Assembly (NCBI GenBank): GCA_035559235.1
Contig: DATMBM010000016.1
Span: forward strand, 28,431-92,430
Length of the DNA stretch: 64,000 nt
Direction: 5' to 3'
Origin: Minisyncoccota bacterium
Lineage (GTDB): Bacteria > Patescibacteriota > Minisyncoccia > Phycocordibacterales > UBA2100
Shown: piece by piece, positions 1 through 64,000 of the stretch
Numbering within the stretch: position 1 is the first letter of the stretch
How the letters are laid out: each line of letters starts with the position of its first letter
Notes under the pieces: model-generated
Database searches by the model: none
The model's input: the letters and a program-made list of their open reading frames with translations, nothing else
Told to the model about the DNA's origin: nothing
Translations under genes and position numbers: made by a program

Positions 1-361
1 ATTTGAGCGCTACCTTGCCGCCTGCTTCTTCGATCTTCTTCTTGAGCGCTTCCGCGTCCTCCTTCTTCATGTCTTCCTTGAGGACCTTCGGTGCGCCGTC
101 GACGAAGGCCTTCGCCTCGGCGAGACCGAGGTTGAGCGCCTCCTTCACGACCTTGATGACGGCAACCTTCTGGTCGCCTGCCGCGGTAAGTTCGACCGTA
201 AAGGTCGATTTCTCTTCCGCCGCCGCGCCGCCGGCTCCCGGAGCCGCAACGGCAACTGCCGCTGCCGAAACGCCCCACTTTTCTTCGATCGCCTTCACGA
301 GCGTGTTGAGCTCGAGGACGGTCATCTTTTCGACTGCTTCGATGATTTGTTCCTGTGTCAT
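1..361 (-). CDS. rplL: 50S ribosomal protein L7/L12, 3'-partial at the window edge (start ATG = revcomp of 359-361). Translation [31 protein letters not shown]...[13 protein letters not shown]
   Basis: Manual reverse-complement translation of 1-361 gives a classic L7/L12 sequence (N-terminal dimerisation helix, Ala/Gly hinge, C-terminal [25 protein letters not shown]). It lies 21 bp downstream of rplJ on the same strand. ORF 3..647(+) is its antisense shadow. Confidence 0.9.
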
Positions 362-382
362 AGGTGTGGTGTTGATGGGTAA

Positions 383-892
383 TTATTGCGTTTTTGTCTT
401 CGCGACTTCGCTGAGCGCGATCGCAAAGCGCTGCATCGGGCTGTTCAAGACATTCGCGAACATACCGCGAAGTGTATCCATCGGAGGCACGGTCGCGATT
501 TCAAGCATCGAACCCTTGCCGACGAGGATGCCTTCGAAGATGCCGCCGAGGATCGAGAGCTTCTCTTCCTTGTTGGGTCCGAGGAATTTCTTCCCGTACT
601 CGTGCATCATGCGCGCCGGCGCCGTGGCATCATCGCCGCCGCCATAGGCGATTGCGATTTCTCCTTCCATCGGCACGTCCTCGGTCTTGTGGCCGAGCGC
701 TTCGAGCGCGCGCTTGATGAGCGTCTTCTTCGCAACGGTGTATTTTACGCCCGCGTTTTTGAGTTCGCGCCGCATTTCCGTTTCCTCCCTGATGTTTACC
801 CCCTTGAAATGGACGATGACCGTCGAGACGGAATTCGCGAAGGCGTCTTCAAGCTTTTTTACCAGCTCGATTTTCTGCTGTTTCGTCTGCAT
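383..892 (-). CDS. rplJ: 50S ribosomal protein L10
   Basis: The 169-aa translation (MQTKQQKIELVKKLEDAF...VKYTVAKKTLIKRALE...) matches the L10 family and sits immediately upstream of rplL. Confidence 0.9.
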   Translation of the reverse strand: MQTKQQKIELVKKLEDAFANSVSTVIVHFKGVNIREETEMRRELKNAGVKYTVAKKTLIKRALEALGHKTEDVPMEGEIAIAYGGGDDATAPARMMHEYGKKFLGPNKEEKLSILGGIFEGILVGKGSMLEIATVPPMDTLRGMFANVLNSPMQRFAIALSEVAKTKTQ

Positions 893-1039
893 AGTCTCTT
901 CTGAGCTATGCGAATAATATAAGGGCGAGTTGTCGACCTCGGCGGGCTTGCCCGTCTGACGCGAAGCATCAGGAGGGACTTACGTTTGTGAGCGCGTGCT
1001 CACCCGCTGTCTCTGGCCCTTAAGCGGCATAGTACCGTA

Positions 1040-1081
1040 CAAAATGGAAAAAGCAAGGCGGGAGCGCGTACGCGCTCCCGC
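1040..1081 (-). terminator. GC-rich perfect hairpin (gcgggagcgcg-ta-cgcgctcccgc) followed on the minus strand by a U-run; a terminator or attenuator-like element upstream of rplJ
   Basis: An 11-bp perfect stem at 1058-1081. The plus-strand A-run at 1044-1052 becomes a U-tract after the hairpin on the minus strand. It lies in the ~800-bp gap upstream of rplJ. Confidence 0.45.
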
Positions 1082-1434
1082 ACTCTTCCTACCGCATCTC
1101 GTCAAGTTCATCGAGCAGCGCGTGCGCGTATGTGAGGCTTTCTTCGTTTGCATCAAGCCGCTCCTTGATTGCTCCATGATCCATCTGAAGGTTTCGTGCC
1201 TCAAGGCGGAGTATCCGGACGCGCGCGCGGCGCCGGTCTATTTTTCCGCGGATGCCCGCATGCTTCCATCCTTTTGGGGGAAGTTTCAACCACGTACGCA
1301 GCCGCAATGCACCGACAAGCGTTGCAAGCTGCAGCTCAACGGCTGCAAGCCGCGCTGCAAAATGCACGATTCCCAACCACACGATGCCCTCCTCTGGTTG
1401 CCGGCTCGCATCCTGCCACTGGCCGCAAACTGAG

Positions 1435-1626
1435 TCAATCGAAGATTCGCTCCCACCAGGGCTCGCCTTCGTCACCCACCATCGCCCGAAACGCGGCAGC
1501 GGTCTGCTCTTCTTTTTGTTGTTCCATCTCAATCGTCGCGACGGCATAGGTGAGCCCGAGCCCGACGCCGATAAAGACGGTGAATCCGAGTACGAATCGG
1601 AAAAACGAATTAAGCGACCGCTGCAT
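1435..1626 (-). CDS. hypothetical small membrane protein (63 aa, one TM helix)
   Basis: ORF with a hydrophobic TM segment (FFRFVLGFTVFIGVGLGLTYAVATI) followed by a charged tail. No recognisable family. Confidence 0.3.
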   Translation of the reverse strand: MQRSLNSFFRFVLGFTVFIGVGLGLTYAVATIEMEQQKEEQTAAAFRAMVGDEGEPWWERIFD

Positions 1627-1689
1627 ATTTCACTGACAGTATAGCGCACAAAAGAAGTCGCCACGGCCTTTGGCCGTGGCGGCGGAAAA

Positions 1690-2166
1690 TCAGATATTGA
1701 ACTCGTCGAGGATGTCGGCCATCGTATGCCGCGATTGCAACCCGACATTAGCCCAATTCCAGCCGTGCTGAAATCTTCGATGCGATCGGTCAGGGCGGCC
1801 GTACTCGCTAATCCGTATGCGGATGTCCCCGACGGTTCGCATATTTGCCCAGGGCAGTCCCTCGATAAGTCGTGAGAACACCCCGTGTCGCTTTTGCGTT
1901 TTTTCGTAGTTTGGGTGACGCTCCTTAAATTTCGCGATCAGTTCTGCGACCGAGGTAGTGTCGGGAATGGTTTCTGCATCGGGCGCTTCACCATCGCCTC
2001 CAACGAGCGTCCGGAGACGATCCCGCACGCATCCAGCGTCCGCAATGATGCGATTCATCGTTCTGATCATGTCTTGGATACTCTCTTGCTTCTTGGGCAT
2101 CGAGCTCCTCCAGCGCAAGTGCTCCTGCAAACCTATATCATTCGCGCCCGCTTCGCAAACATTCAT
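1690..2166 (-). CDS. hypothetical protein (158 aa from the internal Met MNVCEAG...); last gene of the hydrolase cassette
   Basis: The long ORF 1690..2409 overlaps the upstream membrane-protein gene. The internal start at 2166 overlaps the upstream stop by a few bases. No family recognised. Confidence 0.4.
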   Translation of the reverse strand: MNVCEAGANDIGLQEHLRWRSSMPKKQESIQDMIRTMNRIIADAGCVRDRLRTLVGGDGEAPDAETIPDTTSVAELIAKFKERHPNYEKTQKRHGVFSRLIEGLPWANMRTVGDIRIRISEYGRPDRSHRRFQHGWNWANVGLQSRHTMADILDEFNI

Positions 2167-2555
2167 GAAATCCGCCGCATGAGTGAGGGTGCCGATTTTT
2201 TGAGGATATTGTTGACGAGGGTGCCTAGGAACCAGGCGATGACGCCGAGAATCACCGGAAAATAAATGTGGGTAGCATCGAAAACAATTTCGAAAAGAAT
2301 GGCAGGACAAAGCGCGACGATATTCCACAACCAAATATTTTTCCCGCCAACGGAATGCATTAAGAAAGTGACCAGGAAGATTAATGTAATGGGTAGACCT
2401 AAGATCCATTCGATCGTTCCTGGCGCCCCAATAAAATTACCGCCTGTAGCGTGGGGGAATAGAGATACGTACAGAGCCCCGAGAAGTTGTGCAAATAGGT
2501 ACGTGAGAGCGTACGCAGACGCAATAACCAATATCCTTAGTGTGGCGATACTCAT
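2163..2555 (-). CDS. hypothetical polytopic membrane protein (130 aa, ~4 TM)
   Basis: Hydrophobic throughout (LRILVIASAYALTYLFAQLLGALYV..., ...VILGVIAWFLGTLV). It is tightly packed (10 bp) downstream of the giant hydrolase gene. Confidence 0.55.
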   Translation of the reverse strand: MSIATLRILVIASAYALTYLFAQLLGALYVSLFPHATGGNFIGAPGTIEWILGLPITLIFLVTFLMHSVGGKNIWLWNIVALCPAILFEIVFDATHIYFPVILGVIAWFLGTLVNNILKKSAPSLMRRIS

Positions 2556-2565
2556 AGTCGCAGAG

Positions 2566-5388
2566 CTAATTACTAATTAACCATAAAACATCCTCCTTTA
2601 ATATCTGATACGCTTGCTCACTTAAGCCTTTTCCTCGTTGCTTATTCAACTCGATAATCACTGCACCAGCAAGAATCTTATCCACTACTTTCTGCAACTT
2701 CTCCCCCTTTGGCTTACCATCGGTCTTCTTTTCGATAACCCGTGAGATCTTTACGGCTGCGGTGAATTTCTTAACGATGTTGTCTCGTACCTTTTTCGTC
2801 ATCCAGCCGAGCGAATATGCTCTATCGATATCTGAAAGCGTACTTTCGACGGTCGCCACCACACGAAAGTGCTTGACCGACGTTGTTGCATTGCCCACAT
2901 TGTCCGTTGACGATGCGACAAGCGTATACTCTCCCAGCTTTTTGAAGAACAGATCGATCGTACCTTGATTGGGTACTGTCGTCGTTCCTAAGCGCGCCAC
3001 AAGCTCATAAACCCCGGATTCGTCGCTCGCCGAAATATCGATCGGCAGCTGGTCGGAGCGCGGATAGTCTTTTGTCTCGGGTGAATCAATCGAAATTATG
3101 GGTGGATCAGTATCCACGGGCATCACTTCCAGCTTCTCTGGAGTTGCGTTATTGATTGAAACCTGTAACTCAGTGATAAGTCCAGGTGCCGTATTTCCGG
3201 TAAACGAGGCCTCAATCATTTCATCTTGGCTGATATAGTTCGTCTCGACGGTGTAGGAGCCGCTATCGGTCCCCTGCGTGATAACTTTGTATTCGCCATC
3301 GAGAGGGTTGAGGATGGTGATAAATTCCGTATTGGTGTTAAAGCCAGTATAAAACGCGTCCGGTATTTGATTGATTGCCTGGCCGTTTTCTTTACCGATT
3401 TTTTTGCCGTCAGGAGCGACCACGAGCAGGTCGGCGGGTGAAAGTATTTTGACGTTCAATAATTTAGCTGTAAGCGAATCGTGTTCGTGCGAGAGGAATC
3501 CGGCGACTTGTCCCGTTAAGACGAAATAGACGTCGCCTTGTGCCTCAGTAGGTAGCGCGTTATGCGAAAATGCAGTTGTGAGCAGATTTAAATCAACAAA
3601 TGATGCACTCGGCAACGGAACTGTGTTGTCACCCTCGCCGCGCACCAAACCATGGTCTCCGATAAAAGAATAATAATTCTCTGGATAACCATGTGGCCAC
3701 AACGGAGCGTATTCGCTTGAATCAGTTGCTAGTATCCCAACAATTGTCTGCCTCTGCGAAGTATTACCAATGACACTGTGGATACTAACCCCAACGTTTA
3801 TCAAGTCTTCTATGCGGTCATTTAAATTTTCTAGGAAGGGATTGGTCGGGTAATTCATCGGATAATTTCTAAGCTGATCAGAGTCGAAAATGTATGCGTA
3901 GACAGGAAGAAGCTCCTGCACAGAGGGAATCGGTCCAAATTGAATATACGAGAAAAGGTTGTCGTAACCATTTTCGTACGCTTCGTGTTCCAAGATGAGT
4001 TCGAGAATCTTTCCCAAGACATCTCCCGTTACAGCAAATTCCCCTCCCTCCCACATCAAGTACGCTTTTGGAGCTCCAAGATGAGGCGTGCCGAGGAAGA
4101 TGAGCTGGTCAACATCATCTTCGTATGCGTCGGATTGGATATACTGCCGCGCGACGAGCCCGCCCATCGAATGGGCAACCAGGTCAACCTTGTTGCATTC
4201 ACAGATTTCCTTTACCTGGTCAATCTTCTCTTTGAGCAGGACTGCGGTCTCGACATTCGATTTGCGCCAATTGTAAGGAAACGTGAACAAATCAACTCCA
4301 GGCGTATAGTGGTTTATATCCAGTGTCGCGATAAGGTCGTCGTACGTATGCAAAATCGGGTCGATCACCCATTCTCCATCGCTATTCCGCTCCGAGCCAA
4401 GAATGCCCGGAATGATAATGACGGGGTCAGGTGCGGAACGTTCCGCCTCAATTGTCGGAGGAAAGGGGGTCGTCCGCACGGTCGACGTGTTTCCCACGAC
4501 GGTGCCATGGAAGGACACAAACGCGGCATCGGCCGGGATCGTGCCGTTGCACGCAGTGCATTGAATCGGTACGTCGCTTTCGTCATCCCAGAGTGTCCAT
4601 TCGGTAGGAGACGTCATGCGGAATGAATAGTATCGGATGTGCGGCGTAATGGCGGTTGCAGTGACTAGCGTGTTGTAGTTGGGGACGACAAATCCACACG
4701 TCTCGTCAGGAGTTATGACGGCAGAGCGGAAGAGCCGACCGTCGTTGAACGGGACCTTGAGACGCAGATGGACGCGGAGCAGTCCGTCAACGTATTCCGC
4801 GCGTTCGTAGGAATCGAAGAAATAACCGTCTGCTGCGATTGAAGGGCAGGATTCGTGTTTTTCCACCTGATTCTCTAACTGCGGCGGTTCGCCGCCATGC
4901 TCAAACATTCGCACGGTGCGCGATTCGAATCGGGAACCAAACCCTCCCGAATACTGTCCCCTAAATTTGATGCGCGTGTATGAAGGATACTTCGGTATTT
5001 CCAGGCTTGTTACCAGCGCTTCATTTTGATCGTCCCACACTTCAAGTTGGGTCGGCGAGGCGAGGCGAATACTCCAGTGGGTGACTCCAGAAGGCAGCTG
5101 GAAGGGATCTGACGTTGGTACGCTATTCACCGCGAGCGTGCATTCGTCATCATATGGGAGCCACTGAATTCGAAAAGGACCTCCCCCGGATGCAAAAATC
5201 GGATCGTTTCGGAAATGGTAGATTAAATTTCCGTCGGGCGAATACTCCACACTCTCGTAGTTGGTGAAGAAAGTTCCTTCTGCAGTAAGCGCAGACAAGC
5301 CGCAGGGCTCCGTGAGCGCACTCGTGGTTGGCGCAAGGCTGAACGATAGCGCGCAAATCACCAATACGACACTTTTCCGAAATCTCAT
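2566..5388 (-). CDS. giant secreted alpha/beta-hydrolase (lipase/esterase-like) with flanking beta-rich, Ig-like regions (940 aa)
   Basis: N-terminal signal peptide (MRFRKSVVLVICALSFSLAPTTSA). GxSxG nucleophile elbow in a DLVAHSMGGLVARQYIQS context, typical of class-2 lipase / PGAP1-like / LCAT-like hydrolases. Long beta-rich flanks. AT-richer C-terminal helical tail. Confidence 0.8.
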   Translation of the reverse strand: MRFRKSVVLVICALSFSLAPTTSALTEPCGLSALTAEGTFFTNYESVEYSPDGNLIYHFRNDPIFASGGGPFRIQWLPYDDECTLAVNSVPTSDPFQLPSGVTHWSIRLASPTQLEVWDDQNEALVTSLEIPKYPSYTRIKFRGQYSGGFGSRFESRTVRMFEHGGEPPQLENQVEKHESCPSIAADGYFFDSYERAEYVDGLLRVHLRLKVPFNDGRLFRSAVITPDETCGFVVPNYNTLVTATAITPHIRYYSFRMTSPTEWTLWDDESDVPIQCTACNGTIPADAAFVSFHGTVVGNTSTVRTTPFPPTIEAERSAPDPVIIIPGILGSERNSDGEWVIDPILHTYDDLIATLDINHYTPGVDLFTFPYNWRKSNVETAVLLKEKIDQVKEICECNKVDLVAHSMGGLVARQYIQSDAYEDDVDQLIFLGTPHLGAPKAYLMWEGGEFAVTGDVLGKILELILEHEAYENGYDNLFSYIQFGPIPSVQELLPVYAYIFDSDQLRNYPMNYPTNPFLENLNDRIEDLINVGVSIHSVIGNTSQRQTIVGILATDSSEYAPLWPHGYPENYYSFIGDHGLVRGEGDNTVPLPSASFVDLNLLTTAFSHNALPTEAQGDVYFVLTGQVAGFLSHEHDSLTAKLLNVKILSPADLLVVAPDGKKIGKENGQAINQIPDAFYTGFNTNTEFITILNPLDGEYKVITQGTDSGSYTVETNYISQDEMIEASFTGNTAPGLITELQVSINNATPEKLEVMPVDTDPPIISIDSPETKDYPRSDQLPIDISASDESGVYELVARLGTTTVPNQGTIDLFFKKLGEYTLVASSTDNVGNATTSVKHFRVVATVESTLSDIDRAYSLGWMTKKVRDNIVKKFTAAVKISRVIEKKTDGKPKGEKLQKVVDKILAGAVIIELNKQRGKGLSEQAYQILKEDVLWLISN

Positions 5389-5462
5389 GCGGCAAGTATC
5401 TACTCAACCTTGTGAAGGACAAGTCGGGAGTGCACGAAAATGTGCATAACTGACAAATCAGA

Positions 5463-5502
5463 ATGTATCACTTTCTATACCATGGTATAGAAAGTGATAC
5501 AT
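5463..5502. promoter_or_regulatory. 40-bp perfect palindrome (atgtatcactttctatacc|atggtatagaaagtgatacat) in the promoter region of the hydrolase gene; candidate operator
   Basis: Read directly: both 20-nt arms are exact reverse complements, centred on CCATGG. It sits 75 bp upstream of the hydrolase start (5388) and 30 bp downstream of the regulator stop. A 20/24-matching half-site recurs at 6124-6147, overlapping the regulator start codon. Confidence 0.55.
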
Positions 5503-5531
5503 GGGTTCACATTCCACGATTCCTATCGCTC

Positions 5532-6128
5532 TCAAATACTGAAGCGCTTGCGTAACACTCGATCGCTGCCAAGTGAGTCCGCAACAACGAGGCGCAGCTC
5601 CTCGTCAGAAAGCGAAAAAGCGTCTCGTAGCACGCCAACCTGTTCAGAACAATCGAATGGATATATCCAGACGCTTTTCTGTAACATGATCGCCCCGAGG
5701 CGTCGTATCAAACTCCTGAACGCGTTCCGTTTCGCGGTCTCGCCGGTCGGGATATCAAATAAAATAATCCGCCACTTGCCGTCCCAAACGTCAGGCCGAA
5801 CCATCGGTCGGAGAAGGATGCGCCGCGCAACCAAGCTTCGGGCACGCGCTCGTCCGTGTGACGTCATCTCGATTCGCATTCCGCGCTTTGTCGATCGTTT
5901 TTTTACATACCCTTTGCGAAGTAAATATTGGAACGACTGCTGTACCTTTCTCTTGCGATCTCGATCCTCCGCTTTGAACACGAAACCAACCCCGGCCAGT
6001 GCAATAAAAAGAGTCGGCGCAAGAGTTAAAGCAGCGGCAACGCCTCCTGCAACAAACAGTGCCTCTAGTATTCCATGTGGCGTGTCTTCAAAAAGCATCG
6101 GCTCGGGATGTTTAGTTTTTTGAACCAT
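5532..6128 (-). CDS. membrane-anchored putative transcriptional regulator: N-terminal TM helix, winged-HTH-like basic region, C-terminal Cas2-fold / PaaX-C-like domain
   Basis: TM segment GILEALFVAGGVAAALTLAPTLFIALAGVGFVF, then a basic wHTH-like stretch. The C-terminal WDGKWRIILFDIPTGETAKRNAFRSLIRRLGAIMLQKSVWIYP has the beta-alpha-beta pattern of Cas2 and the PaaX C-terminal domain. The start codon lies inside a CCATGG half-operator. Confidence 0.55.
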   Translation of the reverse strand: MVQKTKHPEPMLFEDTPHGILEALFVAGGVAAALTLAPTLFIALAGVGFVFKAEDRDRKRKVQQSFQYLLRKGYVKKRSTKRGMRIEMTSHGRARARSLVARRILLRPMVRPDVWDGKWRIILFDIPTGETAKRNAFRSLIRRLGAIMLQKSVWIYPFDCSEQVGVLRDAFSLSDEELRLVVADSLGSDRVLRKRFSI

Positions 6129-6147
6129 GGTATAGATAATAATACAT
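6124..6147. promoter_or_regulatory. half-site (accatggtatagataataatacat) matching the right arm of the 40-bp palindrome; candidate autoregulatory operator over the regulator start codon
   Basis: 20 of 24 positions match the palindrome arm accatggtatagaaagtgatacat. It overlaps the ATG of the regulator gene (6126-6128 on the minus strand). Confidence 0.4.
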
Positions 6148-6166
6148 GAAGAAAACGGTGTAATAC

Positions 6167-6226
6167 AAAAACTCCCCGTACGGGGAGTTTTTGGTAACGC
6201 ACAAAGCCCCCTTTCGGGGGCTTTGT
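6167..6226 (-). terminator. two tandem hairpins between the PG-binding-protein gene and the regulator gene
   Basis: Hairpin 1 at 6167-6192 is aaaaa-ctcccc-gta-cggggag-ttttt, with A/T runs on both sides, so it could terminate in either direction. Hairpin 2 at 6200-6226 is cacaaagcccc-ctttc-ggggctttgtg. Both lie just downstream of the stop of the 6275..8308 gene. Confidence 0.6.
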
Positions 6227-6274
6227 GCTGCTTACGTAGAGCCTAGGTGCTACGAAGCATGTCGATCAAGAACG

Positions 6275-8308
6275 TTAGTTGTTGATCGTGTTGAACGACG
6301 TGCGGAAATCTTCTTCCGGAGTGGCGTACACAACAGATTCCGGTGTTGCGTCGTCTGCCGTCGAGTGACCGACAGCGACGAGTTGGACACGGTACTGTTG
6401 GTTGCCAGTGAACGACGCGTCCGGATTGAAGGACGCTGTGAGCACGAAGTCTGCCGAAGCGCCGCCGCTGATGCGAACGGAGTTCGTGAGTTCCGTACCA
6501 CCCGACACGCGAGTGAGCGCCGATCCAATCGGAGACGTAGTCGCCGTGAGGCTGCCATTCTCGATGAAGAAGTTGACGCCCTCGATCTGCGACGCTGTCA
6601 AGCCTGACACGCTTGTCGTTGCAAGCGTTGTGAGCGGAATGTACACGTCGTTCGAACCAAAGTTCGTAATGCGAAGTGTCATCTTGAACTCACCCGAGCT
6701 GTTCGCCGGAGTGTCGTTCTGCGCAGGCGTGAAGCTTTCACCGACCTTCGTAACCTGGATACCCTCCGAGAAGAGCGTCTGGGTGTAGGTCGTCACTGAA
6801 CCAGCGCGTTCAGTGACCGACTTGCCGTCTGATGTCGCGCGAGCATTAATGTCGCCGACAGACGGAGACGTCGATGCGGTGATGGTGTCACCTTGGTCGA
6901 ACGCAGTGCCCACGCCGCTGCCCGTTGCGATGGAGTTGACCTTCGCGACGATGCGGTAAGTCTGCGTCGAGCCAGATGAGAGGTTTTCGATGTCATCCAA
7001 GACGAAGTTGAGGATCTGGCTTCCCGCCGTTGCGGTGCTTGCCGCAAGTTCGGCGATACGAGTGCTCCCCCTCATGAGGAAGAAGGTCTGCACCATGTCG
7101 CTCACCTGGTCAACACCTGTAAGGGTCGTCGAAGCTGTGAGGCGATCGAAGTACATGTCCGCGTTTTCCGCTTTGAGCGTGAACTCTGCAAGCGTAACTT
7201 CCGTGGTGTTGGACTCGTTAACCTTCACGTTGCCTGACTTCGGATTGCCCGAACCTTCAGCCATACGGAGTTTGACGTCCGTAGCTGACGAAGAACGGTT
7301 GACGTACACGCCAGCACCGGTCGTGGCCGCGGTTGCGCCACCGTTGTTAACCGTCGTATTCGGATCTTCGAAGAGAACGGCACCGGAGGCATCCGTGTAG
7401 CGAACCTGCGTAACCTGGACCAACCAGTCGTTCGTGCTGCCGATATCATCCGAGTCGAGGGACGAATTCGCCGTCGCGCCGACATGGAAGGTAACCTTGT
7501 TGGCCGAACCCATACGAACAATCTGATCAACCGGGATAGATGCAGAGTAGACACCTGCTGCATCGCGGGTGAAGGACGATGCCGGCATGGAGCCGATCTT
7601 CGTGCCGTTTGCCCAGATGCTCACTTCACTGAAGTATGCCGCAAGGGTGTCAGAAGAAGCTGCTGATGCGCCGCTGTCTTTGTCGAAGCGGACGCGGATG
7701 TTCGTGACGCGGAGGTCGGAGCCGGAAGCTTCAACCTTCATGCCGACGATCTTTTCTGTCTGGCCGGAGAGAACCTCATCTTCCACGTCTTCAGACGTTG
7801 AAGTGATGGTTGCTGTGCCAGCCGTACCGTTCAAGCCCTGGTTACCACCTGGGGCTGTCGGAGTCGACGGAGACGAAGCGCATACCGATGCGACTTTCGC
7901 GCGAGTGATCGGACCCCAGTAGCCCGCTGCCGGCGAGACGCCGTTTGCAGCCTGCCACTTGGCGACCGCCGCACGCGTAAGTGCGCCGAAGTACGACGTC
8001 TCATTGCCCGGAGAGCCCGGACCCGAAGCGGCGACCTGTGCGCCGTGACTGTTAAGGAATTTCTGGATTTGCATGACCTCACCGCCGTTGTCGCCCATTT
8101 GGTGAGTCATCGTGAAGGCATAGCAGCCTGAGCCTGAGCTGGACGAACCGCCCTGGAGCGCTGCAATTTGTGCGAGAAGTGCCTGGACTTGTGCCTGAAG
8201 ATCCGAGAGCAAGTCTGCCTTTGCCGGTGTGGCAACTGCAAACGAAAGCGCAAGGACAACTGCGCAACCCACGAGCACTGTCGCAACATTCTTTGTTGCT
8301 AAACTCAT
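6275..8308 (-). CDS. secreted surface protein with a peptidoglycan-binding (PG_binding_1-like) domain and a long Ser/Thr/Gly-rich beta region
   Basis: Signal peptide from the internal Met (MSLATKNVATVLVGCAVVLALSFAVATPAKA). Coiled LQAQVQALLAQIAALQ segment. PG-binding-like segment (VMQIQKFLNSHGAQV...ALTRAAVAKWQAANGV). Then ~500 aa of low-complexity T/S/G-rich sequence. Confidence 0.7.
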   Translation of the reverse strand: MSLATKNVATVLVGCAVVLALSFAVATPAKADLLSDLQAQVQALLAQIAALQGGSSSSGSGCYAFTMTHQMGDNGGEVMQIQKFLNSHGAQVAASGPGSPGNETSYFGALTRAAVAKWQAANGVSPAAGYWGPITRAKVASVCASSPSTPTAPGGNQGLNGTAGTATITSTSEDVEDEVLSGQTEKIVGMKVEASGSDLRVTNIRVRFDKDSGASAASSDTLAAYFSEVSIWANGTKIGSMPASSFTRDAAGVYSASIPVDQIVRMGSANKVTFHVGATANSSLDSDDIGSTNDWLVQVTQVRYTDASGAVLFEDPNTTVNNGGATAATTGAGVYVNRSSSATDVKLRMAEGSGNPKSGNVKVNESNTTEVTLAEFTLKAENADMYFDRLTASTTLTGVDQVSDMVQTFFLMRGSTRIAELAASTATAGSQILNFVLDDIENLSSGSTQTYRIVAKVNSIATGSGVGTAFDQGDTITASTSPSVGDINARATSDGKSVTERAGSVTTYTQTLFSEGIQVTKVGESFTPAQNDTPANSSGEFKMTLRITNFGSNDVYIPLTTLATTSVSGLTASQIEGVNFFIENGSLTATTSPIGSALTRVSGGTELTNSVRISGGASADFVLTASFNPDASFTGNQQYRVQLVAVGHSTADDATPESVVYATPEEDFRTSFNTINN

Positions 8309-8487
8309 AGTTTGATATATGACCTTTCCCCGCGCGAAAAAGTTTTCCGCGCCGGGCGCATCTGCGGCTTTTCGACAGAACCACAGATACTTTTTGTGTG
8401 GCATCCACTTGCGTGGATACAACTAATAATTTTGCTAGCCCCGGACCCGCTTGTAAGTTACTAAAGTGGGGACGAGGGTTAGCATCG

Positions 8488-8871
8488 ATGATGAAGACCG
8501 ATATGCATCCGATACAACCGTGTCTGGACGTTGCGGCCGTTTCTGAAGAGTGCGTGATTTTCTACTCTATAGAAGGAGACGCACCAAGCCCTAAAGCCTT
8601 TCAGCCCGGAGCTGCTCCTGTGTTCATCCTCTATTCACCTGCCAAAGAACGTCGCCACCAGATTCGTTGCGCTGATTGCGAGACGCAAACCCCCAAGGAG
8701 GGATTTGCGTACGCTCATTATAAACCAGCGCCGTTTCGAGACTCCCACGAACACAGCGGCTCTTTGTGGATAACTAGCGCAAGAGACGCTGCAATTGAGC
8801 GGTTTTCTTGCCCTCTAGTTATGGCAAAAAGATACGGTAGCGCATTCATAAAGTCAATATGCGTCGCTTGA
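8488..8871 (+). CDS. hypothetical Cys/His-containing protein (~127 aa from MMKTDMHP...)
   Basis: ORF only; contains CADCETQ and Cys/His motifs that might form a zinc ribbon. Convergent with the downstream gene. No family recognised. Confidence 0.25.
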   Translation: MMKTDMHPIQPCLDVAAVSEECVIFYSIEGDAPSPKAFQPGAAPVFILYSPAKERRHQIRCADCETQTPKEGFAYAHYKPAPFRDSHEHSGSLWITSARDAAIERFSCPLVMAKRYGSAFIKSICVA

Positions 8872-9026
8872 CTTATTATGTTCTTATGGTGTCCTTTATG
8901 CCTGCAGCCGCGTTCCCCTTGCCCGTAATCTAATAATGCGGTGGGCCCCAGAGACGCCCGTGCAAGGTCCCCCTCATAACAAGCATCGTATTTGAAAACA
9001 GTGGCTCCGTGCCGCCCTCCCACGAG

Positions 9027-9833
9027 TTATGGGACAATGCGGTACTTACTCCAGCGTTTCGCTCCTATTTTTTGCACCTTCCCTGCATTAGCCAGGTGCG
9101 CCAGTTCGCGCTGGATCATTTTCTCACTGTATTGAGGAAGGTTCGCCGCAATGTCTTTAATACCGAGGGTGCCGCCAAGTTTCAATATGTCCATTATTTG
9201 ATCCGAGCGGCCCGAGGACCCTTGCTCGCCCTGGGCTGTGTCTTTTTGCTCGTCGCGCGTCCTTTTTGGCGCACGCGTGCGCGATGGTTCACGGCTGCGC
9301 ACCGGCGTTGACTCATGTGCTGGCGGTACGAGATCGTCTCGCGAAATGGTGAGCTGCTCTGAGAGAACCGATTTTTGCGACGCGACGATCAACGAGCCTA
9401 GTTCGTCCAGCGCTTCGGTGATAGCGTGACCATTTTGCACGGAAATATACCCTGCGATTGCGAGCATGCGAACATGTGAGACCAGCTCTCGAATGACCGA
9501 GAGCGTTTCCCGACCTTTTTCGGATGCGGGAGAGCGAAACCCTGTCCGTAATTCAAGCAGCAAATCGAGCAAATGCAGCCCCGCTTTCCGAATCGATGTC
9601 CGTAATGGTTCTGACGTGGGCACGTGGTTCGTGATCAAGTGGAGCGCCGCGCTGATCCGCTCGGCGCGTCGATACGAGTTTTCTCCGCTTACGTTAGCAC
9701 CAAACGGATTTGTCCGTATTGAGTGACTGTCCAATATGTTGAGGACGTTCGATATGTCTTTTGCGTCTTTTACGTGTTCAATAGAGTTTGCAAGGGATGT
9801 CTTTGATAGTTCCTTTTCGTGTCCCTTTGGCAT
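9027..9833 (-). CDS. hypothetical protein with a C-terminal winged-helix DNA-binding-like domain (269 aa from MPKGHEKEL...)
   Basis: C-terminus IMDILKLGGTLGIKDIAANLPQYSEKMIQRELAHLANAGKVQKIGAKRWSKYRIV resembles a wHTH (MarR/DprA-C-like). Divergently oriented to ftsK. Confidence 0.5.
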   Translation of the reverse strand: MPKGHEKELSKTSLANSIEHVKDAKDISNVLNILDSHSIRTNPFGANVSGENSYRRAERISAALHLITNHVPTSEPLRTSIRKAGLHLLDLLLELRTGFRSPASEKGRETLSVIRELVSHVRMLAIAGYISVQNGHAITEALDELGSLIVASQKSVLSEQLTISRDDLVPPAHESTPVRSREPSRTRAPKRTRDEQKDTAQGEQGSSGRSDQIMDILKLGGTLGIKDIAANLPQYSEKMIQRELAHLANAGKVQKIGAKRWSKYRIVP

Positions 9834-9950
9834 GCGCGCAGTATAGCCCCTTACAGACACGGCGCAACTCGGAAACTGTGTGTACGGGAATGAATGGTTG
9901 CCAAAACTCCAAAATGGAGGCGCAATGAAGCGTGGTATCATGCTTGAACA

Positions 9951-12173
9951 ATGGCGAAAAAAAATGGCCGAAAAAACGGCAAGCGAAAGAACGGTGATTC
10001 CGAACCGCGCGAATTTCCCGTAAGTACGGAGGCGCTACGAGGCGTATCCGCCGTACTTGCGGTCGCTGTCGGATTATTTTTAGCGCTTGCCGCATTCAAT
10101 ATCGGAGGAGCTGCCGGCGCCTTTCTTTACGGGCATCTCTCAACGCTCCTCGGCATCGGCTACATGCTATTGCCGCTATCGCTCATACTTCTTGCGGCAG
10201 CGCTCATGCGCTCGTTTCAGAATCGATTTGGCGCTATCGAGATCGTGAGCGTCGTCGTGTTCTCGCTCTCCGCGCTCGGTCTCGTCAGTGTTATCTTCCC
10301 CGAACGCGGCGGCATCCTCGGCTCCCTGATCGTCTCTCCACTCGTCGCAGCGGTCGACACGGTTGCCACAGTCATCTTCCTGATCGCCTTTATCGTCGCG
10401 GCGCTCATCATTGCCTTTGACGTCCGCTTTGACGTTCTCTTTGGCGCCCTTCGTGCACGCATGCGTCCGAGTACCGAGACAGCCGAAGGCGATGTCTCGA
10501 TCGCCGGCCTACCTGAGGAAGACGAAGAGGCGGAAGATGAGATGCTTGAAGAGGAAGAGGTCCCGGATGCCGTTGAGGAACCGCAGAAGCCCGACCCGAC
10601 GCCGCGTTACGCAGATACCGGAGATGCGCAGGAAGGCGAATTCCCTATTATCGCCGCTTCCACTTCCGTGTACTCTCCGCCGCCGCTCTCTCTCCTCGGG
10701 AAAAACAAGGGCAAGCCTGAGGTGGGCGACGTGAAGGCAAACATGAACATTTTAAAGCGGACACTCCAAAATTTCGGCATACAGGTAGAAATGGACGAAG
10801 TGTCGATCGGGCCGACGGTCACCCGCTACGCGATGAAGCCCGCCGAAGGCGTGAGGCTCTCGAAAATTGTCGCGCTCCAATCAAACCTTGAACTCGCCCT
10901 CGCCGCGTCTCCCGTGCGTATTGAGGCGCCAATTCCCGGCAAATCGCTCGTCGGCATTGAGGTGCCGAATATCGCGCGGACAACACTCGGCCTGGCGCCA
11001 CTGTTTTCCGACTCGGGATTCACGCAATCCGACAAACCCCTTCTCATCGGCCTCGGTCGCTCGATCACCGGACAGGCGCATTTTGCGGATCTCGCGCGCA
11101 TGCCACACCTGTTGATCGCCGGCACGACCGGCAGCGGTAAATCGGTGTGCGTGCACGATATTATCGTCTCGCTCCTCTACCGCGCCGGCCCCGAGCGCCT
11201 TCGCTTCATCATGGTCGACCCGAAGCGAGTCGAGTTGACGCTCTACAACTCAATCCCCCACCTGTTAACGCCGGTCATCACCGACGCGAAGAAAGCAATT
11301 CTCGCACTCAAGTGGCTCGCGAGAGAAATGGAGCGGCGTTACAACGTCTTGGAAACCGAGCGCGTGCGCGACATCGCCTCGTATCACGAAAACGTTGTGG
11401 CGCCCGCACTCGAAAAAGCATCCGGCGGCGAGAGCGACAAACCGCTTCCGGAGGCCATGCCCTACATCGTCCTCATCATCGACGAATTGGCCGACATCAT
11501 GCAGGCGTATCCGCGTGAACTGGAAGCGGGGATCGTTCGGCTCGCGCAAATGAGCCGCGCCGTCGGCATCCACCTCATCCTCTCGACGCAGCGTCCGTCG
11601 GTGAAAGTCATTACCGGGCTCATCAAGGCGAACATCCCGGCGCGCATCGCCTTCCAGGTCGCCTCGCAGATCGATTCGCGCACGATCCTCGACGCGGGCG
11701 GCGCAGAAAAACTCCTCGGCGCGGGCGATATGCTCTTCCTCTCCAACGACATGTCGAAGCCGCGCCGCATCCAGGCACCGTTTATCAGCGAAGGTGAAGT
11801 GAAGCGGGTCGTCTCGTACATTGCAAAAAATAATGATGCGCCGCTCAGCGGGGTCGACTTCTCCGACGCCGCCGGCGCTTCGAGCGGGCCGAACGCGATC
11901 TTTTCGGCGATGGAAGACGAAGCGGATGACGACAAGTACGCGGAAGCGAAACGCGCGGTCGTGGAAGCCGGAAAAGCGTCGACCTCGTACTTGCAGCGAA
12001 AACTCGGGATCGGCTACTCGCGCGCCGCACGGCTCATGGACATGCTTGAGGAGCGCGGCGTCATCGGCCCGGGCGAAGGCTCCAAGCCGCGCGAAGTAAT
12101 CGGTGCCGGGAACGCCGATGAGCTGGTTGCCGCCGCTGAAGAGGAAGAGGATGAATTCAACGCGCGCGCGTGA
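9951..12173 (+). CDS. ftsK: DNA translocase FtsK/SpoIIIE
   Basis: N-terminal multi-TM region, acidic linker, motor domain with Walker A GTTGSGKSVCV and DEL(Walker B). C-terminal gamma wHTH (YLQRKLGIGYSRAARLMDMLEERGVI). Confidence 0.95.
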   Translation: MAKKNGRKNGKRKNGDSEPREFPVSTEALRGVSAVLAVAVGLFLALAAFNIGGAAGAFLYGHLSTLLGIGYMLLPLSLILLAAALMRSFQNRFGAIEIVSVVVFSLSALGLVSVIFPERGGILGSLIVSPLVAAVDTVATVIFLIAFIVAALIIAFDVRFDVLFGALRARMRPSTETAEGDVSIAGLPEEDEEAEDEMLEEEEVPDAVEEPQKPDPTPRYADTGDAQEGEFPIIAASTSVYSPPPLSLLGKNKGKPEVGDVKANMNILKRTLQNFGIQVEMDEVSIGPTVTRYAMKPAEGVRLSKIVALQSNLELALAASPVRIEAPIPGKSLVGIEVPNIARTTLGLAPLFSDSGFTQSDKPLLIGLGRSITGQAHFADLARMPHLLIAGTTGSGKSVCVHDIIVSLLYRAGPERLRFIMVDPKRVELTLYNSIPHLLTPVITDAKKAILALKWLAREMERRYNVLETERVRDIASYHENVVAPALEKASGGESDKPLPEAMPYIVLIIDELADIMQAYPRELEAGIVRLAQMSRAVGIHLILSTQRPSVKVITGLIKANIPARIAFQVASQIDSRTILDAGGAEKLLGAGDMLFLSNDMSKPRRIQAPFISEGEVKRVVSYIAKNNDAPLSGVDFSDAAGASSGPNAIFSAMEDEADDDKYAEAKRAVVEAGKASTSYLQRKLGIGYSRAARLMDMLEERGVIGPGEGSKPREVIGAGNADELVAAAEEEEDEFNARA

Positions 12174-12559
12174 GTATGCTGCCGTATCGCGATTCAAAAC
12201 TCGTCCGAATTTCGCTCCTCGTCTTCTTCGCGTTCCTTATCGCGTATGCCCTCTACGAGGGCTGGGGCATGTTGTATGGCCCCTCCATTCGCATCCCCGA
12301 TGAAAGCATCCTCTCGCGTGAACCGTATGTCCTCGTCAAGGGCCGCGCCGAGCGGATCACCGAATTGCGTCTCAATGGAAAGACCATTCCGGTGACCGAA
12401 GACGGCGATTTCGCCGAGCCGCACCTCCTAGCGCCCGGGACGAACCATCTCATCCTCGAGGCGCGCGATGCCCGCGGCCGCACAACCCAGAAGGAACTCG
12501 ACGTCCTCTACATGCCGCTGGAGACTCCTTCCGCGACCACCACTGCGGAAGAGCCCTAA
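12170..12559 (+). CDS. hypothetical membrane-anchored protein (129 aa); 4-bp overlap with ftsK
   Basis: N-terminal TM anchor (LVRISLLVFFAFLIAYALY), then a beta-rich soluble domain. ATGA start/stop overlap with ftsK suggests co-translation in the same operon. Confidence 0.5.
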   Translation: MSMLPYRDSKLVRISLLVFFAFLIAYALYEGWGMLYGPSIRIPDESILSREPYVLVKGRAERITELRLNGKTIPVTEDGDFAEPHLLAPGTNHLILEARDARGRTTQKELDVLYMPLETPSATTTAEEP

Positions 12560-12608
12560 ACACGGTATACTTCATCTTTAATTACCTTTAGCGCGCAATA
12601 CTCCGCCT

Positions 12609-13673
12609 ATGGCAAAAACGAAAGAAAAGGCCCCTCTGAAACAGACAGGAACCGGCAGCGACAAAGACATCGACCGAGCCCTCTCCGAGATAAAGACGAA
12701 ATTCGGCGACGAGGCGATCATGAAATTGGGTGAGACGCCGAAAGTCGACGTCAACGCAATCCCAACCGGCTCCATCGGCGTGGATTGGGCGCTCGGAATC
12801 GGCGGCATGCCGCGCGGGCGCATCATCGAGATCTACGGCCCGGAATCCTCCGGGAAGACGACGCTTGCGCTCCACACGGTCGCCGAAGCGCAAAAGCGCG
12901 GCGGTATTTGCGCATTCATCGATGCCGAACATGCGCTCGATCCCGAATACGCGAAGAAAATCGGCGTTGATATCAATTCCCTGCTCGTCTCGCAGCCGGA
13001 TACCGGCGAACAGGCGCTTGAGATCGTGGAGTCGTTGGTACGCAGCGGTAAAATCGATGTCATCGTCGTCGACTCGGTCGCTGCGCTTACGCCAAAAGAC
13101 GAAATCGAAGGCGACATGGGCGCGCAACATGTTGGCAAGCAGGCGCGCCTGATGTCGCAGGCGCTTCGCAAGCTCACCGCGATCGTCTCGAAGACAAAGA
13201 CCGTCATCATTTTCATCAATCAGATCCGCATGCAGATCGGCGTTATGTTCGGCAATCCCGAAACCACGCCGGGCGGCAAGGCGCTTAAATTTTACACATC
13301 GGTCCGCATCGATATCCGTCGCATCGCGCAGATCAAGAAGGGCGACGAGGTAATGGGCGGTAGGCACCGCGTGAAAATCGTCAAAAACAAGGTCGCGGCG
13401 CCGTTCCGTCAGACCGAATTCGACATGATGTACGGCGAGGGCATTTCGCGCGAAGGAGAAGCGCTCGCGCTCGGCGAAAAGCTCGGCGTCATCGAAAAAT
13501 CGTCGGGCGGATCGTACAAGTATGGTGAGACGGCGCTTGGCCGCGGGTATGACGCGGCGCGCACGTTTCTGCGCGAGAACAAGCCTGTCATCAACGACAT
13601 CCTCAAAGACATCAGGAAAAATCTCTCGAGCGGCAACGCGCCGCTTGCGAAAAGCGCGAGCAGCGACGAGTAA
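12609..13673 (+). CDS. recA: recombinase RecA
   Basis: Unmistakable RecA core ([32 protein letters not shown], loop L2 region). Confidence 0.97.
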
Positions 13674-13714
13674 CGGGGTGGACAAACGGCGAATTCTGAA
13701 TAGAATACCGCCGT

Positions 13715-14281
13715 ATGCTTAACTACAACGAAGTAAAACCCGGCGTCGCGGTCATCGTCGAGGGCGAGCCGTACGTCTGCACGTGGAATAACATCATGCA
13801 GAAACAGCAGCGTCGTCCGGTCAACCAGACGAAGCTCCGCCATCTCATTCGCGGCAACGTCATCGAATACTCGTTCCAGCAGTCGGATAAATTAAACGAA
13901 GCGGAGATTGAAAAGAAGACGGCTGTCTTCGTCTTCCAGGACGCGCGCAAGGGCGAATGGGTCTTCCACGAGAAGGACGACAAATCGAAGCGGTTCTCGC
14001 TCACCGACGAGATAGTCGGCGACAGCGGGCATTTTTTGAAGCCGAATACGGAAGTTGAGACGCACGCGTTCGACGGCAAGATCTTTGCCGTAAAGCTCCC
14101 CATCAAGGTCGAGCTCAAGGTGAAAGAGGCGCCGCCCGATGTGCGCGGAAACACGGCGCAGGGAGGCTCTAAAATCGTGACATTGGAAACAGGCGCGCAG
14201 CTGACCGTGCCGATGTTTATCAAAGAGGGCGACGTACTGCGCATCAATACGGAAACTGGACAATACGTCGAGCGCGCGTAA
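13715..14281 (+). CDS. efp: translation elongation factor P
   Basis: 188 aa; KPG...IVEGEPY N-terminal KOW-like domain and EF-P OB domains. Confidence 0.93.
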   Translation: MLNYNEVKPGVAVIVEGEPYVCTWNNIMQKQQRRPVNQTKLRHLIRGNVIEYSFQQSDKLNEAEIEKKTAVFVFQDARKGEWVFHEKDDKSKRFSLTDEIVGDSGHFLKPNTEVETHAFDGKIFAVKLPIKVELKVKEAPPDVRGNTAQGGSKIVTLETGAQLTVPMFIKEGDVLRINTETGQYVERA

Positions 14282-14292
14282 GCGCGAAATTC

Positions 14293-14319
14293 GGCGGAGC
14301 GGCTCCGAGCCGCTCCGCC
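14293..14319. terminator. GC-rich hairpin (ggcggagcggctc-c-gagccgctccgcc) between convergent efp and a membrane-protein gene; likely bidirectional terminator
   Basis: 13-nt arms that are exact reverse complements, immediately after the efp stop (14281) and before the stop of the minus-strand gene at 14328. Followed by TTGTGCGTT on the plus strand. Confidence 0.6.
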
Positions 14320-14327
14320 TTGTGCGT

Positions 14328-14642
14328 TCATGCCGGCAGGACCGCCCGCATAAGAAGTAGCAGCGCGTTCAAGTAGCTATTCGTCACAAATGCGAAGACG
14401 AGGATGGTCAGGATGAGCGTAAGGAAGATGTTATCGAAGACGTTCACGATACGCCACGCAATGCTCATCACCCAGATAAATCCTCCGAGAATGGTCGCCG
14501 CGAGTATGGCAAGCCATACCTGGTCCCAAAAGGCAGCTTCCGTAAACAAATCACGGAATCGCTGGATGAGCTCTGCCCATCGCGTTGGCGCTTCGAAGAT
14601 TGCATCTCGAACTGCACGCAGAAAGTTCACGAGTTCGTTCAT
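14328..14642 (-). CDS. hypothetical membrane protein (104 aa, 2 TM)
   Basis: Two hydrophobic helices (VWLAILAATILGGFIWVMSIAW; LTLILTILVFAFV). No family assignment. Confidence 0.5.
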   Translation of the reverse strand: MNELVNFLRAVRDAIFEAPTRWAELIQRFRDLFTEAAFWDQVWLAILAATILGGFIWVMSIAWRIVNVFDNIFLTLILTILVFAFVTNSYLNALLLLMRAVLPA

Positions 14643-14741
14643 CAGTCGTACTCCTTGTGTGCCGCACCGAAACCAAAAGATCGGCTACAGCACACACTAG
14701 GCCGTGAGCGTGACCGTGCGGTGAAGCCGTGCGGGCTTCGT

Positions 14742-14945
14742 TTATTTCTGGATATACGGTAGAAGCCCCATGTGGCGGGCGCGTTTGATCGCCTCTTCCA
14801 CCATGCGCTGCTGCTTTGCCGTGAGGCCGCTCTTGCGGCGATCGATTACACGACCGTGCGGGTTGATGAAATTCTTCAAGAGGTCGACGTCTTTGTAGTC
14901 GACGTGCTGGATATCGTTTTGCGTCAAAATGTTGTTCGTTGCCAT
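14742..14945 (-). CDS. rpsR: 30S ribosomal protein S18
   Basis: 67 aa, ...KDVDLLKNFINPHGRVIDRRKSGLTAKQQRMVEEAIKRARHMGLLPY. Lies in the rpsF-ssb-rpsR arrangement. Confidence 0.93.
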   Translation of the reverse strand: MATNNILTQNDIQHVDYKDVDLLKNFINPHGRVIDRRKSGLTAKQQRMVEEAIKRARHMGLLPYIQK

Positions 14946-14955
14946 ACGTGTTTAT

Positions 14956-15396
14956 TTAGAATGGGATATCGTCAGGATTAATGTCGTCCTTCGGGTAGTC
15001 AATGCCGCCGGGGTTGCCGCCCCCTTGCTCTTGCGGCTCGTCTGCATCGCGCCGGCCACCTCCGCCGCCACCTGAGCGCGGGCCGAATTGCACGCGATCG
15101 GCGACGACTTCCGTGCGGTACATCTTCTGCCCTTCCTTTTCCCACGAGCGCGTCTGCAAGCGGCCTTCGACGAATACGCCGCTTCCCTTCTTCAGATACT
15201 GATTCACCGTATCCGCTTGGCGACCGAAGACGACGATGTTGTGGAAATCGGTCTGCTCCTGCTTCTTACCGTCGCGGTCGCGGAAGACGCGGTTCGTCGC
15301 GATCGAGAAGTTGACGACATTCATGCCGCTCGGCAGCGCGCGCAATTCAGGATCGCGCGTGAGGTTGCCGTAGAGAAGCACTTTGTTGAGGTACAT
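14956..15396 (-). CDS. ssb: single-stranded DNA-binding protein
   Basis: OB-fold N-terminus (MYLNKVLLYGNLTRDPELRALPSG...), Gly-rich linker, acidic C-terminal tip DDIPF. Confidence 0.93.
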   Translation of the reverse strand: MYLNKVLLYGNLTRDPELRALPSGMNVVNFSIATNRVFRDRDGKKQEQTDFHNIVVFGRQADTVNQYLKKGSGVFVEGRLQTRSWEKEGQKMYRTEVVADRVQFGPRSGGGGGGRRDADEPQEQGGGNPGGIDYPKDDINPDDIPF

Positions 15397-15400
15397 ACGA

Positions 15401-15919
15401 TTACTCGGCGGTTAGCGTTTCGAGCGCCTTTTCGAGATCTTCCTCGGAGACCGCGTCTTTCTCGTCCGCTTCTGGCGCCTTGCGCGGAGAGCTCTTGATC
15501 GTATCGCTGCGCTTCACTTCGCGAAGCTGCGGCGCCTTGAACTTGGCCCGCGTGTCTTCGCGCACCGTCTTGAAGACGATTGAGCGAAGGATCGACGCAT
15601 GCCCTTTCAGGAAATCCGTAAGTACTTTCGCGCTTTCAGTTGAGCCCTCGAATTTGATCCAGCCGAAGTATGCGCGGTCATATTCCGCGTATTTCTCGCC
15701 GTCGCGTTTGTTCATCGCGTAGGCGAGCTTCATCAAAGACGGCGCCCCTTCGGCGATGAAGGATCCTCCCAGCTGCTCGATTTCGGCGCGGATTTCTGCG
15801 ACGACTTTCTCGACATCCCCTTCGGAGACGGTCGGCACGACGTGATAGCCCGCTTCATAAATGCGGGTGACGACTTCAGTGTCTGCTGCTTCTTTTGCCA
15901 TGTCGGCGCACTGTATCAC
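15401..15919 (-). CDS. rpsF: 30S ribosomal protein S6 with an acidic C-terminal extension (start may be the Met at 15901)
   Basis: S6-like core (RIYEAGYHVVP...KFEGSTESAKVL) upstream of ssb-rpsR. Confidence 0.85.
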   Translation of the reverse strand: MIQCADMAKEAADTEVVTRIYEAGYHVVPTVSEGDVEKVVAEIRAEIEQLGGSFIAEGAPSLMKLAYAMNKRDGEKYAEYDRAYFGWIKFEGSTESAKVLTDFLKGHASILRSIVFKTVREDTRAKFKAPQLREVKRSDTIKSSPRKAPEADEKDAVSEEDLEKALETLTAE

Positions 15920-15945
15920 GAGCCCCCGAATATCGCAAGAAGTCC

Positions 15946-16776
15946 TTACTTTAAGCCGAAAAGTCGCGCTGCGTTCGCCAAAAGTTGCTCCCGAACCCCG
16001 TGTTCATCCTCCCCCCGGATGCGGGCAATCGCTCGTACAACCTCGATCACGTACGCCGGCTCGTTGCGTTTCCCCCGGTGCGGTACCGGTGTCACATACG
16101 GGGCGTCGGTTTCCGAAAGGAGCATGTCGAGCGGCGCATGTTTGACGATCTCGTCGTAGTCGTGCGTAAAGGTGAGGACGCCGGTAAATGAAAGTGTAAC
16201 ACCGAAATCGAGATACTTTTTCGCAGTATCCCATGAGCCCGCGAAAAAATGTGAATTCCCTTTTACTTTCGCGTGAGCTTTTAGGATATCGAGTGCGTCT
16301 TCGTACGCGTCATCAGAGCCTTGCGAGGCGCGGATGTGAAGCATGAGCGGCTTTTGCAGTGCGTTTGCAAGTTCGATCTGCTCAATGAACGCCTGTTCCT
16401 GAATTTTTTTCGAGTCGGCGTCGAGTCGATAGTAATCAAGTCCACACTCGCCGATTGCAATTACTTTTGGCGACGCCGCAAGCGCCCTATATTTTTCCAC
16501 GTCAAACACTTCACCGCGCGAGGTAAACGCCTTCCCGCCTTCGCCTAACTCTTTTTCGTCGTGGTACGACTTACCCGTATGAATCGGATGCAGTCCGATC
16601 GTCGCGTACACATCATCGTATTTTTCAGCTACTTCGACCGCGGATTTCGATGTATCGAATTGCGTGCCGACGATGTTCATCCCGACCCCAGCGTCGGCAG
16701 CGCGCCCGATAGCTGCGTCCATGTCGTCCTTGAATGCCGCAAAATTCACGTGCGTATGTGCGTCAAAAAAACGCAT
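15946..16776 (-). CDS. tatD: TatD-family metal-dependent hydrolase (DNase)
   Basis: MRFFDAHTHVNF... and conserved His/Asp/Glu metal ligands of the TatD family. Confidence 0.88.
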   Translation of the reverse strand: MRFFDAHTHVNFAAFKDDMDAAIGRAADAGVGMNIVGTQFDTSKSAVEVAEKYDDVYATIGLHPIHTGKSYHDEKELGEGGKAFTSRGEVFDVEKYRALAASPKVIAIGECGLDYYRLDADSKKIQEQAFIEQIELANALQKPLMLHIRASQGSDDAYEDALDILKAHAKVKGNSHFFAGSWDTAKKYLDFGVTLSFTGVLTFTHDYDEIVKHAPLDMLLSETDAPYVTPVPHRGKRNEPAYVIEVVRAIARIRGEDEHGVREQLLANAARLFGLK

Positions 16777-16779
16777 ATG

Positions 16780-18231
16780 CTACTCTTTTCTCGGAAACAA
16801 ATTGACCGGCTTTTTGTTGGCAAGGATCGCCTGCTTTATCGCGTTACTGGTCGCCGGGATGATCGGCTGCAAGAGCCGCGCAATGACGTAGAGGCGCGCG
16901 GTCATTGCGGCGATCATCGCCTTCCCCTTTGCGGGATCTTCTTTGACGATGGCAAACGGCTTCGTGTCGGTGAGTTCCTTGTCGAGCTCCCCGATGAGCT
17001 TCCATACATAATCACACGCCGCGTTGTAGTCGTACCGATCAAACGCGCTTGTGTACACGGCCGGAAAATCCTCTGGCACCGGCTCCGGCTTTTCTATTGG
17101 TTTCTCCAGATGTGCCTCCGCGAGCGTGAGGAGCCGTGAGGCGAGGTTGCCGAGGCCGTTGGCAAGGTCGGCATTGTAGCTTTCCTTGAATTTCGCAAGC
17201 GTAAAATCGCTGTCTTCAAACGGATGAATGTGCCGCGCGAGAAAGAGCCGCAGCGCATCGACGCCATACTCATCGACGATCGCGTACGGATCTATCACAT
17301 TGCCGAGCGATTTCGACATCTTCTTGCCGCCGGACGTGATGAAGCCGTGGATGACGATTTGACGCGTCGAGGGGAGGTCCGCCGAAATAAGCATCGCCTG
17401 CCACATGGCCGCTTGCTGGCGGACATTGTCTTTGCCGGCCATCTGCAATGCCTTTGGCGACGGAATGATGCCCCAGAACCGCTCGAACTCGGGCTCGTTT
17501 TCCGGCCAGCCGAGCGTCGAGATGTAGTTGATGAGCGCATCGAACCAGACGTACATAACCTGCGTGTCGTCGTCCGGCACGGGCACCCCCCACGGCATTT
17601 TTGATTTGAGTCTCGAAATCGAAAAATCTTCCAGCCCCTGTGCGACGAACGCCTTTATCTCATTGAAGCGGAAATCCGGCACGACAAGATCCGGCCGACG
17701 CGCATACAAATCCAAGAGTGGAATCTGGTATTTCGAGAACCGGAAGAAATAGTTCTCTTCGTTGATAAGCTCGATATCAAGCGTCGGGTGCAAGGAACAG
17801 CGTCCGTTGACGAGTTCCGAATCGGTTTTTTCCAATTCGCAGCCGACGCAGTATTTCACCTGGTAGTTTTTCTTGTAGATATCTCCCGCCGCCATGCAGC
17901 GAAGCCAAAAATATTGCGCGGCACGCTTGTGGTGCTCATCGGTCGTGCGAATGAAATGGAGGTCGGGAAACAGGTTGAGCTTCTCTTTCAGGTTGCGGAA
18001 TTTTGCGGCGTATTCGTCGACGTAGGCCTGCGGGTCTTTCTTCTCTTCCTGCGCCTTGCGGTAGATCTTGATGCCATGTTCATCGGTACCGGTATTGAAA
18101 AAAACCTCGTCGCCAAGAAGCGCGCGATAGCGCGCGATGATATCGGCCTGAACGATCTCAAGCGCGAAGCCGATGTGCGGATCGGCATTCACGTACGGGA
18201 GCGTCGTCGTTATATAAAAGGGTTTTCCCAT
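16780..18231 (-). CDS. metG: methionyl-tRNA synthetase (short form without a C-terminal tRNA-binding domain); likely start MGKPFYITTT
   Basis: HIGH-region context (YITTTLPYVNADPHIGFALE), zinc knuckle CVGCE..., KMSKS (KMSKSLGNVID). Confidence 0.93.
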   Translation of the reverse strand: MGKPFYITTTLPYVNADPHIGFALEIVQADIIARYRALLGDEVFFNTGTDEHGIKIYRKAQEEKKDPQAYVDEYAAKFRNLKEKLNLFPDLHFIRTTDEHHKRAAQYFWLRCMAAGDIYKKNYQVKYCVGCELEKTDSELVNGRCSLHPTLDIELINEENYFFRFSKYQIPLLDLYARRPDLVVPDFRFNEIKAFVAQGLEDFSISRLKSKMPWGVPVPDDDTQVMYVWFDALINYISTLGWPENEPEFERFWGIIPSPKALQMAGKDNVRQQAAMWQAMLISADLPSTRQIVIHGFITSGGKKMSKSLGNVIDPYAIVDEYGVDALRLFLARHIHPFEDSDFTLAKFKESYNADLANGLGNLASRLLTLAEAHLEKPIEKPEPVPEDFPAVYTSAFDRYDYNAACDYVWKLIGELDKELTDTKPFAIVKEDPAKGKAMIAAMTARLYVIARLLQPIIPATSNAIKQAILANKKPVNLFPRKE

Positions 18232-18250
18232 GTTGTGCACCCTATCGCCT

Positions 18251-19303
18251 TTATGCATCACTCGCAAACGTCCGTTGCTCGCTCAAATCGCGGATGAGTT
18301 CCTGCAAGGTCGCGGCGACGGGAACGGAAAGGAGGATGCCCAAGAAGCCCGCCAGCTGCGCGCCGATAATGAGCCCCAAAATGACAAGGAGCGGCGGCAC
18401 GCCGACGACCTTCGTCACGACAAGCGGATAGATGAGGTGGTTTTCAAACTGCTGCAGGATGATATAGACGCCGATGACGACAAGTCCGAGGATGAGACCC
18501 CCGTCGGCAAATGCGATGAGAACGGCGGGCACAGCCGCGAGGGTCGGGCCGAACACGGGGATCAATTCGAAAAACGCGGCAAGCACGGCGAGAAGGAGCG
18601 CGTGCTTGATGCCGAGGATCGAGAGCGCGAGATAGACGAGAATGCCGATGATGACCCCGAGAAGCACTTGCCCCTGCATCCACAGGCCGATTTTCCGCTT
18701 CGAGCGCTCCCACAAATCCAGGACGTAGGCGCGGTACCGTTGCGGCGTGACCACGCGCAGGAAATCGTCGACGCCGGTCTCAGACATCGTGAAATAGAAC
18801 GAAAGGACGAGTATGAGGATGAACGAGAAGACGCCGCCGAAGAGCGTTGCGGCCGCGCCGGCGGCGCTTCCAAACGCGCCGCTCACCCGTAAGCTGTCGC
18901 GTGCCTGCGCGATCAAATCAGCCGGAGAGATGTTCGTCGGTGACGGCAGGCCGAGAATGTCGGCGTATTCGTTGTACGCGCCGAGCCGGTTGAGGAGATC
19001 GAGGTAACTTGGAAGCGCAGAAATGAAGCCCGTGAGTTCGTTCAAGACCGACGGCACGAAGACGTAAAAGAGGCCGCCGATGGAACTGAGCACGATGACG
19101 TAGAGAAGAATAACCGCAAGGATGCGTGGCATCCGCCAGCGCATAAAGGCACGCACCGCCGGATCCATCGCGGAGGCGATTACGACCGCCGTAAGCACGA
19201 TCAACACCAAATCGCGCAGGTACCAGACGAGCCACGCGCCCGCGAGGACGACCAGAGTCTTTACGATCGTGCCCGTCGTAATGGAGAATGTCTGCTCAGG
19301 CAT
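18251..19303 (-). CDS. AI-2E family transporter (PerM/YhhT-like permease)
   Basis: 350-aa polytopic membrane protein with the typical AI-2E family topology and motifs. Confidence 0.85.
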   Translation of the reverse strand: MPEQTFSITTGTIVKTLVVLAGAWLVWYLRDLVLIVLTAVVIASAMDPAVRAFMRWRMPRILAVILLYVIVLSSIGGLFYVFVPSVLNELTGFISALPSYLDLLNRLGAYNEYADILGLPSPTNISPADLIAQARDSLRVSGAFGSAAGAAATLFGGVFSFILILVLSFYFTMSETGVDDFLRVVTPQRYRAYVLDLWERSKRKIGLWMQGQVLLGVIIGILVYLALSILGIKHALLLAVLAAFFELIPVFGPTLAAVPAVLIAFADGGLILGLVVIGVYIILQQFENHLIYPLVVTKVVGVPPLLVILGLIIGAQLAGFLGILLSVPVAATLQELIRDLSEQRTFASDA

Positions 19304-19325
19304 ACTCCTATCGTATCATGTGAGA

Positions 19326-19408
19326 CGGGGTTGGGGCCCCGTCGCAAGATCGGAGCGCGTCGGCGCGAGGCGAGGTCGCGCACATTTTCAGCAGAAAATG
19401 ATGCGTGA
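19326..19408 (+). repeat. copy A of an ~83-bp structured repeat (ggggttggggccccg...gtcgcgcacattttcagcagaaaatgatgcgtgac), intergenic between the AI-2E transporter gene and glyQS
   Basis: ~90% identical to 23064-23146 in the same orientation. Contains a 7-bp hairpin cattttc-agca-gaaaatg. In copy B the stem is catcttc/gaagatg, a compensatory pair change. Confidence 0.7.
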
Positions 19409-19411
19409 CGA

Positions 19412-20725
19412 CTAACAGATGTATGAAGCGATGTCGGCTATTGGCACGCGTTCCTGCTCGCCCGAATCACGATCGCGCACGGTGACAATGTCTTTTTTGT
19501 CGTCACCGCCTTCACCGAGCGTGTCAAAATCAATGGTGATGCAGAACGGCGTCCCGATTTCGTCTTGCCGGCGATAGCGCTTCCCGATATTGCCGTTGTC
19601 GTCCCACATGATCTGCGGGATGTCTTTCTTGAGCATCTCGTAGACCTCGCGCGCTTTCGCGACCAAGTCCGGCTTGTTCTTAAGGAGCGGAAACACGGCG
19701 GCTTTTACCGGCGCAATCTCTTTCGGGAATGCGAGGTAGGTACGCGCCTCGCCGCCCATTTCATCCTCCTTGTACGCCGAGGCGAGAACCGCGAGGATAG
19801 TACGATCGACGCCAAACGACGGTTCGATGACGTGCGGCACGTATTTCTCGCCGCTTTCTTCATCCATAATCGACAGATCGACACCGGACATCCCCGCATG
19901 CGCCGTCAGGTCGAAATCAGTGCGGTACGCGAGGCCGTACAACTCTTTAACGCCAAAGGGATAGTCGAACTCAAAATCGATCGTTCGCTTGGAATAATGT
20001 GCGCGCTCGGTATCAGGTACTTCCAGCTCCGTTACCCTTTTGCCGTCGATGCCGACGCGCTCGATCCATGCATGCATGGCGTTGCGGAATTCCTCGAATT
20101 TCGCTTCCCAATCGCGCGGGTGCACGAAGTATTCGATTTCCATCTGCTCGAATTCACGCGAGCGGAAGACGAAATCGCGCGGTGCGATCTCGTTGCGGAA
20201 GGCTTTGCCGATTTGTCCGAGCCCAAACGGCATTTTCGGGTGTAGTGAATCGACAACGTTTTTGAAATTAACGAACATTCCTCCGGCCGTCTCCGGACGC
20301 AGATACGAAATTGATGATGCGTCTTCTGTCGCGCCGATGTGCGTCTTGAACATCATATTAAATTGCCGTGCCTCGCCGAGTTTTCCGCCGCATTCGGGGC
20401 ATGTTGTTTTGTCCTCCAGGTGATCTTCGCGAAATCGTCTCTTGCACTTTGTGCATTCCACCAACGGATCGGAAAAACCGCTCACGTGGCCCGAGGCCTC
20501 CCACACCTTCGGATGCATCAGGATGGCGGCGTCCATGCCGTACATATCATCGCGCTCCTGCACGAACATTCGCCACCAGAGGTTCTTGATGTTGTTCTTC
20601 AATTCGACGCCCATCGGGCCGTAGTCCCACGTGCCGGCGAGGCCGCCGTAAATTTCCGAGCCCTGGTAGATAAAACCGCGCCGCTTGGCGAGAGAGACAA
20701 TCTTTTCCATCGTTGCCTCGGACAT
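19412..20725 (-). CDS. glyQS: glycyl-tRNA synthetase, class II alpha2 type
   Basis: MEKIVSLAKRRGFIYQGSEIYGGLAGTWDYGPMGVELKNNI... is diagnostic of dimeric GlyRS. The likely start is the internal Met at 20725. Confidence 0.92.
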   Translation of the reverse strand: MSEATMEKIVSLAKRRGFIYQGSEIYGGLAGTWDYGPMGVELKNNIKNLWWRMFVQERDDMYGMDAAILMHPKVWEASGHVSGFSDPLVECTKCKRRFREDHLEDKTTCPECGGKLGEARQFNMMFKTHIGATEDASSISYLRPETAGGMFVNFKNVVDSLHPKMPFGLGQIGKAFRNEIAPRDFVFRSREFEQMEIEYFVHPRDWEAKFEEFRNAMHAWIERVGIDGKRVTELEVPDTERAHYSKRTIDFEFDYPFGVKELYGLAYRTDFDLTAHAGMSGVDLSIMDEESGEKYVPHVIEPSFGVDRTILAVLASAYKEDEMGGEARTYLAFPKEIAPVKAAVFPLLKNKPDLVAKAREVYEMLKKDIPQIMWDDNGNIGKRYRRQDEIGTPFCITIDFDTLGEGGDDKKDIVTVRDRDSGEQERVPIADIASYIC

Positions 20726-20791
20726 TCCGTGAGTGTACCTCAAAAGCGAAAATGACAAAATGTCCTTGTATTTCCAATCGTAAGAGCGAGC

Positions 20792-20883
20792 GCAGGTGTT
20801 TTTCAGGGTCTTCGCAGCGCCGACGGGCGCGAGACCGAGCGCTGGCGCAGCAGCGCCAGATGGCGACCCTGAAAAACACCTGC
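20792..20883. mobile_element. 92-bp MITE-like element: 19-bp perfect terminal inverted repeats (gcaggtgtttttcagggtc / gaccctgaaaaacacctgc) flanked by a 5-bp direct repeat CGAGC
   Basis: Read directly: TIRs at 20792-20810 and 20865-20883 are exact reverse complements. CGAGC sits at 20787-20791 and 20884-20888. Internal nested hairpins (gcgcc-gacg-ggcgc; ctggcgc-agca-gcgccag). It lies 7 bp after the stop of the upstream gene, in the glyQS leader. Confidence 0.5.
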
Positions 20884-20890
20884 CGAGCGA

Positions 20891-22924
20891 CTATTTCACA
20901 ACTGTCGCGTTTGCGGGCGTGAATCCTGGATCGGTGTTGATGTTCGTCGTGACGTCGGTGGCGCTGCGCGAGACCGTCTCCCCCGTCGCTTCGTCGATGC
21001 CGGTAAGCTGAATTGCGCGAATGAGGACCGGCTGCTGGCCAATTTGCGATGTGGAGGGCGTGATCGCGATATTGATGCCGAGCTGGCGCACCTGTATGCC
21101 CTCGGTCCCGGTGCCCGGCTCAATCGTCCCCAACCGCCACGTGAATGTGCCGTCGTTTTGGTTGAACGAGATGTCCGCGCTTGCGGGCGCAAAGATACCG
21201 GTCCAACGCACGTACGGCGGCAAAGCCGCCTTCACGACGGCATTCGTGATGCGGTTCGTGGTGTTGGTGACGCTCAGAACGATGCCGTAGGTCGTTTCTT
21301 CGCCGGCTTTCGGAGGGATAGGGCCGCTTGAGGAGAGTGGGTTCGAATAGTAGAGGCCCTGCGCAATGAGCTGCAGGTCGCTTGCGACACGGATCGTCTG
21401 CGAAGCGGTGGACTGCAGGGTCTCGGGCACATCGCGCTCCGCGATGCGCCGCCCGGCCGCCTGGACGCTTATCGTGACTTTCGGATCGCGCAGGCCGCGC
21501 AGTTCGTCGTTTGACGGCACTGAGAATGAAAAACTGACGGTCCCGCGCGCGCCCGGTGCGAGCGATGCGAGGGAACCATTCGTCGTCGACTTGTCCCACA
21601 AGACGACACGGTCGCTCGAGCGATAGAAGCCGTCGTTCGTGCGCACCGTCGTGCCGTCGATTTCAATGCCGCTCAACTGCGCAACGATGACCGCGTCGAT
21701 AATCGGCGTCGAGAGGTTGTTCTGCCACTGCACTGCGACGTTCACCGTCTCTCCCGGACCTGCAATCGCGCCGCTCGCCCCCTGGTCCTTGTTCACGTCG
21801 ATGGTGAGGCCGAGGAATGGATTCGAGACGGTGACGTGATGCGCGTAATCGGCAAGAACGGCATCAATTGCCGTTTTTTCCTCCGAGGTGCGCGTGCCGG
21901 CCGTAAAGCGAATGACGCGCTCATCTCCGCTTTCGCCCAGGACGCTGCCGCGCACCAAGACGCTCTTCTGCTGCCCCGGCGCAAGGTCGCCGAGCGCCCA
22001 CAAGTTCCGCGATCCCGCAACGGGCTGCGGGTCGGCGTGTGAAAGCGTAAAGCCGAACGGGAAATTGATATTGAGGAGCACATCCTTTACCGGCGCCTCC
22101 GCATTCGACGCGACAGTCGCCGTAAATTCAACCGGCTGCCCTGAAATTGTTTCGCTATTGCCTTCAATGGAGAGCGAGATCGGTGACGAGGAGAACATGA
22201 TCTGGTAGTCGGTCGAGGAGACGAAAATGGCGCTCGAGCCCGCAAGGCGATATTCGAGTTCAACCTTGACGGTCGCGCGCTCGCCTTCCTGCCCGGCAAA
22301 AACCGCCGAAATCGTGCCGCGCCGCTGTCCACCCGGCTCAATCGTGCCGAGCGATTCGCGCAAGTCGGGCAAGCTCGTCGTAAGATCATTGACCGAACGC
22401 GTACCCTTCGGAAATGTGACGACCAGGTCGGCAAGTTCAAGCGGCACGCGGTTGCGGTTTACGATTGCGATCTGCAATTTCGTGGGCGTGCCGCTTTGCA
22501 CCTGCAGCGGCCCTGAGACGACGATGTCGATATTGCCGGGAGAGGCGGGAACGCTCCCGCCGCCGAGAAAAAAGTAATACGCCAGAAAACCTCCCGCCCC
22601 CACTCCGAAGGCAACCCCGGCATAGATGAGCCACTGCACGAGCACGCGCATCACGTGCAACTTCTTTGGTGCGGCAATCGTGCCGGTAAACGGGCTGTCG
22701 TCGGGGTGCTGCCAGTCCTCGCCGATTGGCGGCGTCCCAGCCTCAAGTTCATGGCGCGGCTTCTCCTTGATGTTCGGTTCCAGCGCGCGGCTGTACATCG
22801 CGCGCCGCAGACGTTCTATCTTTTCCTTCTCATGGTCGCTCTCCACCTGCCCGTCTCGACTCGCGTCACGTGATGCGGGCGGCTCGACGCCCTCAAAAGG
22901 AACATGAGGTTTTTCCTCAGGCAT
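20891..22924 (-). CDS. large membrane-anchored surface protein with repeated Ig-like / DUF11-type beta domains (677 aa)
   Basis: Charged cytoplasmic N-terminus, one TM helix (VLVQWLIYAGVAFGVGAGGFLAYYFFL), then ~550 aa of beta-rich repeats. Confidence 0.65.
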   Translation of the reverse strand: MPEEKPHVPFEGVEPPASRDASRDGQVESDHEKEKIERLRRAMYSRALEPNIKEKPRHELEAGTPPIGEDWQHPDDSPFTGTIAAPKKLHVMRVLVQWLIYAGVAFGVGAGGFLAYYFFLGGGSVPASPGNIDIVVSGPLQVQSGTPTKLQIAIVNRNRVPLELADLVVTFPKGTRSVNDLTTSLPDLRESLGTIEPGGQRRGTISAVFAGQEGERATVKVELEYRLAGSSAIFVSSTDYQIMFSSSPISLSIEGNSETISGQPVEFTATVASNAEAPVKDVLLNINFPFGFTLSHADPQPVAGSRNLWALGDLAPGQQKSVLVRGSVLGESGDERVIRFTAGTRTSEEKTAIDAVLADYAHHVTVSNPFLGLTIDVNKDQGASGAIAGPGETVNVAVQWQNNLSTPIIDAVIVAQLSGIEIDGTTVRTNDGFYRSSDRVVLWDKSTTNGSLASLAPGARGTVSFSFSVPSNDELRGLRDPKVTISVQAAGRRIAERDVPETLQSTASQTIRVASDLQLIAQGLYYSNPLSSSGPIPPKAGEETTYGIVLSVTNTTNRITNAVVKAALPPYVRWTGIFAPASADISFNQNDGTFTWRLGTIEPGTGTEGIQVRQLGINIAITPSTSQIGQQPVLIRAIQLTGIDEATGETVSRSATDVTTNINTDPGFTPANATVVK

Positions 22925-22949
22925 TCGCGCATTTTACCACAGCCGTGAA

Positions 22950-23609
22950 CTAGAGATGCGTCTCTGAAATGGCCTTATTCACCGATGAAAGCAATTTTTG
23001 TCGGCCCGCCTCGACTTCTGAGAGTTCCGGCAGCCCGTATGCCGCGTGCGTGAAGAGTGAGGTGGGGTTGGGTCCCCGACGCAAGGCCGGAGCGCGACGG
23101 TGCGAGGCGGGGTCGCGCACATCTTCAGCAGAAGATGATGCGTGACCGTTGCCGAGCGCGTCTGCCGAAAGATAACCCAGCGCGTAAAGGATGCGCGCGA
23201 CGCAAAGCAGTTCGATCGTCGCCTGCGTCTCGCGCGGCGCTTCGAGAAGCGTGCGCCGTGCCTCAACAAGCGCCCGATATAGATATTCGTTTTTCTCCTC
23301 GCCCGCGATCAGGCGGTCCGCCAAATTCGCAATGCGCGCGAACACGGCCGCTGCCGCTTCCGGCATACTTGTTTCCGAAAGCGCCATCGCACCGACGACG
23401 CGCCAGCCGCTCACCCCGCGCACCAGCGCGACATTTGCTTGCGCGTAATTCTGGAGGGCATAGCGCATGCGTGACGATTCACGCCGCACCGCAGAGGCAC
23501 GCGCCCACACCAAGCCGAACGCTTCCGTGTAGAGCGCGAAAACGCGGTCGGCCTCTCCCCGCTCGTAACTGCGCAAGACAAGGGCTTCTGTTTGGTATTT
23601 CTGGTACAT
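22950..23609 (-). CDS. recO: DNA repair protein RecO (219 aa), carrying an in-frame copy of the ~83-bp repeat in its C-terminal region
   Basis: N-terminus MYQKYQTEALVLRSYERGEADRVFALYTEAFGLVWARASAVRR matches the RecO OB-fold domain. Repeat copy B (23064-23146) lies inside the ORF and is translated as ...GNGHASSSAEDVRDPASHRRAPALRRGPNPTS.... Confidence 0.8.
   Translation of the reverse strand: MYQKYQTEALVLRSYERGEADRVFALYTEAFGLVWARASAVRRESSRMRYALQNYAQANVALVRGVSGWRVVGAMALSETSMPEAAAAVFARIANLADRLIAGEEKNEYLYRALVEARRTLLEAPRETQATIELLCVARILYALGYLSADALGNGHASSSAEDVRDPASHRRAPALRRGPNPTSLFTHAAYGLPELSEVEAGRQKLLSSVNKAISETHL
23064..23146 (+). repeat. copy B of the ~83-bp structured repeat, embedded in-frame in recO
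   Basis: Aligned by eye to 19326-19408: ~74/83 identical. Hairpin preserved by compensatory T>C / A>G changes. Confidence 0.7.
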
Positions 23610-23611
23610 GG

Positions 23612-26600
23612 TTATTCGCGCGCGAGCTTCAATGCGACGTCGTAGTCGCCGATTTTCTGGCGCGTACCATGCACTGTACCAAAACCGATGGTCGCATGCG
23701 TCGTCTCGGCGATCGTGGTCTTGTTCCGCTCGATCAGTTCTTGTCCCTTCGGCGCATCAATCGTGAGCGTTACCGTATCGCGCGGATCGAGCCCCGCGTC
23801 CTTGCGAGCGCCCTGTATCGCGCGGATCAGCTCGCGTACGAAACCCTCTTCTTTCAGCTCTGCGGTGATTTCAGTATCCAATTGAATGTCTTCTGCGATA
23901 TCAGCCTGCTCGACTCCTTTTACATTCACCTCATCGCGAATGACTTCAAGCAGTTCGTCGGAGAGCCCCGCATGCTTGATGACGAGTTTTTTGAGCGGTT
24001 GGCGCACTTTGATGCCCGCCTTGTCGCGCGCCTCGAGCGCTTTTGAGACGATCGCGCGGACTTTCGCCATGTCCTCGAGGATTAGGTCTTGCTTGTGACC
24101 GCCAAAAAGTCTCGAGAAAAAACCAGTGCTGTGCGGCTCCGGCCACGACTCAAGGTGCACGCTTCCACCGCCTTCAATGCCGCGGTAGATGGAATCTGCG
24201 AGAAAAGGAGCAATCGGCGCCATAAGCTTCGCGAGCGTAAGCAGGACTTCCCGCTGCGTCGCAAGTGAATGGTGCTTGTCGTGCCATTCTCCCTTGACGC
24301 GCTCGCGCGAGCGACGCACGTACCACGTCGAATAATCGTCAACAAATTCACGGAGCGCGCGGCACGCACGCGGCGTGTCGTAGGCGTCCATCGCCTCGGT
24401 CACGTCCGCCGTCACTTCGTCGAGCCGCGCGAAGATCCACCGGTCAAGGACATGTTCGCTCGCGCGCGGCTTTGTGATGCCATCGTACTCCCGCTGGTAC
24501 AAATCAAAGAATTTGAACGTATTCCACAAAATGCCGATCACGCGATTGTGCGCGTCGCGCACGTCCTCGTCGCGGAACCGCAAATCTTCCGCCTGCATCA
24601 CTGGAGACGACATCAGATACAGGCGCAGTGCGTCGGAGCCGTAGCGGTCGACCAATTCCAAAGGGTCGGTGTAATTGCGCTTGGATTTCGAGATCTTCTC
24701 GCCATCCGCCGCAAGAATGGTGCCGGTTGAGACGACGGTGTGGAATGCAAGACGGTTGAACAGCAGGACTCCCATCGCGTGCATGTAGTAAAACCACGTG
24801 CGAGTCTGCGCAATGTATTCAGCAATGAAATCCCCGGGCGCGCGCTTTTCGAATTCGTCTTGGTTTTCAAACGGATAGTGGTATTCCGCGAAGGGCATCG
24901 AGCCGCTCTCCACCCAGCAGTCGACGACTTCCGGAATGCGGCGATATTCCTCACCGTCATCGCCAATAAGGACTAAATCGTCAATGTACGGCCGGTGCAG
25001 GTCGAGTTCGAATTCGGCATTCCACGGCATCGGGGCGAAATCGAATGCTTCCACCTTCCCCTTCTCCGGATACTCTGCGCTTCTCCGCATAACAGTTTCC
25101 TCCTTTGATAGGCCGCGCGCAGCTGATTTCAAAAGCCACAATGGCGTTCCGTGCGAGACGATCAAGATGTGTTCACCGTGGTGCGTTGCTTCCAGCTCAT
25201 GCATGAAGGCCATCATCCGCTTCTTGATGTCGGTGTAGGTTTCTCCGCCTTTTGGCGCTTTCGTAAAGCGATCCATCTTGTCCGGAAACGCCGCATGATA
25301 CTCCTCGAGTGTTTTGCCGCTGTATTCGCCGAACTGCGACTCGCCGATTCTCCCATCGACGACGACGCGGTCGTGCGGAATGCCGAGCGCTTCGGCAATG
25401 ATCTGAGCCGTCTCGCGCGTCCGCTTGAACGGTGACGCATATACGTATCCGATGTTCTTCTCGCGCAACTTTTCAGCCGCTTCGCGCACCTCTGCCTTGC
25501 CTTCTTCGGTAAGATGGATGTCCGCATCGACATCAGACGACACGATATCTTGCACATTGTTGTCGGCGCGTCCGTGGCGCATCACGAAATAGGTATTGCC
25601 GCTCTTTTTGACGCGCTGCCGTATCTCCTCAACCGATCCCACCACCATCACCTTTCCCTCTTTCGATTTCCAGATTGGCAAAGGCGAGGCCCAGAACCGA
25701 TTGCGCGAAATCGTCCAGTCCGGCGCATTCTCGACGATGTTGTAGAAACGGCCGTGCTTCAGATGGTCTGGCACCCAATTCACCTTCTCATTTTCGGAGA
25801 GCATCTTCGCTTTCACCTTCTGGATATTGATGAACCACGACGAGACGGCGTTGTAGATAAGGGGTGTGCCGCAGCGGTAGCAGTGCGGGTAGGAGTGCGT
25901 GTGATTTTCTCGTTTAAACAGGAGGCCGCGCTCCTGCAAATCGCGCTTGATGTCTTTCTCAGCGTCTTTTATGTATTTTCCGCGGATAAATTCCGGTACC
26001 TGATCGTTGTACGTGCCGTTCGGGTTCAGGAGCTGCACCATCGGAAGCCCTTCTTTTTGTCCGAGCACAAAGTCATCCTCGCCATACATCACCGCCGTGT
26101 GCACAATGCCGGTTCCCTCGTCGGTCGAGACGAATTCGGCCGCGTACACTTTGTATGACTTTTCTAATTTCAGCGCTGGCACCTCAAAGAGTGGCTCGTA
26201 TTCAAGACCAATCAGATTTTTGCCCGAAAATTCGTATCCTGAATTAGGATCACTGAGACCGAGCGCTGGCATCCGCTCTTTTGCGACCAAATAATATCTT
26301 CCCGGTTCGTATTGAACAGCACGATAACTTATGTCTGCACCCACAGCTAATGCCACGTTTCCAGGCAAGGTCCACGGAGTTGTTGTCCACGCGAGGAGAT
26401 GTACGTCCTGCCCAATACCGAGTTCAAATAATTTTGGAGTGGGTCTGACCTTGAACTTCACCGTCACCGCTTCCTCGGTGATATCTTCGTATGTATTGTC
26501 CTGAGCGATTTCCGCTTTCGCAAGCGGCGTCTCGCAATGCGGGCAATACATGAGGACTTTGCGCCCCTCGTAGAGCAAATCTTTCTCCCACAATTGCTTG

Positions 26601-27085
26601 AGTGCCCACCAGACAGACTCGATGTACGTGTTGTCCATCGTCTTGTACGAGTTGTCATAATCAACCCAGCGACCGATCCGATCGATATACTTTTTCCATT
26701 CGTCCACGTATTTCAAGACCATCGACCGCGCCTTCTCGTTGAAAGTCGCGATGCCGATGTCGAGGATATCTTTTTTTGTCTTAAGTCCTAGTTCTTTCTC
26801 GACGAGCGATTCGATCGGGAGTCCGTGCGTGTCCCATCCCCAACGACGTCGGACACGATAGCCGCGCATGGTCTTGTAGCGCGGAATGACGTCCTTAATT
26901 ATCGAAGATAATAAGGAGCCATGGTGAGGAAGCCCTGTCGCAAACGGCGGACCATCGTAAAAAACGAACTCTCCCTTTGGTGACTTCTTTTCTAGACTCC
27001 GTTCGAATGTCTTGTTTTCCCGCCAAAAAGCGAGTATGTCCTCCTCGCGCTTCGCCGTTTCGCTTTTGCCGCCCTGTTCAGCCAT
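23612..27085 (-). CDS. ileS: isoleucyl-tRNA synthetase (type 2-like) carrying a ~200-aa histidine-phosphatase (PGAM-like) domain inserted in the catalytic core
   Basis: HIGH region PPFATGLPHHG; WTISRNRFWASPLPIW; CWVESGSMPF; KMSKS-equivalent KISKSKRN; C-terminal anticodon-binding region. Between ...IWKSKEGKVMVVGSVEEIRQRV and ...EEYRRIPEVVDCWVESG lies VMRHGRADNN...SPFKRTRETA...ILIVSHGTPLW, the RHG...R...H...SHG histidine-phosphatase signature. The likely start is MAEQGG at 27085; the ORF extends to 27217. Confidence 0.93.
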   Translation of the reverse strand: MAEQGGKSETAKREEDILAFWRENKTFERSLEKKSPKGEFVFYDGPPFATGLPHHGSLLSSIIKDVIPRYKTMRGYRVRRRWGWDTHGLPIESLVEKELGLKTKKDILDIGIATFNEKARSMVLKYVDEWKKYIDRIGRWVDYDNSYKTMDNTYIESVWWALKQLWEKDLLYEGRKVLMYCPHCETPLAKAEIAQDNTYEDITEEAVTVKFKVRPTPKLFELGIGQDVHLLAWTTTPWTLPGNVALAVGADISYRAVQYEPGRYYLVAKERMPALGLSDPNSGYEFSGKNLIGLEYEPLFEVPALKLEKSYKVYAAEFVSTDEGTGIVHTAVMYGEDDFVLGQKEGLPMVQLLNPNGTYNDQVPEFIRGKYIKDAEKDIKRDLQERGLLFKRENHTHSYPHCYRCGTPLIYNAVSSWFINIQKVKAKMLSENEKVNWVPDHLKHGRFYNIVENAPDWTISRNRFWASPLPIWKSKEGKVMVVGSVEEIRQRVKKSGNTYFVMRHGRADNNVQDIVSSDVDADIHLTEEGKAEVREAAEKLREKNIGYVYASPFKRTRETAQIIAEALGIPHDRVVVDGRIGESQFGEYSGKTLEEYHAAFPDKMDRFTKAPKGGETYTDIKKRMMAFMHELEATHHGEHILIVSHGTPLWLLKSAARGLSKEETVMRRSAEYPEKGKVEAFDFAPMPWNAEFELDLHRPYIDDLVLIGDDGEEYRRIPEVVDCWVESGSMPFAEYHYPFENQDEFEKRAPGDFIAEYIAQTRTWFYYMHAMGVLLFNRLAFHTVVSTGTILAADGEKISKSKRNYTDPLELVDRYGSDALRLYLMSSPVMQAEDLRFRDEDVRDAHNRVIGILWNTFKFFDLYQREYDGITKPRASEHVLDRWIFARLDEVTADVTEAMDAYDTPRACRALREFVDDYSTWYVRRSRERVKGEWHDKHHSLATQREVLLTLAKLMAPIAPFLADSIYRGIEGGGSVHLESWPEPHSTGFFSRLFGGHKQDLILEDMAKVRAIVSKALEARDKAGIKVRQPLKKLVIKHAGLSDELLEVIRDEVNVKGVEQADIAEDIQLDTEITAELKEEGFVRELIRAIQGARKDAGLDPRDTVTLTIDAPKGQELIERNKTTIAETTHATIGFGTVHGTRQKIGDYDVALKLARE

Positions 27086-27108
27086 GTCGCGTATCGTAGC
27101 AAAGGGCG

Positions 27109-28128
27109 TCACTCTGCGCGAGACGTCTTCAGCCGTTTCTCCTTTTCGTGCCGCTCGATGGCGAGCCGGATGAGTGTGTCGATGAGTTTTGGGTAGGGCA
27201 TCCCCCACTCCTCCCACATCTTCGGATACATACTAATCGAGGTGAAGCCGGGGATGGTGTTGATTTCATTGACGAGCACTTTACCGAGCTTGGTGACGAA
27301 GAAATCAACTCGAGCCATCCCCTCGCAGCAGAGCGTCTTAAACACGAGCACGGCCATCCTTTGAATTTCCTTTACCCTTTTCTTCGGCAAATGTGCCGGA
27401 ATTTGAGGGATCATCGCCTCCGGGTCGAGGTATTTTGCCTCGTACGAATAAAACTCGCTGTTGAGTACCAATTCCCCCGGCACCGACGCAACCGGCCTCT
27501 CATTGCCAAGAACCGAACATTCGATCTCGCGGCCGTCGACAAACTCCTCGACGAGGATTTTCGTATCGTATTCGAATGCATGCCTCAGCGCCGCATTAAA
27601 TTCTTTTTCATTCCGTACTTTCGAGACACCGACCGACGAGCCGAGATTCGCAGGTTTTACGAACATCGGCAATCCTAATTTCTTCTTCGCGTCGGCAAAA
27701 CGAATCTTTTCGTGCGAATGAACAACGGCAAATCTCGCAATCGGAATTCCCGCATCGCGCAGAAGCCGCTTCATTACATCCTTGTCCATCCCGACTGCAG
27801 AACCAAGAACCCCTGCGCCTACAAACGGTACGTCCGCCAATTTCAAAAGCCCCTGCACCGTGCCGTCTTCGCCAAATGGTCCATGCAAGACTGGGAAGAC
27901 CACATCGAAGGTGTGCAAAAATCCAAAAATATCTTCGACACGCCTACCTGTTTCCAATAGTGATTCTTTCGCATACTTCCACACGCCCTTTGTATCAATG
28001 CACACCGTTCCAATGTCGTATTTCCTCCGATCGAGCGCCCTCACGACATTCCGTGCAGAAAGAATCGAAACTTCGTGCTCCGCCGACTTTCCGCCAAACA
28101 GTACCGCAATCCGTAGTTTCCGCTTCAT
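27109..28128 (-). CDS. ddl: D-alanine--D-alanine ligase
   Basis: MKRKLRIAVLFGGKSAEHEVSILSA... with an ATP-grasp fold; typical Ddl length of 339 aa. Confidence 0.92.
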   Translation of the reverse strand: MKRKLRIAVLFGGKSAEHEVSILSARNVVRALDRRKYDIGTVCIDTKGVWKYAKESLLETGRRVEDIFGFLHTFDVVFPVLHGPFGEDGTVQGLLKLADVPFVGAGVLGSAVGMDKDVMKRLLRDAGIPIARFAVVHSHEKIRFADAKKKLGLPMFVKPANLGSSVGVSKVRNEKEFNAALRHAFEYDTKILVEEFVDGREIECSVLGNERPVASVPGELVLNSEFYSYEAKYLDPEAMIPQIPAHLPKKRVKEIQRMAVLVFKTLCCEGMARVDFFVTKLGKVLVNEINTIPGFTSISMYPKMWEEWGMPYPKLIDTLIRLAIERHEKEKRLKTSRAE

Positions 28129-28153
28129 TTTCTGACTATATCAGTTCCAAAAC

Positions 28154-28765
28154 TTACACCAAACGCTCACCAAGCCGGTCAAGCGGTTCATGGAAATCCT
28201 TGATAACCTTCCCATTTCGGACAACGCTCCAGTCGCCAAAATTGTTACGCTTCAAGCGACTGTACACATCCTGTTCTCCCTGCAGCTCCGCAATGTACAT
28301 GTTCATCGTATATCCGTGACCGACAAACAAAATCTTCCTATTGTGATTTTCGGCATCGACAATCCCCACCTTTGTGGTGAACCGCTCTCGAGCGCTGGCC
28401 GCTGATTCCCACTTTCCGTCGTTGGCCTTAACCTCAGGATGCGTCAAGGCTTCTTTCGCAGTCGCTTCGTAAGTGTCGTGATCCATGAAATCGCCTTTGT
28501 CCCTATCCATTTCCGCGATTTCGCTGGAATACATGACTTCGAATTTTCTATTGGCTTCGCGCAATGTATCCAAAAGCGGCGCAATCGTTTGTTGCGCCTT
28601 CTTCTCAGTTGAAATGATGAAGATATCAACGTCGTGGAAAAATGTATTCTGCGCTATATCCTGCGCCTGCCGTGCGCCTTCCGTAGTCAAATCCCATTCG
28701 CTGATCGGCGTATCTTTATCAACTTTTGTTTCCCCATGCCGCAGGAAAATCAATGTGTTGTTCAT
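28154..28765 (-). CDS. histidine phosphatase family protein (phosphoglycerate-mutase-like), stand-alone
   Basis: LIFLRHGETKVD... (RHG catalytic motif) and ...ILFVGHGYTMNMY (second His). The start at MNNTLIFL overlaps the argS stop by 4 bp. Confidence 0.78.
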   Translation of the reverse strand: MNNTLIFLRHGETKVDKDTPISEWDLTTEGARQAQDIAQNTFFHDVDIFIISTEKKAQQTIAPLLDTLREANRKFEVMYSSEIAEMDRDKGDFMDHDTYEATAKEALTHPEVKANDGKWESAASARERFTTKVGIVDAENHNRKILFVGHGYTMNMYIAELQGEQDVYSRLKRNNFGDWSVVRNGKVIKDFHEPLDRLGERLV

Positions 28766-30441
28766 ACTTTCTCCGGCGCGGGAATGCCAAGGAGCCACAA
28801 GCCATTCTTGAGCGTGAGGCGCGTGATGTCAGCCACCGCGACTTTGTGCGCAGCCGCCGGAGTACCATCGAGGATCTGTTCTTTCGCGTACCAGCTGTTG
28901 AATGCGGACGCTATCATGATCAGATAATTAGCAACAATATGCGGCTCGAGCTGTTCCTGCGCCCGCACGACGGTCTCATAGAATCGGTAGACAAGGCGTG
29001 TTAGATCACTCGGCGGAGCGCCCGCGTCGAATTTCCCCTTCACTTTCGCCTCCTTCGCCTTTTCCATGATCGCGTGACAGCGTGCGTGCGTGTACTGGAG
29101 ATACGGCCCGGAGTCACCTTCGATCGAGAGCGCCTGCTCGCGGTTAAACACAATATCTTTTCCCATCGCGCCTTTCAGGATTTGGAATTTAATCGCCGCG
29201 ACGGCGATGTCTTGTGCGAGCTTTTCCTTATCTCGCGCGCGGCTCTCCGCCGCGCGCGCCTTTGCCACGTCGGCCAAATCCTCAATCAACGATTCTCCGG
29301 TGACGACATTGCCCGTGCGCGAGGACATCTTTCCTTCCTGTAGGCGCATCATCCCGTGCGAGACATGTCTCGTTTTTGCGGCGAGCTCCGGAAAGACTTC
29401 GCTCATCGCCGCAAGGAGCACCTTGAAATACTCGTTAATCTCATTGCCGGTGACGATCACCGACGTGTCGTACTTGAATGTGTCATACTTCATCTTCGAG
29501 AGCCCCAATTCTTTCGCCTCATACGTCGGCAGGCCTTCTGAATTCAGGAAGACGCGGGTGTGCAACCCTTTCTTTTCGCCGTCGTAGACGATGGCACCTT
29601 CGCTTTCCTTGAAAACGCCGTCTGCGACGTGTTTCTCAACCACCTGTTTGCCAAACGGCCCGGTCTCACTCTCGAAAAAATAGTAATCAAATTTCGTGCC
29701 GAGAATGTCGTACAGCTCCTCGAAATGCGCAAGTGACGTCTTTCGCCCTTCGTCGTACAGCTTGGTGATCGCCTTGTCGGAACGCTCGTACACCTTTTTG
29801 TTGATCGCGGTAATTTCTTCTTTTACCGGCGAACCATCGACATCCGCGGCCGCGCCTGCTGCATACGCGCGTCCCAACGCTTTCACATCCTTCGCACTTT
29901 CTCCGCTCTGCAGCAGCCCCCAAATTGCGCGCGCAACATGACGGCCAACATCGCCCTGGTAATTAGCGCGCTTCACGGTGGCGCCGGAAAACGCGAACAG
30001 GCGCGAAATGCTCTCGCCAATCGCGTTCGTTACGAGGTGGCCGATGTGGAATTCCTTAAATGGATTCGGGTCGGTGTATTCCACGATCACTTTCTTTCCC
30101 TTTAGACCGACGCCGCTGCCCCATTTCTCGCCATGCTTCCGTCCGATTTCCAGCATCTCATACAGATATTCCGGTGAGAGCGTGAAATTGATGAATCCTG
30201 GACCGGCGACTTCGACGCTCGCAACACCTTCGGCGTCGCGAACGGCCGCAGCGAGCTGTTCCGCAAGCTCGCGCGGGTTTTTCCCGAGCTGTTTTGCGTA
30301 AACGAGTGCGACATTTGAAGCGTAATCGCCGTGAGAAAGGTCGGCCGTATGTTCGAGCACAATGTCTTCGGGGACGACGGAACTACCCGCCCCGGCGAGT
30401 GCCTGTGCGAGTCGTTCACGAATTGAGGAAACGGGGTCCAT
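28762..30441 (-). CDS. argS: arginyl-tRNA synthetase
   Basis: N-terminal Arg_tRNA_synt_N-like domain, HIGH-equivalent region (PNPFKEFHIGHL), C-terminal DALR anticodon-binding domain. Confidence 0.93.
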   Translation of the reverse strand: MDPVSSIRERLAQALAGAGSSVVPEDIVLEHTADLSHGDYASNVALVYAKQLGKNPRELAEQLAAAVRDAEGVASVEVAGPGFINFTLSPEYLYEMLEIGRKHGEKWGSGVGLKGKKVIVEYTDPNPFKEFHIGHLVTNAIGESISRLFAFSGATVKRANYQGDVGRHVARAIWGLLQSGESAKDVKALGRAYAAGAAADVDGSPVKEEITAINKKVYERSDKAITKLYDEGRKTSLAHFEELYDILGTKFDYYFFESETGPFGKQVVEKHVADGVFKESEGAIVYDGEKKGLHTRVFLNSEGLPTYEAKELGLSKMKYDTFKYDTSVIVTGNEINEYFKVLLAAMSEVFPELAAKTRHVSHGMMRLQEGKMSSRTGNVVTGESLIEDLADVAKARAAESRARDKEKLAQDIAVAAIKFQILKGAMGKDIVFNREQALSIEGDSGPYLQYTHARCHAIMEKAKEAKVKGKFDAGAPPSDLTRLVYRFYETVVRAQEQLEPHIVANYLIMIASAFNSWYAKEQILDGTPAAAHKVAVADITRLTLKNGLWLLGIPAPEKV

Positions 30442-30459
30442 GCTGGAATTGTAGTAGGT

Positions 30460-31089
30460 CTAGCGGAGCGCGTCCTCTACCTTCTTGGCGATAGCTTCGG
30501 GAGACTCGCCCTCGCGGCACGCGACCGTGCGCCACTCTTTTCTTTTCGCAAGGTACGCGTACTCAGCCGCGACCGCTTTTTGGTATTTCGCATCTTGTTC
30601 ATTCGTATCGAGCTTGCCGCTACGCTCTTTGTGCAAACGTTTCCGCGAAAGCGAGACGGGGATAGAAAGATAGATGACACGATCCGGGCGCGGAAGCTTG
30701 AAGGAACCATATTCCAAATCTTCGAAAAATTTACGAAAGGCCTGGCGCTTCTTCGACTGGCAGAGCGCCGCATTGAATGCGAGATTACTCGTCACATATC
30801 GATCGCAGAGCACGATTCCCTTCTTGCGGGCAGCCAGCAACTTGTCCCGCATTAGCACCTGGTCTATCGCGTACGGGAACGAGCGGTAGTACGCGTTGAT
30901 GTTCCGAAAATCCCCGTGCTTGCCGCGGAGCGCATCTCGAATGAATCCTCCGATGGCGCTCGAATAGTTGGGAAAACTGAACACGGTCACGGTATGACCC
31001 TTCGCTCGAAGCCGTTTGGTGAGGAGCCGTATCTGCGTCGCTTTCCCTGAGCCGTCGAGTCCCTCGATAACGAAAAATCGCCCTTTCAT
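30460..31089 (-). CDS. tmk: thymidylate kinase
   Basis: MKGRFFVIEGLDGSGKATQ P-loop and DRY-like motif (LCDRYVTS). Confidence 0.92.
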   Translation of the reverse strand: MKGRFFVIEGLDGSGKATQIRLLTKRLRAKGHTVTVFSFPNYSSAIGGFIRDALRGKHGDFRNINAYYRSFPYAIDQVLMRDKLLAARKKGIVLCDRYVTSNLAFNAALCQSKKRQAFRKFFEDLEYGSFKLPRPDRVIYLSIPVSLSRKRLHKERSGKLDTNEQDAKYQKAVAAEYAYLAKRKEWRTVACREGESPEAIAKKVEDALR

Positions 31090-31205
31090 GGGGCGATTAT
31101 ACTGGCAAGCGAGGAGAAAGCGAAAGGCGTTCTCTCATTCTCAAAGCACCGCTTGCATACCCAGCGGACTGTCGTTCATTTCGCGAAGCAGACCAAGTAC
31201 CACGA

Positions 31206-31658
31206 TTACCGTGGGCCCTGCTGTGCTGCTTGTTCGAAGTACATTAAAAACGCTTTCGCCTGCGCAATTTGCGCGCTCCAACGTCCAACTGCCGATTGCA
31301 GTTCCTTTTCCTCCTCGTCGGTACGCATGTTTCGGTAATCAATCGGCGCAAGCTTGGCGCATATGTCATTAATTTCCTCCAACTTGGTTCGTATCTCGAC
31401 AGCACTGGGCATGTCTTCGATCCGCACATCGCGTGTCGCGGGGTTCTCCAAAATTGCGTTCAGTTGCGTGATGCAATTGTTTGATTGATTCCACAAACTG
31501 CGAAAATTATCATTTTTGAGCTTCTCGACGCGCTGCTGCGCCCTATCTGGATCAAAGCGAAGGGCCTTCAGATTTGCAGCCTTCGTGAACGAATATATGT
31601 CTGCTCCGCGCGAGCGGTCTGGGGTATTGTCGTTATTGTCAGGAAAATCCTCAGCCAT
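31206..31658 (-). CDS. hypothetical acidic protein (150 aa)
   Basis: ORF between tmk and rplK with balanced, protein-like composition and a helical prediction. No family recognised. Confidence 0.45.
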   Translation of the reverse strand: MAEDFPDNNDNTPDRSRGADIYSFTKAANLKALRFDPDRAQQRVEKLKNDNFRSLWNQSNNCITQLNAILENPATRDVRIEDMPSAVEIRTKLEEINDICAKLAPIDYRNMRTDEEEKELQSAVGRWSAQIAQAKAFLMYFEQAAQQGPR

Positions 31659-31683
31659 GCGCGCATTTTAACACGCGCAACGG

Positions 31684-32106
31684 TTACAGTTCGGGATCAA
31701 TTCCCATGCTGCGGGCAGTCCCGGCGATGACTTTCTTTGCCTGTTCAAGATCCTGCGTGTTCAAATCTTCCATTTTCTCCTGCGCGATCTCTGCGAGCTG
31801 TTGCTTGGTCAATTTCGCGATTTTGTTCTGCGGCTTCTGCGAGCCCTTCTCGATGCCGAGTTTCTTCAAGATGAGGCGCGATGCCGGCGGCTTTTTGACG
31901 ATAAAAGTAAACGAGCGGTCCTTGTAGACCGTAAGGATGACCGGGACAGTCTGCCCCATCAAGGGGCGCGTCTGCGTGTTGAATTGGTTGACGAACTCCC
32001 CAATATTGACGCCGGCAGGACCGAGGGCCGTACCGACTGGCGGCGCAGGCGTGGCCTGTCCGGCTGTAATCTGCAATTTGATGACTTTCGTGATTTCTTT
32101 TGCCAT
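31684..32106 (-). CDS. rplK: 50S ribosomal protein L11
   Basis: [43 protein letters not shown]... is canonical L11. Confidence 0.95.
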
Positions 32107-32111
32107 ATGAA

Positions 32112-32654
32112 TTAGAGACGTTGTACCTGGTCGGCTTCAAGTTCCACAGGGGTCTCGCGGCCGAACATGGGAACCAACACTTTAACTTTTCCGCGCTCTT
32201 CGTCAATCTCGCCCACCTTGCCCTCGAGGTCCTTAAACGGGCCGTCGACGATGATGACCGCATCGCCCTCGGTGAGATCGATCGCGTGGCGCACCTGTCC
32301 GCCGGCGGTGCGCTTGAGGATTTTATCCACCTCTTCCTGCGAAAGCGGCACTGCCTGGTTTGCCGTTCCGACGAAACCCGTCACTTGCGGCGTGTTGCGC
32401 ACAACCGACCACGCGTCATCGGTCGCGATCATGTCCACCAGCACGTAGCCGGGGAAGATTTTCTCGCGCACTTCGGTCTTGCGGCCGTTTTTAATCTTGA
32501 TCTTCGTCTCGGTCGGTACGACGACGTCGAAAATTTTCTCTTGCATGCCGAACGATTCGACGCGCTGGCGCAAATTGCGCGCGACCGCGTCTTCATATCC
32601 GGAATAGGTGTGGACCGCGTACCATTCCCTCTCTGTGCCGTAGGTTTGCTTCAT
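32112..32654 (-). CDS. nusG: transcription termination/antitermination factor NusG
   Basis: NGN domain ([14 protein letters not shown]...) and C-terminal KOW ([21 protein letters not shown]). Confidence 0.93.
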
Positions 32655-32655
32655 A

Positions 32656-32940
32656 TTATTCCGCGTCGGGGACGAGGGTATCGATATCGGGCGTCGTCGG
32701 GGCTACCGGTTCCGTCTCGATGTCCTGGATTTCAAACGGAGCATTTGACGAGCCGGGGAACAGTTCGACAACTTCGCCAAGGCCGGTCGTAAAGATGTAG
32801 TCGAAGAACCCGAGATAGAGCGAGGTGAGGATGGAGACGATGATCACGAGTGCCGTGAACACGATCGTTTGCACACGTGTCGGCCACGCGACGTGGCGCA
32901 GTTCTCCGCGGGTGTCTTTCAAATATTGTACGAATCCCAT
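32656..32940 (-). CDS. secE: preprotein translocase subunit SecE (with an acidic C-terminal extension)
   Basis: Single TM helix (VQTIVFTALVIIVSILTSLYLGFFDYIF) preceded by a conserved basic region. Position immediately upstream of nusG-rplK. Confidence 0.8.
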   Translation of the reverse strand: MGFVQYLKDTRGELRHVAWPTRVQTIVFTALVIIVSILTSLYLGFFDYIFTTGLGEVVELFPGSSNAPFEIQDIETEPVAPTTPDIDTLVPDAE

Positions 32941-32954
32941 GGTGATATCGGTTT

Positions 32955-32980
32955 GCCTAAATTAAAACCCCCTGCGGGGG
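32955..32980 (-). terminator. rho-independent terminator on the minus strand (ccccc-tgc-ggggg followed by U-run) between the SIMPL gene and secE
   Basis: Hairpin at 32968-32980. The plus-strand A-run at 32964-32967 (ttaaaa) reads as UUUUAA after the stem on the minus strand. Confidence 0.6.
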
Positions 32981-33088
32981 CTTAACTACGCGACGGATTG
33001 TAGGGCAGATTGCGCCGAAAGTCAAGCGAGAGCGCTCAGCGCCCGCACCTCTCCAAGGAGAGGTGCGGGCGCATTCGTTACACATCCA

Positions 33089-33883
33089 TTACCGTATTTC
33101 GTATGTCACGTGCACGTTTGAGGTGATTTTGTTTTCACCCGTCGGGAGTTCCGGGGCAACCTTCGATTCCATTGCTACGGCATCCAGCGCGACCGCGCCG
33201 CCGCGGGCATAGTATGGCATCGGAGGATATCCGTACGAATCTTCGCTGAAACCGACGACGCGGACAATGCTGACGCCGAGCTGCTGGGCGAGCGCCTGCG
33301 CCTTTTCGCGCGCCTCGTCGATTGCCATTTGGCGCGCCTGCGCCTGGAGCTCGTCCTCATCTTCAATCGTAAACGAAAGGCTTGAGACTTCCGAAGCGCC
33401 ACGACTGCCGACGCCAGTGAGCAACTCACCTGCTTTTTGCGGATCCTGCACCTTCACTTCGATCATCTGCCACACTTCGAAGCCGACCAGGCGCTGGTTC
33501 GACGGCGGGCACGAGAATTCGGTGCATACGACTCGCGTGTACTCGTATTTCGGATTCACGTTGTAATTGACGGTCTTGATGTCATTTTCCTCGACACCGG
33601 CACTCTTCAGGTACGCAATGATGTCGTTCGCTTTTTCTGTCGCTTCGTCCTGTGCGACAGCAACGGTCGGGGCTTCTTCACGAATAGTGACCGTAAATGT
33701 CGCGCGATCAGGTACTGCGAATACTTCACCGGTGCCGCTCACGCTAATCGTGTTGCTTGCGGTCACGCCGGAACCGATGTAGCGATACTCCTTAAATGTC
33801 TTAAAGGTCTGCGCAAGCAAGAAAAGCGCGAGAAGACCGAGGGTCACGGCGCCAATGCGGATAATAAGTTCTGGCGGCATCAT
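33089..33883 (-). CDS. SIMPL/DUF541 (YggE-like) periplasmic protein
   Basis: N-terminal TM/signal anchor, then the characteristic SIMPL layout (…FTVTIREEAPT…EKANDIIAYLKSAGVEENDIKT…LVGFEVWQMIEVKVQD…). Confidence 0.8.
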   Translation of the reverse strand: MMPPELIIRIGAVTLGLLALFLLAQTFKTFKEYRYIGSGVTASNTISVSGTGEVFAVPDRATFTVTIREEAPTVAVAQDEATEKANDIIAYLKSAGVEENDIKTVNYNVNPKYEYTRVVCTEFSCPPSNQRLVGFEVWQMIEVKVQDPQKAGELLTGVGSRGASEVSSLSFTIEDEDELQAQARQMAIDEAREKAQALAQQLGVSIVRVVGFSEDSYGYPPMPYYARGGAVALDAVAMESKVAPELPTGENKITSNVHVTYEIR

Positions 33884-34046
33884 GCGCATGCGGCGCTCAC
33901 CGCCCATTTGTTCATCCATATATACTCGTATGAAAACGAATGGTTATTAATGTGATACTAAAATGGTAGCACGACCATGTGCCTTCATACGACGTTCACC
34001 GTTGATATGTCTTACTTCCGGCTGGTGCTCTTTATTCGTATATAAC

Positions 34047-34076
34047 GACGCGGCCGCCCTTCGGGGCGGCCGCGTC
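34047..34076 (-). terminator. perfect GC hairpin (gacgcggccgccc-ttcg-gggcggccgcgtc) downstream of the DUF378 gene
   Basis: 13-bp perfect stem, 15 bp after the stop of 34091..34333(-). One of several GCGGCCGC-containing palindromic terminators in the window. Confidence 0.55.
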
Positions 34077-34090
34077 TTCATGAAAAACAC

Positions 34091-34333
34091 CTACATCATT
34101 CCACCCGGATTGCACATGCGGCAATCGCTCTTGTGCGTGAAGACAAGATAGACCGCCGAGAGACCGACGAGGAGGTACACAAGGCCCTCGACCATCGGCC
34201 AGGCTCCGAGGACGAGATTAACGAGGTTCCAGTTTCCGCCGAGGAAACCTCCCAGTCCGACGAGCCCCCAATTGAGCGCTCCAACCATGGCAAGGACGAA
34301 TGTGACCATGTGCAGCGTCTTATTTCCTTTCAT
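34091..34333 (-). CDS. DUF378-family small membrane protein
   Basis: VLAMVGALNWGLVGLGGFLGGNWNLVNLVLG matches the DUF378 consensus (NWGLVG...NLV). Confidence 0.75.
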   Translation of the reverse strand: MKGNKTLHMVTFVLAMVGALNWGLVGLGGFLGGNWNLVNLVLGAWPMVEGLVYLLVGLSAVYLVFTHKSDCRMCNPGGMM

Positions 34334-34417
34334 AGGAGAAAGAGATACGCATACTATATCGACCTTTGCTTCAGTATAGGCCGCTCATGCCCTACGCGAG
34401 CATGGTATGTGTACAAC

Positions 34418-34663
34418 TCACTCGGGCTTGGGCGGATGTATTGAAAATTCAATACGGCTGATCTCTTCCGATTGATACTTTCCTTCTGCGCCGACCACGT
34501 ACACTTTCAGGCCGCCACCGCCGCTTTTCGTATTGACGACTGAGAGGCTGAACTTGATCGGTCCGCGCACCGCGTATCCCTTGCGTGTTTTCAGTGCATC
34601 ATCGATGTCATCCAGCACGGAGTCTATGTAATCCTTGAGCGCGCGGGGTTTGGGTTTTGACAT
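34418..34663 (-). CDS. hypothetical small protein (82 aa from MSKPKPRALKDYID...)
   Basis: ORF trimmed to the first Met that does not overlap tRNA-His. Protein-like composition, no recognisable family. Confidence 0.35.
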   Translation of the reverse strand: MSKPKPRALKDYIDSVLDDIDDALKTRKGYAVRGPIKFSLSVVNTKSGGGGLKVYVVGAEGKYQSEEISRIEFSIHPPKPE

Positions 34664-34664
34664 G

Positions 34665-34737
34665 GGCGATCGCCGGGAATCGAACCCGAATCGAGAGCTC
34701 CACAAGCTCCAGTGTTGACCGTTACACCACGATCGCC
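34665..34737 (-). tRNA. tRNA-His (anticodon GTG) with genomically encoded G-1
   Basis: Manual cloverleaf: G-1 + GCGATCG acceptor; D-stem GTGT/ACAC; anticodon stem GGAGC/GCTCT; loop TTGTGGA; T-arm TCGGG-TTCGATT-CCCGG; 3' CGATCGC-C. CCA is not encoded. Confidence 0.85.
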
Positions 34738-34785
34738 ATCAAACATGTGTGTTATAGCAAATTCATTGCCTTAGCGCGAGACGCG

Positions 34786-34811
34786 ATGCGGCCGCCTGAC
34801 GGCGGCCGCAT
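34786..34811. terminator. perfect GC hairpin (atgcggccgcc-tgac-ggcggccgcat) between the DUF4383 gene and tRNA-His
   Basis: 11-bp stem; weak U-tracts on either strand. Could terminate the DUF4383 gene or separate it from the tRNA promoter. Confidence 0.4.
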
Positions 34812-34832
34812 TTCCCGAGTCCCCTCGAGAAA

Positions 34833-35231
34833 CTACATCGCTGTACCCATACCTGCCGGAGTCGCTGCTGCAGCCGGCGAATCTTTCATCATAAAGCCGG
34901 CGTAGAGCGCAACCGCTGCGATCGCGAGATGGAGCAGATTGTCGGCCATGTTGACGCCGAAGAGGCCAAGGACCGTGTCGCCCTGCACGAACCCGACGAC
35001 TGTGACGACGGCATAGACGACGCCGAATACCTGGAAGTAGAGGCGCGAACTATACATGCCCCAAGCGGCAGCAAGTGCCGCAAGGCCGGTGACGATATGG
35101 ATGATATTGTGGAGCGCGTCCACGTGGAAGATGCCGAGGAGCATCCCGTCAGTCGTCACCCCCGGAACAAAGCCCAGGATCCCGACAAGAGTGAGTACGA
35201 TACCAAAAACCCATGCGAGTGTTTGAACCAT
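34833..35231 (-). CDS. DUF4383-family membrane protein (start at MVQTLAWVFG)
   Basis: Four TM helices with the conserved H-rich motif (HVDALHNIIHIVTGL) typical of DUF4383. Confidence 0.7.
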   Translation of the reverse strand: MVQTLAWVFGIVLTLVGILGFVPGVTTDGMLLGIFHVDALHNIIHIVTGLAALAAAWGMYSSRLYFQVFGVVYAVVTVVGFVQGDTVLGLFGVNMADNLLHLAIAAVALYAGFMMKDSPAAAATPAGMGTAM

Positions 35232-35368
35232 ACGAGTCTCAACTATTGGAGTACCTAGTTGGTAAATCCCCTTGTATTGGCGCGGAAATGGCACCAACAA
35301 TCGACCATTGATGATTTCATTGTGGGGCCCCTGCCGCAGCCCCGTCAAGGAAGGACGGTGGATGACTG

Positions 35369-36472
35369 TTAACGCTCAAGAAGGACGGTTTCCGAGGGCG
35401 TCTCGACGTTTTCGACCCGGAACGATACCCGGCCGATAAGCTTGCCCTGGTTGCGTACGTTCACGCGCCACCGCCCCTCCGCAGCGTTACTCAAAATTGT
35501 GTACCCCCGGTATCCGCCCTCGCGGCCGCCACTGATCGGAAAGGAAACGGAACTTCGCGTTTCCCATGATTTCGCGGCTTCGTCATAGTATTGCCACTCG
35601 TGCACGATCGTCGTCGAGAGCCGCGGCGGCGCATAGATCGCGCTAAAGACATACACGCGCTCCCCGGGAGCACGATGGAAGGTCGTATTGTAATTAAGGT
35701 ACTGCTGATACCACTCAAGAGGTTCCGCCTGCAGCGCATACACATCGCCAGTACGCTGCACGTCGTGGTACACGCCGGCCTCCTTGAGCGCGAGCGGGAT
35801 CGGCGGAATGGCGTTCGTAAAATAGAGCACGTTGAAGATGAGGAGAATCGAGCCGATGCTGCGCAACAATCGCCAGCGCGCGCCTCGGATGATGCCTGGC
35901 GCGAAGTAGCCAAATGCGCGAAGCAGGAGCACCATCACGACGACCGCAATCGCTTCGCTTACGAGAAACATCTCCGTTCCGATTCGCAGCGTCATGACCG
36001 GCAAGAAAAAAACGACGTAGGAAATGAGTGCGGTGAAAAAGATTGTTGCCTGGAATGCGAATTGCGTATACAACGTACGAAAACGCTCGTTGCCGACGAG
36101 CAACACGGCGAGGATCGCGATAAAAATCCAGCTGCTCGCGACCGCCGCACTCTGACTGTAGAGGATGACGAAGCCGCTAAAGAGCGCGCCGAAGGCGAAT
36201 TGTATTGCGGCGGGGATGAGCGGGATGATCTGGAGGAAGAGACGTCCCTTCAGACGCCCCGACTGGATGAGATGGAACAACACGATGCCCGCTGCGGCGA
36301 TCGTGAGATAACCGGAGAGCAAAAAGATGCTCGCAACAAAATCGACGTTCCGAAAAATCACCGCGTCAATCAAAAAGCCAGTGATGAGGGTGACTGGCGA
36401 GACGTACCGTTCGTACCAGTGGAGAAGCTCCTCTGTAGAGCGCGGAAGCTTGGAAAAGTACTGTCGCATCAT
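35369..36472 (-). CDS. polytopic membrane protein with a C-terminal DUF2914-like soluble domain
   Basis: ~8 TM helices, then an Ig-like C-terminal region (…IVHEWQYYDEAAKSWETRSSVSF…GRWRVNVRN) resembling DUF2914. Confidence 0.65.
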   Translation of the reverse strand: MMRQYFSKLPRSTEELLHWYERYVSPVTLITGFLIDAVIFRNVDFVASIFLLSGYLTIAAAGIVLFHLIQSGRLKGRLFLQIIPLIPAAIQFAFGALFSGFVILYSQSAAVASSWIFIAILAVLLVGNERFRTLYTQFAFQATIFFTALISYVVFFLPVMTLRIGTEMFLVSEAIAVVVMVLLLRAFGYFAPGIIRGARWRLLRSIGSILLIFNVLYFTNAIPPIPLALKEAGVYHDVQRTGDVYALQAEPLEWYQQYLNYNTTFHRAPGERVYVFSAIYAPPRLSTTIVHEWQYYDEAAKSWETRSSVSFPISGGREGGYRGYTILSNAAEGRWRVNVRNQGKLIGRVSFRVENVETPSETVLLER

Positions 36473-36502
36473 CCAATACTATCAGTTTTCAGGTCACTAT
36501 TG

Positions 36503-37105
36503 TCAGAGAAAATCCTTCACCATTATCTCGCGCGCTGCTCGAAGCGCCTTCCCTCGATGGCTAATACTGTTTTTCTCCTCCAACGTCAGTTCCGCCAAGG
36601 TTTTCCCAAGCTCGTCATTTAGGAAAATCGGATCATACCCGAATCCATCCGCTCCGCGCGGCTCAGTGGTTATACTCCCCTCGCACACTCCTTCGCACGT
36701 TCTCACCTTGTCGCTTTCCGGGTCAAACACGGCAATTACGGCGCGAAAGCGCGCCGTGCGCTTTTCCTCAGGGACGTCGGCAAGCTCACTCAGCACCTTC
36801 GTGTATCGATTCTTGTCGTCGCCGGAAGCATACCGGGCGCTATACACACCAGGCCGCCCTCCGAGCGCATCGATTTCAAGCCCGGAGTCATCGGCAAGCG
36901 TAAGGAGGTTTGTTTTCCTGCCGAGTGTCATAGCCTTAATCAAGGCGTTTCCTTCAAACGTGGTTGCCGGTTCTTCCACCGCGAAATCTTTCGGTAAACC
37001 CGGGACATCATTTAGATTCAAAAACTCAAGCGGCAAATCCTTGAGTCCCGCAACTATTTCCGGAAACTTTCCCTTCGATCGGGTTGCGATGAGGAGTTGT
37101 CTCAT
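36503..37105 (-). CDS. rdgB: non-canonical purine NTP pyrophosphatase (RdgB/HAM1 family); start MRQLLIATRSKGK
   Basis: Ham1 motifs (LIATRSKGKFPEI..., …SGLEIDALGGRPGVYSARYA…, FGYDPIF). The start abuts the tRNA-Leu 3' end. Confidence 0.88.
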   Translation of the reverse strand: MRQLLIATRSKGKFPEIVAGLKDLPLEFLNLNDVPGLPKDFAVEEPATTFEGNALIKAMTLGRKTNLLTLADDSGLEIDALGGRPGVYSARYASGDDKNRYTKVLSELADVPEEKRTARFRAVIAVFDPESDKVRTCEGVCEGSITTEPRGADGFGYDPIFLNDELGKTLAELTLEEKNSISHRGKALRAAREIMVKDFL

Positions 37106-37106
37106 G

Positions 37107-37190
37107 TGCGCAGGAGAGGACTCGAACCTCCATGCCCTTGCGGGCGCTACCACCTCAAGGTAGTACGTCTACCAATTTCGCCACCTGCGC
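37107..37190 (-). tRNA. tRNA-Leu (anticodon GAG), class II with a long variable arm
   Basis: Acceptor GCGCAGG/CCTGCGC; anticodon stem CTACC/GGTAG; loop TTGAGGT; variable arm CGCCCGCAAGGGCAT; T-loop TTCGAGT. Confidence 0.85.
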
Positions 37191-37200
37191 AGCGAAGCAA

Positions 37201-37659
37201 TTATTGCTTATTTTCCTCGGGAGTTCCAGCTTCCGCCGCTACTTCAGTTTCGGCAGTCGTTGCTTCGACAGGCGCTTCAGCCACAGGCTCTTCCGCGACC
37301 ATATCCCCGTCACGGACGAGGCGCTGACGGCGCAGCTGGCGGCGCGCTTCGCGCGCAACCTTCTCGCGTATGTAGTAGAGCTTCGCGCGGCGTACTCGCG
37401 CGCGTTTCACCAATTCGACGCGATCGATCATCGGAGAGTGTACGGGAAAAATCTTCTCGACGCCGACACCCGACGATACCTTGCGGACCGTAAACGTACC
37501 ACCCGCTTCGTTGCCATGCTTGCGCGCGAGAACGAGACCCTCAAACGCCTGCAGGCGGGTCTTTCCCTTCTCTTCGATTTTTTGCCAGACGCGCACCGTG
37601 TCTCCCGGCTTGATATCCGAGATGTTGGCGCCGCCTCCTTTGGATTTCGTTGCGATCAT
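37201..37659 (-). CDS. rplS: 50S ribosomal protein L19 with a C-terminal acidic/Ala-rich extension
   Basis: …[65 protein letters not shown] is canonical L19. Confidence 0.9.
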
Positions 37660-37678
37660 CGGCGGCACTCTACCACAG

Positions 37679-37951
37679 CTAGTAGATGATTTCAAATCGA
37701 CCGTATTCCTTCGTCGGCTGCCTCCACTCCACCTCGACGTTCGAAACCGTCGCTAAAAACGGGCCTTTCCGGATGTATTCGAGAAGTTTCTGCAGGCTGT
37801 CTTCGTACCCCTGCGCGACGACCTCGACGGTACCATTGGTGAGGTTGCGCACATAGCCGGTAAGCGCCAAGTGGCGCGCATGCTTTTCAACGAAGGCGCG
37901 ATACGTGACCATTTGGACCCGTCCGGAGACGATAGCGCGGAATTCTTCCAT
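37679..37951 (-). CDS. acyP: acylphosphatase
   Basis: …[14 protein letters not shown]…[17 protein letters not shown]… contains the acylphosphatase signatures. Confidence 0.85.
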
Positions 37952-37985
37952 TTCACCACTATACAAGATAGGATAGTCTTTAAGA

Positions 37986-38058
37986 CCCCTCGTAGTTCAA
38001 TGGATCAGAACTGCGGACTTCTAAGCCGCTAATGTAGGTTCGATTCCTACCGAGGGGA
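37986..38058 (+). tRNA. tRNA-Arg (anticodon TCT); acceptor stem begins C1:G72
   Basis: Acceptor CCCCTCG/CGAGGGG+A; D-arm TA-GTTC...GAAC; anticodon loop CTTCTAA, with one mismatch at the 31:39 pair; T-arm GTAGG-TTCGATT-CCTAC. Confidence 0.72.
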
Positions 38059-38061
38059 GAT

Positions 38062-38134
38062 GCGCGGTTAGCTCAGTTGGTAGAGCAACTCGTTTACACC
38101 GAGTGGGCCGGGGGTTCGAGTCCCTCACCGCGCA
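38062..38134 (+). tRNA. tRNA-Val (anticodon TAC)
   Basis: Acceptor GCGCGGT/ACCGCGC+A; D-arm TA-GCTC-AGTTGGTA-GAGC; anticodon stem ACTCG/CGAGT; loop TTTACAC; T-arm CCGGG-GGTTCGAG-TCCCT. Confidence 0.85.
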
Positions 38135-38431
38135 CTACGAAGGATCCGACAATGCCGGCGCCGTACGACGTTCGTCGAACCGCGTCGCGCGCTCATCGAA
38201 GCCGTCGAGGATTTCTTGCAGGTCGGCGCGATTTAATGGGGCCCGCGGCGAGCCGACCGTCACGTCGCTGCCACTTCCTTCGAGCGGACGGCTGAATTCC
38301 CAGGCGCCATACGCAATACTCAGAACCGTCGACAGTGCGAAAAGTGAGATCATCAGTGCCCAGTATGCCCGCGCAATCTGCGCATGCGCCTCGGGCTCGT
38401 GCCGAGCACGGAATGCATCTCGTATTTTCAT
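38135..38431 (-). CDS. hypothetical membrane-anchored protein, possible fourth gene (PilP-like position) of the pilM/N/O-like operon
   Basis: ORF directly downstream of the pilO-like gene. TM anchor AYWALMISLFALSTVLSIAYGAW. Sequence not diagnostic. Confidence 0.4.
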   Translation of the reverse strand: MKIRDAFRARHEPEAHAQIARAYWALMISLFALSTVLSIAYGAWEFSRPLEGSGSDVTVGSPRAPLNRADLQEILDGFDERATRFDERRTAPALSDPS

Positions 38432-38453
38432 GTTTGAGGTGCTGAGTCGCATA

Positions 38454-38960
38454 CTATTGAGACGGTGAGTACAGAACGCGCAAGCGCGCGGTCAGGTGCC
38501 AGGTATTTTCCCGCTGCTCCAGCTCAAAATGATCGAGCGCCGTCGGTAACGGAAGGACTTCAAAAAGGCTCACGGCGCGCATGAGCGATCCGAACGAGCC
38601 TGAGCCGTTGACGACAATTGAAACGGCGGAGAGGCCCCCGGTCGACGGCGCCGGTGCCGCTCCCCCGATCGTGATATTGCTCACGCCCGCTGCGCGCCCC
38701 GCCTGTTCGATACTTTCAACGGCCTGCAAGATGGAAATGGCAACAACGCTCTCGAGCGCTGCGCGTTCAACTTCGGTGCTCTGCACGCTCGCGCGCAGGC
38801 GTGCCGCCGATTCGCCGCGGATCGATTCTTGTTTTGCGCTCTCAAGCGCTTCGGCATACGTCGCACGCTCCTGTCCCAGCTGCCATATGAGTCCGCCAAA
38901 GCCCGCCCACAGAGCGATTGCGACGACGACCATCAGCCATGCAATGATTGAATACCGCAT
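38454..38960 (-). CDS. PilO-like type IV pilus assembly protein (bitopic)
   Basis: N-terminal TM helix (IIAWLMVVVAIALWAGFGGLIW), coiled region, C-terminal ferredoxin-like region. Positioned third in a pilM-N-O arrangement. Confidence 0.55.
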   Translation of the reverse strand: MRYSIIAWLMVVVAIALWAGFGGLIWQLGQERATYAEALESAKQESIRGESAARLRASVQSTEVERAALESVVAISILQAVESIEQAGRAAGVSNITIGGAAPAPSTGGLSAVSIVVNGSGSFGSLMRAVSLFEVLPLPTALDHFELEQRENTWHLTARLRVLYSPSQ

Positions 38961-38962
38961 AC

Positions 38963-39481
38963 CTAAAAATCACCGGTGAGTGTTATCGTAAATCGCCCTT
39001 CCTGCGCGCCGACAAGTGCCGCGACCGGCACGGAAACATCCGTAAAGGCGCCCGCCTCCCGCAGCGCATCGCGAAATTCGTTCACGGCTTCGCGAGATTG
39101 GGAGGTGCCCGAAAGGACAATCTGGTGCGTGGCCGCCTGGTACGTGAGTGCTGTTATCGAAATGCTTCGCGGCTGCAGTTCAAGCGCGAGCGCAAGTGCA
39201 TCTGAAACCGACGACGAGGCGTGTGTCAGCGGGCCGAGCGCCGTGACCAATGATTGCGCACGCGCCACTTTTTCCTGATCGTCCTGCGCGGCGCGCGTCT
39301 CTTCAAGCGAAGGCGCATGCAGCGAAGCTTGTGCGATCTGGACCGACACGAATGCGGGAGCGAGTGCGAGTGCGGCAACCAGTGCTGCAAGTGAGACGAT
39401 CGACGCACCGATGAATACAAATCGTGCACGCATCCGCCGATCGAGATTCTTCTTTGCTTCCCCCGTTAAGACATTGCTCAT
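38963..39481 (-). CDS. PilN-like type IV pilus assembly protein (bitopic)
   Basis: Conserved short cytoplasmic N-terminus (NLDRRMRARFVFIGASIVSLAALVAA), then TM and a periplasmic domain. Gene order directly after pilM. Confidence 0.55.
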   Translation of the reverse strand: MSNVLTGEAKKNLDRRMRARFVFIGASIVSLAALVAALALAPAFVSVQIAQASLHAPSLEETRAAQDDQEKVARAQSLVTALGPLTHASSSVSDALALALELQPRSISITALTYQAATHQIVLSGTSQSREAVNEFRDALREAGAFTDVSVPVAALVGAQEGRFTITLTGDF

Positions 39482-40569
39482 ACTGAGGCGACGCTTCGGA
39501 GCGCCAATCCGATCGCCGTCGCGTATTGGAACGACGCGCGATACGGAATGGAAGGAATGTAATCGTCAAACGAAAAAACGTTGCACCACACGTTCGGGCG
39601 CTCCGTAAACGCATGCACTTTGCCGGCGATATACTCAGGAAAACCTTTCAAATTGACGTTACCGCCGACCAGGAAGACGCGCTCAACGCCGCTATTCTGC
39701 GCGCTTTTGGTCCGATGCGTGTCCCAGAAGCGATAGTGCCGCGCGATTTCTTCCGCGAGCCCGGAAGCCACCTTGTCCACCGCCTCAAATCCCTTTTGTA
39801 GTTTCGGATCGTCGGGCACCAGGCCATGCTCATTCTTAAACTGGAGCGCATCTTCTTCTGAAATCGAAAGTGCTTCCATGAGTGCACGACTCATATGGTC
39901 GCCGCCGATGTCCACGGTGGACGTGAAAATCGGGATGCCATTTTTCAAGATTGCAACGCCGGTGCGCGCCTTTCCGCAATCCACCAGCAATGTCACCGGA
40001 TTATGTTCCGCGGGCGAAACCGCGCGCCCGATCGAGCGCGCCTCGATTTCCAGTGATACGAGCTCAATCCCGGATTTCGAAAACGCCTCGATGTACCCTT
40101 CGGCAAGTTCCCGCGGGAAAACCGTGACGGCGATTTCTTCTCCCGCATCGCCGCGCGCGCCGACGAAGTCGAAATCGTACACCGCCTGCTTTGGCGGAAT
40201 CGGGACCCGCCCTTCCAGCTCGAACTCGATCATGCTCGTGATCTGCGCGCGGCTCGATCCGGGATGCACGTGCATGCTGAAGACATATGCGCCCTCTTCG
40301 GGAAGCGCTGCGTGCGCAGCAACCACGCGCCCCTGCTTCTTGACCTCCTTGAGCGCATCCGCAAGCGCGTCGGCATTACGGATAGCTCCCGTCTGCACGA
40401 TGTCGGGACCGATGTCGTGCGAACCGTAATTGACGATGCGGCTGCCATCGGCGGCGGGCGCAAGCGTGAGCCACTTGATGGAGGTGTCGCTGATGTCGAC
40501 CCCGGATGCAAGCGGGCTCAATGTGCGAGGCACTGGAAACCAGCGCGCAAGTGTGCGCGTGAACATCAT
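39478..40569 (-). CDS. pilM: type IV pilus assembly protein PilM (actin-like ATPase fold)
   Basis: …GVDISDTSIKWLTLAPAADGSRIVNYGSHDIGPDIV… and …VDCGKARTGVAIL… are typical PilM/FtsA-like motifs. 363 aa. Confidence 0.8.
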   Translation of the reverse strand: MMFTRTLARWFPVPRTLSPLASGVDISDTSIKWLTLAPAADGSRIVNYGSHDIGPDIVQTGAIRNADALADALKEVKKQGRVVAAHAALPEEGAYVFSMHVHPGSSRAQITSMIEFELEGRVPIPPKQAVYDFDFVGARGDAGEEIAVTVFPRELAEGYIEAFSKSGIELVSLEIEARSIGRAVSPAEHNPVTLLVDCGKARTGVAILKNGIPIFTSTVDIGGDHMSRALMEALSISEEDALQFKNEHGLVPDDPKLQKGFEAVDKVASGLAEEIARHYRFWDTHRTKSAQNSGVERVFLVGGNVNLKGFPEYIAGKVHAFTERPNVWCNVFSFDDYIPSIPYRASFQYATAIGLALRSVASV

Positions 40570-40591
40570 TCAAAAAAGTATAGCACTTCTT

Positions 40592-40933
40592 TTACTTCAA
40601 TTGCGTGCCGTTTGGAACGGGCGCGTCGGGTATCAGGAGCGCGAGCGTCTCGTCTGACGACGCCGCGAGGAGCATCCCCTGGCTTTCGATGCCGCGGAGC
40701 ATTCGTGGCGCGAGGTTCACAATATAGGGAAGTTGCTTGCCAACGATCTCTTCCGGCTTCCGGAAGAGCGCGATGCCCGAGACGATCGTGCGCTCGCCAA
40801 GCTCGCCGAAATCCACCGTGCACTTGATGAGCTTGTCGGCGCCTTCGACCATTTCTGCCGCAACGACCGTGCCGAGGCGGATGTCGAGTTTCGCGAAGTC
40901 GTCGTATGCGATCTCTGGCTTTTGTTCGCTCAT
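40592..40933 (-). CDS. tRNA-binding domain protein (CsaA / MetRS C-terminal EMAPII-like OB fold); start MSEQKPEIAYDD
   Basis: …FAKLDIRLGTVVAAEMVEGADKLIKCTVDFGE…RTIVSGIALF…LPYIVNLAPRMLRGIESQGMLLAAS… is the Trbp111/CsaA signature. The upstream part of the ORF is a GC-rich artefact. Confidence 0.8.
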   Translation of the reverse strand: MSEQKPEIAYDDFAKLDIRLGTVVAAEMVEGADKLIKCTVDFGELGERTIVSGIALFRKPEEIVGKQLPYIVNLAPRMLRGIESQGMLLAASSDETLALLIPDAPVPNGTQLK

Positions 40934-40943
40934 GCGTGAGAGA

Positions 40944-41330
40944 TTACTCCGTTTTCCCCCGCGCGTCGAGAAACCGCTGCAAAATGATGGCGGCCGCGGC
41001 GGAATCGTCGTGCACGCCATTCGGCGCGAACCGTCCGGCCTCCACCGAGCTCCACGCTTCCCACGCACGATGGATGGGGATCGTGACGCGCTCGCCAAGC
41101 CGCTCCGCAAAGTGGTCTGCTTCGAATGTCACCGGATTTTCGACGCCGTTTGCGGCGCGCGCATCGCCAATAACAATGGCGCCGACGTTTGCATCGATCA
41201 GTTTCGCGATATGATCGAATGCTGCGTCGTCGTTGGGGATCGTTTCCTTGGGAAACGCGAACCCGCCCGTTTCGTCGGAGAGCGCGATGCCGATCCGCTT
41301 TGCGCCGAAGTCGATGCCGAGATATCGCAT
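40944..41330 (-). CDS. ruvX: Holliday-junction-resolvase-like nuclease YqgF/RuvX (pre-16S rRNA nuclease); start MRYLGIDFG
   Basis: MRYLGIDFGAKRIGIALSDETGGFAFP… and …AIVIGDA… are canonical YqgF. The remainder of the 251-aa ORF is upstream noise. Confidence 0.85.
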   Translation of the reverse strand: MRYLGIDFGAKRIGIALSDETGGFAFPKETIPNDDAAFDHIAKLIDANVGAIVIGDARAANGVENPVTFEADHFAERLGERVTIPIHRAWEAWSSVEAGRFAPNGVHDDSAAAAIILQRFLDARGKTE

Positions 41331-41337
41331 ATGCCAA

Positions 41338-41748
41338 CTATGACCGAAGTCTGCTTGTTTTGAAAGTCTCGGGCTTGAATGCCTTAAGCCTGACAACGAG
41401 CGGCGTGAGCCCTGCGTGCGCAAGCGCGTGGGGGAGCGCTTCCACGTATTCGCCTTTCTGGTCGTAGCCGAGCGCGATAATCTCCGGCGCCTCGCGCACA
41501 ATATGTTGGATGAATCCTTCTTCGTCTCCAAGCACCGCCTTGTCGACAAGCGGATGCGCAGCGACGAGCGCAAGGCGCTCGTCCTCAGAACGCTGTGGCG
41601 CTGCTGAGCGATGACGGGTCGCCGCGGCATCCCGCGCCACCGATACAATGAGGTATGGATCGTCTGCAAGGGATCGCGCTTGCCGGAAAAAATCTTCATG
41701 ACCCATGTGGATCATATCGAACGTGCCGAAAACCATTATTTTTTTCAT
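41338..41748 (-). CDS. cytidylyl/adenylyl-transferase-like nucleotidyltransferase (HxGH motif); start [11 protein letters not shown]
   Basis: [17 protein letters not shown] is the (T/H)xGH nucleotidyltransferase signature (CTP:glycerol-3-P cytidylyltransferase / NMNAT-like). The ORF N-terminus overlaps tRNA-Ser and is discarded. Confidence 0.72.
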
Positions 41749-41749
41749 T

Positions 41750-41834
41750 GCCGAGGGGGTGAGATTCGAACTCACGGTCCCTTGCGAGACTCTTGTTTTC
41801 AAGACAAGCGCGTTAGACCACTCCGCCACCCCTC
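41750..41834 (-). tRNA. tRNA-Ser (anticodon TGA), class II; acceptor stem begins C1:G72
   Basis: Acceptor CGAGGGG/CCCCTCG+G; TG-GCG-GAGTGGTCTAA-CGC; anticodon stem CTTGT/ACAAG; loop CTTGAAA; long variable arm AGTCTCGCAAGGGACC; T-arm GTGAG-TTCGAAT-CTCAC. Confidence 0.8.
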
Positions 41835-41888
41835 GGAATCATTAGAGTTGTAGCACACCACTTCGAAAAACGCGATACAATAGACGCC

Positions 41889-42359
41889 ATGCCGGAGCAA
41901 ACGGGAGGGACTTTGCGCTGGAGCGCCTACGAGCACGAGCACATCGAGCGCGGCAGCGACTGGTACTGGGCACTCGGCATCATCGCCGTGTGCGCCGCCG
42001 TCACGAGCATCCTCTTCGGGAATTTTCTGTTCGCGCTCCTCATCGTGGTTGCCGCATTCACGATCGGCATCATCGCACAGCAGCCACCGGAACTGCATGA
42101 ATTCGAACTCAGCGAAAAAGGCATCCGTATCGGGAAGGATTTCCATTCGTACGATACGATGCTCTCATTCTGGGTGGACGACGAGATCGACGAGCCGCTT
42201 TTGCTGGTGGATACGACGAAATTTTTGAGCCCGAACCTCATCATCCCAGTCGGCGACATGCATCCGGACACGATCCGCGACTTTTTGCGCCCTCACGTCG
42301 AAGAAGTGCCGATGAAAGAACCCATCGCACACAAGATATTGGAATTCTTTGGCTTCTAA
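41889..42359 (+). CDS. hypothetical membrane protein (156 aa, 2 TM)
   Basis: Hydrophobic pair (WYWALGIIAVCAAVTSILFGNFLFALLIVVAAFTIGII) followed by a soluble tail. Confidence 0.5.
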   Translation: MPEQTGGTLRWSAYEHEHIERGSDWYWALGIIAVCAAVTSILFGNFLFALLIVVAAFTIGIIAQQPPELHEFELSEKGIRIGKDFHSYDTMLSFWVDDEIDEPLLLVDTTKFLSPNLIIPVGDMHPDTIRDFLRPHVEEVPMKEPIAHKILEFFGF

Positions 42360-44389
42360 TTATTGACTGAAACTGTCGTCGACGCGGTCTTTGTCGCGCC
42401 GGTTTTTGTCTGGCAGGTCAGGACGAAGGTTGCACTTGCGGAAAGCGCCGGTGTTTTTACCGTACCGGAGACGTTCGTCGAACTTGCGTGCTCGGCGGTA
42501 AAGGCCGGAAGCGTCGGGCTCGAGATGACGCAGGCGTCCATCCCGCTCGATACCCAGCCGATGTTTGATTGCGCGCCGCTCTGAACAGTTTTCGGATTCG
42601 CGACAAGCACGATTCCCGTCTTATTGATATTGATCGTACACTGTGCGCTATGCACAACACCTTGGTTGGAACAGTTGAGTCCGTACGTGATCGTATGTTG
42701 CCCCAGTGACGGCGCCGAGACAGTCGTTGTCGCCGATCCCGAAAGCGCACCGCCAGTCGAGAAGCCGGTTCCGCCGCTTGTTGATGAATTTTGGCAGGCA
42801 AATGAGATGCCAACCTGCATGCCAACATCAACCGTCTGCGGCTGGCACGAAATCTGCGCCTGCGGCTGTCCCGATCCGCCTCCCTGTCCGGCGACGGCAA
42901 CTTGCGTCTCGCACTTCCCCTCCTGGTTGCCATGCCCGACCACAGTAAGCACATAGGTCGTCGGCGTCTGCGGGTAGACGGTCATCGACCCGCGCGGCCC
43001 GACTTGCCCGGAATTCGAGAGATATGCGTATTGAGCGTACTGTGATTCCCACGTAAGCGTTGCGGCCTGTCCTGCCGCGCTAACGTTTGTTGGCGACACG
43101 CGAATCGAACACGTCGGTCGTGGATAGTTGTACGGGTTTGATGGGTTGTTGGGGTTGTACGAGCCGGTCGGGCATTTATCAAGAAGCTGCAAGATGCCGC
43201 TACACATTCGCTGCCCCGTATACGGATTGCGGCAGTTGCCAATAAGCGCTTGAATTCCCTGGCACTGTTGTTCATATACATTATTGAGACATCCTGGCCC
43301 ACCAGTTCTGTTCGGGTCTACAATGTATGGGTTCAGACTGACGATGCAATAACTCGATTGTCCGGGGGAAACCGTTCTCCAATTACCAAACCCGCCGCCC
43401 CGATACGTTCCCAACTCTTGCAGGCGTCGACACGCCTCTTGTGAACCATTGTCCACACATTCCCGCACCAACCGATTGCGCTCCGACACACTCGGTCCGC
43501 TTACGCACCGCGGATCGCCTGGGCAACTATATCTCTCAGGTTCCTGTCTCGGACTCGATGTGATTCCGCCCCGATCATTTGCAAGCGATTGAGCTTCCTT
43601 GCGAAAATTATCAAGTCTTTCCTGTTCGGCAGTAACTCGCGACGCCGCATCGCTTCGCGCGTTTATCTCGGCGCTGCAATATATACTCGCCCGTCCTCCA
43701 TATCTATCTTCGCAAGAACGTGCGGCAGTATCAGCAACAGCAAGGTCGGTAGCAGCTTGAGAAATTCTTGCCTGCGCCTGCTCTTCAAACGCTCCAAGAA
43801 TGAACCGAGAGGAGTCGACTGACATCCCTGACGTAATTGTCTTAGTGTCTATGGGGTCGCCCGGAGAATAATTGCTCAACACGGATGACGCAAATTCGCT
43901 TGCGGCAGCGCTGTTGTTAGAAGTGGCACGATTCAAGTCCGCTTGCGTTGCAAAGCGCCGCTCGTCGGTGCAGGTCTCACTGCGTTGTCCCGACTGTGTA
44001 GTGGATACACAAAATCGCGCATAACATCCTGGCTTACGTACACCTCCGGGGTTGGGACACAACTTACCTTCATCTTCTTTCTTTACAGATGCACTCGGGC
44101 CTGTCAGGCACTGAATTGTGATCTCGGGCCGACTTCCGGCCGCCGACCCAACCGTTACTTTGATGTGACTGTCGTTGACACATATGTCTCCCTCTTGCAG
44201 ATCCGCAGGTCGCGTCTCTGGTGTAGAAGACTGGGTCGTTCCTCCTGCCTGTGCCAATTGCCCCTCGCGGTGTATCGCGATTTTTGCCGCATCAAGTGAA
44301 AGTGCGAGGCTGCCGAGTACGACCGTGACGAGCAGCACGGCAAAGAGCGGCGATCCTCCGCGCTCAAAAAAGCGCCAGCGCATGGCCAT
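42356..44389 (-). CDS. large secreted Cys-rich protein (677 aa) with C-terminal Ig-like beta domains
   Basis: N-terminal signal/anchor (LFAVLLVTVVLGSLALSL). More than 30 Cys in CxxC/CxC patterns, including …CQGIQALIGNCRNPYTGQRMCSGILQLLDKC…. C-terminal beta-sandwich-like region. Confidence 0.65.
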   Translation of the reverse strand: MAMRWRFFERGGSPLFAVLLVTVVLGSLALSLDAAKIAIHREGQLAQAGGTTQSSTPETRPADLQEGDICVNDSHIKVTVGSAAGSRPEITIQCLTGPSASVKKEDEGKLCPNPGGVRKPGCYARFCVSTTQSGQRSETCTDERRFATQADLNRATSNNSAAASEFASSVLSNYSPGDPIDTKTITSGMSVDSSRFILGAFEEQAQARISQAATDLAVADTAARSCEDRYGGRASIYCSAEINARSDAASRVTAEQERLDNFRKEAQSLANDRGGITSSPRQEPERYSCPGDPRCVSGPSVSERNRLVRECVDNGSQEACRRLQELGTYRGGGFGNWRTVSPGQSSYCIVSLNPYIVDPNRTGGPGCLNNVYEQQCQGIQALIGNCRNPYTGQRMCSGILQLLDKCPTGSYNPNNPSNPYNYPRPTCSIRVSPTNVSAAGQAATLTWESQYAQYAYLSNSGQVGPRGSMTVYPQTPTTYVLTVVGHGNQEGKCETQVAVAGQGGGSGQPQAQISCQPQTVDVGMQVGISFACQNSSTSGGTGFSTGGALSGSATTTVSAPSLGQHTITYGLNCSNQGVVHSAQCTININKTGIVLVANPKTVQSGAQSNIGWVSSGMDACVISSPTLPAFTAEHASSTNVSGTVKTPALSASATFVLTCQTKTGATKTASTTVSVNN

Positions 44390-44445
44390 GCGGTAATGAT
44401 GCGCCCTTTAGAGAGTCGTCGCAATGAACGCGTGTGGAAACCATG

Positions 44446-44519
44446 CTCTCGGTAGGAATCGAACCTACATTACATCCTCCGCAAGGATGCGTCCTATCCA
44501 TTGAACGACGAGAGCGTCG
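44446..44519 (-). tRNA. tRNA-Arg (anticodon reads GCG as parsed; G37)
   Basis: Acceptor GCTCTCG/CGAGAGC+A; D-stem GTTC/GGAC; anticodon stem CATCC/GGATG; loop TTGCGGA; T-arm GTAGG-TTCGATT-CCTAC. Confidence 0.72.
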
Positions 44520-44553
44520 CCTCACAATACCTACAAAACGCCGTAGCGTAAAG

Positions 44554-44787
44554 TTATTTCGCCTTTTTCGCAAGCCGCGACTTCATGCGCGACGCGGTAT
44601 TCTTCTTAATGACACCGCGCTTCAGGGCCTTGTCGATCGCCTGGTAGGCGCTCGAGAGATTTTCGGCATTTGCGGTTTTTTGAGCCACCTTCACCGCGTC
44701 CTTCATAGCCTTCGCGCGACGCAGGTTGAATACGCGTCGACGCATCTCGACGCGGACAGCTTTCTTGGCGGAACTCGTGTTTGCCAT
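44554..44787 (-). CDS. rpsT: 30S ribosomal protein S20
   Basis: MANTSSAKKAVRVEMRRRVFNLRRAKAMK…: typical S20 basic helical protein, 77 aa. Confidence 0.92.
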   Translation of the reverse strand: MANTSSAKKAVRVEMRRRVFNLRRAKAMKDAVKVAQKTANAENLSSAYQAIDKALKRGVIKKNTASRMKSRLAKKAK

Positions 44788-44839
44788 TGCGCGATACTAC
44801 CCCGTCGCGTCCTTTCACGCAAGACGGTATGATGGGCGC

Positions 44840-45412
44840 ATGATCGGCAGGCTCGAAGGCACGGTGGTCGCGCTGCGTCCCGGATTCGCCATCCTTTCGG
44901 CCGGCGGCGTCGGGTACAAGGTATTCGCGACCAAGGAAACGCTCTCGAAATTGGCGCAGGACTCGAAGGTGTCGCTCTGGACCCATCTCGCGGTCCGTGA
45001 AAACGCACTCGACCTCTACGGTTTTCCATCGGAGGAGGAATTGCATTTCTTCGATCTGCTGCTCACCGTATCCGGCATCGGCCCGAAAAGCGCGCTTGCC
45101 ATTCTCGATATTGCCACCGTCGAGACTCTGCGGGGGGCAATTGCGCGCGGGAACGCCGGCTACCTCACCAAGGTGTCCGGTATCGGCAAAAAAACGGCCG
45201 AGAAGATCGTCGTCGAACTGAAAGACAAGGTCGGACTCGGCGCGGACGGCGCAGAGGGCGCCATGGAAGGCGACGCGGAAGCGCTCGAGGCGCTCGCGAG
45301 CCTCGGCTACACGCTTCCGGAAGCGCGCGAAGCACTCCGGAAAGTACCGCTCGATGTGGTGGGCGGCAATGAGCGCCTACGCGAAGCGCTAAAGATACTC
45401 GGAGGAAAATGA
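44840..45412 (+). CDS. ruvA: Holliday junction DNA helicase subunit RuvA; start MIGRLEGTVV
   Basis: MIGRLEGTV…GVGYKV… OB domain I; HhH domain II (LLTVSGIGPKSALAILD…LTKVSGIGKKTAEKIVVEL); C-terminal domain III. Confidence 0.92.
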   Translation: MIGRLEGTVVALRPGFAILSAGGVGYKVFATKETLSKLAQDSKVSLWTHLAVRENALDLYGFPSEEELHFFDLLLTVSGIGPKSALAILDIATVETLRGAIARGNAGYLTKVSGIGKKTAEKIVVELKDKVGLGADGAEGAMEGDAEALEALASLGYTLPEAREALRKVPLDVVGGNERLREALKILGGK

Positions 45413-46671
45413 TCATGAAAGAGACCGTCAAATCAATTATTCCGGGACCGCTCCTCTCCGCGTATCATTTCACCCTCGCCTTTCTTGCCGCGCTCGTGTA
45501 TCGCTTTCCTTCCCGCAGGATCATCGTCGTCGCGGTCACAGGCACCAAGGGAAAATCGTCGACGATAGAATTTTTAAACGCGATATTCGAGGCCGCCGGG
45601 CACACGACCGCGCTCTCGAGCACGATCCGCTTCAAAATAGGCGCGACCTCGAAGCCGAATCTCCGCCGTCAGACGCAACCCGGACGCTTCTTTTTGCAAA
45701 GCTTTCTTGCGCGCGCGGCCGACGCCGGCTGCACCGTTGCGCTTATTGAAATGACGAGCGAAGGCGCACGACAATTCCGCCACCGATTTATTGACCTCGA
45801 CGCGCTCATCTTCCTCAATCTCGCGCCCGAACACATCGAATCGCACGGTTCGCTCGAAGCCTATGCGGACGCGAAATACGAATTGGGCAAGCAGCTCCTG
45901 CGCTCACGCAAACGCCCGCGCATCATGGTCGCCAACGCAAGCGACGCGCAATCGGCGCGGTACCTCACGCTCCCCGTCGAAGAGTTGCGCCCTTTTTCGC
46001 TCGATACGGCCGCCCCGTGGGAAACCGGTGAGCGCGGCGGCTTCTTCACCTTTGATCGGCTCCGTATCGAAGTGCGCCTCCCGGGCGCCTTTTCGCTCAT
46101 GAACGCGCTTGCGGCTGCGGTTGCCGCGCACGCACTCGGCATTCCATGCCCAACGATTGCGCGCGGCATCGCTGCGCTCGAGAAGATCCCCGGGCGAGCC
46201 GAAGAAATCATCGAAGGACAGCCGTTTTCGGTCATCGTCGATTACGCGCACACGCCGGACTCACTAGCGGCGCTCTATCGGGCCTTTAGTACGCGTCGGA
46301 AAATCTGCGTACTCGGTTCAACCGGCGGCGGGCGTGATACGTGGAAGCGGCCGGTCATGGGAGCGATTGCGGACGAAGAGTGCGACATGATCATCCTCAC
46401 CAACGAAGATCCGTACGACGAAGAGCCGCGCTCGATCGTTGACGGAATCGCCCGCGGGATCGAACGCAGGACGCCGGAGATCATCATGGATCGTCGCGAG
46501 GCAATCCGCCGCGCGTTCGAGGCGGCGCGGGCGAGCGACGTCGTACTTATTACCGGCAAGGGTACTGACCCGACGATACAGGGGCCGCGCGGCACGAGCA
46601 TTCCCTGGAGCGACGCCGAGGTCGCGCGGGAAGAGCTGCGAAAACGTTTCGGCAAAAAGGACGCACGATAA
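45409..46671 (+). CDS. Mur ligase family protein (MurE-like)
   Basis: ATP-binding P-loop VTGTKGKSST, Mur ligase middle and C-terminal domain motifs (…DYAHTPDSL…), 420 aa. No other mur genes adjacent; exact substrate unknown. Confidence 0.82.
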   Translation: MIMKETVKSIIPGPLLSAYHFTLAFLAALVYRFPSRRIIVVAVTGTKGKSSTIEFLNAIFEAAGHTTALSSTIRFKIGATSKPNLRRQTQPGRFFLQSFLARAADAGCTVALIEMTSEGARQFRHRFIDLDALIFLNLAPEHIESHGSLEAYADAKYELGKQLLRSRKRPRIMVANASDAQSARYLTLPVEELRPFSLDTAAPWETGERGGFFTFDRLRIEVRLPGAFSLMNALAAAVAAHALGIPCPTIARGIAALEKIPGRAEEIIEGQPFSVIVDYAHTPDSLAALYRAFSTRRKICVLGSTGGGRDTWKRPVMGAIADEECDMIILTNEDPYDEEPRSIVDGIARGIERRTPEIIMDRREAIRRAFEAARASDVVLITGKGTDPTIQGPRGTSIPWSDAEVAREELRKRFGKKDAR

Positions 46672-46689
46672 TCGGATACAATAGAGTGC

Positions 46690-47739
46690 ATGCTGAAGCA
46701 GATCCTGGTTGGCATCTTCGCGTTTTCGCTCATCGCTCTTATTGCGCTGTGGGTAATCACCGGAGGCCCGCGGCAACTTGTCACTGACACCACCGAATCC
46801 ATCCGCGCTGCAGTCACGACCGACAAGGACGTCGGCTTCCAACTGCCGTGGCAGCCCGCACAAATTTTCCCGACGATCGATATTACCGACCTGTACGATT
46901 TCTCCGCCGAAGAAGAACGGGCGTATTCGGCATATGCCGACTACCCGGAGTATCCCGACTATCCCGATTTCGCGCCGACTCATGCGCAGCAGCTTGCCGA
47001 ATTGGAATCCGAATACGACCGGCTACGCGCTGAAGCGAGTCGCCAACGGACGTTCGGCGCACCGTCGCCGTACGCCGGAAAAGTGGCAATCCAATCAGAT
47101 ATTTCTGGCGTTCGCGCGAGCGATCCGCGCGAAGAATACCTACAGATCGTCGCGAATTATGCAAACAGCGAAACGATCGACATCAGCGGTTGGATTTTGG
47201 AAAGTGCGCTTTCGGGCACGCGTATCCTGATCCCGCCGGCCGCCTCTCCCTTTATTGCGAATTCGTCGAACAGCGTAGGGTCAGTGCTACTCGAGCCGGG
47301 CGGGCTCGCACTCGTCACGTCGGCCGTCTCCCCCGTCGGAGTCTCGTTCCGCGAAAACATGTGCACCGGCTACCTCGGCCAATTTCAGGATTTCGGTCTG
47401 CCGCTTTCAGAAGAGTGCCCGTCTCCAGCACAGGTACTGCCGCTCACCGAAGAAAACCTCCGTCTCTATGGCGACGCGTGCTTCGACGCGATCATGCATC
47501 TCCCGGTGTGCCGCTTCCCGCAAAACCTACCCTCCTCCGTCTCCTCGGCATGCCGCGCATACCTCACGGACGCGCTTTCGTATAACGGCTGCGTGAAACA
47601 AAACCGATTCCGCTCTGCGTTCAACAAGAATATGTGGCGCATCTACCTCGGATCGCCAAAGGAACTCTGGCGCAATTCGCATGACGCGGTGCGGCTTTTG
47701 GATGCACAAGGACGGACCGTCAGCGTGTACGTGTATTAA
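46690..47739 (+). CDS. membrane-anchored protein with a lamin-tail-domain (LTD)-like region
   Basis: N-terminal TM anchor. YPEYPDYPD repeat. …ETIDISGWILESALSGTRILIP… resembles the LTD beta-sandwich motif. Confidence 0.6.
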   Translation: MLKQILVGIFAFSLIALIALWVITGGPRQLVTDTTESIRAAVTTDKDVGFQLPWQPAQIFPTIDITDLYDFSAEEERAYSAYADYPEYPDYPDFAPTHAQQLAELESEYDRLRAEASRQRTFGAPSPYAGKVAIQSDISGVRASDPREEYLQIVANYANSETIDISGWILESALSGTRILIPPAASPFIANSSNSVGSVLLEPGGLALVTSAVSPVGVSFRENMCTGYLGQFQDFGLPLSEECPSPAQVLPLTEENLRLYGDACFDAIMHLPVCRFPQNLPSSVSSACRAYLTDALSYNGCVKQNRFRSAFNKNMWRIYLGSPKELWRNSHDAVRLLDAQGRTVSVYVY

Positions 47740-48190
47740 ACAGAACGATTCCGGCCGCGACCGCAACGTTGAGTGATTCTTTGCTCCCTCGCATCGGAAT
47801 TTCGAGCAGCATGTCGCATTCGTCACGGAGCGCGTGCGAGAGCCCGCGCACTTCGTTGCCGAATATAAAGAGCGCGGGTTTCGTTGCGCGAAACGAGCGG
47901 TAGTCGCGCGAACGATGATCTTGCTCGACGCCGATAATCTGGAATCCTTGCGCACGCATCTTCTTCAGGTGCGCATGCGGCGATGTCGCGTACTCCCACG
48001 CGACTGAACGTTCAGCGCCAAGCGCCGTTTTCGCAATATCTTTTTGAATGCGGCCGAATCGGTCGATGGGTCGCGGCGTATAGCCGCTCAAATATACGCC
48101 CGTCACCCCCGCGGCATCTGCGGTGCGAAAGATCGAGCCGACATTGTGCGCGCTCCGGACGTTGTGCAACAGCACCGATACTGCGTACAT
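47720..48190 (-). CDS. SpoU/TrmH-family RNA 2'-O-methyltransferase
   Basis: …LLHNVRSAHNVGSIFRTADAAGV… and …LFIFGNEVRGLSHALRDECDMLLEIPM…SLNVAVAAGIVLF are the SPOUT motifs I-III. Confidence 0.8.
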   Translation of the reverse strand: MYAVSVLLHNVRSAHNVGSIFRTADAAGVTGVYLSGYTPRPIDRFGRIQKDIAKTALGAERSVAWEYATSPHAHLKKMRAQGFQIIGVEQDHRSRDYRSFRATKPALFIFGNEVRGLSHALRDECDMLLEIPMRGSKESLNVAVAAGIVLFNTRTR

Positions 48191-48247
48191 GCGCGCACAG
48201 TACCATCTTGTTTTTATTCCCGAAACCTGTACGCTACAACCTATCCT

Positions 48248-48592
48248 ATGCTGTCTTTTTTTCCTGAACTCCTTTTCCTCTCTCCGTTTGCCGCATTTCT
48301 CATTCGTCTCTCACTCGCCGTCCTTTTCGCCCACAGCGCATACCGACGCATCCCGCAATCCGACGCGCTCATCAAAACATTCGGCATCGTTGATGCGGCG
48401 ATCGCGCTATCATTATTGGTCGGCTTTGCGACACAAATCGCCGCACTTATCGGATTCGTCTGCACCGTCGCGTGGCTTGTGCGTTCCGACTGGAACCCGT
48501 ATCCGCGCCCCACTGCCGCGCTCGCGGCCGTGATGACGTTCACGTTGATCATCACCGGCCCGGGACCATTCGCATTCGATCTGCCGCTTTAA
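48248..48592 (+). CDS. hypothetical membrane protein (114 aa from MLSFFPELLF…)
   Basis: Three to four hydrophobic helices. The upstream part of ORF 48044 is antisense to the methyltransferase gene and is discarded. Confidence 0.45.
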   Translation: MLSFFPELLFLSPFAAFLIRLSLAVLFAHSAYRRIPQSDALIKTFGIVDAAIALSLLVGFATQIAALIGFVCTVAWLVRSDWNPYPRPTAALAAVMTFTLIITGPGPFAFDLPL

Positions 48593-48624
48593 TTCCCCAT
48601 TGTTTCAAGGTATAGTGCGCAAAA

Positions 48625-48697
48625 CCGCCCATAGCTCAGCCGGTAGAGCAGCTGCCTTTTAAGCAGTTGGCCGTTGGTTCGAATCCAACTGGGCGGA
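48625..48697 (+). tRNA. tRNA-Lys (anticodon TTT); acceptor stem begins C1:G72
   Basis: CCGCCCA-TA-GCTC-AGCCGGTA-GAGC-A-GCTGC-CTTTTAA-GCAGT-TGGCC-GTTGG-TTCGAAT-CCAAC-TGGGCGG-A. Confidence 0.85.
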
Positions 48698-48698
48698 A

Positions 48699-50399
48699 TT
48701 AAATCGCCAAATCTACCGTCACGCTGTCACGAACCGTCGAGGACGAATTGGTAACGAGGCACTCAATCGTAAATGTTGTAGGGCCGGTAATCGGCACGGT
48801 CGCGCCAGCGCCAAAGAGCGTGCTTTGTGAGAAGCTCGGACCGGATACAGTACACGCACTCACGCCGCGCGAATTCCAAAAGATGTACGTGCGTGCACCA
48901 AGGCGGACCGACGGCGGCTCGGCGCGGATATCGACTTCCGGCGGAATGTACGGGCTGGTTGTCGTACTCGAAGGAACCGTCTGCGTACCTCCTGCGGTAA
49001 ACGTCGTATTTGATGTTGTTTGCGTGCCACCGCCACCACCGCCTCCGCTTGTAAGCGGCCTGCCCGGCTCATACCCGGCGCGGCGGCAGAGATTGTCGAA
49101 GAAGCCGTCCGGCGCGAGGTTACCGAGGAAGTTATTCGCCGCCCATGGCCGCGCGGCGCAGACACGCGCAAGCGCCGACTGCGAACCGTCGCCGAAGGTA
49201 TTACCGCCGAAAAAGCCCGCGACTTCGGTGAGTCCTTGCCGTAAATTGGCGAAGACGGTAGCGCCCGCGCCACCGAGCCGTACGTCGCCGGTGAGACCGG
49301 ATTGCAACTGACCCGTGTTCGTCGCGCTCAGATTATTCTGCACCTGCGTCTGGGTAACGACAGAATTATTCGTCTGTCTCTGCTGCAACAGCGAATTGGT
49401 GTTAGTGCCCGCATTCGTGTTGATGTTCGTGTTGGTGCTTGTCGAAGAACCACCGAGCGCCTTCAAAAGATCACTGATGAGGTTGGGTTGGATGGTGGTG
49501 GTACCGGTAAGCTGGCCAGAAACGCCAGGTTGATAGATCCCGCATGGATCTGATGTTGGTGTTGATGTGTAGTAGAACTGCGTGCAGCCGGTGTAATTCG
49601 GGTAGGGATATCCTCCGCCTCCACCGCCCGAGCCGCCGCCTCCACCCATGAGCCCTTGCAGGCCCTGAAGGATACTTGAGAGTACTTGCATGCCCTGACC
49701 AAGCCCCTGCTGCCCGCCGCCGAGCGCGCCTTGCCCACCACCTGACGTGTCACCGAAGCATTTGTTCGGCTGAAGACATCTGCCTATTGTCGTGAATCCG
49801 GCCGTGTTGTTTACGCACGTACATTGGTGCATGTTTGGTCCTTGTCTTTTGCAGCCACACCCGCTGTCAGTACACACCCAGATAATCCCGCAGGGGCATC
49901 GCACGTCAACAGGATTGCATTGAGCATTCTGCGCATTGCTTCCGCCAAGCGCGCTCTGAAGCTGTCCGAGCCCAGAGAGCGTTTGTCCGAGTGCCTGCAA
50001 TGCTTCGAGGCCGGATGGGCCACCCCCACCGCCGCCTGCACCGCTGCCGCCACCGGCGCCAAATGAGGGTTCAACGAAAACGGTTACGCTGCAGGTTGCA
50101 CTACCGCCAGAGCCGGTCACGGTCGCGGTAAACGTTTTTGTTTCGGTGATGTTCGATACCTGTTTCGTGCCGTTTGGCGACGTGGAGCCGACGCCCTGGT
50201 TGATCGTGGCGGCGGACGCATTCGTCGAGGTAAGCGTGAGCGTCACCGTCTGCGACCCGGACACCAAGCTAAAGACAGAAGGGCTCGCGTTCAGCGTGCA
50301 TGTCGGCACTTGCGCATGCGCAGCAAGTGGAATAGAGAAGAAAAGCAACGTCGTCACTGCCCACGCAAAGGGAAACAGCCGAGAACGGATCATAATCAC
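48699..50399 (-). CDS. secreted Gly-rich / Cys-rich / Thr-Asn-rich low-complexity protein (566 aa)
   Basis: Signal peptide (LFPFAWAVTTLLFFSIPLAAHAQ). poly-Gly blocks (GGGGGSGGGGGG). Cys cluster …CNPVDVRCPCGIIWVCTDSGCGCKRQGPNMHQCTCVNN…. TNTN repeats. Beta-rich termini. Confidence 0.65.
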   Translation of the reverse strand: MIMIRSRLFPFAWAVTTLLFFSIPLAAHAQVPTCTLNASPSVFSLVSGSQTVTLTLTSTNASAATINQGVGSTSPNGTKQVSNITETKTFTATVTGSGGSATCSVTVFVEPSFGAGGGSGAGGGGGGPSGLEALQALGQTLSGLGQLQSALGGSNAQNAQCNPVDVRCPCGIIWVCTDSGCGCKRQGPNMHQCTCVNNTAGFTTIGRCLQPNKCFGDTSGGGQGALGGGQQGLGQGMQVLSSILQGLQGLMGGGGGSGGGGGGYPYPNYTGCTQFYYTSTPTSDPCGIYQPGVSGQLTGTTTIQPNLISDLLKALGGSSTSTNTNINTNAGTNTNSLLQQRQTNNSVVTQTQVQNNLSATNTGQLQSGLTGDVRLGGAGATVFANLRQGLTEVAGFFGGNTFGDGSQSALARVCAARPWAANNFLGNLAPDGFFDNLCRRAGYEPGRPLTSGGGGGGGTQTTSNTTFTAGGTQTVPSSTTTSPYIPPEVDIRAEPPSVRLGARTYIFWNSRGVSACTVSGPSFSQSTLFGAGATVPITGPTTFTIECLVTNSSSTVRDSVTVDLAI

Positions 50400-50450
50400 C
50401 CTTTAATAGTACGAGACGCCGTCGCGGTGTCCACGAATCATCTGTGCATA

Positions 50451-51092
50451 TCACCGCACCGCGAGCAGAAAGCGCTCGAGGGCATATTCGAGATCTTCCC
50501 CTTTTCGCCGTGCTTCATGTGGAAGCTCGGCGAGTGAGGCGACCAGGTCAGAAGCGCGTCTTCGCACAGCTGCATCCCGCCCGGCCTTGAGGAACATGTC
50601 CTTTGCTGCCCAAAACAGGACGCCGTGCACCATCTCCGGCGCGCTCCCTTTCGCGACTTCGCGCATGTAGCCGACCCAGAGCGCTTTCTTGTCGGCCTTG
50701 CGGAGCGCGTTTGCCATCACAAAAATCCCTGAATCGCGCTCCTTTTTTGGTGCATCGAATTTTTCAACAGTGTCCGCGAATTTCTCCAATTTTTTGCGCA
50801 GATCGGCGAGCGGCTTTTCTTCATACAAAAAGATGTCTTCGTTTGATTCGGAAAGTCGCCCGAGAGCGCTCAGAAAAATCTCGCACAATTCTGCATTCAT
50901 GCAGACTCCCTCAAACACCAACACCCGCTTCCCTCCGAACATGCCGCCGCCTTGCAGTGCGGCCTTCAGATCATCGGCACTGTGCGCGTCCGTAATCCGG
51001 ACAACTTCGGCCTTTTTCGCCGCTTTGTCGATCGCGATGTTCAGTTTTGCGCGCGCTCGCTCTCTGTCTGTTCCTAGATACAGATGCAGCAT
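50451..51092 (-). CDS. holA: DNA polymerase III delta subunit-like (short HolA)
   Basis: MLHLYLGTDRERARAKLN… matches the HolA N-terminal consensus (hLYLLyGeD). Only ~213 aa. Located directly downstream of polA. Confidence 0.5.
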   Translation of the reverse strand: MLHLYLGTDRERARAKLNIAIDKAAKKAEVVRITDAHSADDLKAALQGGGMFGGKRVLVFEGVCMNAELCEIFLSALGRLSESNEDIFLYEEKPLADLRKKLEKFADTVEKFDAPKKERDSGIFVMANALRKADKKALWVGYMREVAKGSAPEMVHGVLFWAAKDMFLKAGRDAAVRRRASDLVASLAELPHEARRKGEDLEYALERFLLAVR

Positions 51093-51094
51093 AC

Positions 51095-53494
51095 CTACGA
51101 TATTTTTCGCATGTCGTCCCAATTCTCGCCGATCTTTGCTTCGGCGACAATTGGCACTTCAGAGAGCGCGTCGGTGGGCGCGACATGCTCCATGACGCTG
51201 CGAATTTCTCGAGCAGCGTCTTCCGCGATGTTTTCATGTATTTCGTACACCAGCTCGTCGTGCACTTGGAGCACCAGTTTTACTTTTTCTTCCCACCCCT
51301 TCTCCTTGATCATTTCATCGGCCCGTACCATGGCGAGCTTGATGATGTCAGCCTGCGAACCTTGGATGGGTGCGTTCACGGCGAATCGTTCGGCCTGAGA
51401 GCGCAACTGCGGCAGCGCTGATTTAAAACCCGGCAGGTACCTCCGGCGCCCAAACACGGTCTCGACAAAGCCCTGCCGCTCGCCGTCCCGTTTTATTTTC
51501 TCGACCCACCGGGCGAGCTGTGGGTAACTTGCAAAGTATTCGTCGAGATAGCGCGCAGCTTCGTCACGACTCACCGTGGCGCCGAGGTTTGTTCGCAGCG
51601 CATTCACCCCCATGCCGTAGAGGATGCCGAAGTTGATCACCTTTGCCCGGCGACGCATCTCTTTGTCGACGTGCTCCGCCGGCACGTTAAACACGTTTGC
51701 GGCGACCGCTGTATGGATATCGTTCCCGCGCTTGAATACGTCGATCAGTTTTTCGTCGCCTGAAAGGCCGGCGGCGACGCGCAGTTCGATTTGGGAGTAG
51801 TCTAACGAAACGATGCGAAATCCGCGCGGCGCATTGAACGCGCTCCGGATGCGCCGGCCGTATTCGGTGCGAATCGGGATATTCTGCAAATTCGGATTCT
51901 GGCAACCCATCCGTCCGGTCACCGTCCCCGCCTGCAAGAATTCGGCATGCAACCTGCCGTCATCCGTCACCAGCTCCGCCATTTTCTCAACGTAGGTCGA
52001 GAGGAGCTTTTGCAGTTCGCGGTACTGCAAGACATCGTCGATGATCGGGTGCTCCGCCGACAGTTTCGCGAGCTCCTCCTCTCGGGTCGTTCGCAGCCCG
52101 GTTGAAGTCTTCCGGTGCCGCTCCGGCGTGATTTTCAATTCGTCGTAGAGCACCGTCGCCAGCTGCCGTGTCGAGTTGATGTTGAATTCGTGTCCCGCGT
52201 GCTGGAAAATACGCCCCGCAATCGCCCCGAGCTCGCTCCGATATTCTTTCGCGAGCTTCTCAAGTGCCGCCTTGTCGATACACACGCCGCGCGCATTCAT
52301 TGCCTGCACAACCGGTATCAAGGGTTTCTCAATCCGTTCAAACACGTCCTGCAGCCGCCCGGTCTCCCGTAGCTTTTTTGCGATTATCTCTCGCGCTTCA
52401 GAAAAAGTGCGCGCCTCCGCGTAGTCGAGAATCTGCTCGAGCGACGGCTCCGTGATATCAGAATGGAGGAGCCAGAGCATGAGCGCCGTTTCGCGAACAC
52501 TCTCTGGGTCAAGTTCTTCCGGCTGCGTTTCGGACTCGCGCGCGACATCTGCCGCCACCAGGTTCTTCAGCCGCGAGTGGAGCCGCTCTTTAATAGAGCG
52601 AAATTCATACCGATCGCAGAGCACATCGATGCTACCCATGTGATTGGAAACCTTCCATTCTTCCTGCGGAATTTTAAAATCAATCGGCGCTTCGCGACTG
52701 ATTGTTGCCAGTTGCTTTGAAAGCCGCGCATCACTCTCTCCCGCTTCAAGCAGACCGACGATCCGTTTCTTGATGCCCACCTTTTCGAAGGCGGCCGGGC
52801 TTTTCTTGAGCGTCTTGTAGATGTCTTCGATGGAACCAAAATTCGTAATTAGTTGTTCCGCAGTCTTTTCCCCGATGCCTTTCACGCCCTTAATATTGTC
52901 GGACGGATCGCCGCGCAGTGCTTTGTAATCGACGATATGTTCCGGGCCGAAGCCGTACCGTTCACGCACACGGTCTTCATCGTACAAAATCGTATCTTGG
53001 ATGCCCTGCCGGAGCGTATAGACCTGCACCGCGTCGCCGCGTATGAGTTGCAACGTATCCAAATCTCCCGTCGCAATCACGACGTCGATGTCGCTGTCTT
53101 TCAATTGCTCGACGATCGTACCGATACAATCGTCCGCTTCAAAACCCGGCGCGCTGTAGACCGGGATGCCGAATGCTTCAAACACATCGGGCGCTCGCTT
53201 GATCTGCTCAACGAGCTCGTCGTCGGCTTCGGCCCGATGCCCCTTGTAGTCGGCAAACAACCCGTCGCGGAAGGTCCCGCCAGGAAGATCACGCGCGGCG
53301 ATTACGTAGTCGGGCGACAGCTCGTCGACGACCTTGAGTAGCATCGTGATGAGGCCATACAGGGCCCCCGTCGGCTCTCCCTTCGACGTCGAAAAACCGG
53401 GGATCGCGTGGTAGGCGCGGTGCAGGATGGCGTGCGAATCGATGAGCACGAGTCGCTTATGCTCCTTAGGTTTCGTACGTGATTTCGCGCTCAT
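51095..53494 (-). CDS. polA: DNA polymerase I (5'-nuclease + polymerase; the 3'-5' exonuclease region appears reduced)
   Basis: N-terminal 5'-3' exonuclease (…LVLIDSHAILHRAYHA…GFEADDCIGT…). Polymerase motifs A (…LDYSQIELRVAA…), B (RRRAKVINFGILYG) and C (…VHDELVYE…). Start taken at MSAKSRTKP. Confidence 0.93.
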   Translation of the reverse strand: MSAKSRTKPKEHKRLVLIDSHAILHRAYHAIPGFSTSKGEPTGALYGLITMLLKVVDELSPDYVIAARDLPGGTFRDGLFADYKGHRAEADDELVEQIKRAPDVFEAFGIPVYSAPGFEADDCIGTIVEQLKDSDIDVVIATGDLDTLQLIRGDAVQVYTLRQGIQDTILYDEDRVRERYGFGPEHIVDYKALRGDPSDNIKGVKGIGEKTAEQLITNFGSIEDIYKTLKKSPAAFEKVGIKKRIVGLLEAGESDARLSKQLATISREAPIDFKIPQEEWKVSNHMGSIDVLCDRYEFRSIKERLHSRLKNLVAADVARESETQPEELDPESVRETALMLWLLHSDITEPSLEQILDYAEARTFSEAREIIAKKLRETGRLQDVFERIEKPLIPVVQAMNARGVCIDKAALEKLAKEYRSELGAIAGRIFQHAGHEFNINSTRQLATVLYDELKITPERHRKTSTGLRTTREEELAKLSAEHPIIDDVLQYRELQKLLSTYVEKMAELVTDDGRLHAEFLQAGTVTGRMGCQNPNLQNIPIRTEYGRRIRSAFNAPRGFRIVSLDYSQIELRVAAGLSGDEKLIDVFKRGNDIHTAVAANVFNVPAEHVDKEMRRRAKVINFGILYGMGVNALRTNLGATVSRDEAARYLDEYFASYPQLARWVEKIKRDGERQGFVETVFGRRRYLPGFKSALPQLRSQAERFAVNAPIQGSQADIIKLAMVRADEMIKEKGWEEKVKLVLQVHDELVYEIHENIAEDAAREIRSVMEHVAPTDALSEVPIVAEAKIGENWDDMRKIS

Positions 53495-53897
53495 CGTCTC
53501 CACTATACCGAAGTGTGATACGAATCGCACTGCCGGGAATTGCGCTGGGCACGCGCTCCGGCCATTCCACGATAACGAGAGTGTCCCGATCACGAAGCAG
53601 CTCCGCCCAGCCCAACACGTTGATATGCCGCTCGCCTTCGAGACGATACGCGTCTACATGCACCAAGCGCCTGAAAGGCCGCTCCCGCAACTCGTAGGTT
53701 TTCATGATGACGAACGTCGGACTGGTGACGTGCTCCGTGACCCCGAGTTCCGCGGCGACAGCCTTGGCAAATGCCGTCTTGCCGGCGCCAAGGTCGCCCG
53801 AGAGCGTGACAACGGTCGCATGATCCGCGTGCGGCGCAAGCGATCGCGCGAAACGCGCCGCCTCCTCTCGAAACGCTTCTATCCCGCGTACCCGCAT
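53466..53897 (-). CDS. tsaE: tRNA threonylcarbamoyladenosine biosynthesis protein TsaE (YjeE ATPase)
   Basis: P-loop LSGDLGAGKTAFAK and …TSPTFVIMKTYE… are canonical TsaE. Start at MRVRGIEAF. Confidence 0.85.
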   Translation of the reverse strand: MRVRGIEAFREEAARFARSLAPHADHATVVTLSGDLGAGKTAFAKAVAAELGVTEHVTSPTFVIMKTYELRERPFRRLVHVDAYRLEGERHINVLGWAELLRDRDTLVIVEWPERVPSAIPGSAIRITLRYSGDDEREITYET

Positions 53898-53921
53898 TTC
53901 CCTACGGTACAATATGATCCA

Positions 53922-55622
53922 ATGGCGACGCAATTCAACGATCGCAAACAAGACGAGCGCCTGCAGGAGTTGCGCAAGCGCGAAGAAGAGCAGCTTGCCG
54001 AAATGCTGGCGTCAAAATACGGCGTGCAGTACGTCGATTTGACTTCGAAGTCGATCGACACGGACGCGCTGCGCCTCATCCCCGAACGGGAAGCGCGCGA
54101 CGCGGAAGTCGCCGCATTCCGCAAGATCAACAAGCGCATCTTCATCGCAATGCGCGCGCCCGAGCGCGACGACTCGGCACGCGCCGTACAAAACGTCGAG
54201 CGGCTCGGCTACCAGGTGGAGCGCTGCATCGCCTCACGCGCTTCTTTGGAACACGCATGGGATCGTTACCACGATATTTCTTTTGCGACGGAAACCGAGG
54301 CGGGCGTACTTACGCTGTCAAACGAGACGATCCAGCGGATGCTGCAGGAATTAAAGACGCTCGACGACGTACGCACGCACATCAAGGAGCACATGGGAAG
54401 CAAGGACACGCACCGTATTTCGCGCGCGCTTGAAGTAACGATGGCCGGCGCGCTTTCGCTGGGCGCTTCCGACGTGCACCTTGAGCCGGAAGAAACGGGC
54501 GTGCGCATGCGCTATCGCCTCGACGGCGTACTCGTCGAAGTGCTCACCTTCGATGCACCGACCTACGCGCTGATGTCATCGCGCCTCAAGCTCCTCTCCG
54601 GATTAAAGCTCAATATAAAAAACGCCGCGCAAGACGGCCGCTTCTCCATCGTCGTGAACGAAAAGGAAATTGAAATCCGCACCTCGGTGCTTCCCGGTGC
54701 CTACGCCGAAACGATGGTCATGCGCATCCTCGATCCATCGACGATTGCACTCGGCATGGACCAGCTCGGCTTTTCGAAATACCTCATCGATATTTTCGAT
54801 GCGGAAATCGCGAAACCGAACGGCATGATATTGAACACGGGTCCGACGGGAAGCGGTAAGACGACGACGCTCTACGCGTTCTTAAAGCGAGTCTTGAGCC
54901 CGGGCATCAAGATCGTCACGATCGAAGATCCGATCGAATACCACCTGCCCGGCATCGTGCAAACCCAGGTCTCAAAAGACTACACATTCGCCTCGGGCTT
55001 ACGTTCAACGCTGCGCCAGGACCCGGATGTCATCATGGTCGGTGAAATTCGAGACGCCGAAGTCGCCTCGACCGCCGTCAACGCGTCACTGACCGGCCAC
55101 CTTGTCTTCTCAACGCTACACACCAATGACGCTGCCGGCACCTTTCCGCGCCTCTTGGACATGGGAGTCAATGTCGATGTGCTCGGCGCCGCGCTCACCG
55201 TGACCATGGCACAACGTCTCGTGCGCCGGCTCTGCGATACGTGCCGCGTCGCAACCCCAATCGCGGGCGATGACGCAAAAACACTTGAACCGATCCTGCG
55301 CAACATCCCGCACCCGGAAGAGCTTCCGCAAAATCGCGACACGATGTGGGTCGTGAAGCCCGGCGGATGCGCGAAGTGCGGCGGTTTAGGTTACAAAGGC
55401 CGTATCAGCGTCGTTGAAGTCATCCTCATGGATAAGGGAATTGAAGAAGTCGTGCGCAAAACGACAAGCGCGCGAGAGATCTGGCGCGCTGCGAAGCACC
55501 AAAACATCCGCCGCATGGCGCAAGACGGGGCTGTTAAAGTCTTGCAAGGCGTCACCTCGCTCGAAGAATTGGGCCGCATCGTCGATTTGCACGATGAAGT
55601 GATGCTCGAGACGTTGGCGTAA
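53922..55622 (+). CDS. pilB: type IV pilus assembly ATPase PilB (GspE/PulE family)
   Basis: N-terminal GSPII_E_N-like domains. Walker A ILNTGPTGSGKTTTLYAFLK. Asp/His boxes. Zn tetracysteine (CDTC…C..C). Start MATQFND at 53922; the upstream ORF portion is antisense to tsaE. Confidence 0.9.
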   Translation: MATQFNDRKQDERLQELRKREEEQLAEMLASKYGVQYVDLTSKSIDTDALRLIPEREARDAEVAAFRKINKRIFIAMRAPERDDSARAVQNVERLGYQVERCIASRASLEHAWDRYHDISFATETEAGVLTLSNETIQRMLQELKTLDDVRTHIKEHMGSKDTHRISRALEVTMAGALSLGASDVHLEPEETGVRMRYRLDGVLVEVLTFDAPTYALMSSRLKLLSGLKLNIKNAAQDGRFSIVVNEKEIEIRTSVLPGAYAETMVMRILDPSTIALGMDQLGFSKYLIDIFDAEIAKPNGMILNTGPTGSGKTTTLYAFLKRVLSPGIKIVTIEDPIEYHLPGIVQTQVSKDYTFASGLRSTLRQDPDVIMVGEIRDAEVASTAVNASLTGHLVFSTLHTNDAAGTFPRLLDMGVNVDVLGAALTVTMAQRLVRRLCDTCRVATPIAGDDAKTLEPILRNIPHPEELPQNRDTMWVVKPGGCAKCGGLGYKGRISVVEVILMDKGIEEVVRKTTSAREIWRAAKHQNIRRMAQDGAVKVLQGVTSLEELGRIVDLHDEVMLETLA

Positions 55623-55784
55623 TGAAGGAGAAATGAAATTTCAGCATAAAATGAAGTTTGCGCCGTAGCAAAAGAAATTTTTTCGTGCACACTTTAGAGC
55701 AGAACACAAAAAATACATTGCGTATTGGATACGCAATGCTAAGGTGGGAAAAGACATTCGAATGCGTTGAAAATCGAATGATGT

Positions 55785-55925
55785 CGGAGAAGCACATCTC
55801 CGAGCAATAGCTTTCAATGGATCATCGAAAGTCGGATAGTACCTGAGGAGAGGGGCAGCAAACAGCCCAAGGGCGGCAACCGCCGCCATCCTTGGTGAAA
55901 TCCTGACATGCTCGGAGATGTGCGC
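55785..55925. ncRNA. candidate structured RNA: 15-bp perfect long-range stem (55792-55806 / 55909-55923) enclosing ~100 nt with nested hairpins, in the 400-bp pilB-ruvB intergenic region
   Basis: gcacatctccgagca … tgctcggagatgtgc are exact reverse complements. Interior has ctttc…gaaag, ggcgg-caa-ccgcc and other stems. The region is markedly less GC-rich than the flanking genes. Confidence 0.3.
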
Positions 55926-56017
55926 CTCTGACGTTCTCTTTCTCTTCGGCGCGAAAGCGCAAAAGAAAAAGAGGCGTTCTTGAGACGCCACTCTACTGGC
56001 TAGTGTAGCATACTAGA

Positions 56018-57076
56018 GTGCCGTTGTCAAATATGAACAATGACCCGGAAACAGGCGAAAAATCCGCCTCGGCTCAACCTCGTCGAGACGCGTCGCTCCG
56101 CACACTCGACCAGGCGCTGCGCCCATCGCTGTGGGATGAGTACATCGGTCAATCCATCATCAAGGAAAACCTCCGCATTCTTTTGAGTGCCGCGAAGGGT
56201 CGCAAACAACAACCTGAGCACGTGCTGCTCTACGGCCCGCCGGGCCTCGGCAAAACAACGCTCGCGCACTTGATCACCAAAGAAATCGGCGCGTCGCTCC
56301 GTTCGACCTCGGGACCTGCGATCGAGCGCGTCGGCGACCTGGCATCCATCCTCACCAACCTCTCCCCTGGCGACGTGCTCTTCATCGATGAAATCCATCG
56401 GCTCAATCGCACGATTGAAGAGATTTTGTATCCCGCGATGGAGAGCGGCGTTCTTGATATCGTGATCGGCAAGGGACCGAGCGCACGCACGGTCCAACTG
56501 GAGCTTCCGCCGTTTACGCTGATTTCCGCGACGACGCGCATTTCAATGCTCTCGTCGCCCCTGCGAAGCCGTTTTTCCGGCGGCGTTTTCCGTCTTTCGT
56601 ACTACACCGAAGACGAGATCGCGACAATTTTGAAGCGCTCGGCAGACATTCTCGGCATTGCAATTGATGACGAGTCGCTCAAAGAGATCGCACGCCGGTC
56701 GCGCGCGACGCCGCGTACCGCCAACTACTTATTGAAGCGCTGTCGCGACTTTGCGGAGGTAAATGGCGAACAGTTGGATTTGAAAACCGTGAAGAAAGCG
56801 CTCGCGCTACTTGAAGTGGACGAACTTGGGCTCAACCAAATCGACCGCGATATCCTTGGCGTCCTGATCGACAAATTCGGCGGGGGGCCGGTCGGCCTGA
56901 AGACAATTGCGGCCGCGCTTTCGGAAGAAGAAGCGACGATCGAGGAAGTGCACGAACCGTACCTGATGCAGCTCGGCTTATTGGAGCGGACACCGCGCGG
57001 CCGTACCGTCACTGAAAAAGGATACGGGCACTTGGGTGAAGATATGCCCCAAAGTCAGCAAGCGAAACTAATATAG
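56018..57076 (+). CDS. ruvB: Holliday junction DNA helicase RuvB
   Basis: Walker [15 protein letters not shown], Walker B DEIHRL, sensor and winged-helix C-terminal region. 352 aa. Confidence 0.95.
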
Positions 57077-57082
57077 ACAGTA

Positions 57083-57301
57083 CTAGTGAAACTTCCCATC
57101 GATCCCTCGAGCCAATCCGTACTTCGCCTCAAGAGCATTTCGCTCGCGCACGAGAAGGGCGACGCCACGATCGTTCTCAGCTGGCTTTCCCGCATCGTCG
57201 ATATCCTTCTGCAACCTGTTCGCCTTTTCGGCAGCTTCAGCTCTCGAGAGCGCCTCGCTTCCTTTGCCCGCACCTATCTTGTCGAGACCGCCGTCTAACA
57301 T
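57083..57301 (-). CDS. hypothetical small protein (72 aa)
   Basis: ORF only. Helical, Ala/Lys/Glu-rich. Divergent to yebC. Confidence 0.25.
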   Translation of the reverse strand: MLDGGLDKIGAGKGSEALSRAEAAEKANRLQKDIDDAGKPAENDRGVALLVRERNALEAKYGLARGIDGKFH

Positions 57302-57394
57302 GGTTTGATTGTACCATTACTGTGCAAAAAACGCGCGAGGCGACGTGGACAGTAAAATTGTGACTGATTCTCATGATGCGGTATAGTCTCCGCC

Positions 57395-57922
57395 ATGGCT
57401 GGACACAACAAATGGGCACAAATCAAGCGGCAAAAGGGCGCAAATGACGCGGCGCGAGGCGCCTTGTTTGGAAAGCTAGCCCGTCGCATTACCGTTGAGG
57501 CGAAAAAAGCGGGAGGCGACCTCAACTCTGCTTCGCTTCGCGCCGCGATTGAAAAAGCGAAGGCGGCAAACATGCCAAAAGAGAACATCGAGCGTGCGGT
57601 CTCGAAAGCCACGGCGGGTGGTGCTGATATGGAGAGCGTCATCTACGAAGCATACGGCCCCGGAGGCGCCGCCGTCATCATCGAAGCGCTCACCGACAAC
57701 AAAAACCGCACGCTTCAGGATCTGAAGGCGATATTCGCCAAACACAACATCAATCTTGCCGCACCAGGCTCCGCGCTGTGGGCATTCACCAAAACGGAGC
57801 AGGGCTACCAGCCGAATGCCACCGTCCCTCTCTCGGAGGAAGATGACGCGGCGTTGATGAAAATCATGGAATTAATCGATGCGCTCGATGACGTGGAAGA
57901 AGTGTATACCAATGCGCAATAG
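57395..57922 (+). CDS. yebC: YebC/PmpR-family protein, short form (175 aa)
   Basis: MAGHNKWAQIKRQKG…KLARRITVEAKKAGGD… N-terminal signature and …DALDDVEEVYTNA C-terminus. The middle domain is abbreviated relative to ~245-aa YebC. Confidence 0.88.
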   Translation: MAGHNKWAQIKRQKGANDAARGALFGKLARRITVEAKKAGGDLNSASLRAAIEKAKAANMPKENIERAVSKATAGGADMESVIYEAYGPGGAAVIIEALTDNKNRTLQDLKAIFAKHNINLAAPGSALWAFTKTEQGYQPNATVPLSEEDDAALMKIMELIDALDDVEEVYTNAQ

Positions 57923-57989
57923 CGCGGCTACGTGAAGTGTGATTAAGTAGACACGGTACATTAGGATACTCAGAGAAGAGGAGGGTGAT

Positions 57990-58559
57990 GTGAGATACGC
58001 CGCCTTCTGTGCCGCACTCTGCGCGGGTTCGATCGCGTTCGCCGAGCCTTCTGCGCAGCCGTTCCAGAAAACGTACGGGGATGCGGTCCCATTTTCAGGC
58101 GCAATACAATTTTGCGATTCCTACCCTCAAGAATGCGTGCCGCAAGGCACAACGGAGCGACTTGTCGCAACAAAAGAGTTGTTCGAGCTTCTTGCGGGCA
58201 TCAACCGAGATGTCAACAAGACAATCGAAGGCACAGTCGAAAGAGAAGAATGGTGGTCCATTCCCGCCAACGGAAAGGGGGACTGCGAGGATATTGCGAT
58301 ACTGAAACGACATATCCTGATACGGCTTGGCCTGCCGTCCGGCGCCCTCTTGCTGGCGGTCGTGCGCGACGAAGACCAAAACGGCCATGCCTTGCTCATT
58401 GTCAGGACAACGGTCGGCGATTTCGCCCTGGATAACAAGATTATGGAGGTGGTGCCGTGGCACGCGCTTCCGTACCGCTGGCTCCAGCGCCAGTCGATCC
58501 ATGACCCTCGGCTGTGGCGCATGTTGGAGGCGCCGGTAACGGCATCCGCTCGCAAATAA
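57990..58559 (+). CDS. secreted transglutaminase-like cysteine peptidase (BTLCP / COG3672-like)
   Basis: Signal peptide (MRYAAFCAALCAGSIAFA). …NGKGDCEDIAILKRHIL…NGHALLIVRT…D… gives the Cys-His-Asp triad arrangement of BTLCP. Confidence 0.72.
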   Translation: MRYAAFCAALCAGSIAFAEPSAQPFQKTYGDAVPFSGAIQFCDSYPQECVPQGTTERLVATKELFELLAGINRDVNKTIEGTVEREEWWSIPANGKGDCEDIAILKRHILIRLGLPSGALLLAVVRDEDQNGHALLIVRTTVGDFALDNKIMEVVPWHALPYRWLQRQSIHDPRLWRMLEAPVTASARK

Positions 58560-58561
58560 GA

Positions 58562-58597
58562 GGCGGCCGCGCACCTACGCGGCCGCCTTCTTTTTTT
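58562..58597 (+). terminator. rho-independent terminator (ggcggccgcg-caccta-cgcggccgcc + TTCTTTTTTT)
   Basis: 10-bp perfect GC stem immediately after the BTLCP stop, followed by a 10-nt T-rich tract. Confidence 0.8.
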
Positions 58598-58622
58598 GTC
58601 GTTCTCGCATACACTTAGGCCC

Positions 58623-59093
58623 ATGCGCGTGCTCGCCATTGACCCGGGATACGGTCGCTGCGGAGTCGCCGTCTTGGAAAAAAGGGACGGAAAGGAACGG
58701 TGGATGTATTCGGATTGCATCAAAACATCTGCGCAAGCGCCGTTTGATGAACGACTGCATGCGGTTGTGCGCGAATGCGAGCGCCTGATTGAGCACTTCG
58801 AACCCAATGCGCTCGCCATGGAGCGACTCTACTTTAATACCAACCAGAAGACCGCGATGCGGGTCGCCGAGGTACGCGGCGCTCTTCTTCACGCGGCAAC
58901 AGCTCGAAATATACCCGTATCTGAATACACGCCGGGGCAGATCAAAAGCGCAACGACGAGCTACGGCAAGGCCGACAAAAAGCAAATCACACTTATGGTC
59001 CGCGCACTTCTCAATATCGAAAAGGCCATTACGCTGGACGATGAATATGACGCAATAGCGGTCGGCATAACGCACCTGGCGCATGCCAGGTGA
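58623..59093 (+). CDS. ruvC: crossover junction endodeoxyribonuclease RuvC; start MRVLAIDPG
   Basis: MRVLAIDPGYGRCGVAVLE… and the catalytic D/E/D/D arrangement typical of RuvC. Confidence 0.92.
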   Translation: MRVLAIDPGYGRCGVAVLEKRDGKERWMYSDCIKTSAQAPFDERLHAVVRECERLIEHFEPNALAMERLYFNTNQKTAMRVAEVRGALLHAATARNIPVSEYTPGQIKSATTSYGKADKKQITLMVRALLNIEKAITLDDEYDAIAVGITHLAHAR

Positions 59094-59155
59094 CGGCTTC
59101 ATGAAAGCAATTGCCGTGAGATTCGTCTGACGGTACAATCAGATAACTGTCCGAC

Positions 59156-61597
59156 GTGCCAGGACAATGGCTTGCCATGAGTGAACATACAGAACGGGGA
59201 CTGAGGCACCGAATCAGGCGTGTACATACGGCGACTCCGCTGTGGATGCGTAAGACACTGCGTTTCGGGCTGCTTGCCGGCATCATGTGCGCCGGCGTTT
59301 TTACCGCATGGGCGGTTTTCGCGACGGTCCCGTCGATTGAAACCATCGAGAACCGATCGGTCGCCGAATCCACCAAAATCTACGACCGTACCGGCAACGT
59401 CCTTCTCTATGACGTCCATGGCGCCGTACGACGAACCGAGGTGCCGTTTGAGGAGATCTCCCCCTACATCAGGAACGCAACAGTCGCGATTGAAGACGAC
59501 ACGTTCTACCAGCACAACGGATTCCGTCCACTATCGTTTTTGCGCGCCGTACTGGTCAACCTCCATATCTTGTCGGGCTACCGCGGCCAGGGCGGCTCGA
59601 CGATCACACAACAGGTGATTAAAAATACACTCCTCACTCAGGACAAGACGCTTATCCGCAAAGCGAAAGAGATCGTGCTTGCGATGAAGTTGGAGCGGAT
59701 TGCGTCAAAAGACGAAATTTTGAATATCTACCTAAACGAAACATCCTACGGTGGGACGATCTACGGCGTCGAAGAGGCGGCGCAGAACTTCTTCGGCAAG
59801 GCCGCAAAAGACGTGTCTCTCGCGGAAGCCGCGTACATCGCTGCGCTCCCGCAGGCGCCAACGCGCTACTCGCCGTACGGCAACAACCGCGAGGAACTGG
59901 AAGCGCGCAAGAATCACGTGCTCGCAAAAATGTTTGATCTCGGCTACATCACCGAAGGTGAATACACTGCTGCGTCGCAAGAACAGGTGCAGTTCCGTCC
60001 GCGCGAGGAAGCCGGTATCAAGGCGCCGCACTTCGTCTTTTTCGTCCGTGAATACCTTGAGGAAAAGTACGGTGCCGACACCGTCGCCAATGAAGGACTG
60101 CGCGTCATCACGACCCTTGATTGGGACTTGCAATTAGAGGCGGAACACATCGTACGCGAACGCGCGCTTGCAAACGAAAAGCAATTTAACGCCGAAAACG
60201 CCGGTCTGGTCGCGATCGATCCGAAGACGGGGCAAATCCTCACGATGGTTGGCTCGCGCGGCTTCCTCGATCCGGATATCGATGGGCAGGTGAATGTCAC
60301 GATCATGCCGCGCCAGCCGGGTTCTGCATTCAAGCCATTCGTCTACGCGACGGCGTTTGAGAAGGGCTACACGACGGAGACGGTTCTCTTCGACGTCCAG
60401 ACGCAATTTTCTACCGCGTGTGCGCCACACGAAACGACGCGCAAAGAAGACCCGTGCTACAGCCCGGACAACTACGACCACGCCTTTCGAGGCCCGGTGA
60501 CAATCAGGAACGCCTTGGCGCAATCGATCAACGTCCCCGCCGTAAAAGCGCTCTACCTTGCCGGCATCGATGACTCCATCAGCACGGCCGCCGACATGGG
60601 GATTTCGACGCTTGAGGGAGCTGACCGATATGGCCTTACGCTCGTCCTCGGTGGCGGAGAGGTGACGCTCCTTGAAATGACAAGTGCGTACGGCGTTTTT
60701 GCAAACGAGGGTGTGCGCAATCCACCGACCGGCATCCTCCGTGTTGAAGATAGTCACGGCCGAGTCCTTGAAGAATATGAACAAAGCGAATCACGAGCGC
60801 TCGATCCGCAGATCGCGCGACTTATCACCGACATCCTCTCCGACAACGTTGCGCGCACGCCGCTGTATGGCTCGAATTCCCCGCTCTACTTCCCGGACCA
60901 TGACGTGGCGGCAAAAACCGGTACGACGAACGATAATCGTGACGCGTGGGTCCTCGGATATTCGACGTCGATCGTCGCGGGCGCGTGGGCCGGCAACAAC
61001 ATCCCCGAGCCGATGAACCAGATCTCAGGACTCATCGTGACGCCGATGTGGCGGGAATTCATGGATGTGGCGCTTGAAAAATACCCTGGCACCGACTTTA
61101 CGCCTCCGGCGCCAGATCCGGAGTGGGACTCGCTCCCGTCGGTCTTGCGTGGGCAATGGAATTCGAACCCGTCGCTCGGTATCCACAGCATCCTGTACTG
61201 GATTGATAAGGACAATCCGCGCAGCGGCAGAGGCGGCAACCACAACGACTCGCAATTTGCCTACTGGGAATATGGGGTCTCCCTATGGACCGGCTCGGTA
61301 CCGTTTGGCCCAACGACGCCGGGTAGTACACCGCAACTCGGCTTCGCGATTGCCGCGCCGACCGCAAACGCCCAGCTGCCTCTAGAAACTTTCGACACGT
61401 TTGTCGAGTACGAAACCGCGCTCGGCGTGACCAGCGTCACGTACTATCTCGATGGTGAATTCGTCGGCGTCTCGAACCAGCCGCCGTTTATGATTGCGAT
61501 CCAGCCGGAGCGGAGTGGTCAGATGACGCTGCGTGCGGTCGCCGAGACGGCAACCGGTCAGGAGGCGCAATCGGAAATTTCAATAACGATCGAGTAG
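59156..61597 (+). CDS. penicillin-binding protein 1A-type bifunctional glycosyltransferase/transpeptidase with a C-terminal extension
   Basis: GT51 motifs (…IEDDTFYQHNGF…, GGSTITQQVIKN). Transpeptidase SxxK (…SAFKPF…), SxN, KTG (AAKTGTTND). ~150-aa beta-rich C-terminal tail. Confidence 0.93.
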   Translation: MPGQWLAMSEHTERGLRHRIRRVHTATPLWMRKTLRFGLLAGIMCAGVFTAWAVFATVPSIETIENRSVAESTKIYDRTGNVLLYDVHGAVRRTEVPFEEISPYIRNATVAIEDDTFYQHNGFRPLSFLRAVLVNLHILSGYRGQGGSTITQQVIKNTLLTQDKTLIRKAKEIVLAMKLERIASKDEILNIYLNETSYGGTIYGVEEAAQNFFGKAAKDVSLAEAAYIAALPQAPTRYSPYGNNREELEARKNHVLAKMFDLGYITEGEYTAASQEQVQFRPREEAGIKAPHFVFFVREYLEEKYGADTVANEGLRVITTLDWDLQLEAEHIVRERALANEKQFNAENAGLVAIDPKTGQILTMVGSRGFLDPDIDGQVNVTIMPRQPGSAFKPFVYATAFEKGYTTETVLFDVQTQFSTACAPHETTRKEDPCYSPDNYDHAFRGPVTIRNALAQSINVPAVKALYLAGIDDSISTAADMGISTLEGADRYGLTLVLGGGEVTLLEMTSAYGVFANEGVRNPPTGILRVEDSHGRVLEEYEQSESRALDPQIARLITDILSDNVARTPLYGSNSPLYFPDHDVAAKTGTTNDNRDAWVLGYSTSIVAGAWAGNNIPEPMNQISGLIVTPMWREFMDVALEKYPGTDFTPPAPDPEWDSLPSVLRGQWNSNPSLGIHSILYWIDKDNPRSGRGGNHNDSQFAYWEYGVSLWTGSVPFGPTTPGSTPQLGFAIAAPTANAQLPLETFDTFVEYETALGVTSVTYYLDGEFVGVSNQPPFMIAIQPERSGQMTLRAVAETATGQEAQSEISITIE

Positions 61598-62695
61598 CTA
61601 CCGATTGAGCGGCATCACGAGATAGGTGAAGGACGCGTCGCTAACGCCCCGGATGACGAGCGGGCGGCCGGCACCGCTGAAGCTGAGGGTGAGAGAATCG
61701 GCAAGTACCGACTGCAGGCAGTCGGCGACGTAGCCGATGTGGAAATTCACATCAATGTCCTCGCCGGAGAGCGCTGCATCCAACGAATCGGACATTTCTC
61801 CGATCGCGGCGCTTTGCGCCGTTACATCAAACACTTTCTTTTTCGGGTACACGTGGAAGCCGACGTGTTGGTCGGCGCCGGCAAACACCCGCGCCTTGCG
61901 CAAAGCTTCCGCAAAATCGCTTTTCAAAAGGGTCACTTCGGTGGTAAATGATTTGGGAATAATCTCTTTGTAATTGGGGAACGTCCCGTCAACGATGCGC
62001 GAGGTGAACACGAGCCCGTCCCCGCGGAGTGTGAGCTGGGATTCGTCAATGAAGAGTTCGACAGTGTCTGCGGCGATTTTTTCGAGGATGTGCATGAGTT
62101 CCTGCGCGTGCTTCAAGGGAAGGAGGACGTCGCCCGAGCCGTCCCCTGAAGCGTCCGAGACCGTTTTTTCCGCAAGCCGGAACGAATCGGTAGCAACCGC
62201 AACCAATTTCGAGTCTTCCACGTTCAGATACACACTTCCCAACTCCGGACGGATCATCGAGGTCGACGCGGCGTATGACACCGATTGCAGCGCTTGGAGA
62301 AGTAGTTCGCGGGAGATTTTGAGCGCCTTGCCGCCGGCTTGCGACGACAGTGCTGGAAATTCATCGTGCGGCACCGCCTTAATCAACGTCTTCGAACCGC
62401 GTGCCTCGATGAGGAGGTTCGGCCCGTCCGTAGAAAACATCACCTTGTCCCCCGATACGGCGCGCAATGTTTGGGAGAGAATCGATGCCGGGACCGCCAC
62501 TACTCCCTTCTCACCCATTTCTCCAACCACAGTGATTTCAACACCAGCCTCAAGATTCGTTGAGCGGATCGTCATATCTTTCGACACATCGAGAAGGACA
62601 CATGAAAGTACTGGGAGTGATTCCTTCTTACCCACAATACGTTCCGCAATCAGGATCGCATTGAGAATTTTTTCCTTTGGTGTCGTGAATTGCAT
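61598..62695 (-). CDS. dnaN: DNA polymerase III beta sliding clamp
   Basis: MQFTTPKEKILNAILIAERIVGKKESLPVLSCVLLDV…: three-domain beta clamp, 365 aa, immediately downstream of dnaA. Confidence 0.95.
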   Translation of the reverse strand: MQFTTPKEKILNAILIAERIVGKKESLPVLSCVLLDVSKDMTIRSTNLEAGVEITVVGEMGEKGVVAVPASILSQTLRAVSGDKVMFSTDGPNLLIEARGSKTLIKAVPHDEFPALSSQAGGKALKISRELLLQALQSVSYAASTSMIRPELGSVYLNVEDSKLVAVATDSFRLAEKTVSDASGDGSGDVLLPLKHAQELMHILEKIAADTVELFIDESQLTLRGDGLVFTSRIVDGTFPNYKEIIPKSFTTEVTLLKSDFAEALRKARVFAGADQHVGFHVYPKKKVFDVTAQSAAIGEMSDSLDAALSGEDIDVNFHIGYVADCLQSVLADSLTLSFSGAGRPLVIRGVSDASFTYLVMPLNR

Positions 62696-62896
62696 GCGTG
62701 TATTGTTTTTTACTTTTAATAAAGCTTATTATTACTATTAGTGGTGTGGATGTGGGGATATGTGTGTTTTATTAAGGGTTTGAGCGCTGGTTTTTGGTGA
62801 TGGAGTTGTGGAATAGGTGGGGACATAGGAGATTGTGTAATGTGGATTGTTGAAATTTTTTTCCGGATGTTGTTATACACAACAATGTTCACAGTG
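62696..62896. promoter_or_regulatory. dnaA-dnaN intergenic region with an AT-rich stretch and multiple DnaA-box-like 9-mers; candidate oriC / DnaA-regulated region
   Basis: AT-rich run tttttacttttaataaagcttattattactatta (62706-62740). DnaA-box-like TGTGGATGT (62745-53), TGTGGAATA (62807-15), TGTGGATTG (62841-49), TTATACACA (62873-81). Consensus TTATCCACA / TGTGGATAA. Confidence 0.5.
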
Positions 62897-64000
62897 TTAT
62901 GCATGGATAAGAGATCGGATGTGTTCGAGCTCTTGCTCGAGCGAATTATTACGCTTTACTTCTTCTTTTATTTTTTCGCATGAGTGGATGACGGTCGTAT
63001 GATCGCGCCCGCCCAGCTTCTCTCCAATTGACGGATAGGAAACATTGAATTCCTCCCGCAATACGTACATGATGACCTGTCGCGGCTTCACCACTTCCTT
63101 TTTGCGCGTTTTCTCATAAATGCTTTTTTCGGCGACTTCGTAGTACTGAGCGATGCGGCGGACCACCTCCTCGACAGACACTCCCTTGTTCGGACGCACG
63201 TTGTGTTTGATGAGCGCGCGGACGTCCGGCAACGTGATTGCCTTCCCCTTCAGTTGCGACTTACAAACGATCATGTTGAGGATACCTTCAAGTTCTCGGA
63301 TGTTGCCGCGGATGTTTTCAGCAATATAGGCCACGATCTCATCAGAAAGGCTGAAGCCCAATTGCTCGATTTTCACCTTAATGATCGCGGTCCGAGACTC
63401 GACGTCCGGCTCCGGGATCTCCATGATGACGCCGGCCGAGAGTCTGCCGCGGACGCGGTCTTCAAACCCGGGCAGGAGCATTGGATGCTTATCCGACGAG
63501 AAAATAATTTGCTTATTGTTGTCGTGCATTGCGTTGAAGAGGTGGAACAGCTCTTCCTGCGTACGTTCTTTTTCCGCCATGAACTGGATATCGTCCATGA
63601 TGAGGACGTCGTACTGGCGGTACTGGTCCTTGAATTCGTTTGCGCGCCCCTTCTGGACGGCGTTGATGAAATCGACGGCAAAGCGCTCCGACGAGACGTA
63701 GAACACCTTTTTATTGCTGTGCGCCTTCTTGAAATGGTTGCCGATCGCCTGGATCAGGTGGGTTTTTCCATGTCCGGTCGAGCCGTAGACGAAGAACGGG
63801 TTATAGGCGAGCCCCGGACGGTCGATCACCGCGCGGGCAGCCGCGTGGGCAAGTTGGTTGAAAGGACCGACGACGAACGTGTCAAAGGTATAGCGCGGGT
63901 TTAAGTTGTCCCGCTTGTCGATATAGAGCGTCCCCAAATCGAGCGAGGCGTTCTGTTGCGGCTCGCGTCGGACTTCGCGCCGCGGCTCCCCTGCCGAGCG
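62897..64000 (-). CDS. dnaA: chromosomal replication initiator DnaA, 5'-truncated by the window end
   Basis: AAA+ domain III (…GPFNQLAHAAARAV…FFVYGSTGHGKTHL…, Walker B LIMDDIQF, sensor motifs). C-terminal DNA-binding domain IV (…MYVLREEFNVSYPSIGEKLGGRDHTTVIHSCEKI…). The reading frame continues without a stop to position 64000. Confidence 0.95.
   Translation of the reverse strand, partial: RSAGEPRREVRREPQQNASLDLGTLYIDKRDNLNPRYTFDTFVVGPFNQLAHAAARAVIDRPGLAYNPFFVYGSTGHGKTHLIQAIGNHFKKAHSNKKVFYVSSERFAVDFINAVQKGRANEFKDQYRQYDVLIMDDIQFMAEKERTQEELFHLFNAMHDNNKQIIFSSDKHPMLLPGFEDRVRGRLSAGVIMEIPEPDVESRTAIIKVKIEQLGFSLSDEIVAYIAENIRGNIRELEGILNMIVCKSQLKGKAITLPDVRALIKHNVRPNKGVSVEEVVRRIAQYYEVAEKSIYEKTRKKEVVKPRQVIMYVLREEFNVSYPSIGEKLGGRDHTTVIHSCEKIKEEVKRNNSLEQELEHIRSLIHA

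Follow-up and report, generated by a model that had tools for sequence, protein, structure and literature searches.

A palindrome between a surface-protein gene and glyQS as a probable diverged member of a small hairpin-repeat family in Kaiserbacteria-like CPR genomes

The window (the whole 64-kb stretch of DNA that was analyzed) carries a run of genes from IleRS to MetRS, all on the minus strand, with recO, a surface-type protein gene, a glyQS-type glycyl-tRNA synthetase gene and an AI-2E transporter gene between them (Table 1). A 92-bp palindrome, Y1, lies between the surface-protein gene and glyQS, its nearer arm starting 7 nt past the surface-protein stop codon, where the first-pass annotation of this DNA had located it. 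Named homologues among the best GlyRS matches belong to Candidatus Kaiserbacteria and to other CPR groups related to it (Minisyncoccia, Pacebacteria, Adlerbacteria); genomes in the CPR are very small and packed with genes. The closest non-self relatives of this GlyRS were 82-86% identical, and the nearest relative had 83% identity in the protein adjacent to Y1. The surface proteins of P0123 to P0128 have 74-80% identity to the one encoded in the window. The surface protein is identical to VNM40_03775 ('Candidatus Paceibacterota bacterium', NCBI MAG) and was also found on a Logan contig from SRR7882662, in which the spacer is 100% identical to that of the window.

Table 1. Position (window coordinates), strand and basis of the genes and elements at the Y1 locus.
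Feature	Position	Strand	Basis or detail
IleRS	23612-27217	-	Gene order
recO	22950-23609	-	Gene order
recO family copy, Y2-type	~23056-23147	-	In-frame insert; nhmmer (Y2 query) E = 4e-15, profile E = 7e-30
Surface-type protein, 677 aa, DUF11/NPCBM_assoc	20891..22924	-	Own -10 TAAAAT 6 nt before ATG
Flanking CGAGC, stop-codon side	20884..20888	.	Read from sequence; part of native-looking TCGCTCGGCAG
Y1 arm, stop-codon side (5' arm in gene orientation)	20865..20883	-	GCAGGTGTTTTTCAGGGTC; 19/19 complement of 20792-20810
Y1 conserved core	20806..20869	-	GGGTC...hairpin A...CGCTCGGTCTC...hairpin B...TGCGAA GACCC; homologous to L022:11372-11431(-)
Hairpin A of Y1	20842..20859	-	CTGGCGC-TGCT-GCGCCAG; folding and covariation (plus strand CTGGCGC-AGCA-GCGCCAG)
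Hairpin B of Y1	20817..20830	-	GCGCC-CGTC-GGCGC; folding and covariation (plus strand GCGCC-GACG-GGCGC)
Y1 arm, promoter side (3' arm in gene orientation)	20792..20810	-	GACCCTGAAAAACACCTGC; exact inverted copy of other arm
Flanking CGAGC, promoter side	20787..20791	.	Read from sequence
glyQS -10-like TACACT	20732..20737	-	6 nt before ATG (20723-20725); putative promoter of leaderless mRNA
glyQS-type glycyl-tRNA synthetase, 437 aa from ATG at 20725	19412..20725	-	Public gene call starts 20710
Y2, family copy, ~90-91 nt	19320-19409	-	glyQS/AI-2E spacer; nhmmer and profile matches
AI-2E transporter	18251-19303	-	Gene order; MetRS next

The glyQS start reads TACACT-CACGGA-ATG and the surface-protein start TAAAAT-GCGCGA-ATG. 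A TAnnnT hexamer 5-8 nt before the ATG (TATAAT, TACAAT, TAAAAT) was present in 14 or more of the 67 window ORFs, where chance would give about 3, and the -10 layout before glyQS was also found in 7 relatives (L022, L024, L027, L028, L029, L030, L031). Window genes with this layout are probably transcribed as leaderless mRNAs, and glyQS would have its own promoter downstream of Y1. Because the -10 box sits 6 nt before the glyQS ATG, Y1 would be upstream of the glyQS promoter and not in the leader, to which the first-pass annotation had assigned it. With that promoter downstream, Y1 is best counted as 3'-flanking sequence of the surface-protein gene. No Rfam T-box or other cis-regulatory match was obtained around Y1 at E up to 10, in line with the lack of a T-box consensus noted earlier. 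At the gathering score the whole window returned 7 tRNAs only, and the L028 and L022 elements described below returned nothing. A glyQS T-box or leader riboswitch was ruled out on the lack of an Rfam match and the position of Y1 upstream of the glyQS promoter, and a false lead is thereby removed: there is no T-box-like glyQS leader here.

Y1 is a real feature. Its arms are complementary at 19/19 positions with 54 nt between them, its G+C content is 66%, and the two further perfect interior hairpins reported previously are both present. The plus-strand letters of 20792-20810 are GCAGGTGTTTTTCAGGGTC. When up to 3 mismatches were allowed, the 19-mer arm was found only as the two Y1 arms in 64 kb, with 0 matches in 100 shuffles. 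The fold is Y-shaped, an outer stem carrying two hairpins (A and B), and the folding energy of the 92-mer was -59.7 kcal/mol for the minus strand and -60.4 kcal/mol for the plus strand (z ~ -7.4 vs. shuffles). Among the 27 window spacers of at least 60 nt, the Y1 spacer ranked top for folding-energy density. As the two strands fold equally and all pairs are Watson-Crick, the structure fits a strand-specific RNA no better than a DNA-level palindrome. Two GTG-started ORFs over Y1, 20796..21011 (+) and 20547..20879 (-), both read FFRV after the start and are spurious mirror images, as had been recognized from the palindromy. By test, Y1 is a short (<500 bp) non-coding element, and the public assembly has no ORF called over it.

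Other identities were examined for the same structure. A U-tract past the Y1 stem was absent (GCUCGCUCUUACG comes next, the T5 and A5 runs being located in the 5' and the 3' arm, respectively), and a scan of 20300-21400 gave no terminator-like site at Y1. The earlier suggestion of a long-stem terminator was not supported by these results, and an intrinsic (rho-independent) terminator was rejected, Y1 being a GC-rich hairpin without a U-tract. Core motifs of a hammerhead or other three-way-junction ribozyme were absent on inspection, and Rfam gave no match. The ends of integron attC sites follow the consensus RYYYAAC/GTTRRRY. By inspection, the Y1 ends misfit it, and there is no integrase, so that attC was also discarded. 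Long perfect GC hairpins at gene ends are used elsewhere in this genome.

The gene order recO - surface protein - glyQS - AI-2E - MetRS is kept in nine relatives. Spacer length was counted between the stop codon of the surface-protein gene and the ATG of glyQS, and the closer relatives P0002 and P0012 are represented by lengths alone. The spacer measures 165 nt in the window; 24 nt in L031, P0002 and L030; 25 nt in L029; 36 nt in L022; 45 nt in P0012; 80 nt in L024; -4 nt (overlap) in L025; and 209 nt in L028. A neighbor-joining tree of four concatenated proteins gave (((window, L031), L022), (L029, L028)), L030, L024, L025, with 100% bootstrap on all relevant clades. From this tree and these lengths, the Y1 site is empty in the two closest relatives of the window, L031 and L022, neither of which carries Y1. 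The empty-site check proposed by the first-pass annotation thus came out positive, and the comparison of orthologous sites supports a lineage-specific insertion. All three window sites that hold family copies (Y1, and Y2 and the recO copy described below) are empty in the sister genome L031.

A different Y-shaped palindrome, L028Y, occupies the Y1 site of L028. It is 103 nt long and starts 9 nt past the stop codon, with arms of 25 nt that are 84% complementary, 53 nt between them and an in-register flanking repeat matching at 5/6 positions (GATTGT/GCTTGT). L028Y has the same architecture as the Y1 family; sequence similarity to the family ranged from p = 0.005 to 0.27 with ambiguous orientation. 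L029, the sister of L028, has an empty Y1 site. A canonical hairpin with a T-run was found in the surface-protein/glyQS spacer of L027 and L028. Alignment of the window spacer with Y1 'excised' to the 80-nt spacer of L024 was not significant (p = 0.48), and a 13-mer common to the L028Y arms and a window inverted repeat at 55783-55932 was at chance level (E = 0.23).

The covariance model R1, for which Y1 was the sole input sequence, had a full-length match in L022 at 11358-11445 (29.7 bits, E = 7e-4). This copy, L022Y, lies in the glyQS/AI-2E spacer, in the opposite orientation to the genes. Local alignment of Y1 and L022Y gave z = 11.4 with 0/3000 shuffles scoring as high, and 52 of the 88 aligned positions are identical over the whole element. 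Common to both are GGGTCGC, the hairpin A loop TGCT, the junction CGCTCsGTyTC, hairpin B as GCGC(C)-CGTC-(G)GCGC, and TGCrAAGACCC. The hairpin A stem is wholly different yet paired, CTGGCGC/GCGCCAG in Y1 vs. ATTTTTC/GAAAAAT in L022Y. The corresponding spacer of the window holds a further copy, Y2, which starts 2 nt past the glyQS stop codon and ends 4 nt ahead of the AI-2E -10 box; the Y2 site in L031 is a 24-nt spacer. L022Y aligned to Y2 with z = 8.2 (0/3000 shuffles as high), and direct alignment of Y1 and Y2 gave p = 0.026; the link from Y1 to the Y2 type runs through one intermediate, L022Y.

The third window copy, of Y2 type, is an in-frame insert in recO, and a second recO copy was found in L029 (3287-3381; nhmmer with the Y2 query, E = 7e-17). 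In the RecO alignment an in-frame insert of 29-33 aa (GHASSSAEDVRDPASHRRAPALRRGPNP) was seen only in the window (~29 aa, NGHASSSAEDVRDPASHRRAPALRRGPNP) and L029, and was absent in L031, L022, L028, L030, L024 and L025. The window and L029 are non-sister lineages, and their recO insertion points lie within 9 nt of each other; the L029 copy is flanked by an imperfect 9-bp repeat, TTCGACACA/CTCGGAACC (6/9). The three Y2-type copies (Y2, window recO, L029 recO; ~91 nt), from two genomes, have pairwise identities of 86.8-89.0%, and the recO DNA around the copies is 63% identical upstream and 71% identical downstream between the window and L029. Identity of 87-89% among the copies, against 63-71% in the recO DNA around the two recO copies, is the pattern that marks a selfish, non-autonomous REP/RPE/MITE-like element as it propagates.

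The Y2-type copies form three consecutive hairpins without terminal inverted repeats. When five copies were aligned, 98% of the cells were standard pairs and 8/11 pairs had changed on both sides, a level reached by 0/500 shuffles, while slid controls were low. The loop TGCT of hairpin A was invariant in the five copies, with 6 of its 7 stem pairs changed on both sides; in hairpin B the loop CGWC was conserved and 2 of the 4 scored pairs showed compensatory changes. Across the aligned copies, the family is defined by a two-hairpin core with conserved loops and junctions, not by terminal repeats. The three family copies of the window all lie within 4 kb of the 64 kb, for which the chance under random placement is about 0.01 by rough estimate. 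The family models were searched against 168 kb of related DNA, where copy number was low, and a covariance model of Y1 and L022Y (R2) gave no further copies of the subfamily in those 168 kb. Taken together, Y1 is probably a diverged member of a small, low-copy hairpin-repeat family in one clade of Kaiserbacteria-like (Paceibacteria, CPR) genomes.

The outer arms and the 5-bp repeat were compared in the same way. The outer arms of L022Y (CATGC..GGGGGTC / GACCCCC..GCATG) are unrelated to those of Y1 and have no matching flanking repeat, and the promoter-side arm of Y1 had no counterpart in any relative examined. Judged by these copies, neither the 19-nt arms nor the 5-bp flanking repeat is characteristic of the family. 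The first 23 nt past the stop codon, TCGCTCGGCAGGTGTTTTTCAGG in the window and CTGTGCGGCAGCGTTTTTTAAGG in L022, match at 15/23 positions in register (permutation p = 2.5e-4, best of 15 pairs compared), with 16 arm nucleotides aligned. The L022 counterpart of this stretch adjoins the -10 box, and it matches the homologous promoter T-tract of L024 at 16/23 positions. The stop-codon-side arm of Y1 therefore looks like largely native spacer DNA, as far as these alignments go. CGGCAG also stands directly past the surface-protein stop in L031 and L022 (L031 reads TAG-G-CGGCAG-TGCGG-TACGCT), and because this hexamer is native there, the supposed TSD/TIR junction CG|GCAG falls within native sequence. 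The 165-nt spacer contains three occurrences of the flanking-repeat motif, CGCTCG(G) in gene orientation, one of them within Y1. The first-pass annotation had likened CGAGC to a target-site duplication; the motif does flank both ends, as it stated, but its threefold local occurrence and the junction inside native CGGCAG make the flanking repeat ambiguous. The Y1 spacer holds 11 repeated 6-mers vs. 3.4 expected (p = 0.004), with GGCGCTGC present twice, and a 16-nt patch of the Y1 interior occurs exactly in the IleRS coding sequence, 5.4 kb away.

Searches for other copies covered several collections. The exact 19-mer arm gave 13 matches in 185,579 species-representative genomes (596 Gb), all of them single arms in unrelated taxa, 7 matches in JGI metagenome contigs and 0 in IMG/VR viral contigs. 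All 20 matches were attributed to chance: each was a lone arm in an unrelated taxon, and none had a partner within 300 nt. The copy count that had been proposed with the 92-mer and the 19-bp terminal repeat thus returned no second pair of 19-mer arms in the window or the three public collections. Blastn-short of the 102-mer against the window gave no second copy, and blastn of Y1 against plasmid and phage collections gave marginal partial matches only. Six-frame peptides of Y1 and the L028 element had no match at E up to 10 in 5.8 billion protein clusters. The recO-insert peptide, searched against 1.84 billion representative proteins, hit one spurious tandem-repeat protein and had no real match. 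A degenerate 33-nt pattern of the Y2-type consensus gave 0 matches in viral contigs. By Pfam, no transposase, integrase or RAYT was found in the ~56 window ORFs, nor was any listed in the gene tables of related loci; a transposase with matching terminal repeats, also looked for, was absent from the same ~56 ORFs.

The Y1 family is best read as a REP/RPE/MITE-like palindromic insertion family that is new for this lineage. Copies are found directly after a stop codon and shortly before the -10 box that serves the following, leaderless gene, or in frame within an ORF (recO), and their presence varies between close relatives. The family would propagate as a non-autonomous element with the help of an enzyme. 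For Y1 itself, a core of ~60-66 nt, from (CA)GGGTC to GACCC(TG) with approximate ends, would have inserted beside a native T-tract. The native flank would have been copied exactly, in inverted orientation, to give the promoter-side arm, either during insertion or later; fold-back or template-switch synthesis is one conceivable route. With Y1 in place, the surface-protein transcript is predicted to end in a stem-loop of ~ -60 kcal/mol, which could act as a barrier to 3' exonucleases and hinder transcription from running on into glyQS; Y1 may in this way affect the 3' end or read-through of the surface-protein mRNA. Most relatives have no element at the site, which speaks against an RNA-level effect of Y1. 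The copies known so far also share a single conserved gene cluster, and they could therefore stem from local duplication or gene conversion instead of transposition.

A joint reading is offered as a tentative possibility, namely an undescribed, structure-defined mobile palindromic family in CPR/Patescibacteria. Its loops and junctions would be conserved while the stems covary freely, and its outer arms would be taken from, or matched to, the target. Copies would enter right behind stop codons or in frame into genes and could extend themselves into longer perfect palindromes by inverted copying of flanking DNA. The mover would be a hairpin-recognizing (single-strand DNA) enzyme. In the literature searched, no description of MITE-, REP- or RPE-like small palindromic repeats in CPR/Patescibacteria was found.

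Three other explanations were weighed against the palindromic insertion family. On the classical MITE reading, an insertion sequence reduced by deletion to 92 bp would have kept 19-bp terminal inverted repeats for a DDE transposase acting in trans, and its entry into GCTCG would have duplicated those 5 bp. The perfect 19-bp inverted repeat with an exactly adjacent 5-bp direct repeat, the empty orthologous sites in relatives, a size and stable folding as listed for prokaryotic MITEs (PMC10969869), and the L028 element at the same site with its flanking repeat of 5/6 are in its favor. It is nonetheless considered unlikely. A second copy of the arm was absent in the window, the 596 Gb of species-representative genomes, the JGI metagenomes and IMG/VR, the homologous L022Y has different outer arms, and no transposase is present in the window. 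The TSD/TIR junction inside a CGGCAG native in L031 and L022, the 16 arm nucleotides that align with the L022 spacer, the three occurrences of CGCTCG in the spacer, and a G+C content of 66% where MITEs are typically AT-rich all point the same way. Of the MITE-like character given to Y1 by the first-pass annotation, the palindromic insertion, the empty sites and the repeated family stand; the terminal repeats are not family-wide, the window has no transposase, and copies of the 92-mer were not found.

A structured element selected in place (a terminator, insulator, 3'-end stabilizer or glyQS regulator), with the relatives as functional paralogues, could account for stems that covary around conserved loops and junctions, for the position of both Y1 and Y2 between a stop codon and the next promoter, for the different Y-shaped palindrome in the same L028 spacer and the canonical hairpin with T-run here in L027 and L028, and for the long perfect GC hairpins at other gene ends of this genome. 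This is held to be improbable, since a terminator or regulator makes no sense for the in-frame recO copy and 7 of 9 relatives have only -4 to 80 nt at the site and no such element. There is also no U-tract and no Rfam match, both strands fold equally (-59.7 and -60.4 kcal/mol) as for a DNA palindrome, and glyQS appears leaderless with its promoter downstream of Y1. A single copy with identical sequence at the relatives' site, which had been named as the case for a conserved regulatory hairpin, is not what the comparison returned: diverged copies were found, and the closest relatives are empty. Local rearrangement without mobility would instead involve an in situ inverted duplication (template switching) of T-tract spacer plus GC-rich filler, with the copies made by local copying or gene conversion. 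In its favor, the window copies fall within 4 kb, the stop-codon-side arm is homologous to native spacer, short direct repeats are in excess (GGCGCTGC twice, CGCTCG three times), and the exact 16-nt interior patch recurs in IleRS 5.4 kb away. We regard this explanation as very unlikely, given that the Y1 core is nearest to L022Y (z = 11.4), in another genome, spacer and orientation, and not to its neighbor Y2 (p = 0.026), and that the L029 recO copy differs no more from either window copy than these two differ between themselves, although the host genes are far more diverged.

The palindromic insertion family was then set beside known repeat systems. REP/BIME sequences occur mostly downstream of genes and sometimes inside genes for DNA repair, whose products gain 20-30 aa from a dimer (PMC3733652). 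Like the Y1 family, REP/BIME/REPIN are small GC-rich hairpin repeats just past coding regions and sometimes intragenic, their stems vary while structure is kept, and they can combine into larger hairpins. Unlike REP/REPIN, the aligned copies lack the terminal GTAG/CGTC tag described in PMC3733652, CGTC being here the loop of hairpin B. Y1-family units are 60-90 nt with 2-3 hairpins vs. 20-40 nt for REP, copy number was very low in the DNA searched, and no RAYT, the IS200/IS605-like transposase that mobilizes REP elements, was found in the window or related loci. Rickettsia palindromic elements (RPE) make in-frame insertions in housekeeping genes that add a peptide (PMC10969869). The resemblance lies in ~100-nt palindromic repeats in a reduced genome, placed in spacers and in frame in genes, and an in-frame insertion absent from orthologues, the mark of an RPE, was found for the recO copy of the family and not for Y1 itself. 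Sequence and host phylum are unrelated, R. conorii has 44 gene integrations vs. one target gene here, and the recO-insert peptide of the family has no matches in other proteins.

Prokaryotic MITEs are small, have a very stable fold and are typically AT-rich (PMC10969869). Y1 resembles those known (Correia, ERIC, Nezha, QMITE) in being <500 bp with inverted repeats, a flanking direct repeat, a spacer location and a stable transcript fold, and differs in being GC-rich, with terminal repeats that are not common to the family, an ambiguous flanking repeat and no known parent insertion sequence. SPRITE (pneumococcal) and intrinsic terminators share with Y1 a terminator-like hairpin repeat at gene ends, and pneumococcal repeats are also clustered; they differ in that no U-tract lies behind the Y1 stem and the terminator scan gave nothing.

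If it propagates, a hairpin element of this kind would be a marker of genome dynamics in uncultured CPR bacteria. Its value as a marker would come from its in-frame position in a DNA-repair protein, its places between stop codons and leaderless promoters, and the compensatory changes that keep its structure. The family could also give a starting point in the search for the enzyme behind its movement. In annotation, it accounts for the unusually long spacers beside glyQS and for spurious ORFs, among them a 50-aa one that was placed over the L022 copy.

The spacer that holds the 92-bp palindromic element of the window (20792-20883), between the surface-protein stop codon and the glyQS ATG, also holds a Y-shaped palindrome in L028, a locus of a related CPR genome. 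When this palindrome was compared with the family of diverged, hairpin-forming insertion copies related to the element, similarity p values ranged from 0.005 to 0.27. In L028 it is followed by a canonical hairpin and T-run, and a hairpin of this kind is also present in the related locus L027. In L022, where a copy of the element lies in the glyQS/AI-2E spacer (L022:11358-11445), the public annotation calls a 50-aa ORF across this copy; the ORF is probably spurious.

Two short matches to the element were found elsewhere in the window. An exact 16-nt match, GAGACCGAGCGCTGGC, links the element interior (20831-20846) to the IleRS coding sequence (26255-26270), 5.4 kb apart, with a BLAST E of ~0.001-0.003 and no extension beyond 16 nt; it may represent filler DNA or chance. 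Twelve nucleotides of the element arm, AGGTGTTTTTCA, recur at 34079-34092, adjoining the hairpin at 34042-34081, and as the BLAST E is ~0.3-0.9 this recurrence is probably due to chance.

Coordinates of features in the window and in related loci
Feature	Location	Strand	Description
Y-shaped palindrome	L028 4639-4741		103 nt; same spacer as window element
Canonical hairpin then T-run	L028 4759-4793		after Y-shaped palindrome
Canonical hairpin then T-run	L027 2153-2186		
50-aa ORF	L022 11362-11514		public annotation; overlies L022 copy of element
Inverted repeat	window 55783-55806 / 55909-55932 (region 55700-56017)		24-nt arms; upstream of ruvB
Perfect palindrome	window 5463-5502		40 bp, ATGTATCACTTTCTATACCA / TGGTATAGAAAGTGATACAT; spacer separating divergent ORFs
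Long perfect GC-rich hairpins	window 6166-6193, 6199-6228, 33039-33072, 34042-34081, 58554-58595		inter-ORF spacers
ORF starts with -10-like hexamer (examples)	window 22924, 20725, 19303, 31089, 31658, 41889, 46690, 57301, 57395, 58819		
YebC/TACO1-like ORF	window 57395-57922		only 175 aa
IleRS ORF	window 23612-27217	(-)	1201 aa as longest ORF; 1157 aa in Logan gene call
Stand-alone His_Phos_1 gene	window 28154-28798	(-)	near IleRS gene

The inverted repeat upstream of ruvB, with arms 88% complementary and 102 nt apart, lies in a region without a Pfam-annotated ORF and may be an unannotated structured RNA; an Rfam search of this region (55700-56017) returned no match. A 13-mer common to the repeat (55783-55932) and the L028 palindrome arms was at chance level (E = 0.23). 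The 40-bp palindrome between divergent ORFs could be an operator or bidirectional promoter region. The GC-rich spacer hairpins have stems of 12-15 bp and tetraloops, and some are flanked on both sides by A/T tracts, resembling bidirectional intrinsic terminators.

At least 14 of the 67 ORF starts in the window carry a -10-like TAnnnT hexamer 5-8 nt upstream of the ATG (~3 expected), which suggests that leaderless mRNAs are widespread in this CPR genome. The YebC/TACO1-like ORF may be truncated or interrupted; of the second/third-domain profile, which has 160 positions, its best-scoring stretch matches no more than positions 1-55. Within the class I synthetase domain of the window IleRS, a His_Phos_1 (histidine-phosphatase) domain occupies aa 544-707. 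The L025 IleRS (952 aa) is without this fusion; the fusion is also present in the relatives L022, L024 and L030 and in the P0012 contig.

What the first reader, a model, noticed from the sequence alone, without database searches (positions are those of the whole stretch)
23064..23146. The same repeat element is embedded in-frame inside recO
Copy B lies wholly within the 22950..23609 recO reading frame and is translated as ...GNGHASSSAEDVRDPASHRRAPALRRGPNPTS..., a low-complexity, basic/Pro-rich stretch in the C-terminal third of RecO. The frame stays open, so the insertion is tolerated, which is MITE-in-CDS or intein-free 'expansion segment' behaviour. It may alter or delete part of RecO's C-terminal zinc/RecR-interaction region.
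Basis: partly seen in the sequence, partly recalled or inferred. Interest (0 to 1): 0.5.

Follow-up and report, generated by a model that had tools for sequence, protein, structure and literature searches.

The report
Structured mobile repeat inside recO
A 90-base folded DNA/RNA element, conserved across a group of tiny uncultured (CPR) bacteria, sits in-frame but backwards inside the DNA-repair gene recO, where it adds a floppy 29-residue loop; the element matches no described RNA or transposon family.

Summary
A 90-nt repeat (23057-23146, not 23064-23146) lies inside recO (22950..23609, minus strand). A second copy (19320-19409) fills the glyS/AI-2E-permease spacer; the two are 79/90 identical with sharp edges.

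It is an insertion. About 190-aa RecO orthologues, including the closest syntenic relative, lack it. Eight of the 120 best homologues carry it at the same codon, and each has closer relatives without it.

The nucleic acid is under selection, not the peptide. Among recO alleles with the insert, flanking DNA is 61% identical (third codon positions 37%), but the element is 89% (87%). Compensatory changes keep a three-helix fold whose G·U pairs lie on the strand antisense to recO.

The same core occurs in other Paceibacteria next to tRNA genes, in a 23S-5S spacer and at gene ends, usually flanked by direct repeats of the target (9-75 nt). There are no terminal inverted repeats, no transposase nearby and no Rfam match. 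I found only 1-2 loci per genome.

AlphaFold puts the insert in a disordered loop of an otherwise confident RecO fold. This RecO family has no zinc-finger cysteines to lose.

Best reading: a low-copy, structure-constrained insertion element, comparable to Rickettsia palindromic elements. How it moves is unknown.

The parts
23057..23146 (+). Copy B of the 90-nt element, inside recO. The folded strand is the window's + strand, antisense to recO. Read on the minus strand it encodes residues about 155-184 of RecO.
   Evidence: repeat and boundaries; covariance model, 90.9 bits, E 6e-19; insertion relative to orthologues.
23058..23083 (+). P1 hairpin of copy B (GAGGUGGGG...CCCCGAC plus outer UG/CA pairs). 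This helix varies or is absent in family members outside the 90-nt subfamily.
   Evidence: Consensus fold of the 9 full-length copies; single-sequence fold.
23086..23108 (+). P2a (GCC/GGC), the conserved GGA/GA internal loop, and the P2 hairpin of copy B.
   Evidence: all 5 P2 pairs and 1 of 3 P2a pairs show changes on both sides. P2 length and sequence vary between genomes.
23112..23146 (+). P3 of copy B: a 15-bp hairpin with an AGCA loop and a bulged A 8 nt from the 3' end. It is the most conserved part of the family.
   Evidence: Compensatory pairs in L019, L022, L025, L011b, L008b and in copy B itself (U-A to C-G at 23123/23134).
22950..23609 (-). recO (219 aa): N-terminal OB fold plus helical domain, with no zinc-finger cysteines. 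It hosts copy B.
   Evidence: RecO_N; pLDDT 86, RecO fold; orthologues.
19320..19409 (+). Copy A of the element. It fills the spacer between the glyS stop codon (19412-19414, minus strand) and the AI-2E permease start codon (19301-19303, minus strand), antisense to both. P2a is slightly degraded (A·C, U·G).
   Evidence: (83.8 bits). In the syntenic relative L017 the same spacer is 24 nt and empty.

Best explanation
The recO segment is a genuine insertion of one member of an undescribed family of small, strand-specifically folded elements found in Paceibacteria/Kaiserbacteria (CPR bacteria). Selection maintains a nucleic-acid fold on the window's + strand, antisense to recO. The fold consists of an optional P1 hairpin, a short P2a helix with a GGA/GA internal loop, a variable P2 hairpin, a GGGG linker, and a near-invariant 15-bp P3 hairpin with an AGCA loop and a bulged A. 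The encoded peptide is a by-product.

The element enters DNA by a process that usually leaves direct repeats of the target (9-75 nt). It survives only where the host gene stays intact. That happens beside tRNA, rRNA and protein-gene ends, where the duplicated end rescues the gene. It also happens in recO, because 90 nt equals 30 stop-free codons in that frame and falls in a surface loop of the helical domain. RecO therefore most likely still works, carrying a 29-residue disordered loop.

Shown: the insertion, the fold with covariation, the strand, nucleotide-level constraint, the flanking target repeats, and the loop location. Inferred: that the fold is read as a transcribed small RNA or as single-stranded DNA by machinery encoded elsewhere, which copies or moves it. 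Also inferred: the patchy recO distribution reflects an old insertion lost many times through its flanking repeats, re-entry at the homologous site, or both.
For: Insertion:
- Orthologues are 185-192 aa and lack the segment. The closest syntenic relative, L017, lacks both window copies.

Selection on nucleotides:
- Among six recO genes with the insert, flanks are 61% identical (third positions 37%), but the element is 89% (87%).
- L001 and L018 elements are 96% identical, while their flanking recO DNA is 66% identical (third codon positions 40%); the six codons next to the element differ at nearly every third position.
- L019 changes the peptide from SFSAENV to SSAAADA through 4 compensatory pairs in P3.

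Fold:
- 95.4% of cells are paired and 10 of 23 pairs change on both sides. No shuffle out of 500 reaches this, and slid controls give 20-49%.
- Fold z-scores are -5.0 and -3.3.

Strand:
- 24 G·U cells in the core plus 4 in P1, against 4 A·C cells.
- The + strand folds 7-9 kcal/mol better than the minus strand.

Family outside recO:
- Copies occur in tRNA flanks, a 23S-5S spacer, after rplL, after a PBP2 gene and in the 5' end of a GH1 gene.

Target repeats:
- Exact repeats of 18-20 nt (L010, L015, L016, L025) (sequences).
- Diverged repeats of 44-62 nt, with 0 of 300 shuffles as good (L008, L012), and about 46 nt in L022.
- 9 and 33 nt in the recO genes of L018 and L001.

Tolerance:
- The insert has pLDDT below 60 and the rest above 90, with a RecO fold.
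Against: - No transposase, integrase or reverse transcriptase lies near any copy.
- Copy number looks low: 2 in 64 kb, and one matching locus per genome in a scan of 185,579 genomes. That scan used a strict pattern.
- There are no terminal inverted repeats, and no common target motif appears in the flanks printed.
- No transcription evidence is available. No promoter-like site was found next to the window copies.
- The two window copies have no detectable flanking repeat.
- The long flanking repeats differ almost only at synonymous sites (pS 0.92-0.99, pN 0.19-0.33). Simple target duplication followed by decay does not predict this.
- Occupation of the same recO codon in lineages that are not each other's nearest relatives requires either many precise losses or a homing mechanism. 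Neither is demonstrated.
Confidence: 0.55

Rival explanations
1. The element is an ordinary host small-RNA gene family of 1-2 copies per genome, normally co-transcribed with tRNA, rRNA or ribosomal-protein operons. The recO copy is then an sRNA gene nested antisense in recO, and mobility is incidental. This overlaps with the best explanation. The difference is whether the host or the element benefits.
For: - Deep conservation with variable, covarying P1 and P2 helices and conserved junction nucleotides, as in functional RNAs.
- Low copy number.
- Sense orientation within stable-RNA or ribosomal-protein operons in L006, L007, L009, L010, L011b, L015, L016 and L025.
- The tRNA-Tyr-linked position recurs in three genomes (L007, L016, L025).
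- G·U pairs show that one strand is the folded one.
Against: - No match to any of 4227 Rfam families, even at E<=10.
- No promoter-like site at the window copies; whether the antisense copies in L008 and L012 have one was not tested.
- Flanking target repeats and presence/absence among close relatives show repeated insertion and loss, which is unusual for a housekeeping RNA gene.
- Most relatives lack the recO copy.
Confidence: 0.3
2. The element is what remains of, or a miniature of, an integrative element that recombines at the ends of genes and carries a replacement gene end. Tyrosine-recombinase islands at tRNA 3' ends do this, as does phage 21/e14 at icd. The flanking repeats would then be att-type repeats rather than target-site duplications.
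For: - 19-20-nt exact repeats run from the tRNA T-loop to the 3' end in L015, L016 and L025.
- In L008 and L012 the last 19-22 codons plus the stop codon are duplicated. The two versions differ mainly at synonymous sites, so both appear to have evolved as coding sequence.
- In L008 the gene-contiguous copy has an atypical GC3 (32% against 58% for the gene body).
Against: - The whole insert is only 90-150 nt and contains no recombinase.
- One element family would need a different att sequence for every target (tRNA-Ser, tRNA-Tyr, rplL, PBP2, GH1, recO).
- The element's orientation relative to the repeats is not fixed.
- RNA-like covariation and G·U asymmetry are not expected of a double-stranded att arm.
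Confidence: 0.15
3. The element is a retroposed small RNA, analogous to a SINE. A structured RNA transcribed with tRNA genes would be copied by a resident reverse transcriptase and inserted by target-primed synthesis. That would give a constant 3' end, a variable 5' part and variable-length target duplications.
For: - The 3' boundary is sharp and constant (GUGAC), while the 5' parts vary.
- Target repeats range from 9 to 75 nt.
- The folded strand equals the sense strand in stable-RNA operons.
- These bacteria do encode reverse transcriptases. L004 has a bona fide diversity-generating retroelement (a reverse-transcriptase system that rewrites a variable repeat), with 21 of 21 mismatches at template adenines, in the same glyS/permease spacer that holds copy A.
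Against: - No reverse transcriptase lies next to any copy, and there is no 3' tail.
- A published survey found no group II introns in Patescibacteria (PMC13011429).
- The L004 retroelement region has no similarity to the element.
- No bacterial precedent is known to me.
Confidence: 0.1
4. The segment is a protein-level expansion segment of RecO, selected for what the peptide does. The intergenic copy would then derive from recO.
For: The peptide GHASFSAENVRDPASRRRAPALRRGPTP looks conserved among the eight RecO proteins with the insert.
Against: - Third codon positions are as conserved as first and second positions (87% against 37% in the flanks).
- Changes are compensatory for base pairs, not for residues.
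- The segment is predicted to be disordered.
- Most orthologues lack it.
- The same core is non-coding in more than 15 other places.
Confidence: 0.03

Closest known systems
Rickettsia palindromic elements (RPE; Ogata et al. 2000, cited from memory; mentioned in the MITE review PMC10969869)
   Same: Both are roughly 100-nt repeats that can form hairpins. Both insert in-frame into essential protein-coding genes as well as non-coding DNA. The ORF stays open, the peptide sits on the protein surface, and no transposase is known.
   Different: RPEs occur in tens of copies per genome and are confined to Rickettsia. This family is low-copy. It is conserved across divergent CPR lineages with compensatory base-pair changes. 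It shows a clear folded strand and is flanked by long, variable target repeats. Sequence relatedness to RPEs was not tested.
REP/BIME elements and MITEs such as Correia, ERIC, RUP
   Same: All are small, non-coding, structure-forming repeats found at gene ends and inside operons, presumably mobilised by a protein encoded elsewhere.
   Different: This element has no terminal inverted repeats and no fixed 2-10-bp target duplication. No related insertion sequence or REP-associated transposase gene was seen, and copy number is far lower. The fold is three separate helices, not one palindrome.
Integrative elements that carry a replacement gene end (tRNA-targeting islands; phage 21/e14 in icd; from memory)
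   Same: Direct repeats of the 3' end of a tRNA or protein gene flank the insert. The displaced copy looks like a diverged but once-coding version.
   Different: Here the insert is 90-150 nt with no integrase. Targets are many and unrelated, and orientation relative to the repeats varies.
SINE-type retroposons and group IIC introns
   Same: SINE-like features: a small structured RNA-like unit, a constant 3' end and variable-length target duplications. Group IIC-like features: the element sits next to terminator-like hairpins, 90-nt copies begin GUGAG and end AC, and P3 has a bulged A 8 nt from the 3' end.
   Different: There is no domain I-V, no intron-family match in Rfam, no reverse transcriptase nearby and no 3' tail. 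These resemblances may be coincidence.

Membership tests
Rickettsia palindromic elements (RPE-like selfish repeats in coding sequence) | Repeat of about 100 nt able to fold into hairpins | tested here: met
   90 nt with three helices, MFE -45.4/-43.8 kcal/mol, z -5.0/-3.3. Covariation supports the fold.
Rickettsia palindromic elements (RPE-like selfish repeats in coding sequence) | In-frame insertion in a protein-coding gene with the ORF kept and the peptide at the protein surface | tested here: met
   Net +29 codons relative to orthologues. The insert has pLDDT below 60 between helices, and the rest of RecO is above 90.
Rickettsia palindromic elements (RPE-like selfish repeats in coding sequence) | Many dispersed copies per genome | tested here: not met
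   2 copies in 64 kb. One matching locus per genome in 8 genomes out of 185,579 scanned, although the pattern was strict.
Rickettsia palindromic elements (RPE-like selfish repeats in coding sequence) | Sequence homology to RPE-1 to RPE-8 | not tested
   No RPE sequences were available in the tools. Homology is unlikely given the unrelated phylum.
MITE | Terminal inverted repeats | tested here: not met
   The 5' end is GTGAGAC and the 3' end is GCGTGAC, which are not complementary.
MITE | Short target-site duplication of fixed length | tested here: not met
   Flanking repeats are 0, 9, 18-20, 33, 44-62 and about 46 nt.
MITE | Parent insertion sequence with the same ends, or a transposase nearby | tested here: inconclusive
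   None was seen among window ORFs by inspection or among genes next to other copies. Whole genomes were not available.
Known structured RNA family (Rfam 15) | Covariance-model match | tested here: not met
   Only tRNAs and rRNAs reach the gathering score. At E<=10 on 321 nt the only match is a 12.8-bit chance hit to isrK.
Diversity-generating retroelement TR/VR pair | Mismatches between the two repeats confined to adenines of one copy, with a reverse transcriptase adjacent | tested here: not met
   The 11 differences between A and B are A>G 4, C>T 2, T>A 2, T>C 2, G>T 1. No reverse transcriptase is nearby. By contrast the true retroelement in L004 gives 21 of 21 at adenines.
Integrative element with att repeats | Direct repeats of the target gene end flanking the insert | tested here: met
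   L015, L016, L025 and L010 have exact repeats. L008 and L012 have diverged ones.
Integrative element with att repeats | Recombinase gene inside the insert | tested here: not met
   The inserts are 90-150 nt, with no room for a gene.
Group II intron | Domains I-VI with a catalytic domain V and an intron-family match | tested here: not met
   Only 90 nt, and no intron family in the Rfam scans. Only superficial 5' GUGAG, bulged-A and 3' AC resemblance.

The most novel reading that the evidence does not exclude
The element may be a new kind of mobile unit in CPR bacteria: a roughly 65-90-nt structured RNA or single-stranded DNA. It would travel with, or create, a copy of the adjacent gene end and re-enter the homologous site in other genomes. 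Possible routes are homing by flank homology, Campbell-type cassette integration, or copying by a resident reverse transcriptase. This would explain several findings together: the same recO codon and the same tRNA T-loop position occupied in separate lineages; the 8-9-nt segment complementary to the start of the downstream repeat; and flanking repeats that differ only at synonymous sites.
Probability: 0.2. Interest if true: 0.85.

Novelty: new variant of a known kind. Interest (0 to 1): 0.6.

Why it matters
If correct, this is a previously unrecognised structured element in the very small genomes of CPR bacteria. It is conserved by base-pair covariation across lineages whose synonymous sites are saturated, yet it behaves as an insertion that comes and goes.

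It shows that an essential repair gene can carry a nucleic-acid element on its antisense strand for long periods. It also gives a concrete, testable case of recurrent occupation of the same site (a recO codon, and tRNA T-loop position 55/56) with no known enzyme.

On the practical side, it explains the odd 29-residue low-complexity loop in some annotated RecO proteins. It also supplies a covariance model for annotation.

Tried and rejected
- **Rfam.** Gathering-score scans of the window and 8 loci, and an E<=10 scan of copy A, found nothing.
- **Viral contigs.** No match.
- **Protein search with element translations.** All open frames of the element were concatenated and searched. Only 5 weak hits came back, mostly spurious small ORFs over intergenic copies. 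The method is too insensitive for 30-aa segments, but two hits gave new loci.
- **Diversity-generating retroelement TR/VR pair.** Rejected, because the mismatches are not adenine-specific.
- **Target duplication or crossover at the shared TCACGCA heptamer in recO.** Rejected. The spacing is 92 nt, which would break the frame and remove TALF.
- **Replication-strand rule as in IS200/IS605.** Rejected. The window copies lie on the strand with negative GC skew, opposite to dnaA-proximal co-directional genes, whereas copies in rRNA/tRNA operons are sense.
- **Own promoter or terminator.** None detected near the window copies.
- **Resemblances to a K-turn, SRP RNA, box C/D RNA, a self-cleaving ribozyme or group II domain V/VI.** Examined by eye. 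None fits, and none is supported by Rfam.
- **Sequence search of PDB with the RecO profile.** No hit. A fold search was needed instead.
- **Which copy of the L008 duplicated gene end is native.** Left unresolved. The copy contiguous with the gene is closer to the nearest relative at the protein level (17/19 against 14/19). The displaced copy has the gene's normal GC3 (63% against 32%). The orthologous spacers in L026 and L027 hold no element.
- **Short inserts in some RecO proteins.** The 8-aa inserts R[ST]PTGET[LF][ED] (P0054, P0089, P0100) and LPAGQAG (P0065) sit at the same RecO site and may be deletion remnants. Nucleotide similarity to the element is weak, so this stays a suggestion.

Full report
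**1. The observation**

The window holds one strong repeat pair, 19320-19409 and 23057-23146. The two copies are 79/90 identical. An alignment with 60-nt flanks shows similarity that starts abruptly at GTGAG and ends at GCGTGAC.

Copy B lies inside ORF 22950..23609 on the minus strand (219 aa). This ORF matches RecO_N. Its AlphaFold model (mean pLDDT 86) matches solved RecO structures from E. coli, Deinococcus, Thermus and Campylobacter.

Copy A fills the spacer between the glyS stop codon (19412-19414) and the start of an AI-2E-family permease (19303). It is antisense to both genes.

A covariance model built later finds no further copy in the 64 kb.

**2. It is an insertion**

Of the 120 best RecO homologues, almost all are 185-192 aa and read ...LGY.S.EALG|TALFTH.... 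Eight proteins (P0001-5, P0007, P0012, P0051) carry 29-41 extra residues at exactly this point.

The closest syntenic relative is L017, with the gene order ileS-recO-CLIPPER-glyS-permease. Its recO site is empty and its glyS-permease spacer is 24 nt and empty.

At the nucleotide level the window allele gains a net 87 nt. L018 gains 99 nt, which is 90 nt plus a diverged 9-nt duplication of CTCGGNACN. L001 gains about 123 nt, which is 90 nt plus a 33-nt duplication encoding LG..S.EALG.

**3. What is conserved is the nucleic acid, on the strand antisense to recO**

Among six recO genes with the insert, the flanking coding DNA is 61% identical and its third codon positions are 37% identical, which is saturated. 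The 90-nt element is 89% identical, and 87% identical at recO third positions.

The element copies in recO genes of other species (L002, L004) are 93% identical to the window's intergenic copy A. The RecO proteins are only about 60% identical.

I aligned eighteen copies of the 64-nt core. The proposed structure pairs 95.4% of cells. Ten of 23 pairs change on both sides. None of 500 shuffles reaches the observed values, and slid controls pair only 20-49%.

RNAalifold independently recovers P1, P2a/P2 and P3 on the nine full-length copies.

- The recO copy in L019 replaces four P3 pairs by other pairs. This turns the peptide SFSAENV into SSAAADA.
- L001 and L018 swap two P2 pairs, changing RR to PRQ.
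- Further compensated P3 variants appear in L008b, L011b, L022 and L025.

G·U pairs (24 cells in the core, 4 in P1) greatly outnumber A·C cells (4). This includes a G·U kept in 15 of 18 sequences. The + strand also folds 7-9 kcal/mol better than the minus strand. The folded strand is therefore the window's + strand, antisense to recO.

One caveat applies. Part of the 5' arm of P3 was in my search patterns, so its invariance is partly by construction. The recO copies and L022/L025 were found through proteins, not through that pattern.

**4. The family outside recO**

An exact-pattern scan of one genome per species found the core in eight genomes (Kaiserbacteria, Minisyncoccia/Paceibacterota and MAGs labelled Saccharibacteria). 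A metagenome scan added four contigs. Viral contigs gave none. None of these copies is in recO.

The contexts are:
- downstream of tRNA-Tyr (L007, L016, L025), tRNA-Ser (L015) and tRNA-Arg (L011b);
- upstream of tRNA-Glu (L006, two tandem copies);
- beside tRNA-Pro in antisense orientation (L005, L011a);
- the 23S-5S spacer (L009);
- just after rplL (L010);
- a few nucleotides after the stop codon of a PBP2 gene (L008) and of a membrane-protein gene (L012);
- in the first 13 codons of a GH1 gene (L022, two tandem copies, seen in three samples)
.

P1 and P2 differ completely in sequence and length between genomes. The junctions and P3 are nearly invariant.

No Rfam family matches, even at E<=10. 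Four literature searches found no description of such an element.

**5. Signs of insertion**

Most copies are flanked by direct repeats of the target.
- Exact repeats: 18 nt, the rplL end including its stop codon (L010); 20 nt, tRNA-Ser from T-loop C56 to the 3' end (L015); and 19 nt (tRNA-Tyr in L016 and in L025). In L016 and L025 the repeat matches each species' own, different T-stem.
- Diverged repeats, each beaten by 0 of 300 shuffles: 62 nt (L008), 44 nt and up to about 75 nt (L012), and about 46 nt (L022). Repeats of 21 nt with mismatches (L005) and 13 nt exact (L011a) are copies of the tRNA-Pro end.

In each case the duplication leaves one intact copy of the gene end. This explains why the element is found at gene ends. 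The two window copies show no significant repeat.

In L015, L016, L025 and L010, an 8-9-nt stretch just 5' of the core is complementary to the first bases of the downstream repeat. This forms a closing helix, P0.

**6. Unexplained features**

The long repeats differ almost only at synonymous sites (pS 0.92-0.99, pN 0.19-0.33), even though the displaced copy lies beyond a stop codon. Neutral decay of a relic cannot produce this. Either one copy was imported with the element from another lineage, or the relic is frozen by selection.

In L008 the evidence conflicts. The copy contiguous with the gene resembles the nearest relative's protein (17/19 against 14/19). The displaced copy has the gene's normal GC3. 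Relatives L026 and L027 have no element there.

**7. History at recO**

In a neighbour-joining tree of 120 RecO proteins with the insert masked, the eight proteins with the insert fall in at least five places.

Each has much closer relatives without the insert. P0002 is 82% identical to P0013, which lacks the insert, but 70% to the best protein that has it. P0004 is 80% identical to P0091, which also lacks it.

Four proteins carry 7-8-aa inserts at the same site that may be deletion remnants.

Two histories fit:
- One old insertion followed by many losses. Flanking repeats and strong hairpins are known to promote precise excision.
- Repeated entry at the homologous site.

One observation favours long residence under strong purifying selection. 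The L001 and L018 elements are 96% identical, yet the codons next to them are saturated at synonymous sites. I cannot decide the number of gains from a single-gene tree.

**8. Consequence for RecO**

The insert (about residues 155-184) has pLDDT below 60 and no secondary structure. It lies between helices 149-153 and 184-187. All other segments are above about 90.

The family has one cysteine and no zinc-finger motif, whether or not the insert is present. Nothing of that kind is lost.

All eight lineages with the insert keep the recO frame open across it, seven of them in a full-length ORF (P0051 is cut at a contig end). RecO therefore probably still functions.

**9. Interpretation**

The data fit a low-copy, structure-constrained insertion element. 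Its closest described analogues are the Rickettsia palindromic elements, which also insert in-frame into genes.

It differs from them, and from REP elements and MITEs, in several ways:
- no terminal inverted repeats;
- long, variable target repeats;
- low copy number;
- covariation-level conservation across divergent lineages.

It may equally be a genuine small-RNA gene that moves occasionally.

A reverse-transcriptase route is conceivable. L004 carries a true diversity-generating retroelement in the very spacer that holds copy A in the window. Nothing links the two directly.

The mechanism of movement, the trans-acting partner and the benefit, if any, remain unknown.

Noticed in passing
window 23612-27217 (minus strand), ileS: The isoleucyl-tRNA synthetase is 1201 aa. 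It carries a complete histidine-phosphatase domain (His_Phos_1, residues 544-707, E 1e-39) inserted within its catalytic domain. IleRS of relatives (955-1009 aa in L002, L004, L019, L020) has no such match on record.
   Followed up: partly
L004 14298-16836: A bona fide diversity-generating retroelement lies between glyS and the AI-2E permease, the same spacer that holds copy A in the window. Variable repeat 14820-14949 (3' end of a 224-aa ORF), template repeat 15283-15412, reverse transcriptase 15847-16836. All 21 mismatches fall at template adenines.
   Followed up: yes
window 22914-22936 and 31648-31670 (minus strand): A 23-nt motif, TAAAATGCGCGNATGSCTGAGGA, occurs twice (0 expected by chance). 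In both cases a -10-like TAAAAT sits 7 nt before the ATG start codon of a gene (the 677-aa CLIPPER-like gene and a 150-aa gene). This suggests a shared promoter producing leaderless mRNAs.
   Followed up: partly
window 5458-5503 and 6103-6148: Two related 46-nt palindromes, the first perfect (…ATGTATCACTTTCTATACCATGGTATAGAAAGTGATACAT…), flank ORF 5494-6123. They could be operator-like sites or inverted repeats of a small mobile unit.
   Followed up: no
L006 2363-2640 (minus strand): Upstream of the real tRNA-Glu lies a second tRNA-Glu-like sequence. It is broken by several GC-rich hairpin insertions in the D region, the anticodon loop and the T-loop. The T-loop insertion contains a copy of the element. 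The whole 260-nt unit is tandemly duplicated.
   Followed up: partly
RecO homologues P0054, P0089, P0100, P0065 (L020 5001-5597, L021 1073-1672): Short 7-8-aa inserts (R[ST]PTGET[LF][ED]; LPAGQAG) sit at exactly the recO codon where the element inserts. They may be footprints of imprecise deletion. Related proteins without any insert have E or D where others have G.
   Followed up: partly
L009 974-1453 and 2677-3180: LAGLIDADG homing-endonuclease ORFs lie inside the 23S rRNA gene and in the 1.5-kb stretch between the 23S and 5S genes, which also holds a copy of the element.
   Followed up: no
window 61598-64000: dnaN and dnaA lie at the right end of the window, and GC skew is negative on the + strand throughout. 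The window therefore starts near the replication origin, and its minus-strand genes are co-directional with replication.
   Followed up: partly
L022 10001-10260: The GH1 glycosidase gene now appears to start at an ATG inside the 3' end of the second element copy (AUGCGUGAC...). The original start codon with 13 codons is left upstream, fused to the element as a 70-aa ORF.
   Followed up: partly

Follow-up and report, generated by a model that had tools for sequence, protein, structure and literature searches.

Organization of the ileS locus

The window analyzed here, i.e., the whole stretch of 64,000 nucleotides from a Minisyncoccota bacterium, carries on its minus strand the isoleucyl-tRNA synthetase gene ileS, with a probable ddl, a His_Phos_1 gene and argS lying upstream of it. 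ileS is encoded by a single continuous open reading frame (23612–27217, minus strand), as the first-pass annotation had proposed, and translation probably begins at the ATG at 27085, located 23 nt past the ddl stop, which yields a protein of 1157 aa. The genes of the locus, in window coordinates, are:

23612–27085, minus strand: ileS coding sequence, type-2 (eukaryote-like) IleRS with a nested phosphatase, 1157 aa plus stop
27109–28128, minus strand: probable D-alanine–D-alanine ligase gene (ddl), named from a reading of its translation by eye only, flanked by the free phosphatase gene and ileS
28154–28798, minus strand: divergent His_Phos_1 gene standing on its own; by synteny it takes the place of the operon phosphatase described below, and it overlaps the end of argS
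28762–30441, minus strand: argS (arginyl-tRNA synthetase), which is conserved at the upstream end of the argS–phosphatase–ileS order

A scan of ten large ORFs of the window revealed no other class Ia synthetase and no other insert-bearing aminoacyl-tRNA synthetase; two window ORFs of 677 aa were compared and proved to be unrelated to each other.

The isoleucyl-tRNA synthetase body

The whole protein scores 832 bits against TIGR00392 (ileS), exceeding the curated equivalog cutoff of 621.4, and its best matches in the PDB are type-2 enzymes (E about 1e-200, versus about 1e-90 for type 1). A Pfam scan of the whole protein returned only tRNA-synt_1, His_Phos_1, Anticodon_1, tRNA-synt_1g and the type-2 C-terminal domain, DUF5915. 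The full-length AF2 model (pLDDT 91.2, pTM 0.87) has ordered junctions and resembles 8c8w and 1ile with TM scores of 0.82–0.93 (Foldseek). Domain limits were taken from published descriptions of IleRS (PMC7955072; PMC7191050), and the following parts of the synthetase body were located:

25616–27085, minus strand: residues 1–490, the Rossmann N-half, CP core, CP1 editing domain, CP2 and the first CP3 β-hairpin plus helix (aligned to yeast IleRS 5–490)
26915–26926, minus strand: HIGH signature in the form HHGS, aa 54–57
26369–26389, minus strand: threonine-rich peptide of the editing domain, WTTTPWT
25691–25720, minus strand: CP2–CP3 linker [10 protein letters not shown], aa 456–465, about 26 aa before the insert
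23615–25006, minus strand: residues 694–1157, the second CP3 hairpin (DLHRPYID...), Rossmann C-half (DCWVES, KISKS), anticodon-binding domain and DUF5915
24683–24697, minus strand: KMSKS signature in the form KISKS, aa 797–801

The CP1 editing motifs WTTTPWT, GTGIVH and D338 are all present and are invariant among 44 full-length relatives, and in the same set the KMSKS lysines and serine, GTG.VH and the cysteines of the CP-core zinc site do not vary either. The CP2–CP3 linker corresponds to the segment that lines the tRNA A76 and reveromycin pocket of yeast IleRS (PMC7955072). Fold, domain order, KMSKS, editing motifs and C-terminal domain are thus held in common with the type-2 enzymes of Thermus thermophilus (1ILE), Priestia megaterium (IleRS2, 8C8U/8C8W) and Saccharomyces cerevisiae (7D5C/8WND), whose CP3 loop counts about 7–20 residues, whereas that of the window IleRS accommodates an enzyme domain of about 200 aa. 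A further difference concerns zinc binding, since the Thermus-type IleRS has CP3 zinc cysteines and the window protein, unlike most of its relatives, has lost them. With its aminoacylation and editing motifs intact on either side of the insert, as had been claimed at the outset, the protein is predicted to be a working type-2 IleRS. The fourth position of HHGS departs from the HxGH consensus of the relatives, and this unusual HIGH motif speaks against the reading that is favored below.

A histidine phosphatase nested in the CP3 loop

Alignment to solved IleRS structures locates the insertion: query residues 490 and 694 map to residues 490 and 498 of yeast IleRS, so that the inserted segment lies in the CP3 loop, between the two β-hairpins of this peripheral and variable subdomain, a position taken by a short linker in relatives that lack the insert. 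The corresponding features are:

25007–25615, minus strand: inserted segment, residues ~491–693 (about 203 aa), a complete branch-1 histidine phosphatase with linkers
25097–25588, minus strand: Pfam His_Phos_1 (PF00300) match, residues ~500–663, E = 2e-38
25571–25579, minus strand: RHG motif R503-H504-G505, H504 being the predicted nucleophile; R and H in 142/142 CP3-nested copies
25421–25423, minus strand: R555 (in SPFKRTRE), second predicted phosphate-binding arginine; 142/142 CP3-nested copies
25340–25342, minus strand: E582, predicted acid/base glutamate; E or D in 140/142 copies
25151–25153, minus strand: H645 (in ILIVSHG), second catalytic histidine; 142/142 CP3-nested copies

The first-pass annotation had reported a histidine-phosphatase segment at 24947–25597. 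These limits, equivalent to residues 497–713, do enclose the phosphatase (His_Phos_1 on this interval alone, E = 9e-40) and also take in about 20 aa of IleRS CP3, so that the aligned insert, 25007–25615, replaces them. The motifs that it had quoted were all recovered (RHG, SPFKRTRE, ILIVSHG, [10 protein letters not shown] and RIPEVVDCW), and its estimate that the flanking elements are normally some 45 aa apart, with a zinc knuckle between them, agrees with the closest insert-free relative (L020), in which 42 aa including CxC...CxxC separate GSAKEL from RIPEVIDCW. The His_Phos_1 match, nested between two stretches of tRNA-synt_1, scores 132.5–136.8 bits against a gathering threshold of 21.7. 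An AF2 model of the insert alone (pLDDT 95.9) adopts the phosphoglycerate-mutase-like α/β fold, with Foldseek probability of 1.00 to 4ij6, 1h2e, 4qih and 6nru, which disposes of the alternative that the segment is a known IleRS-specific insertion of unrelated fold.

To which histidine phosphatases is the insert related? The top structural matches are PspA, GpgP, PhoE and CobC, with HFP also among the nearest structures. PhoE, PspA, CobC and GpgP (1H2E, 4IJ5, 6NRU, 4QIH) are at the same time its best matches in sequence, and share with it the fold, the RHG...R...E...H set of residues and a cap region of similar size; they differ in being free-standing enzymes with known small substrates, whereas the insert is nested in a synthetase and falls below the equivalog cutoffs. 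None of the NCBIfam equivalog cutoffs was reached by the insert. The named phosphatases were rejected in this way (score/cutoff in bits: PspA 78/350, CobC 86/163, SixA 40/74.5, PhoE-like acid phosphatase PRK13462 39/226), as was an identity with dPGM (dPGM_arch 102/225, GpmB 57/261, others lower); compared by eye, the insert also lacks the basic residues that presumably follow the acid glutamate in Escherichia coli GpmA. The top NCBIfam match, at 103 bits and far under the cutoff of 326, is NF005567, the actinobacterial RNase H/acid phosphatase of the Rv2228c type, in which a CobC/PhoE-like phosphatase is likewise joined to a nucleic-acid enzyme. The Rv2228c type is, however, an end-to-end fusion with another partner and not a nested insertion.

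The catalytic residues are those of an apparently active, catalytically competent phosphatase, as far as the sequence can tell. R503, H504, R555, E615 and H645 are invariant in the 44 full-length relatives, which share 36–53% identity, and since the phosphatase residues and the IleRS motifs are both invariant there, selection appears to act on both activities. This conservation bears on the proposal that the domain is a non-catalytic module, either a structural stand-in for the missing zinc ribbon of CP3 or a pseudo-enzyme with a ligand-sensing or allosteric role. The window protein does not have the CP3 cysteines found in most relatives, and the junctions of the model are ordered, both of which would fit such a module, but the proposal is very improbable given that the catalytic residues are strictly conserved over some 140 divergent copies and that zinc ribbon and insert are both retained in most relatives.

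Recurrence of the nested architecture

Uninterrupted orthologues of 1145–1218 aa are found in nine species-level (GTDB) Patescibacteria genomes with a GC content of 33–53%. Matches to the insert plus flanks at E ≤ 1e-30 come from at least 216 protein clusters (50% identity), and among the best 150 of these nearly all span the insert and both flanks. The junctions, KKSGN.Y and F.P.P.N..YE.D.HRPY, are conserved across the relatives, whose full-length members were drawn from a genome scan and a representative search, and the nested form also occurs in a GenBank entry from a Parcubacteria MAG (KKW19263.1). Because many assemblies, independent of one another, contain the chimera, mis-assembly can, on this comparative evidence, be excluded for practical purposes, which bears out the initial view of a domain insertion rather than an artefact. 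An error of assembly or gene calling, or an intein-like selfish element, is hardly credible as an explanation: the source of the sequence is of metagenome type and some relatives (L016, P0018) are fragmented by frameshifts, yet the same architecture with the same junctions returns in many independent assemblies, GC content shows no compositional break across the insert, and the whole-protein Pfam scan contains no intein or Hint family. The nested phosphatase behaves as a lineage feature of Patescibacteria, in line with the earlier suggestion of a lineage marker. No published description of a phosphatase–IleRS link was found in the searchable literature, as had been supposed.

A free phosphatase gene beside ileS in relatives

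Many ultra-small Patescibacteria have the same phosphatase either within the synthetase or as a separate gene directly upstream of it. A profile search with the free-phosphatase family yielded 80 metagenome loci, 12 of them nested, which are the best matches to one profile with near-duplicates included; ileS begins directly downstream on the same strand in 51 of the 62 informative free-gene loci, a proportion that is not phylogenetically corrected, and within 3 kb in four more. As the synthetases beside a free phosphatase are only 925–1032 aa long, they must be without the insert. In 37 loci of the metagenome survey argS lies upstream, the order often being argS–phosphatase–ileS, and the phosphatase–ileS adjacency is kept over 39–65% identity. 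In five nested genomes argS is found upstream of ileS and the free phosphatase is absent. With the HMM of the free-gene family, the insert of the window protein reaches 180.7 bits, higher than with Pfam, so that insert and free operon gene belong to the same subfamily. Altogether, three forms of linkage between phosphatase and IleRS are seen: the phosphatase is nested within the synthetase, adjoins it upstream or adjoins it downstream. A neighbor-joining tree of the phosphatase domains is star-like and does not separate nested from free copies, and one of the IleRS bodies, in which nested and adjacent types are mixed, is not refined enough for events to be counted.

The free-standing His_Phos_1 gene of the window (28154–28798) has lysine in place of the second catalytic arginine. 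The idea that it recently donated the insert, or recently arose from it by duplication, was rejected, BLASTP giving no significant similarity and the family HMM only 38 bits.

Other sites, hosts and guests

Across relatives the nested phosphatase domain occupies three or four distinct positions in IleRS; it also occurs in tandem copies, and turns up four times in a ValRS. One relative, P0190, adds a P-loop kinase-like domain with weak resemblance to Pnkp1. Catalytic domains in the connective-polypeptide regions of IleRS have precedents in the CP1 editing domain and in NF040702 (IleRS, N-acetyltransferase domain-containing); CP1 occurs universally, with aminoacyl-tRNA as its substrate, the GNAT of NF040702 is another domain in another place, and neither is a phosphatase. 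The CP3 loop itself has at least one other guest. The IleRS of a Saprospiraceae (Bacteroidota) MAG, L010, uses the same loop (break of the tRNA-synt_1 profile at 273, versus 271 in the window protein), but the guest is DUF559, a Vsr-like endonuclease fold unrelated to the phosphatase, and the host belongs to a different phylum. The position of the insertion may thus reflect structural tolerance rather than function, and the loop can be regarded as a natural permissive site for whole-domain insertion in a class Ia synthetase, useful for protein engineering.

Such tolerance raises the possibility of neutral capture, in which a neighboring phosphatase gene fell into a permissive ileS loop and the two activities are related by co-expression alone. 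The DUF559 case would agree with it, as would the variable topology of CP3 among IleRS structures, the loss of the CP3 zinc cysteines from the window protein, and the ease of local rearrangement that adjacency provides. We nevertheless hold it to be distinctly unlikely: the adjacency is itself conserved over the range of identity given above, nested and free states are complementary, and the independent sites, tandem arrays and ValRS case favor selection on physical linkage.

Possible function of the fused phosphatase

The window protein is probably a bifunctional enzyme, composed of a type-2 IleRS and a branch-1 phosphatase of the PhoE/PspA/CobC small-molecule type, and would represent the fused state of a conserved Patescibacteria phosphatase–ileS gene pair. 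The phosphatase would hydrolyze phosphomonoesters via a phospho-His504 intermediate, with R503, R555 and H645 binding the phosphate and E582 serving as acid, and aminoacylation and editing would proceed as in other IleRS. Fusion would hold the phosphatase at fixed stoichiometry and in proximity to the synthetase. As for the substrate, a small phosphorylated metabolite or nucleotide is the default expectation, rather than a macromolecule, because the nearest structures are PspA, GpgP, PhoE, CobC and HFP and the domains are not basic; basicity, taken as a hint of RNA binding, was negative in the phosphatase domains (median pI about 6.5).

One may also ask whether the phosphatase is directed at macromolecular partners of the synthetase, removing a 2′/3′-phosphate or a toxin-derived pyrophosphate from the tRNA CCA end, or dephosphorylating the synthetase itself, in a repair or anti-toxin role. 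ToxSAS toxins pyrophosphorylate the CCA end, and HipA-type kinases phosphorylate synthetases. The domain is persistently and repeatedly associated with class Ia synthetases, as the several IleRS sites, the tandem copies and the ValRS attest; the phosphatase is an operon neighbor of both ileS and argS; the insert begins about 26 aa past DWxISRxRxW, the segment of the A76 pocket, and ends about 28 aa ahead of DCWxES; and the weakly Pnkp1-like domain added in P0190 points the same way. A macromolecular target is nevertheless unlikely, as the phosphatases closest in sequence and structure have a cap subdomain and small-molecule substrates, unlike SixA and other members that are directed at protein or RNA, and the domains are not basic. 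We know of no branch-1 histidine phosphatase that acts on RNA 3′ ends. The more specific idea of a dedicated cis-acting quality-control or repair activity, which would clear a CCA-end phosphate or pyrophosphate or the mark of a kinase toxin before charging, is unlikely; if true, class Ia synthetases of Patescibacteria would have gained a second proofreading-like hydrolytic domain besides CP1.

If the protein is bifunctional in this sense, phosphatase and IleRS are expected to take part in one common process. Few enzymes are as highly conserved as the synthetases, new catalytic domains in their cores are rare in bacteria, and the tie between phosphatase and IleRS spans a large radiation of uncultivated bacteria about whose biology little is known. 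Within Patescibacteria, the architecture may help to mark lineages by a simple sequence feature. Such proteins are currently labeled as plain IleRS, "class I tRNA ligase family protein" or "histidine phosphatase family protein, partial", and in code-25 lineages gene callers split the phosphatase-bearing IleRS.

A histidine phosphatase domain within IleRS

The isoleucyl-tRNA synthetase of the window is encoded by a single continuous reading frame, of which the relevant parts are:

23612-27217, minus strand: ileS ORF
23612-27085, minus strand: ileS from its probable start, 1157 aa
26915-26926, minus strand: HIGH signature, which reads HHGS
25007-25615, minus strand: phosphatase insert, IleRS residues 491-693

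The probable start is an ATG at 27085 (N-terminus MAEQGG), 23 nt past the stop codon of the ORF before it, whose translation resembles a D-Ala-D-Ala ligase. Pfam domains follow in the order tRNA-synt_1 (two matches, split by His_Phos_1), Anticodon_1 and DUF5915. His_Phos_1 (PF00300) matches residues ~500-663 with E=2e-38, and the protein scores 832 bits against the NCBIfam ileS family TIGR00392 (cutoff 621). The first-pass annotation had proposed a PGAM-like histidine-phosphatase domain inserted in-frame into the catalytic core of IleRS; the in-frame nesting is confirmed, the interval proposed at that time (24947-25597) gives E=9e-40 for PF00300 when searched alone, and all the motifs it quoted were found at their positions. 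The GC content shows no break over the inserted segment.

The nearest solved structures are type-2 (eukaryote-like) enzymes, i.e., yeast 8WND/7D5C, Thermus thermophilus 1ILE and Priestia megaterium IleRS2 8C8U (E~1e-200), as against ~1e-90 for solved type-1 IleRS. The window protein is a type-2 IleRS and retains all signatures of the enzyme. In 44 full-length relatives the HIGH signature is HxGH at 90% or more, and the HHGS form is common to close relatives, e.g., the protein P0054. The CxxC...CxxC zinc-ribbon cysteines of the connective-polypeptide subdomain CP3 (expected at ~25640-25690 and ~24940-24990, minus strand) are absent from the window IleRS, while they are kept in the consensus of relatives and in the insert-free IleRS of locus L020.

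The insertion site

Structure alignments place residue 490 of the window IleRS at yeast 490 and residue 694 at yeast 498, so that the ~203 residues of the insert stand for a linker of ~7 residues. Since CP3 comprises residues 459-526 in yeast IleRS and 473-534 in the Candida enzyme (PMC7955072, PMC7191050), the host site is CP3, between its two β-hairpins. The topology of this subdomain varies, being β-β-α-α in Candida, β-α-α-β-β with zinc in Thermus and three helices in Staphylococcus aureus (PMC7191050). The insert starts ~26 residues past a 10-residue segment whose yeast equivalent, the CP2-3 linker, lines the pocket of tRNA A76 and reveromycin (PMC7955072), and ends ~28 residues ahead of DCWVES. 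An AlphaFold2 model of the full protein, built on the 44 relatives, has a pTM of 0.87 and a mean pLDDT of 91.2 (above 85-90 across the insert and its two junctions), and matches type-2 IleRS in Foldseek with target-normalised TM of 0.82-0.93.

The position in CP3 is not to be over-read. A type-2 IleRS of 1308 aa in a Saprospiraceae MAG (L010, JADLCC010000614.1, 4453-8376) carries in the same loop a DUF559/Vsr-like endonuclease domain (Pfam E=3.4e-35), which is unrelated to the phosphatase; this loop is thus permissive in general.

Nature of the phosphatase

In sequence the insert matches free-standing branch-1 histidine phosphatases, namely PspA 4IJ5 (E=3e-15), PhoE 1EBB/1H2E and GpgP. The model of the insert alone (pLDDT 95.9) is closest to PspA, mycobacterial hydrolases/GpgP, PhoE, CobC and the riboflavin-pathway HFP, and the named enzymes all carry a cap subdomain and act on small molecules as phosphomonoesterases. 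No residue of the catalytic set is missing (R503-H504-G505, R555, E582, H645). The protein belongs to both the IleRS and the histidine phosphatase superfamilies and to none of the named phosphatase equivalogs, as the insert reaches no NCBIfam equivalog cutoff for dPGM, PspA, CobC or SixA; its top NCBIfam match, the RNase H/acid phosphatase fusion family NF005567, gives 103 bits (cutoff 326).

Recurrence and conservation

The chimera recurs in related genomes, which the first-pass annotation had proposed to check. Among genomes scanned at one per GTDB species, nine Patescibacteria loci were found, with sparse taxon labels (Paceibacterota, Nomurabacteria or 'Patescibacteria group') and a genomic GC of 33 to 53%. 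They are 42-59% identical over insert and flanks and, short contigs excepted, have an uninterrupted ORF of 1145-1218 aa each. When 1.84 billion cluster representatives were searched exhaustively with HMMER for the insert with its flanks, at least 216 clusters matched at E<=1e-30, and nearly all of the best 150 cover the whole query within IleRS-sized proteins. The nested phosphatase is thus real and widespread. Such sequences have been public for years, but labelled as plain IleRS or fragments; GenBank KKW19263.1 from a Parcubacteria MAG, which is among the matching clusters, is annotated merely as 'Isoleucine-tRNA ligase'.

Residues R503, H504, R555, E615 and H645 of the phosphatase are invariant in the 44 relatives (36-53% identity), and the synthetase is likewise invariant in KMSKS, in its editing motifs and in the zinc cysteines of the CP core. 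All 142 CP3-nested copies have both Arg and both His, and 140 of them have E or D at the acidic position, which indicates that both enzymes are under purifying selection.

Free phosphatase genes beside ileS

The free-standing proteins most closely related to the insert (P0029, P0033, P0086, P0071) are encoded beside ileS. The gene order is argS, phosphatase, ileS at locus L018, and argS, x, phosphatase, intervening genes and an ileS without CP3 insert at L020. With a profile built from the free proteins, 80 loci were retrieved from metagenomes; they are the top hits of this one profile, near-duplicates included, and were classed by local HMM analysis.

Position of the phosphatase at the 80 metagenome loci
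Nested in IleRS: 12
Free, followed directly by the start of a co-directional ileS (the two ORFs touch or overlap): 51
Free, ileS at <=3 kb: 4
Free, ileS not in the vicinity: 7
Free, uninformative because the contig ends: 6

In 37 loci argS lies upstream. The IleRS adjacent to a free phosphatase has 925-1032 aa and hence no insert, and in five nested-form genomes argS is upstream of ileS with no free phosphatase between. The insert scores 180.7 bits against the HMM of the free-gene family, above its Pfam score, and corresponds to the free protein end to end, from the N-terminus (N.YF..RHG) through the C-terminal strand. The relation is a Rosetta-stone case through insertion, not end-to-end fusion; crude NJ trees resolve neither the number nor the direction of events.

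The window has its own free-standing gene:

28154-28798, minus strand: His_Phos_1 gene (Pfam E=5.6e-16), overlapping the end of argS

This gene fills the slot of the operon phosphatase of relatives, yet it is highly divergent (38 bits against that family) and has a Lys where the second catalytic Arg would be.

Architectural variants

In most of the proteins a single copy lies in the CP3 loop, and some (P0235, P0194, P0258) have two in tandem there. Copies also occur past the second Cys pair of CP3 (P0241), between DCWFESGSMPYA and FPADFIAEG (P0245, P0241) and where the anticodon-binding domain begins (P0220, P0217, L023, L012). At L023 (1219-5534), from another lineage, ileS is followed by a free phosphatase gene with a 4-nt overlap, so that nested and adjacent copies coexist in one genome; L021, L022 and L024 are similar. 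The IleRS frame of L012 (1-3849), with two phosphatase inserts, is broken solely by in-frame TGA codons, as would fit genetic code 25 (Gracilibacteria/Absconditabacteria-like), and gene callers report it as three genes. P0190 combines the CP3 phosphatase with a P-loop kinase-like domain (residues ~737-869, between DCWFESG and FPADFIAEG; Pfam AAA_18 E=1.7e-6, also AAA_33) of borderline PDB similarity to APS kinase, shikimate kinase and Pnkp1. In P0239 (1161 aa, contig-truncated) a ValRS N-terminal half (NCBIfam valS 381-411 bits) precedes four tandem His_Phos_1 domains. At L016 (3487-6866) an insert-bearing ileS lies in many short ORFs, apparently through frameshift errors of long-read assembly, and a TnpB-like and a Cas1 gene are located between argS and ileS.

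Proposed function

A type-2 IleRS and a complete histidine phosphatase with strictly conserved catalytic residues are genomically linked over a broad clade, and the window protein can be likened to a type-2 IleRS plus a PhoE-like phosphatase. Precedents are of other kinds. Class Ia enzymes have a nested hydrolase in their CP1 editing domain, NCBIfam lists a family 'IleRS with GNAT domain', and actinobacteria have RNase H-acid phosphatase fusions. A full-text literature search found no description of a histidine phosphatase within or beside an aminoacyl-tRNA synthetase.

By the established mechanism of the superfamily, H504 would attack a phosphomonoester to form phospho-histidine, with the phosphate held by R503, R555 and H645 and with E582 as the proton donor, while aminoacylation and editing would presumably run normally. 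We favour a small phosphorylated metabolite or nucleotide as substrate, given the resemblance to PspA, PhoE, CobC and GpgP, the cap and the non-basic composition of the phosphatase domains (median pI ~6.5). The persistent link to IleRS (as operon neighbour, at several insertion sites and in tandem arrays), together with the ValRS case, suggests a functional connection with tRNA charging. It would also fit a less likely reading, in which the phosphatase acts at the CCA end of tRNA or on its own synthetase. Seven tRNA genes, none of them for tRNA-Ile, are found at 34664-48697 of the window (His, Leu, two Arg, Val, Ser and Lys).
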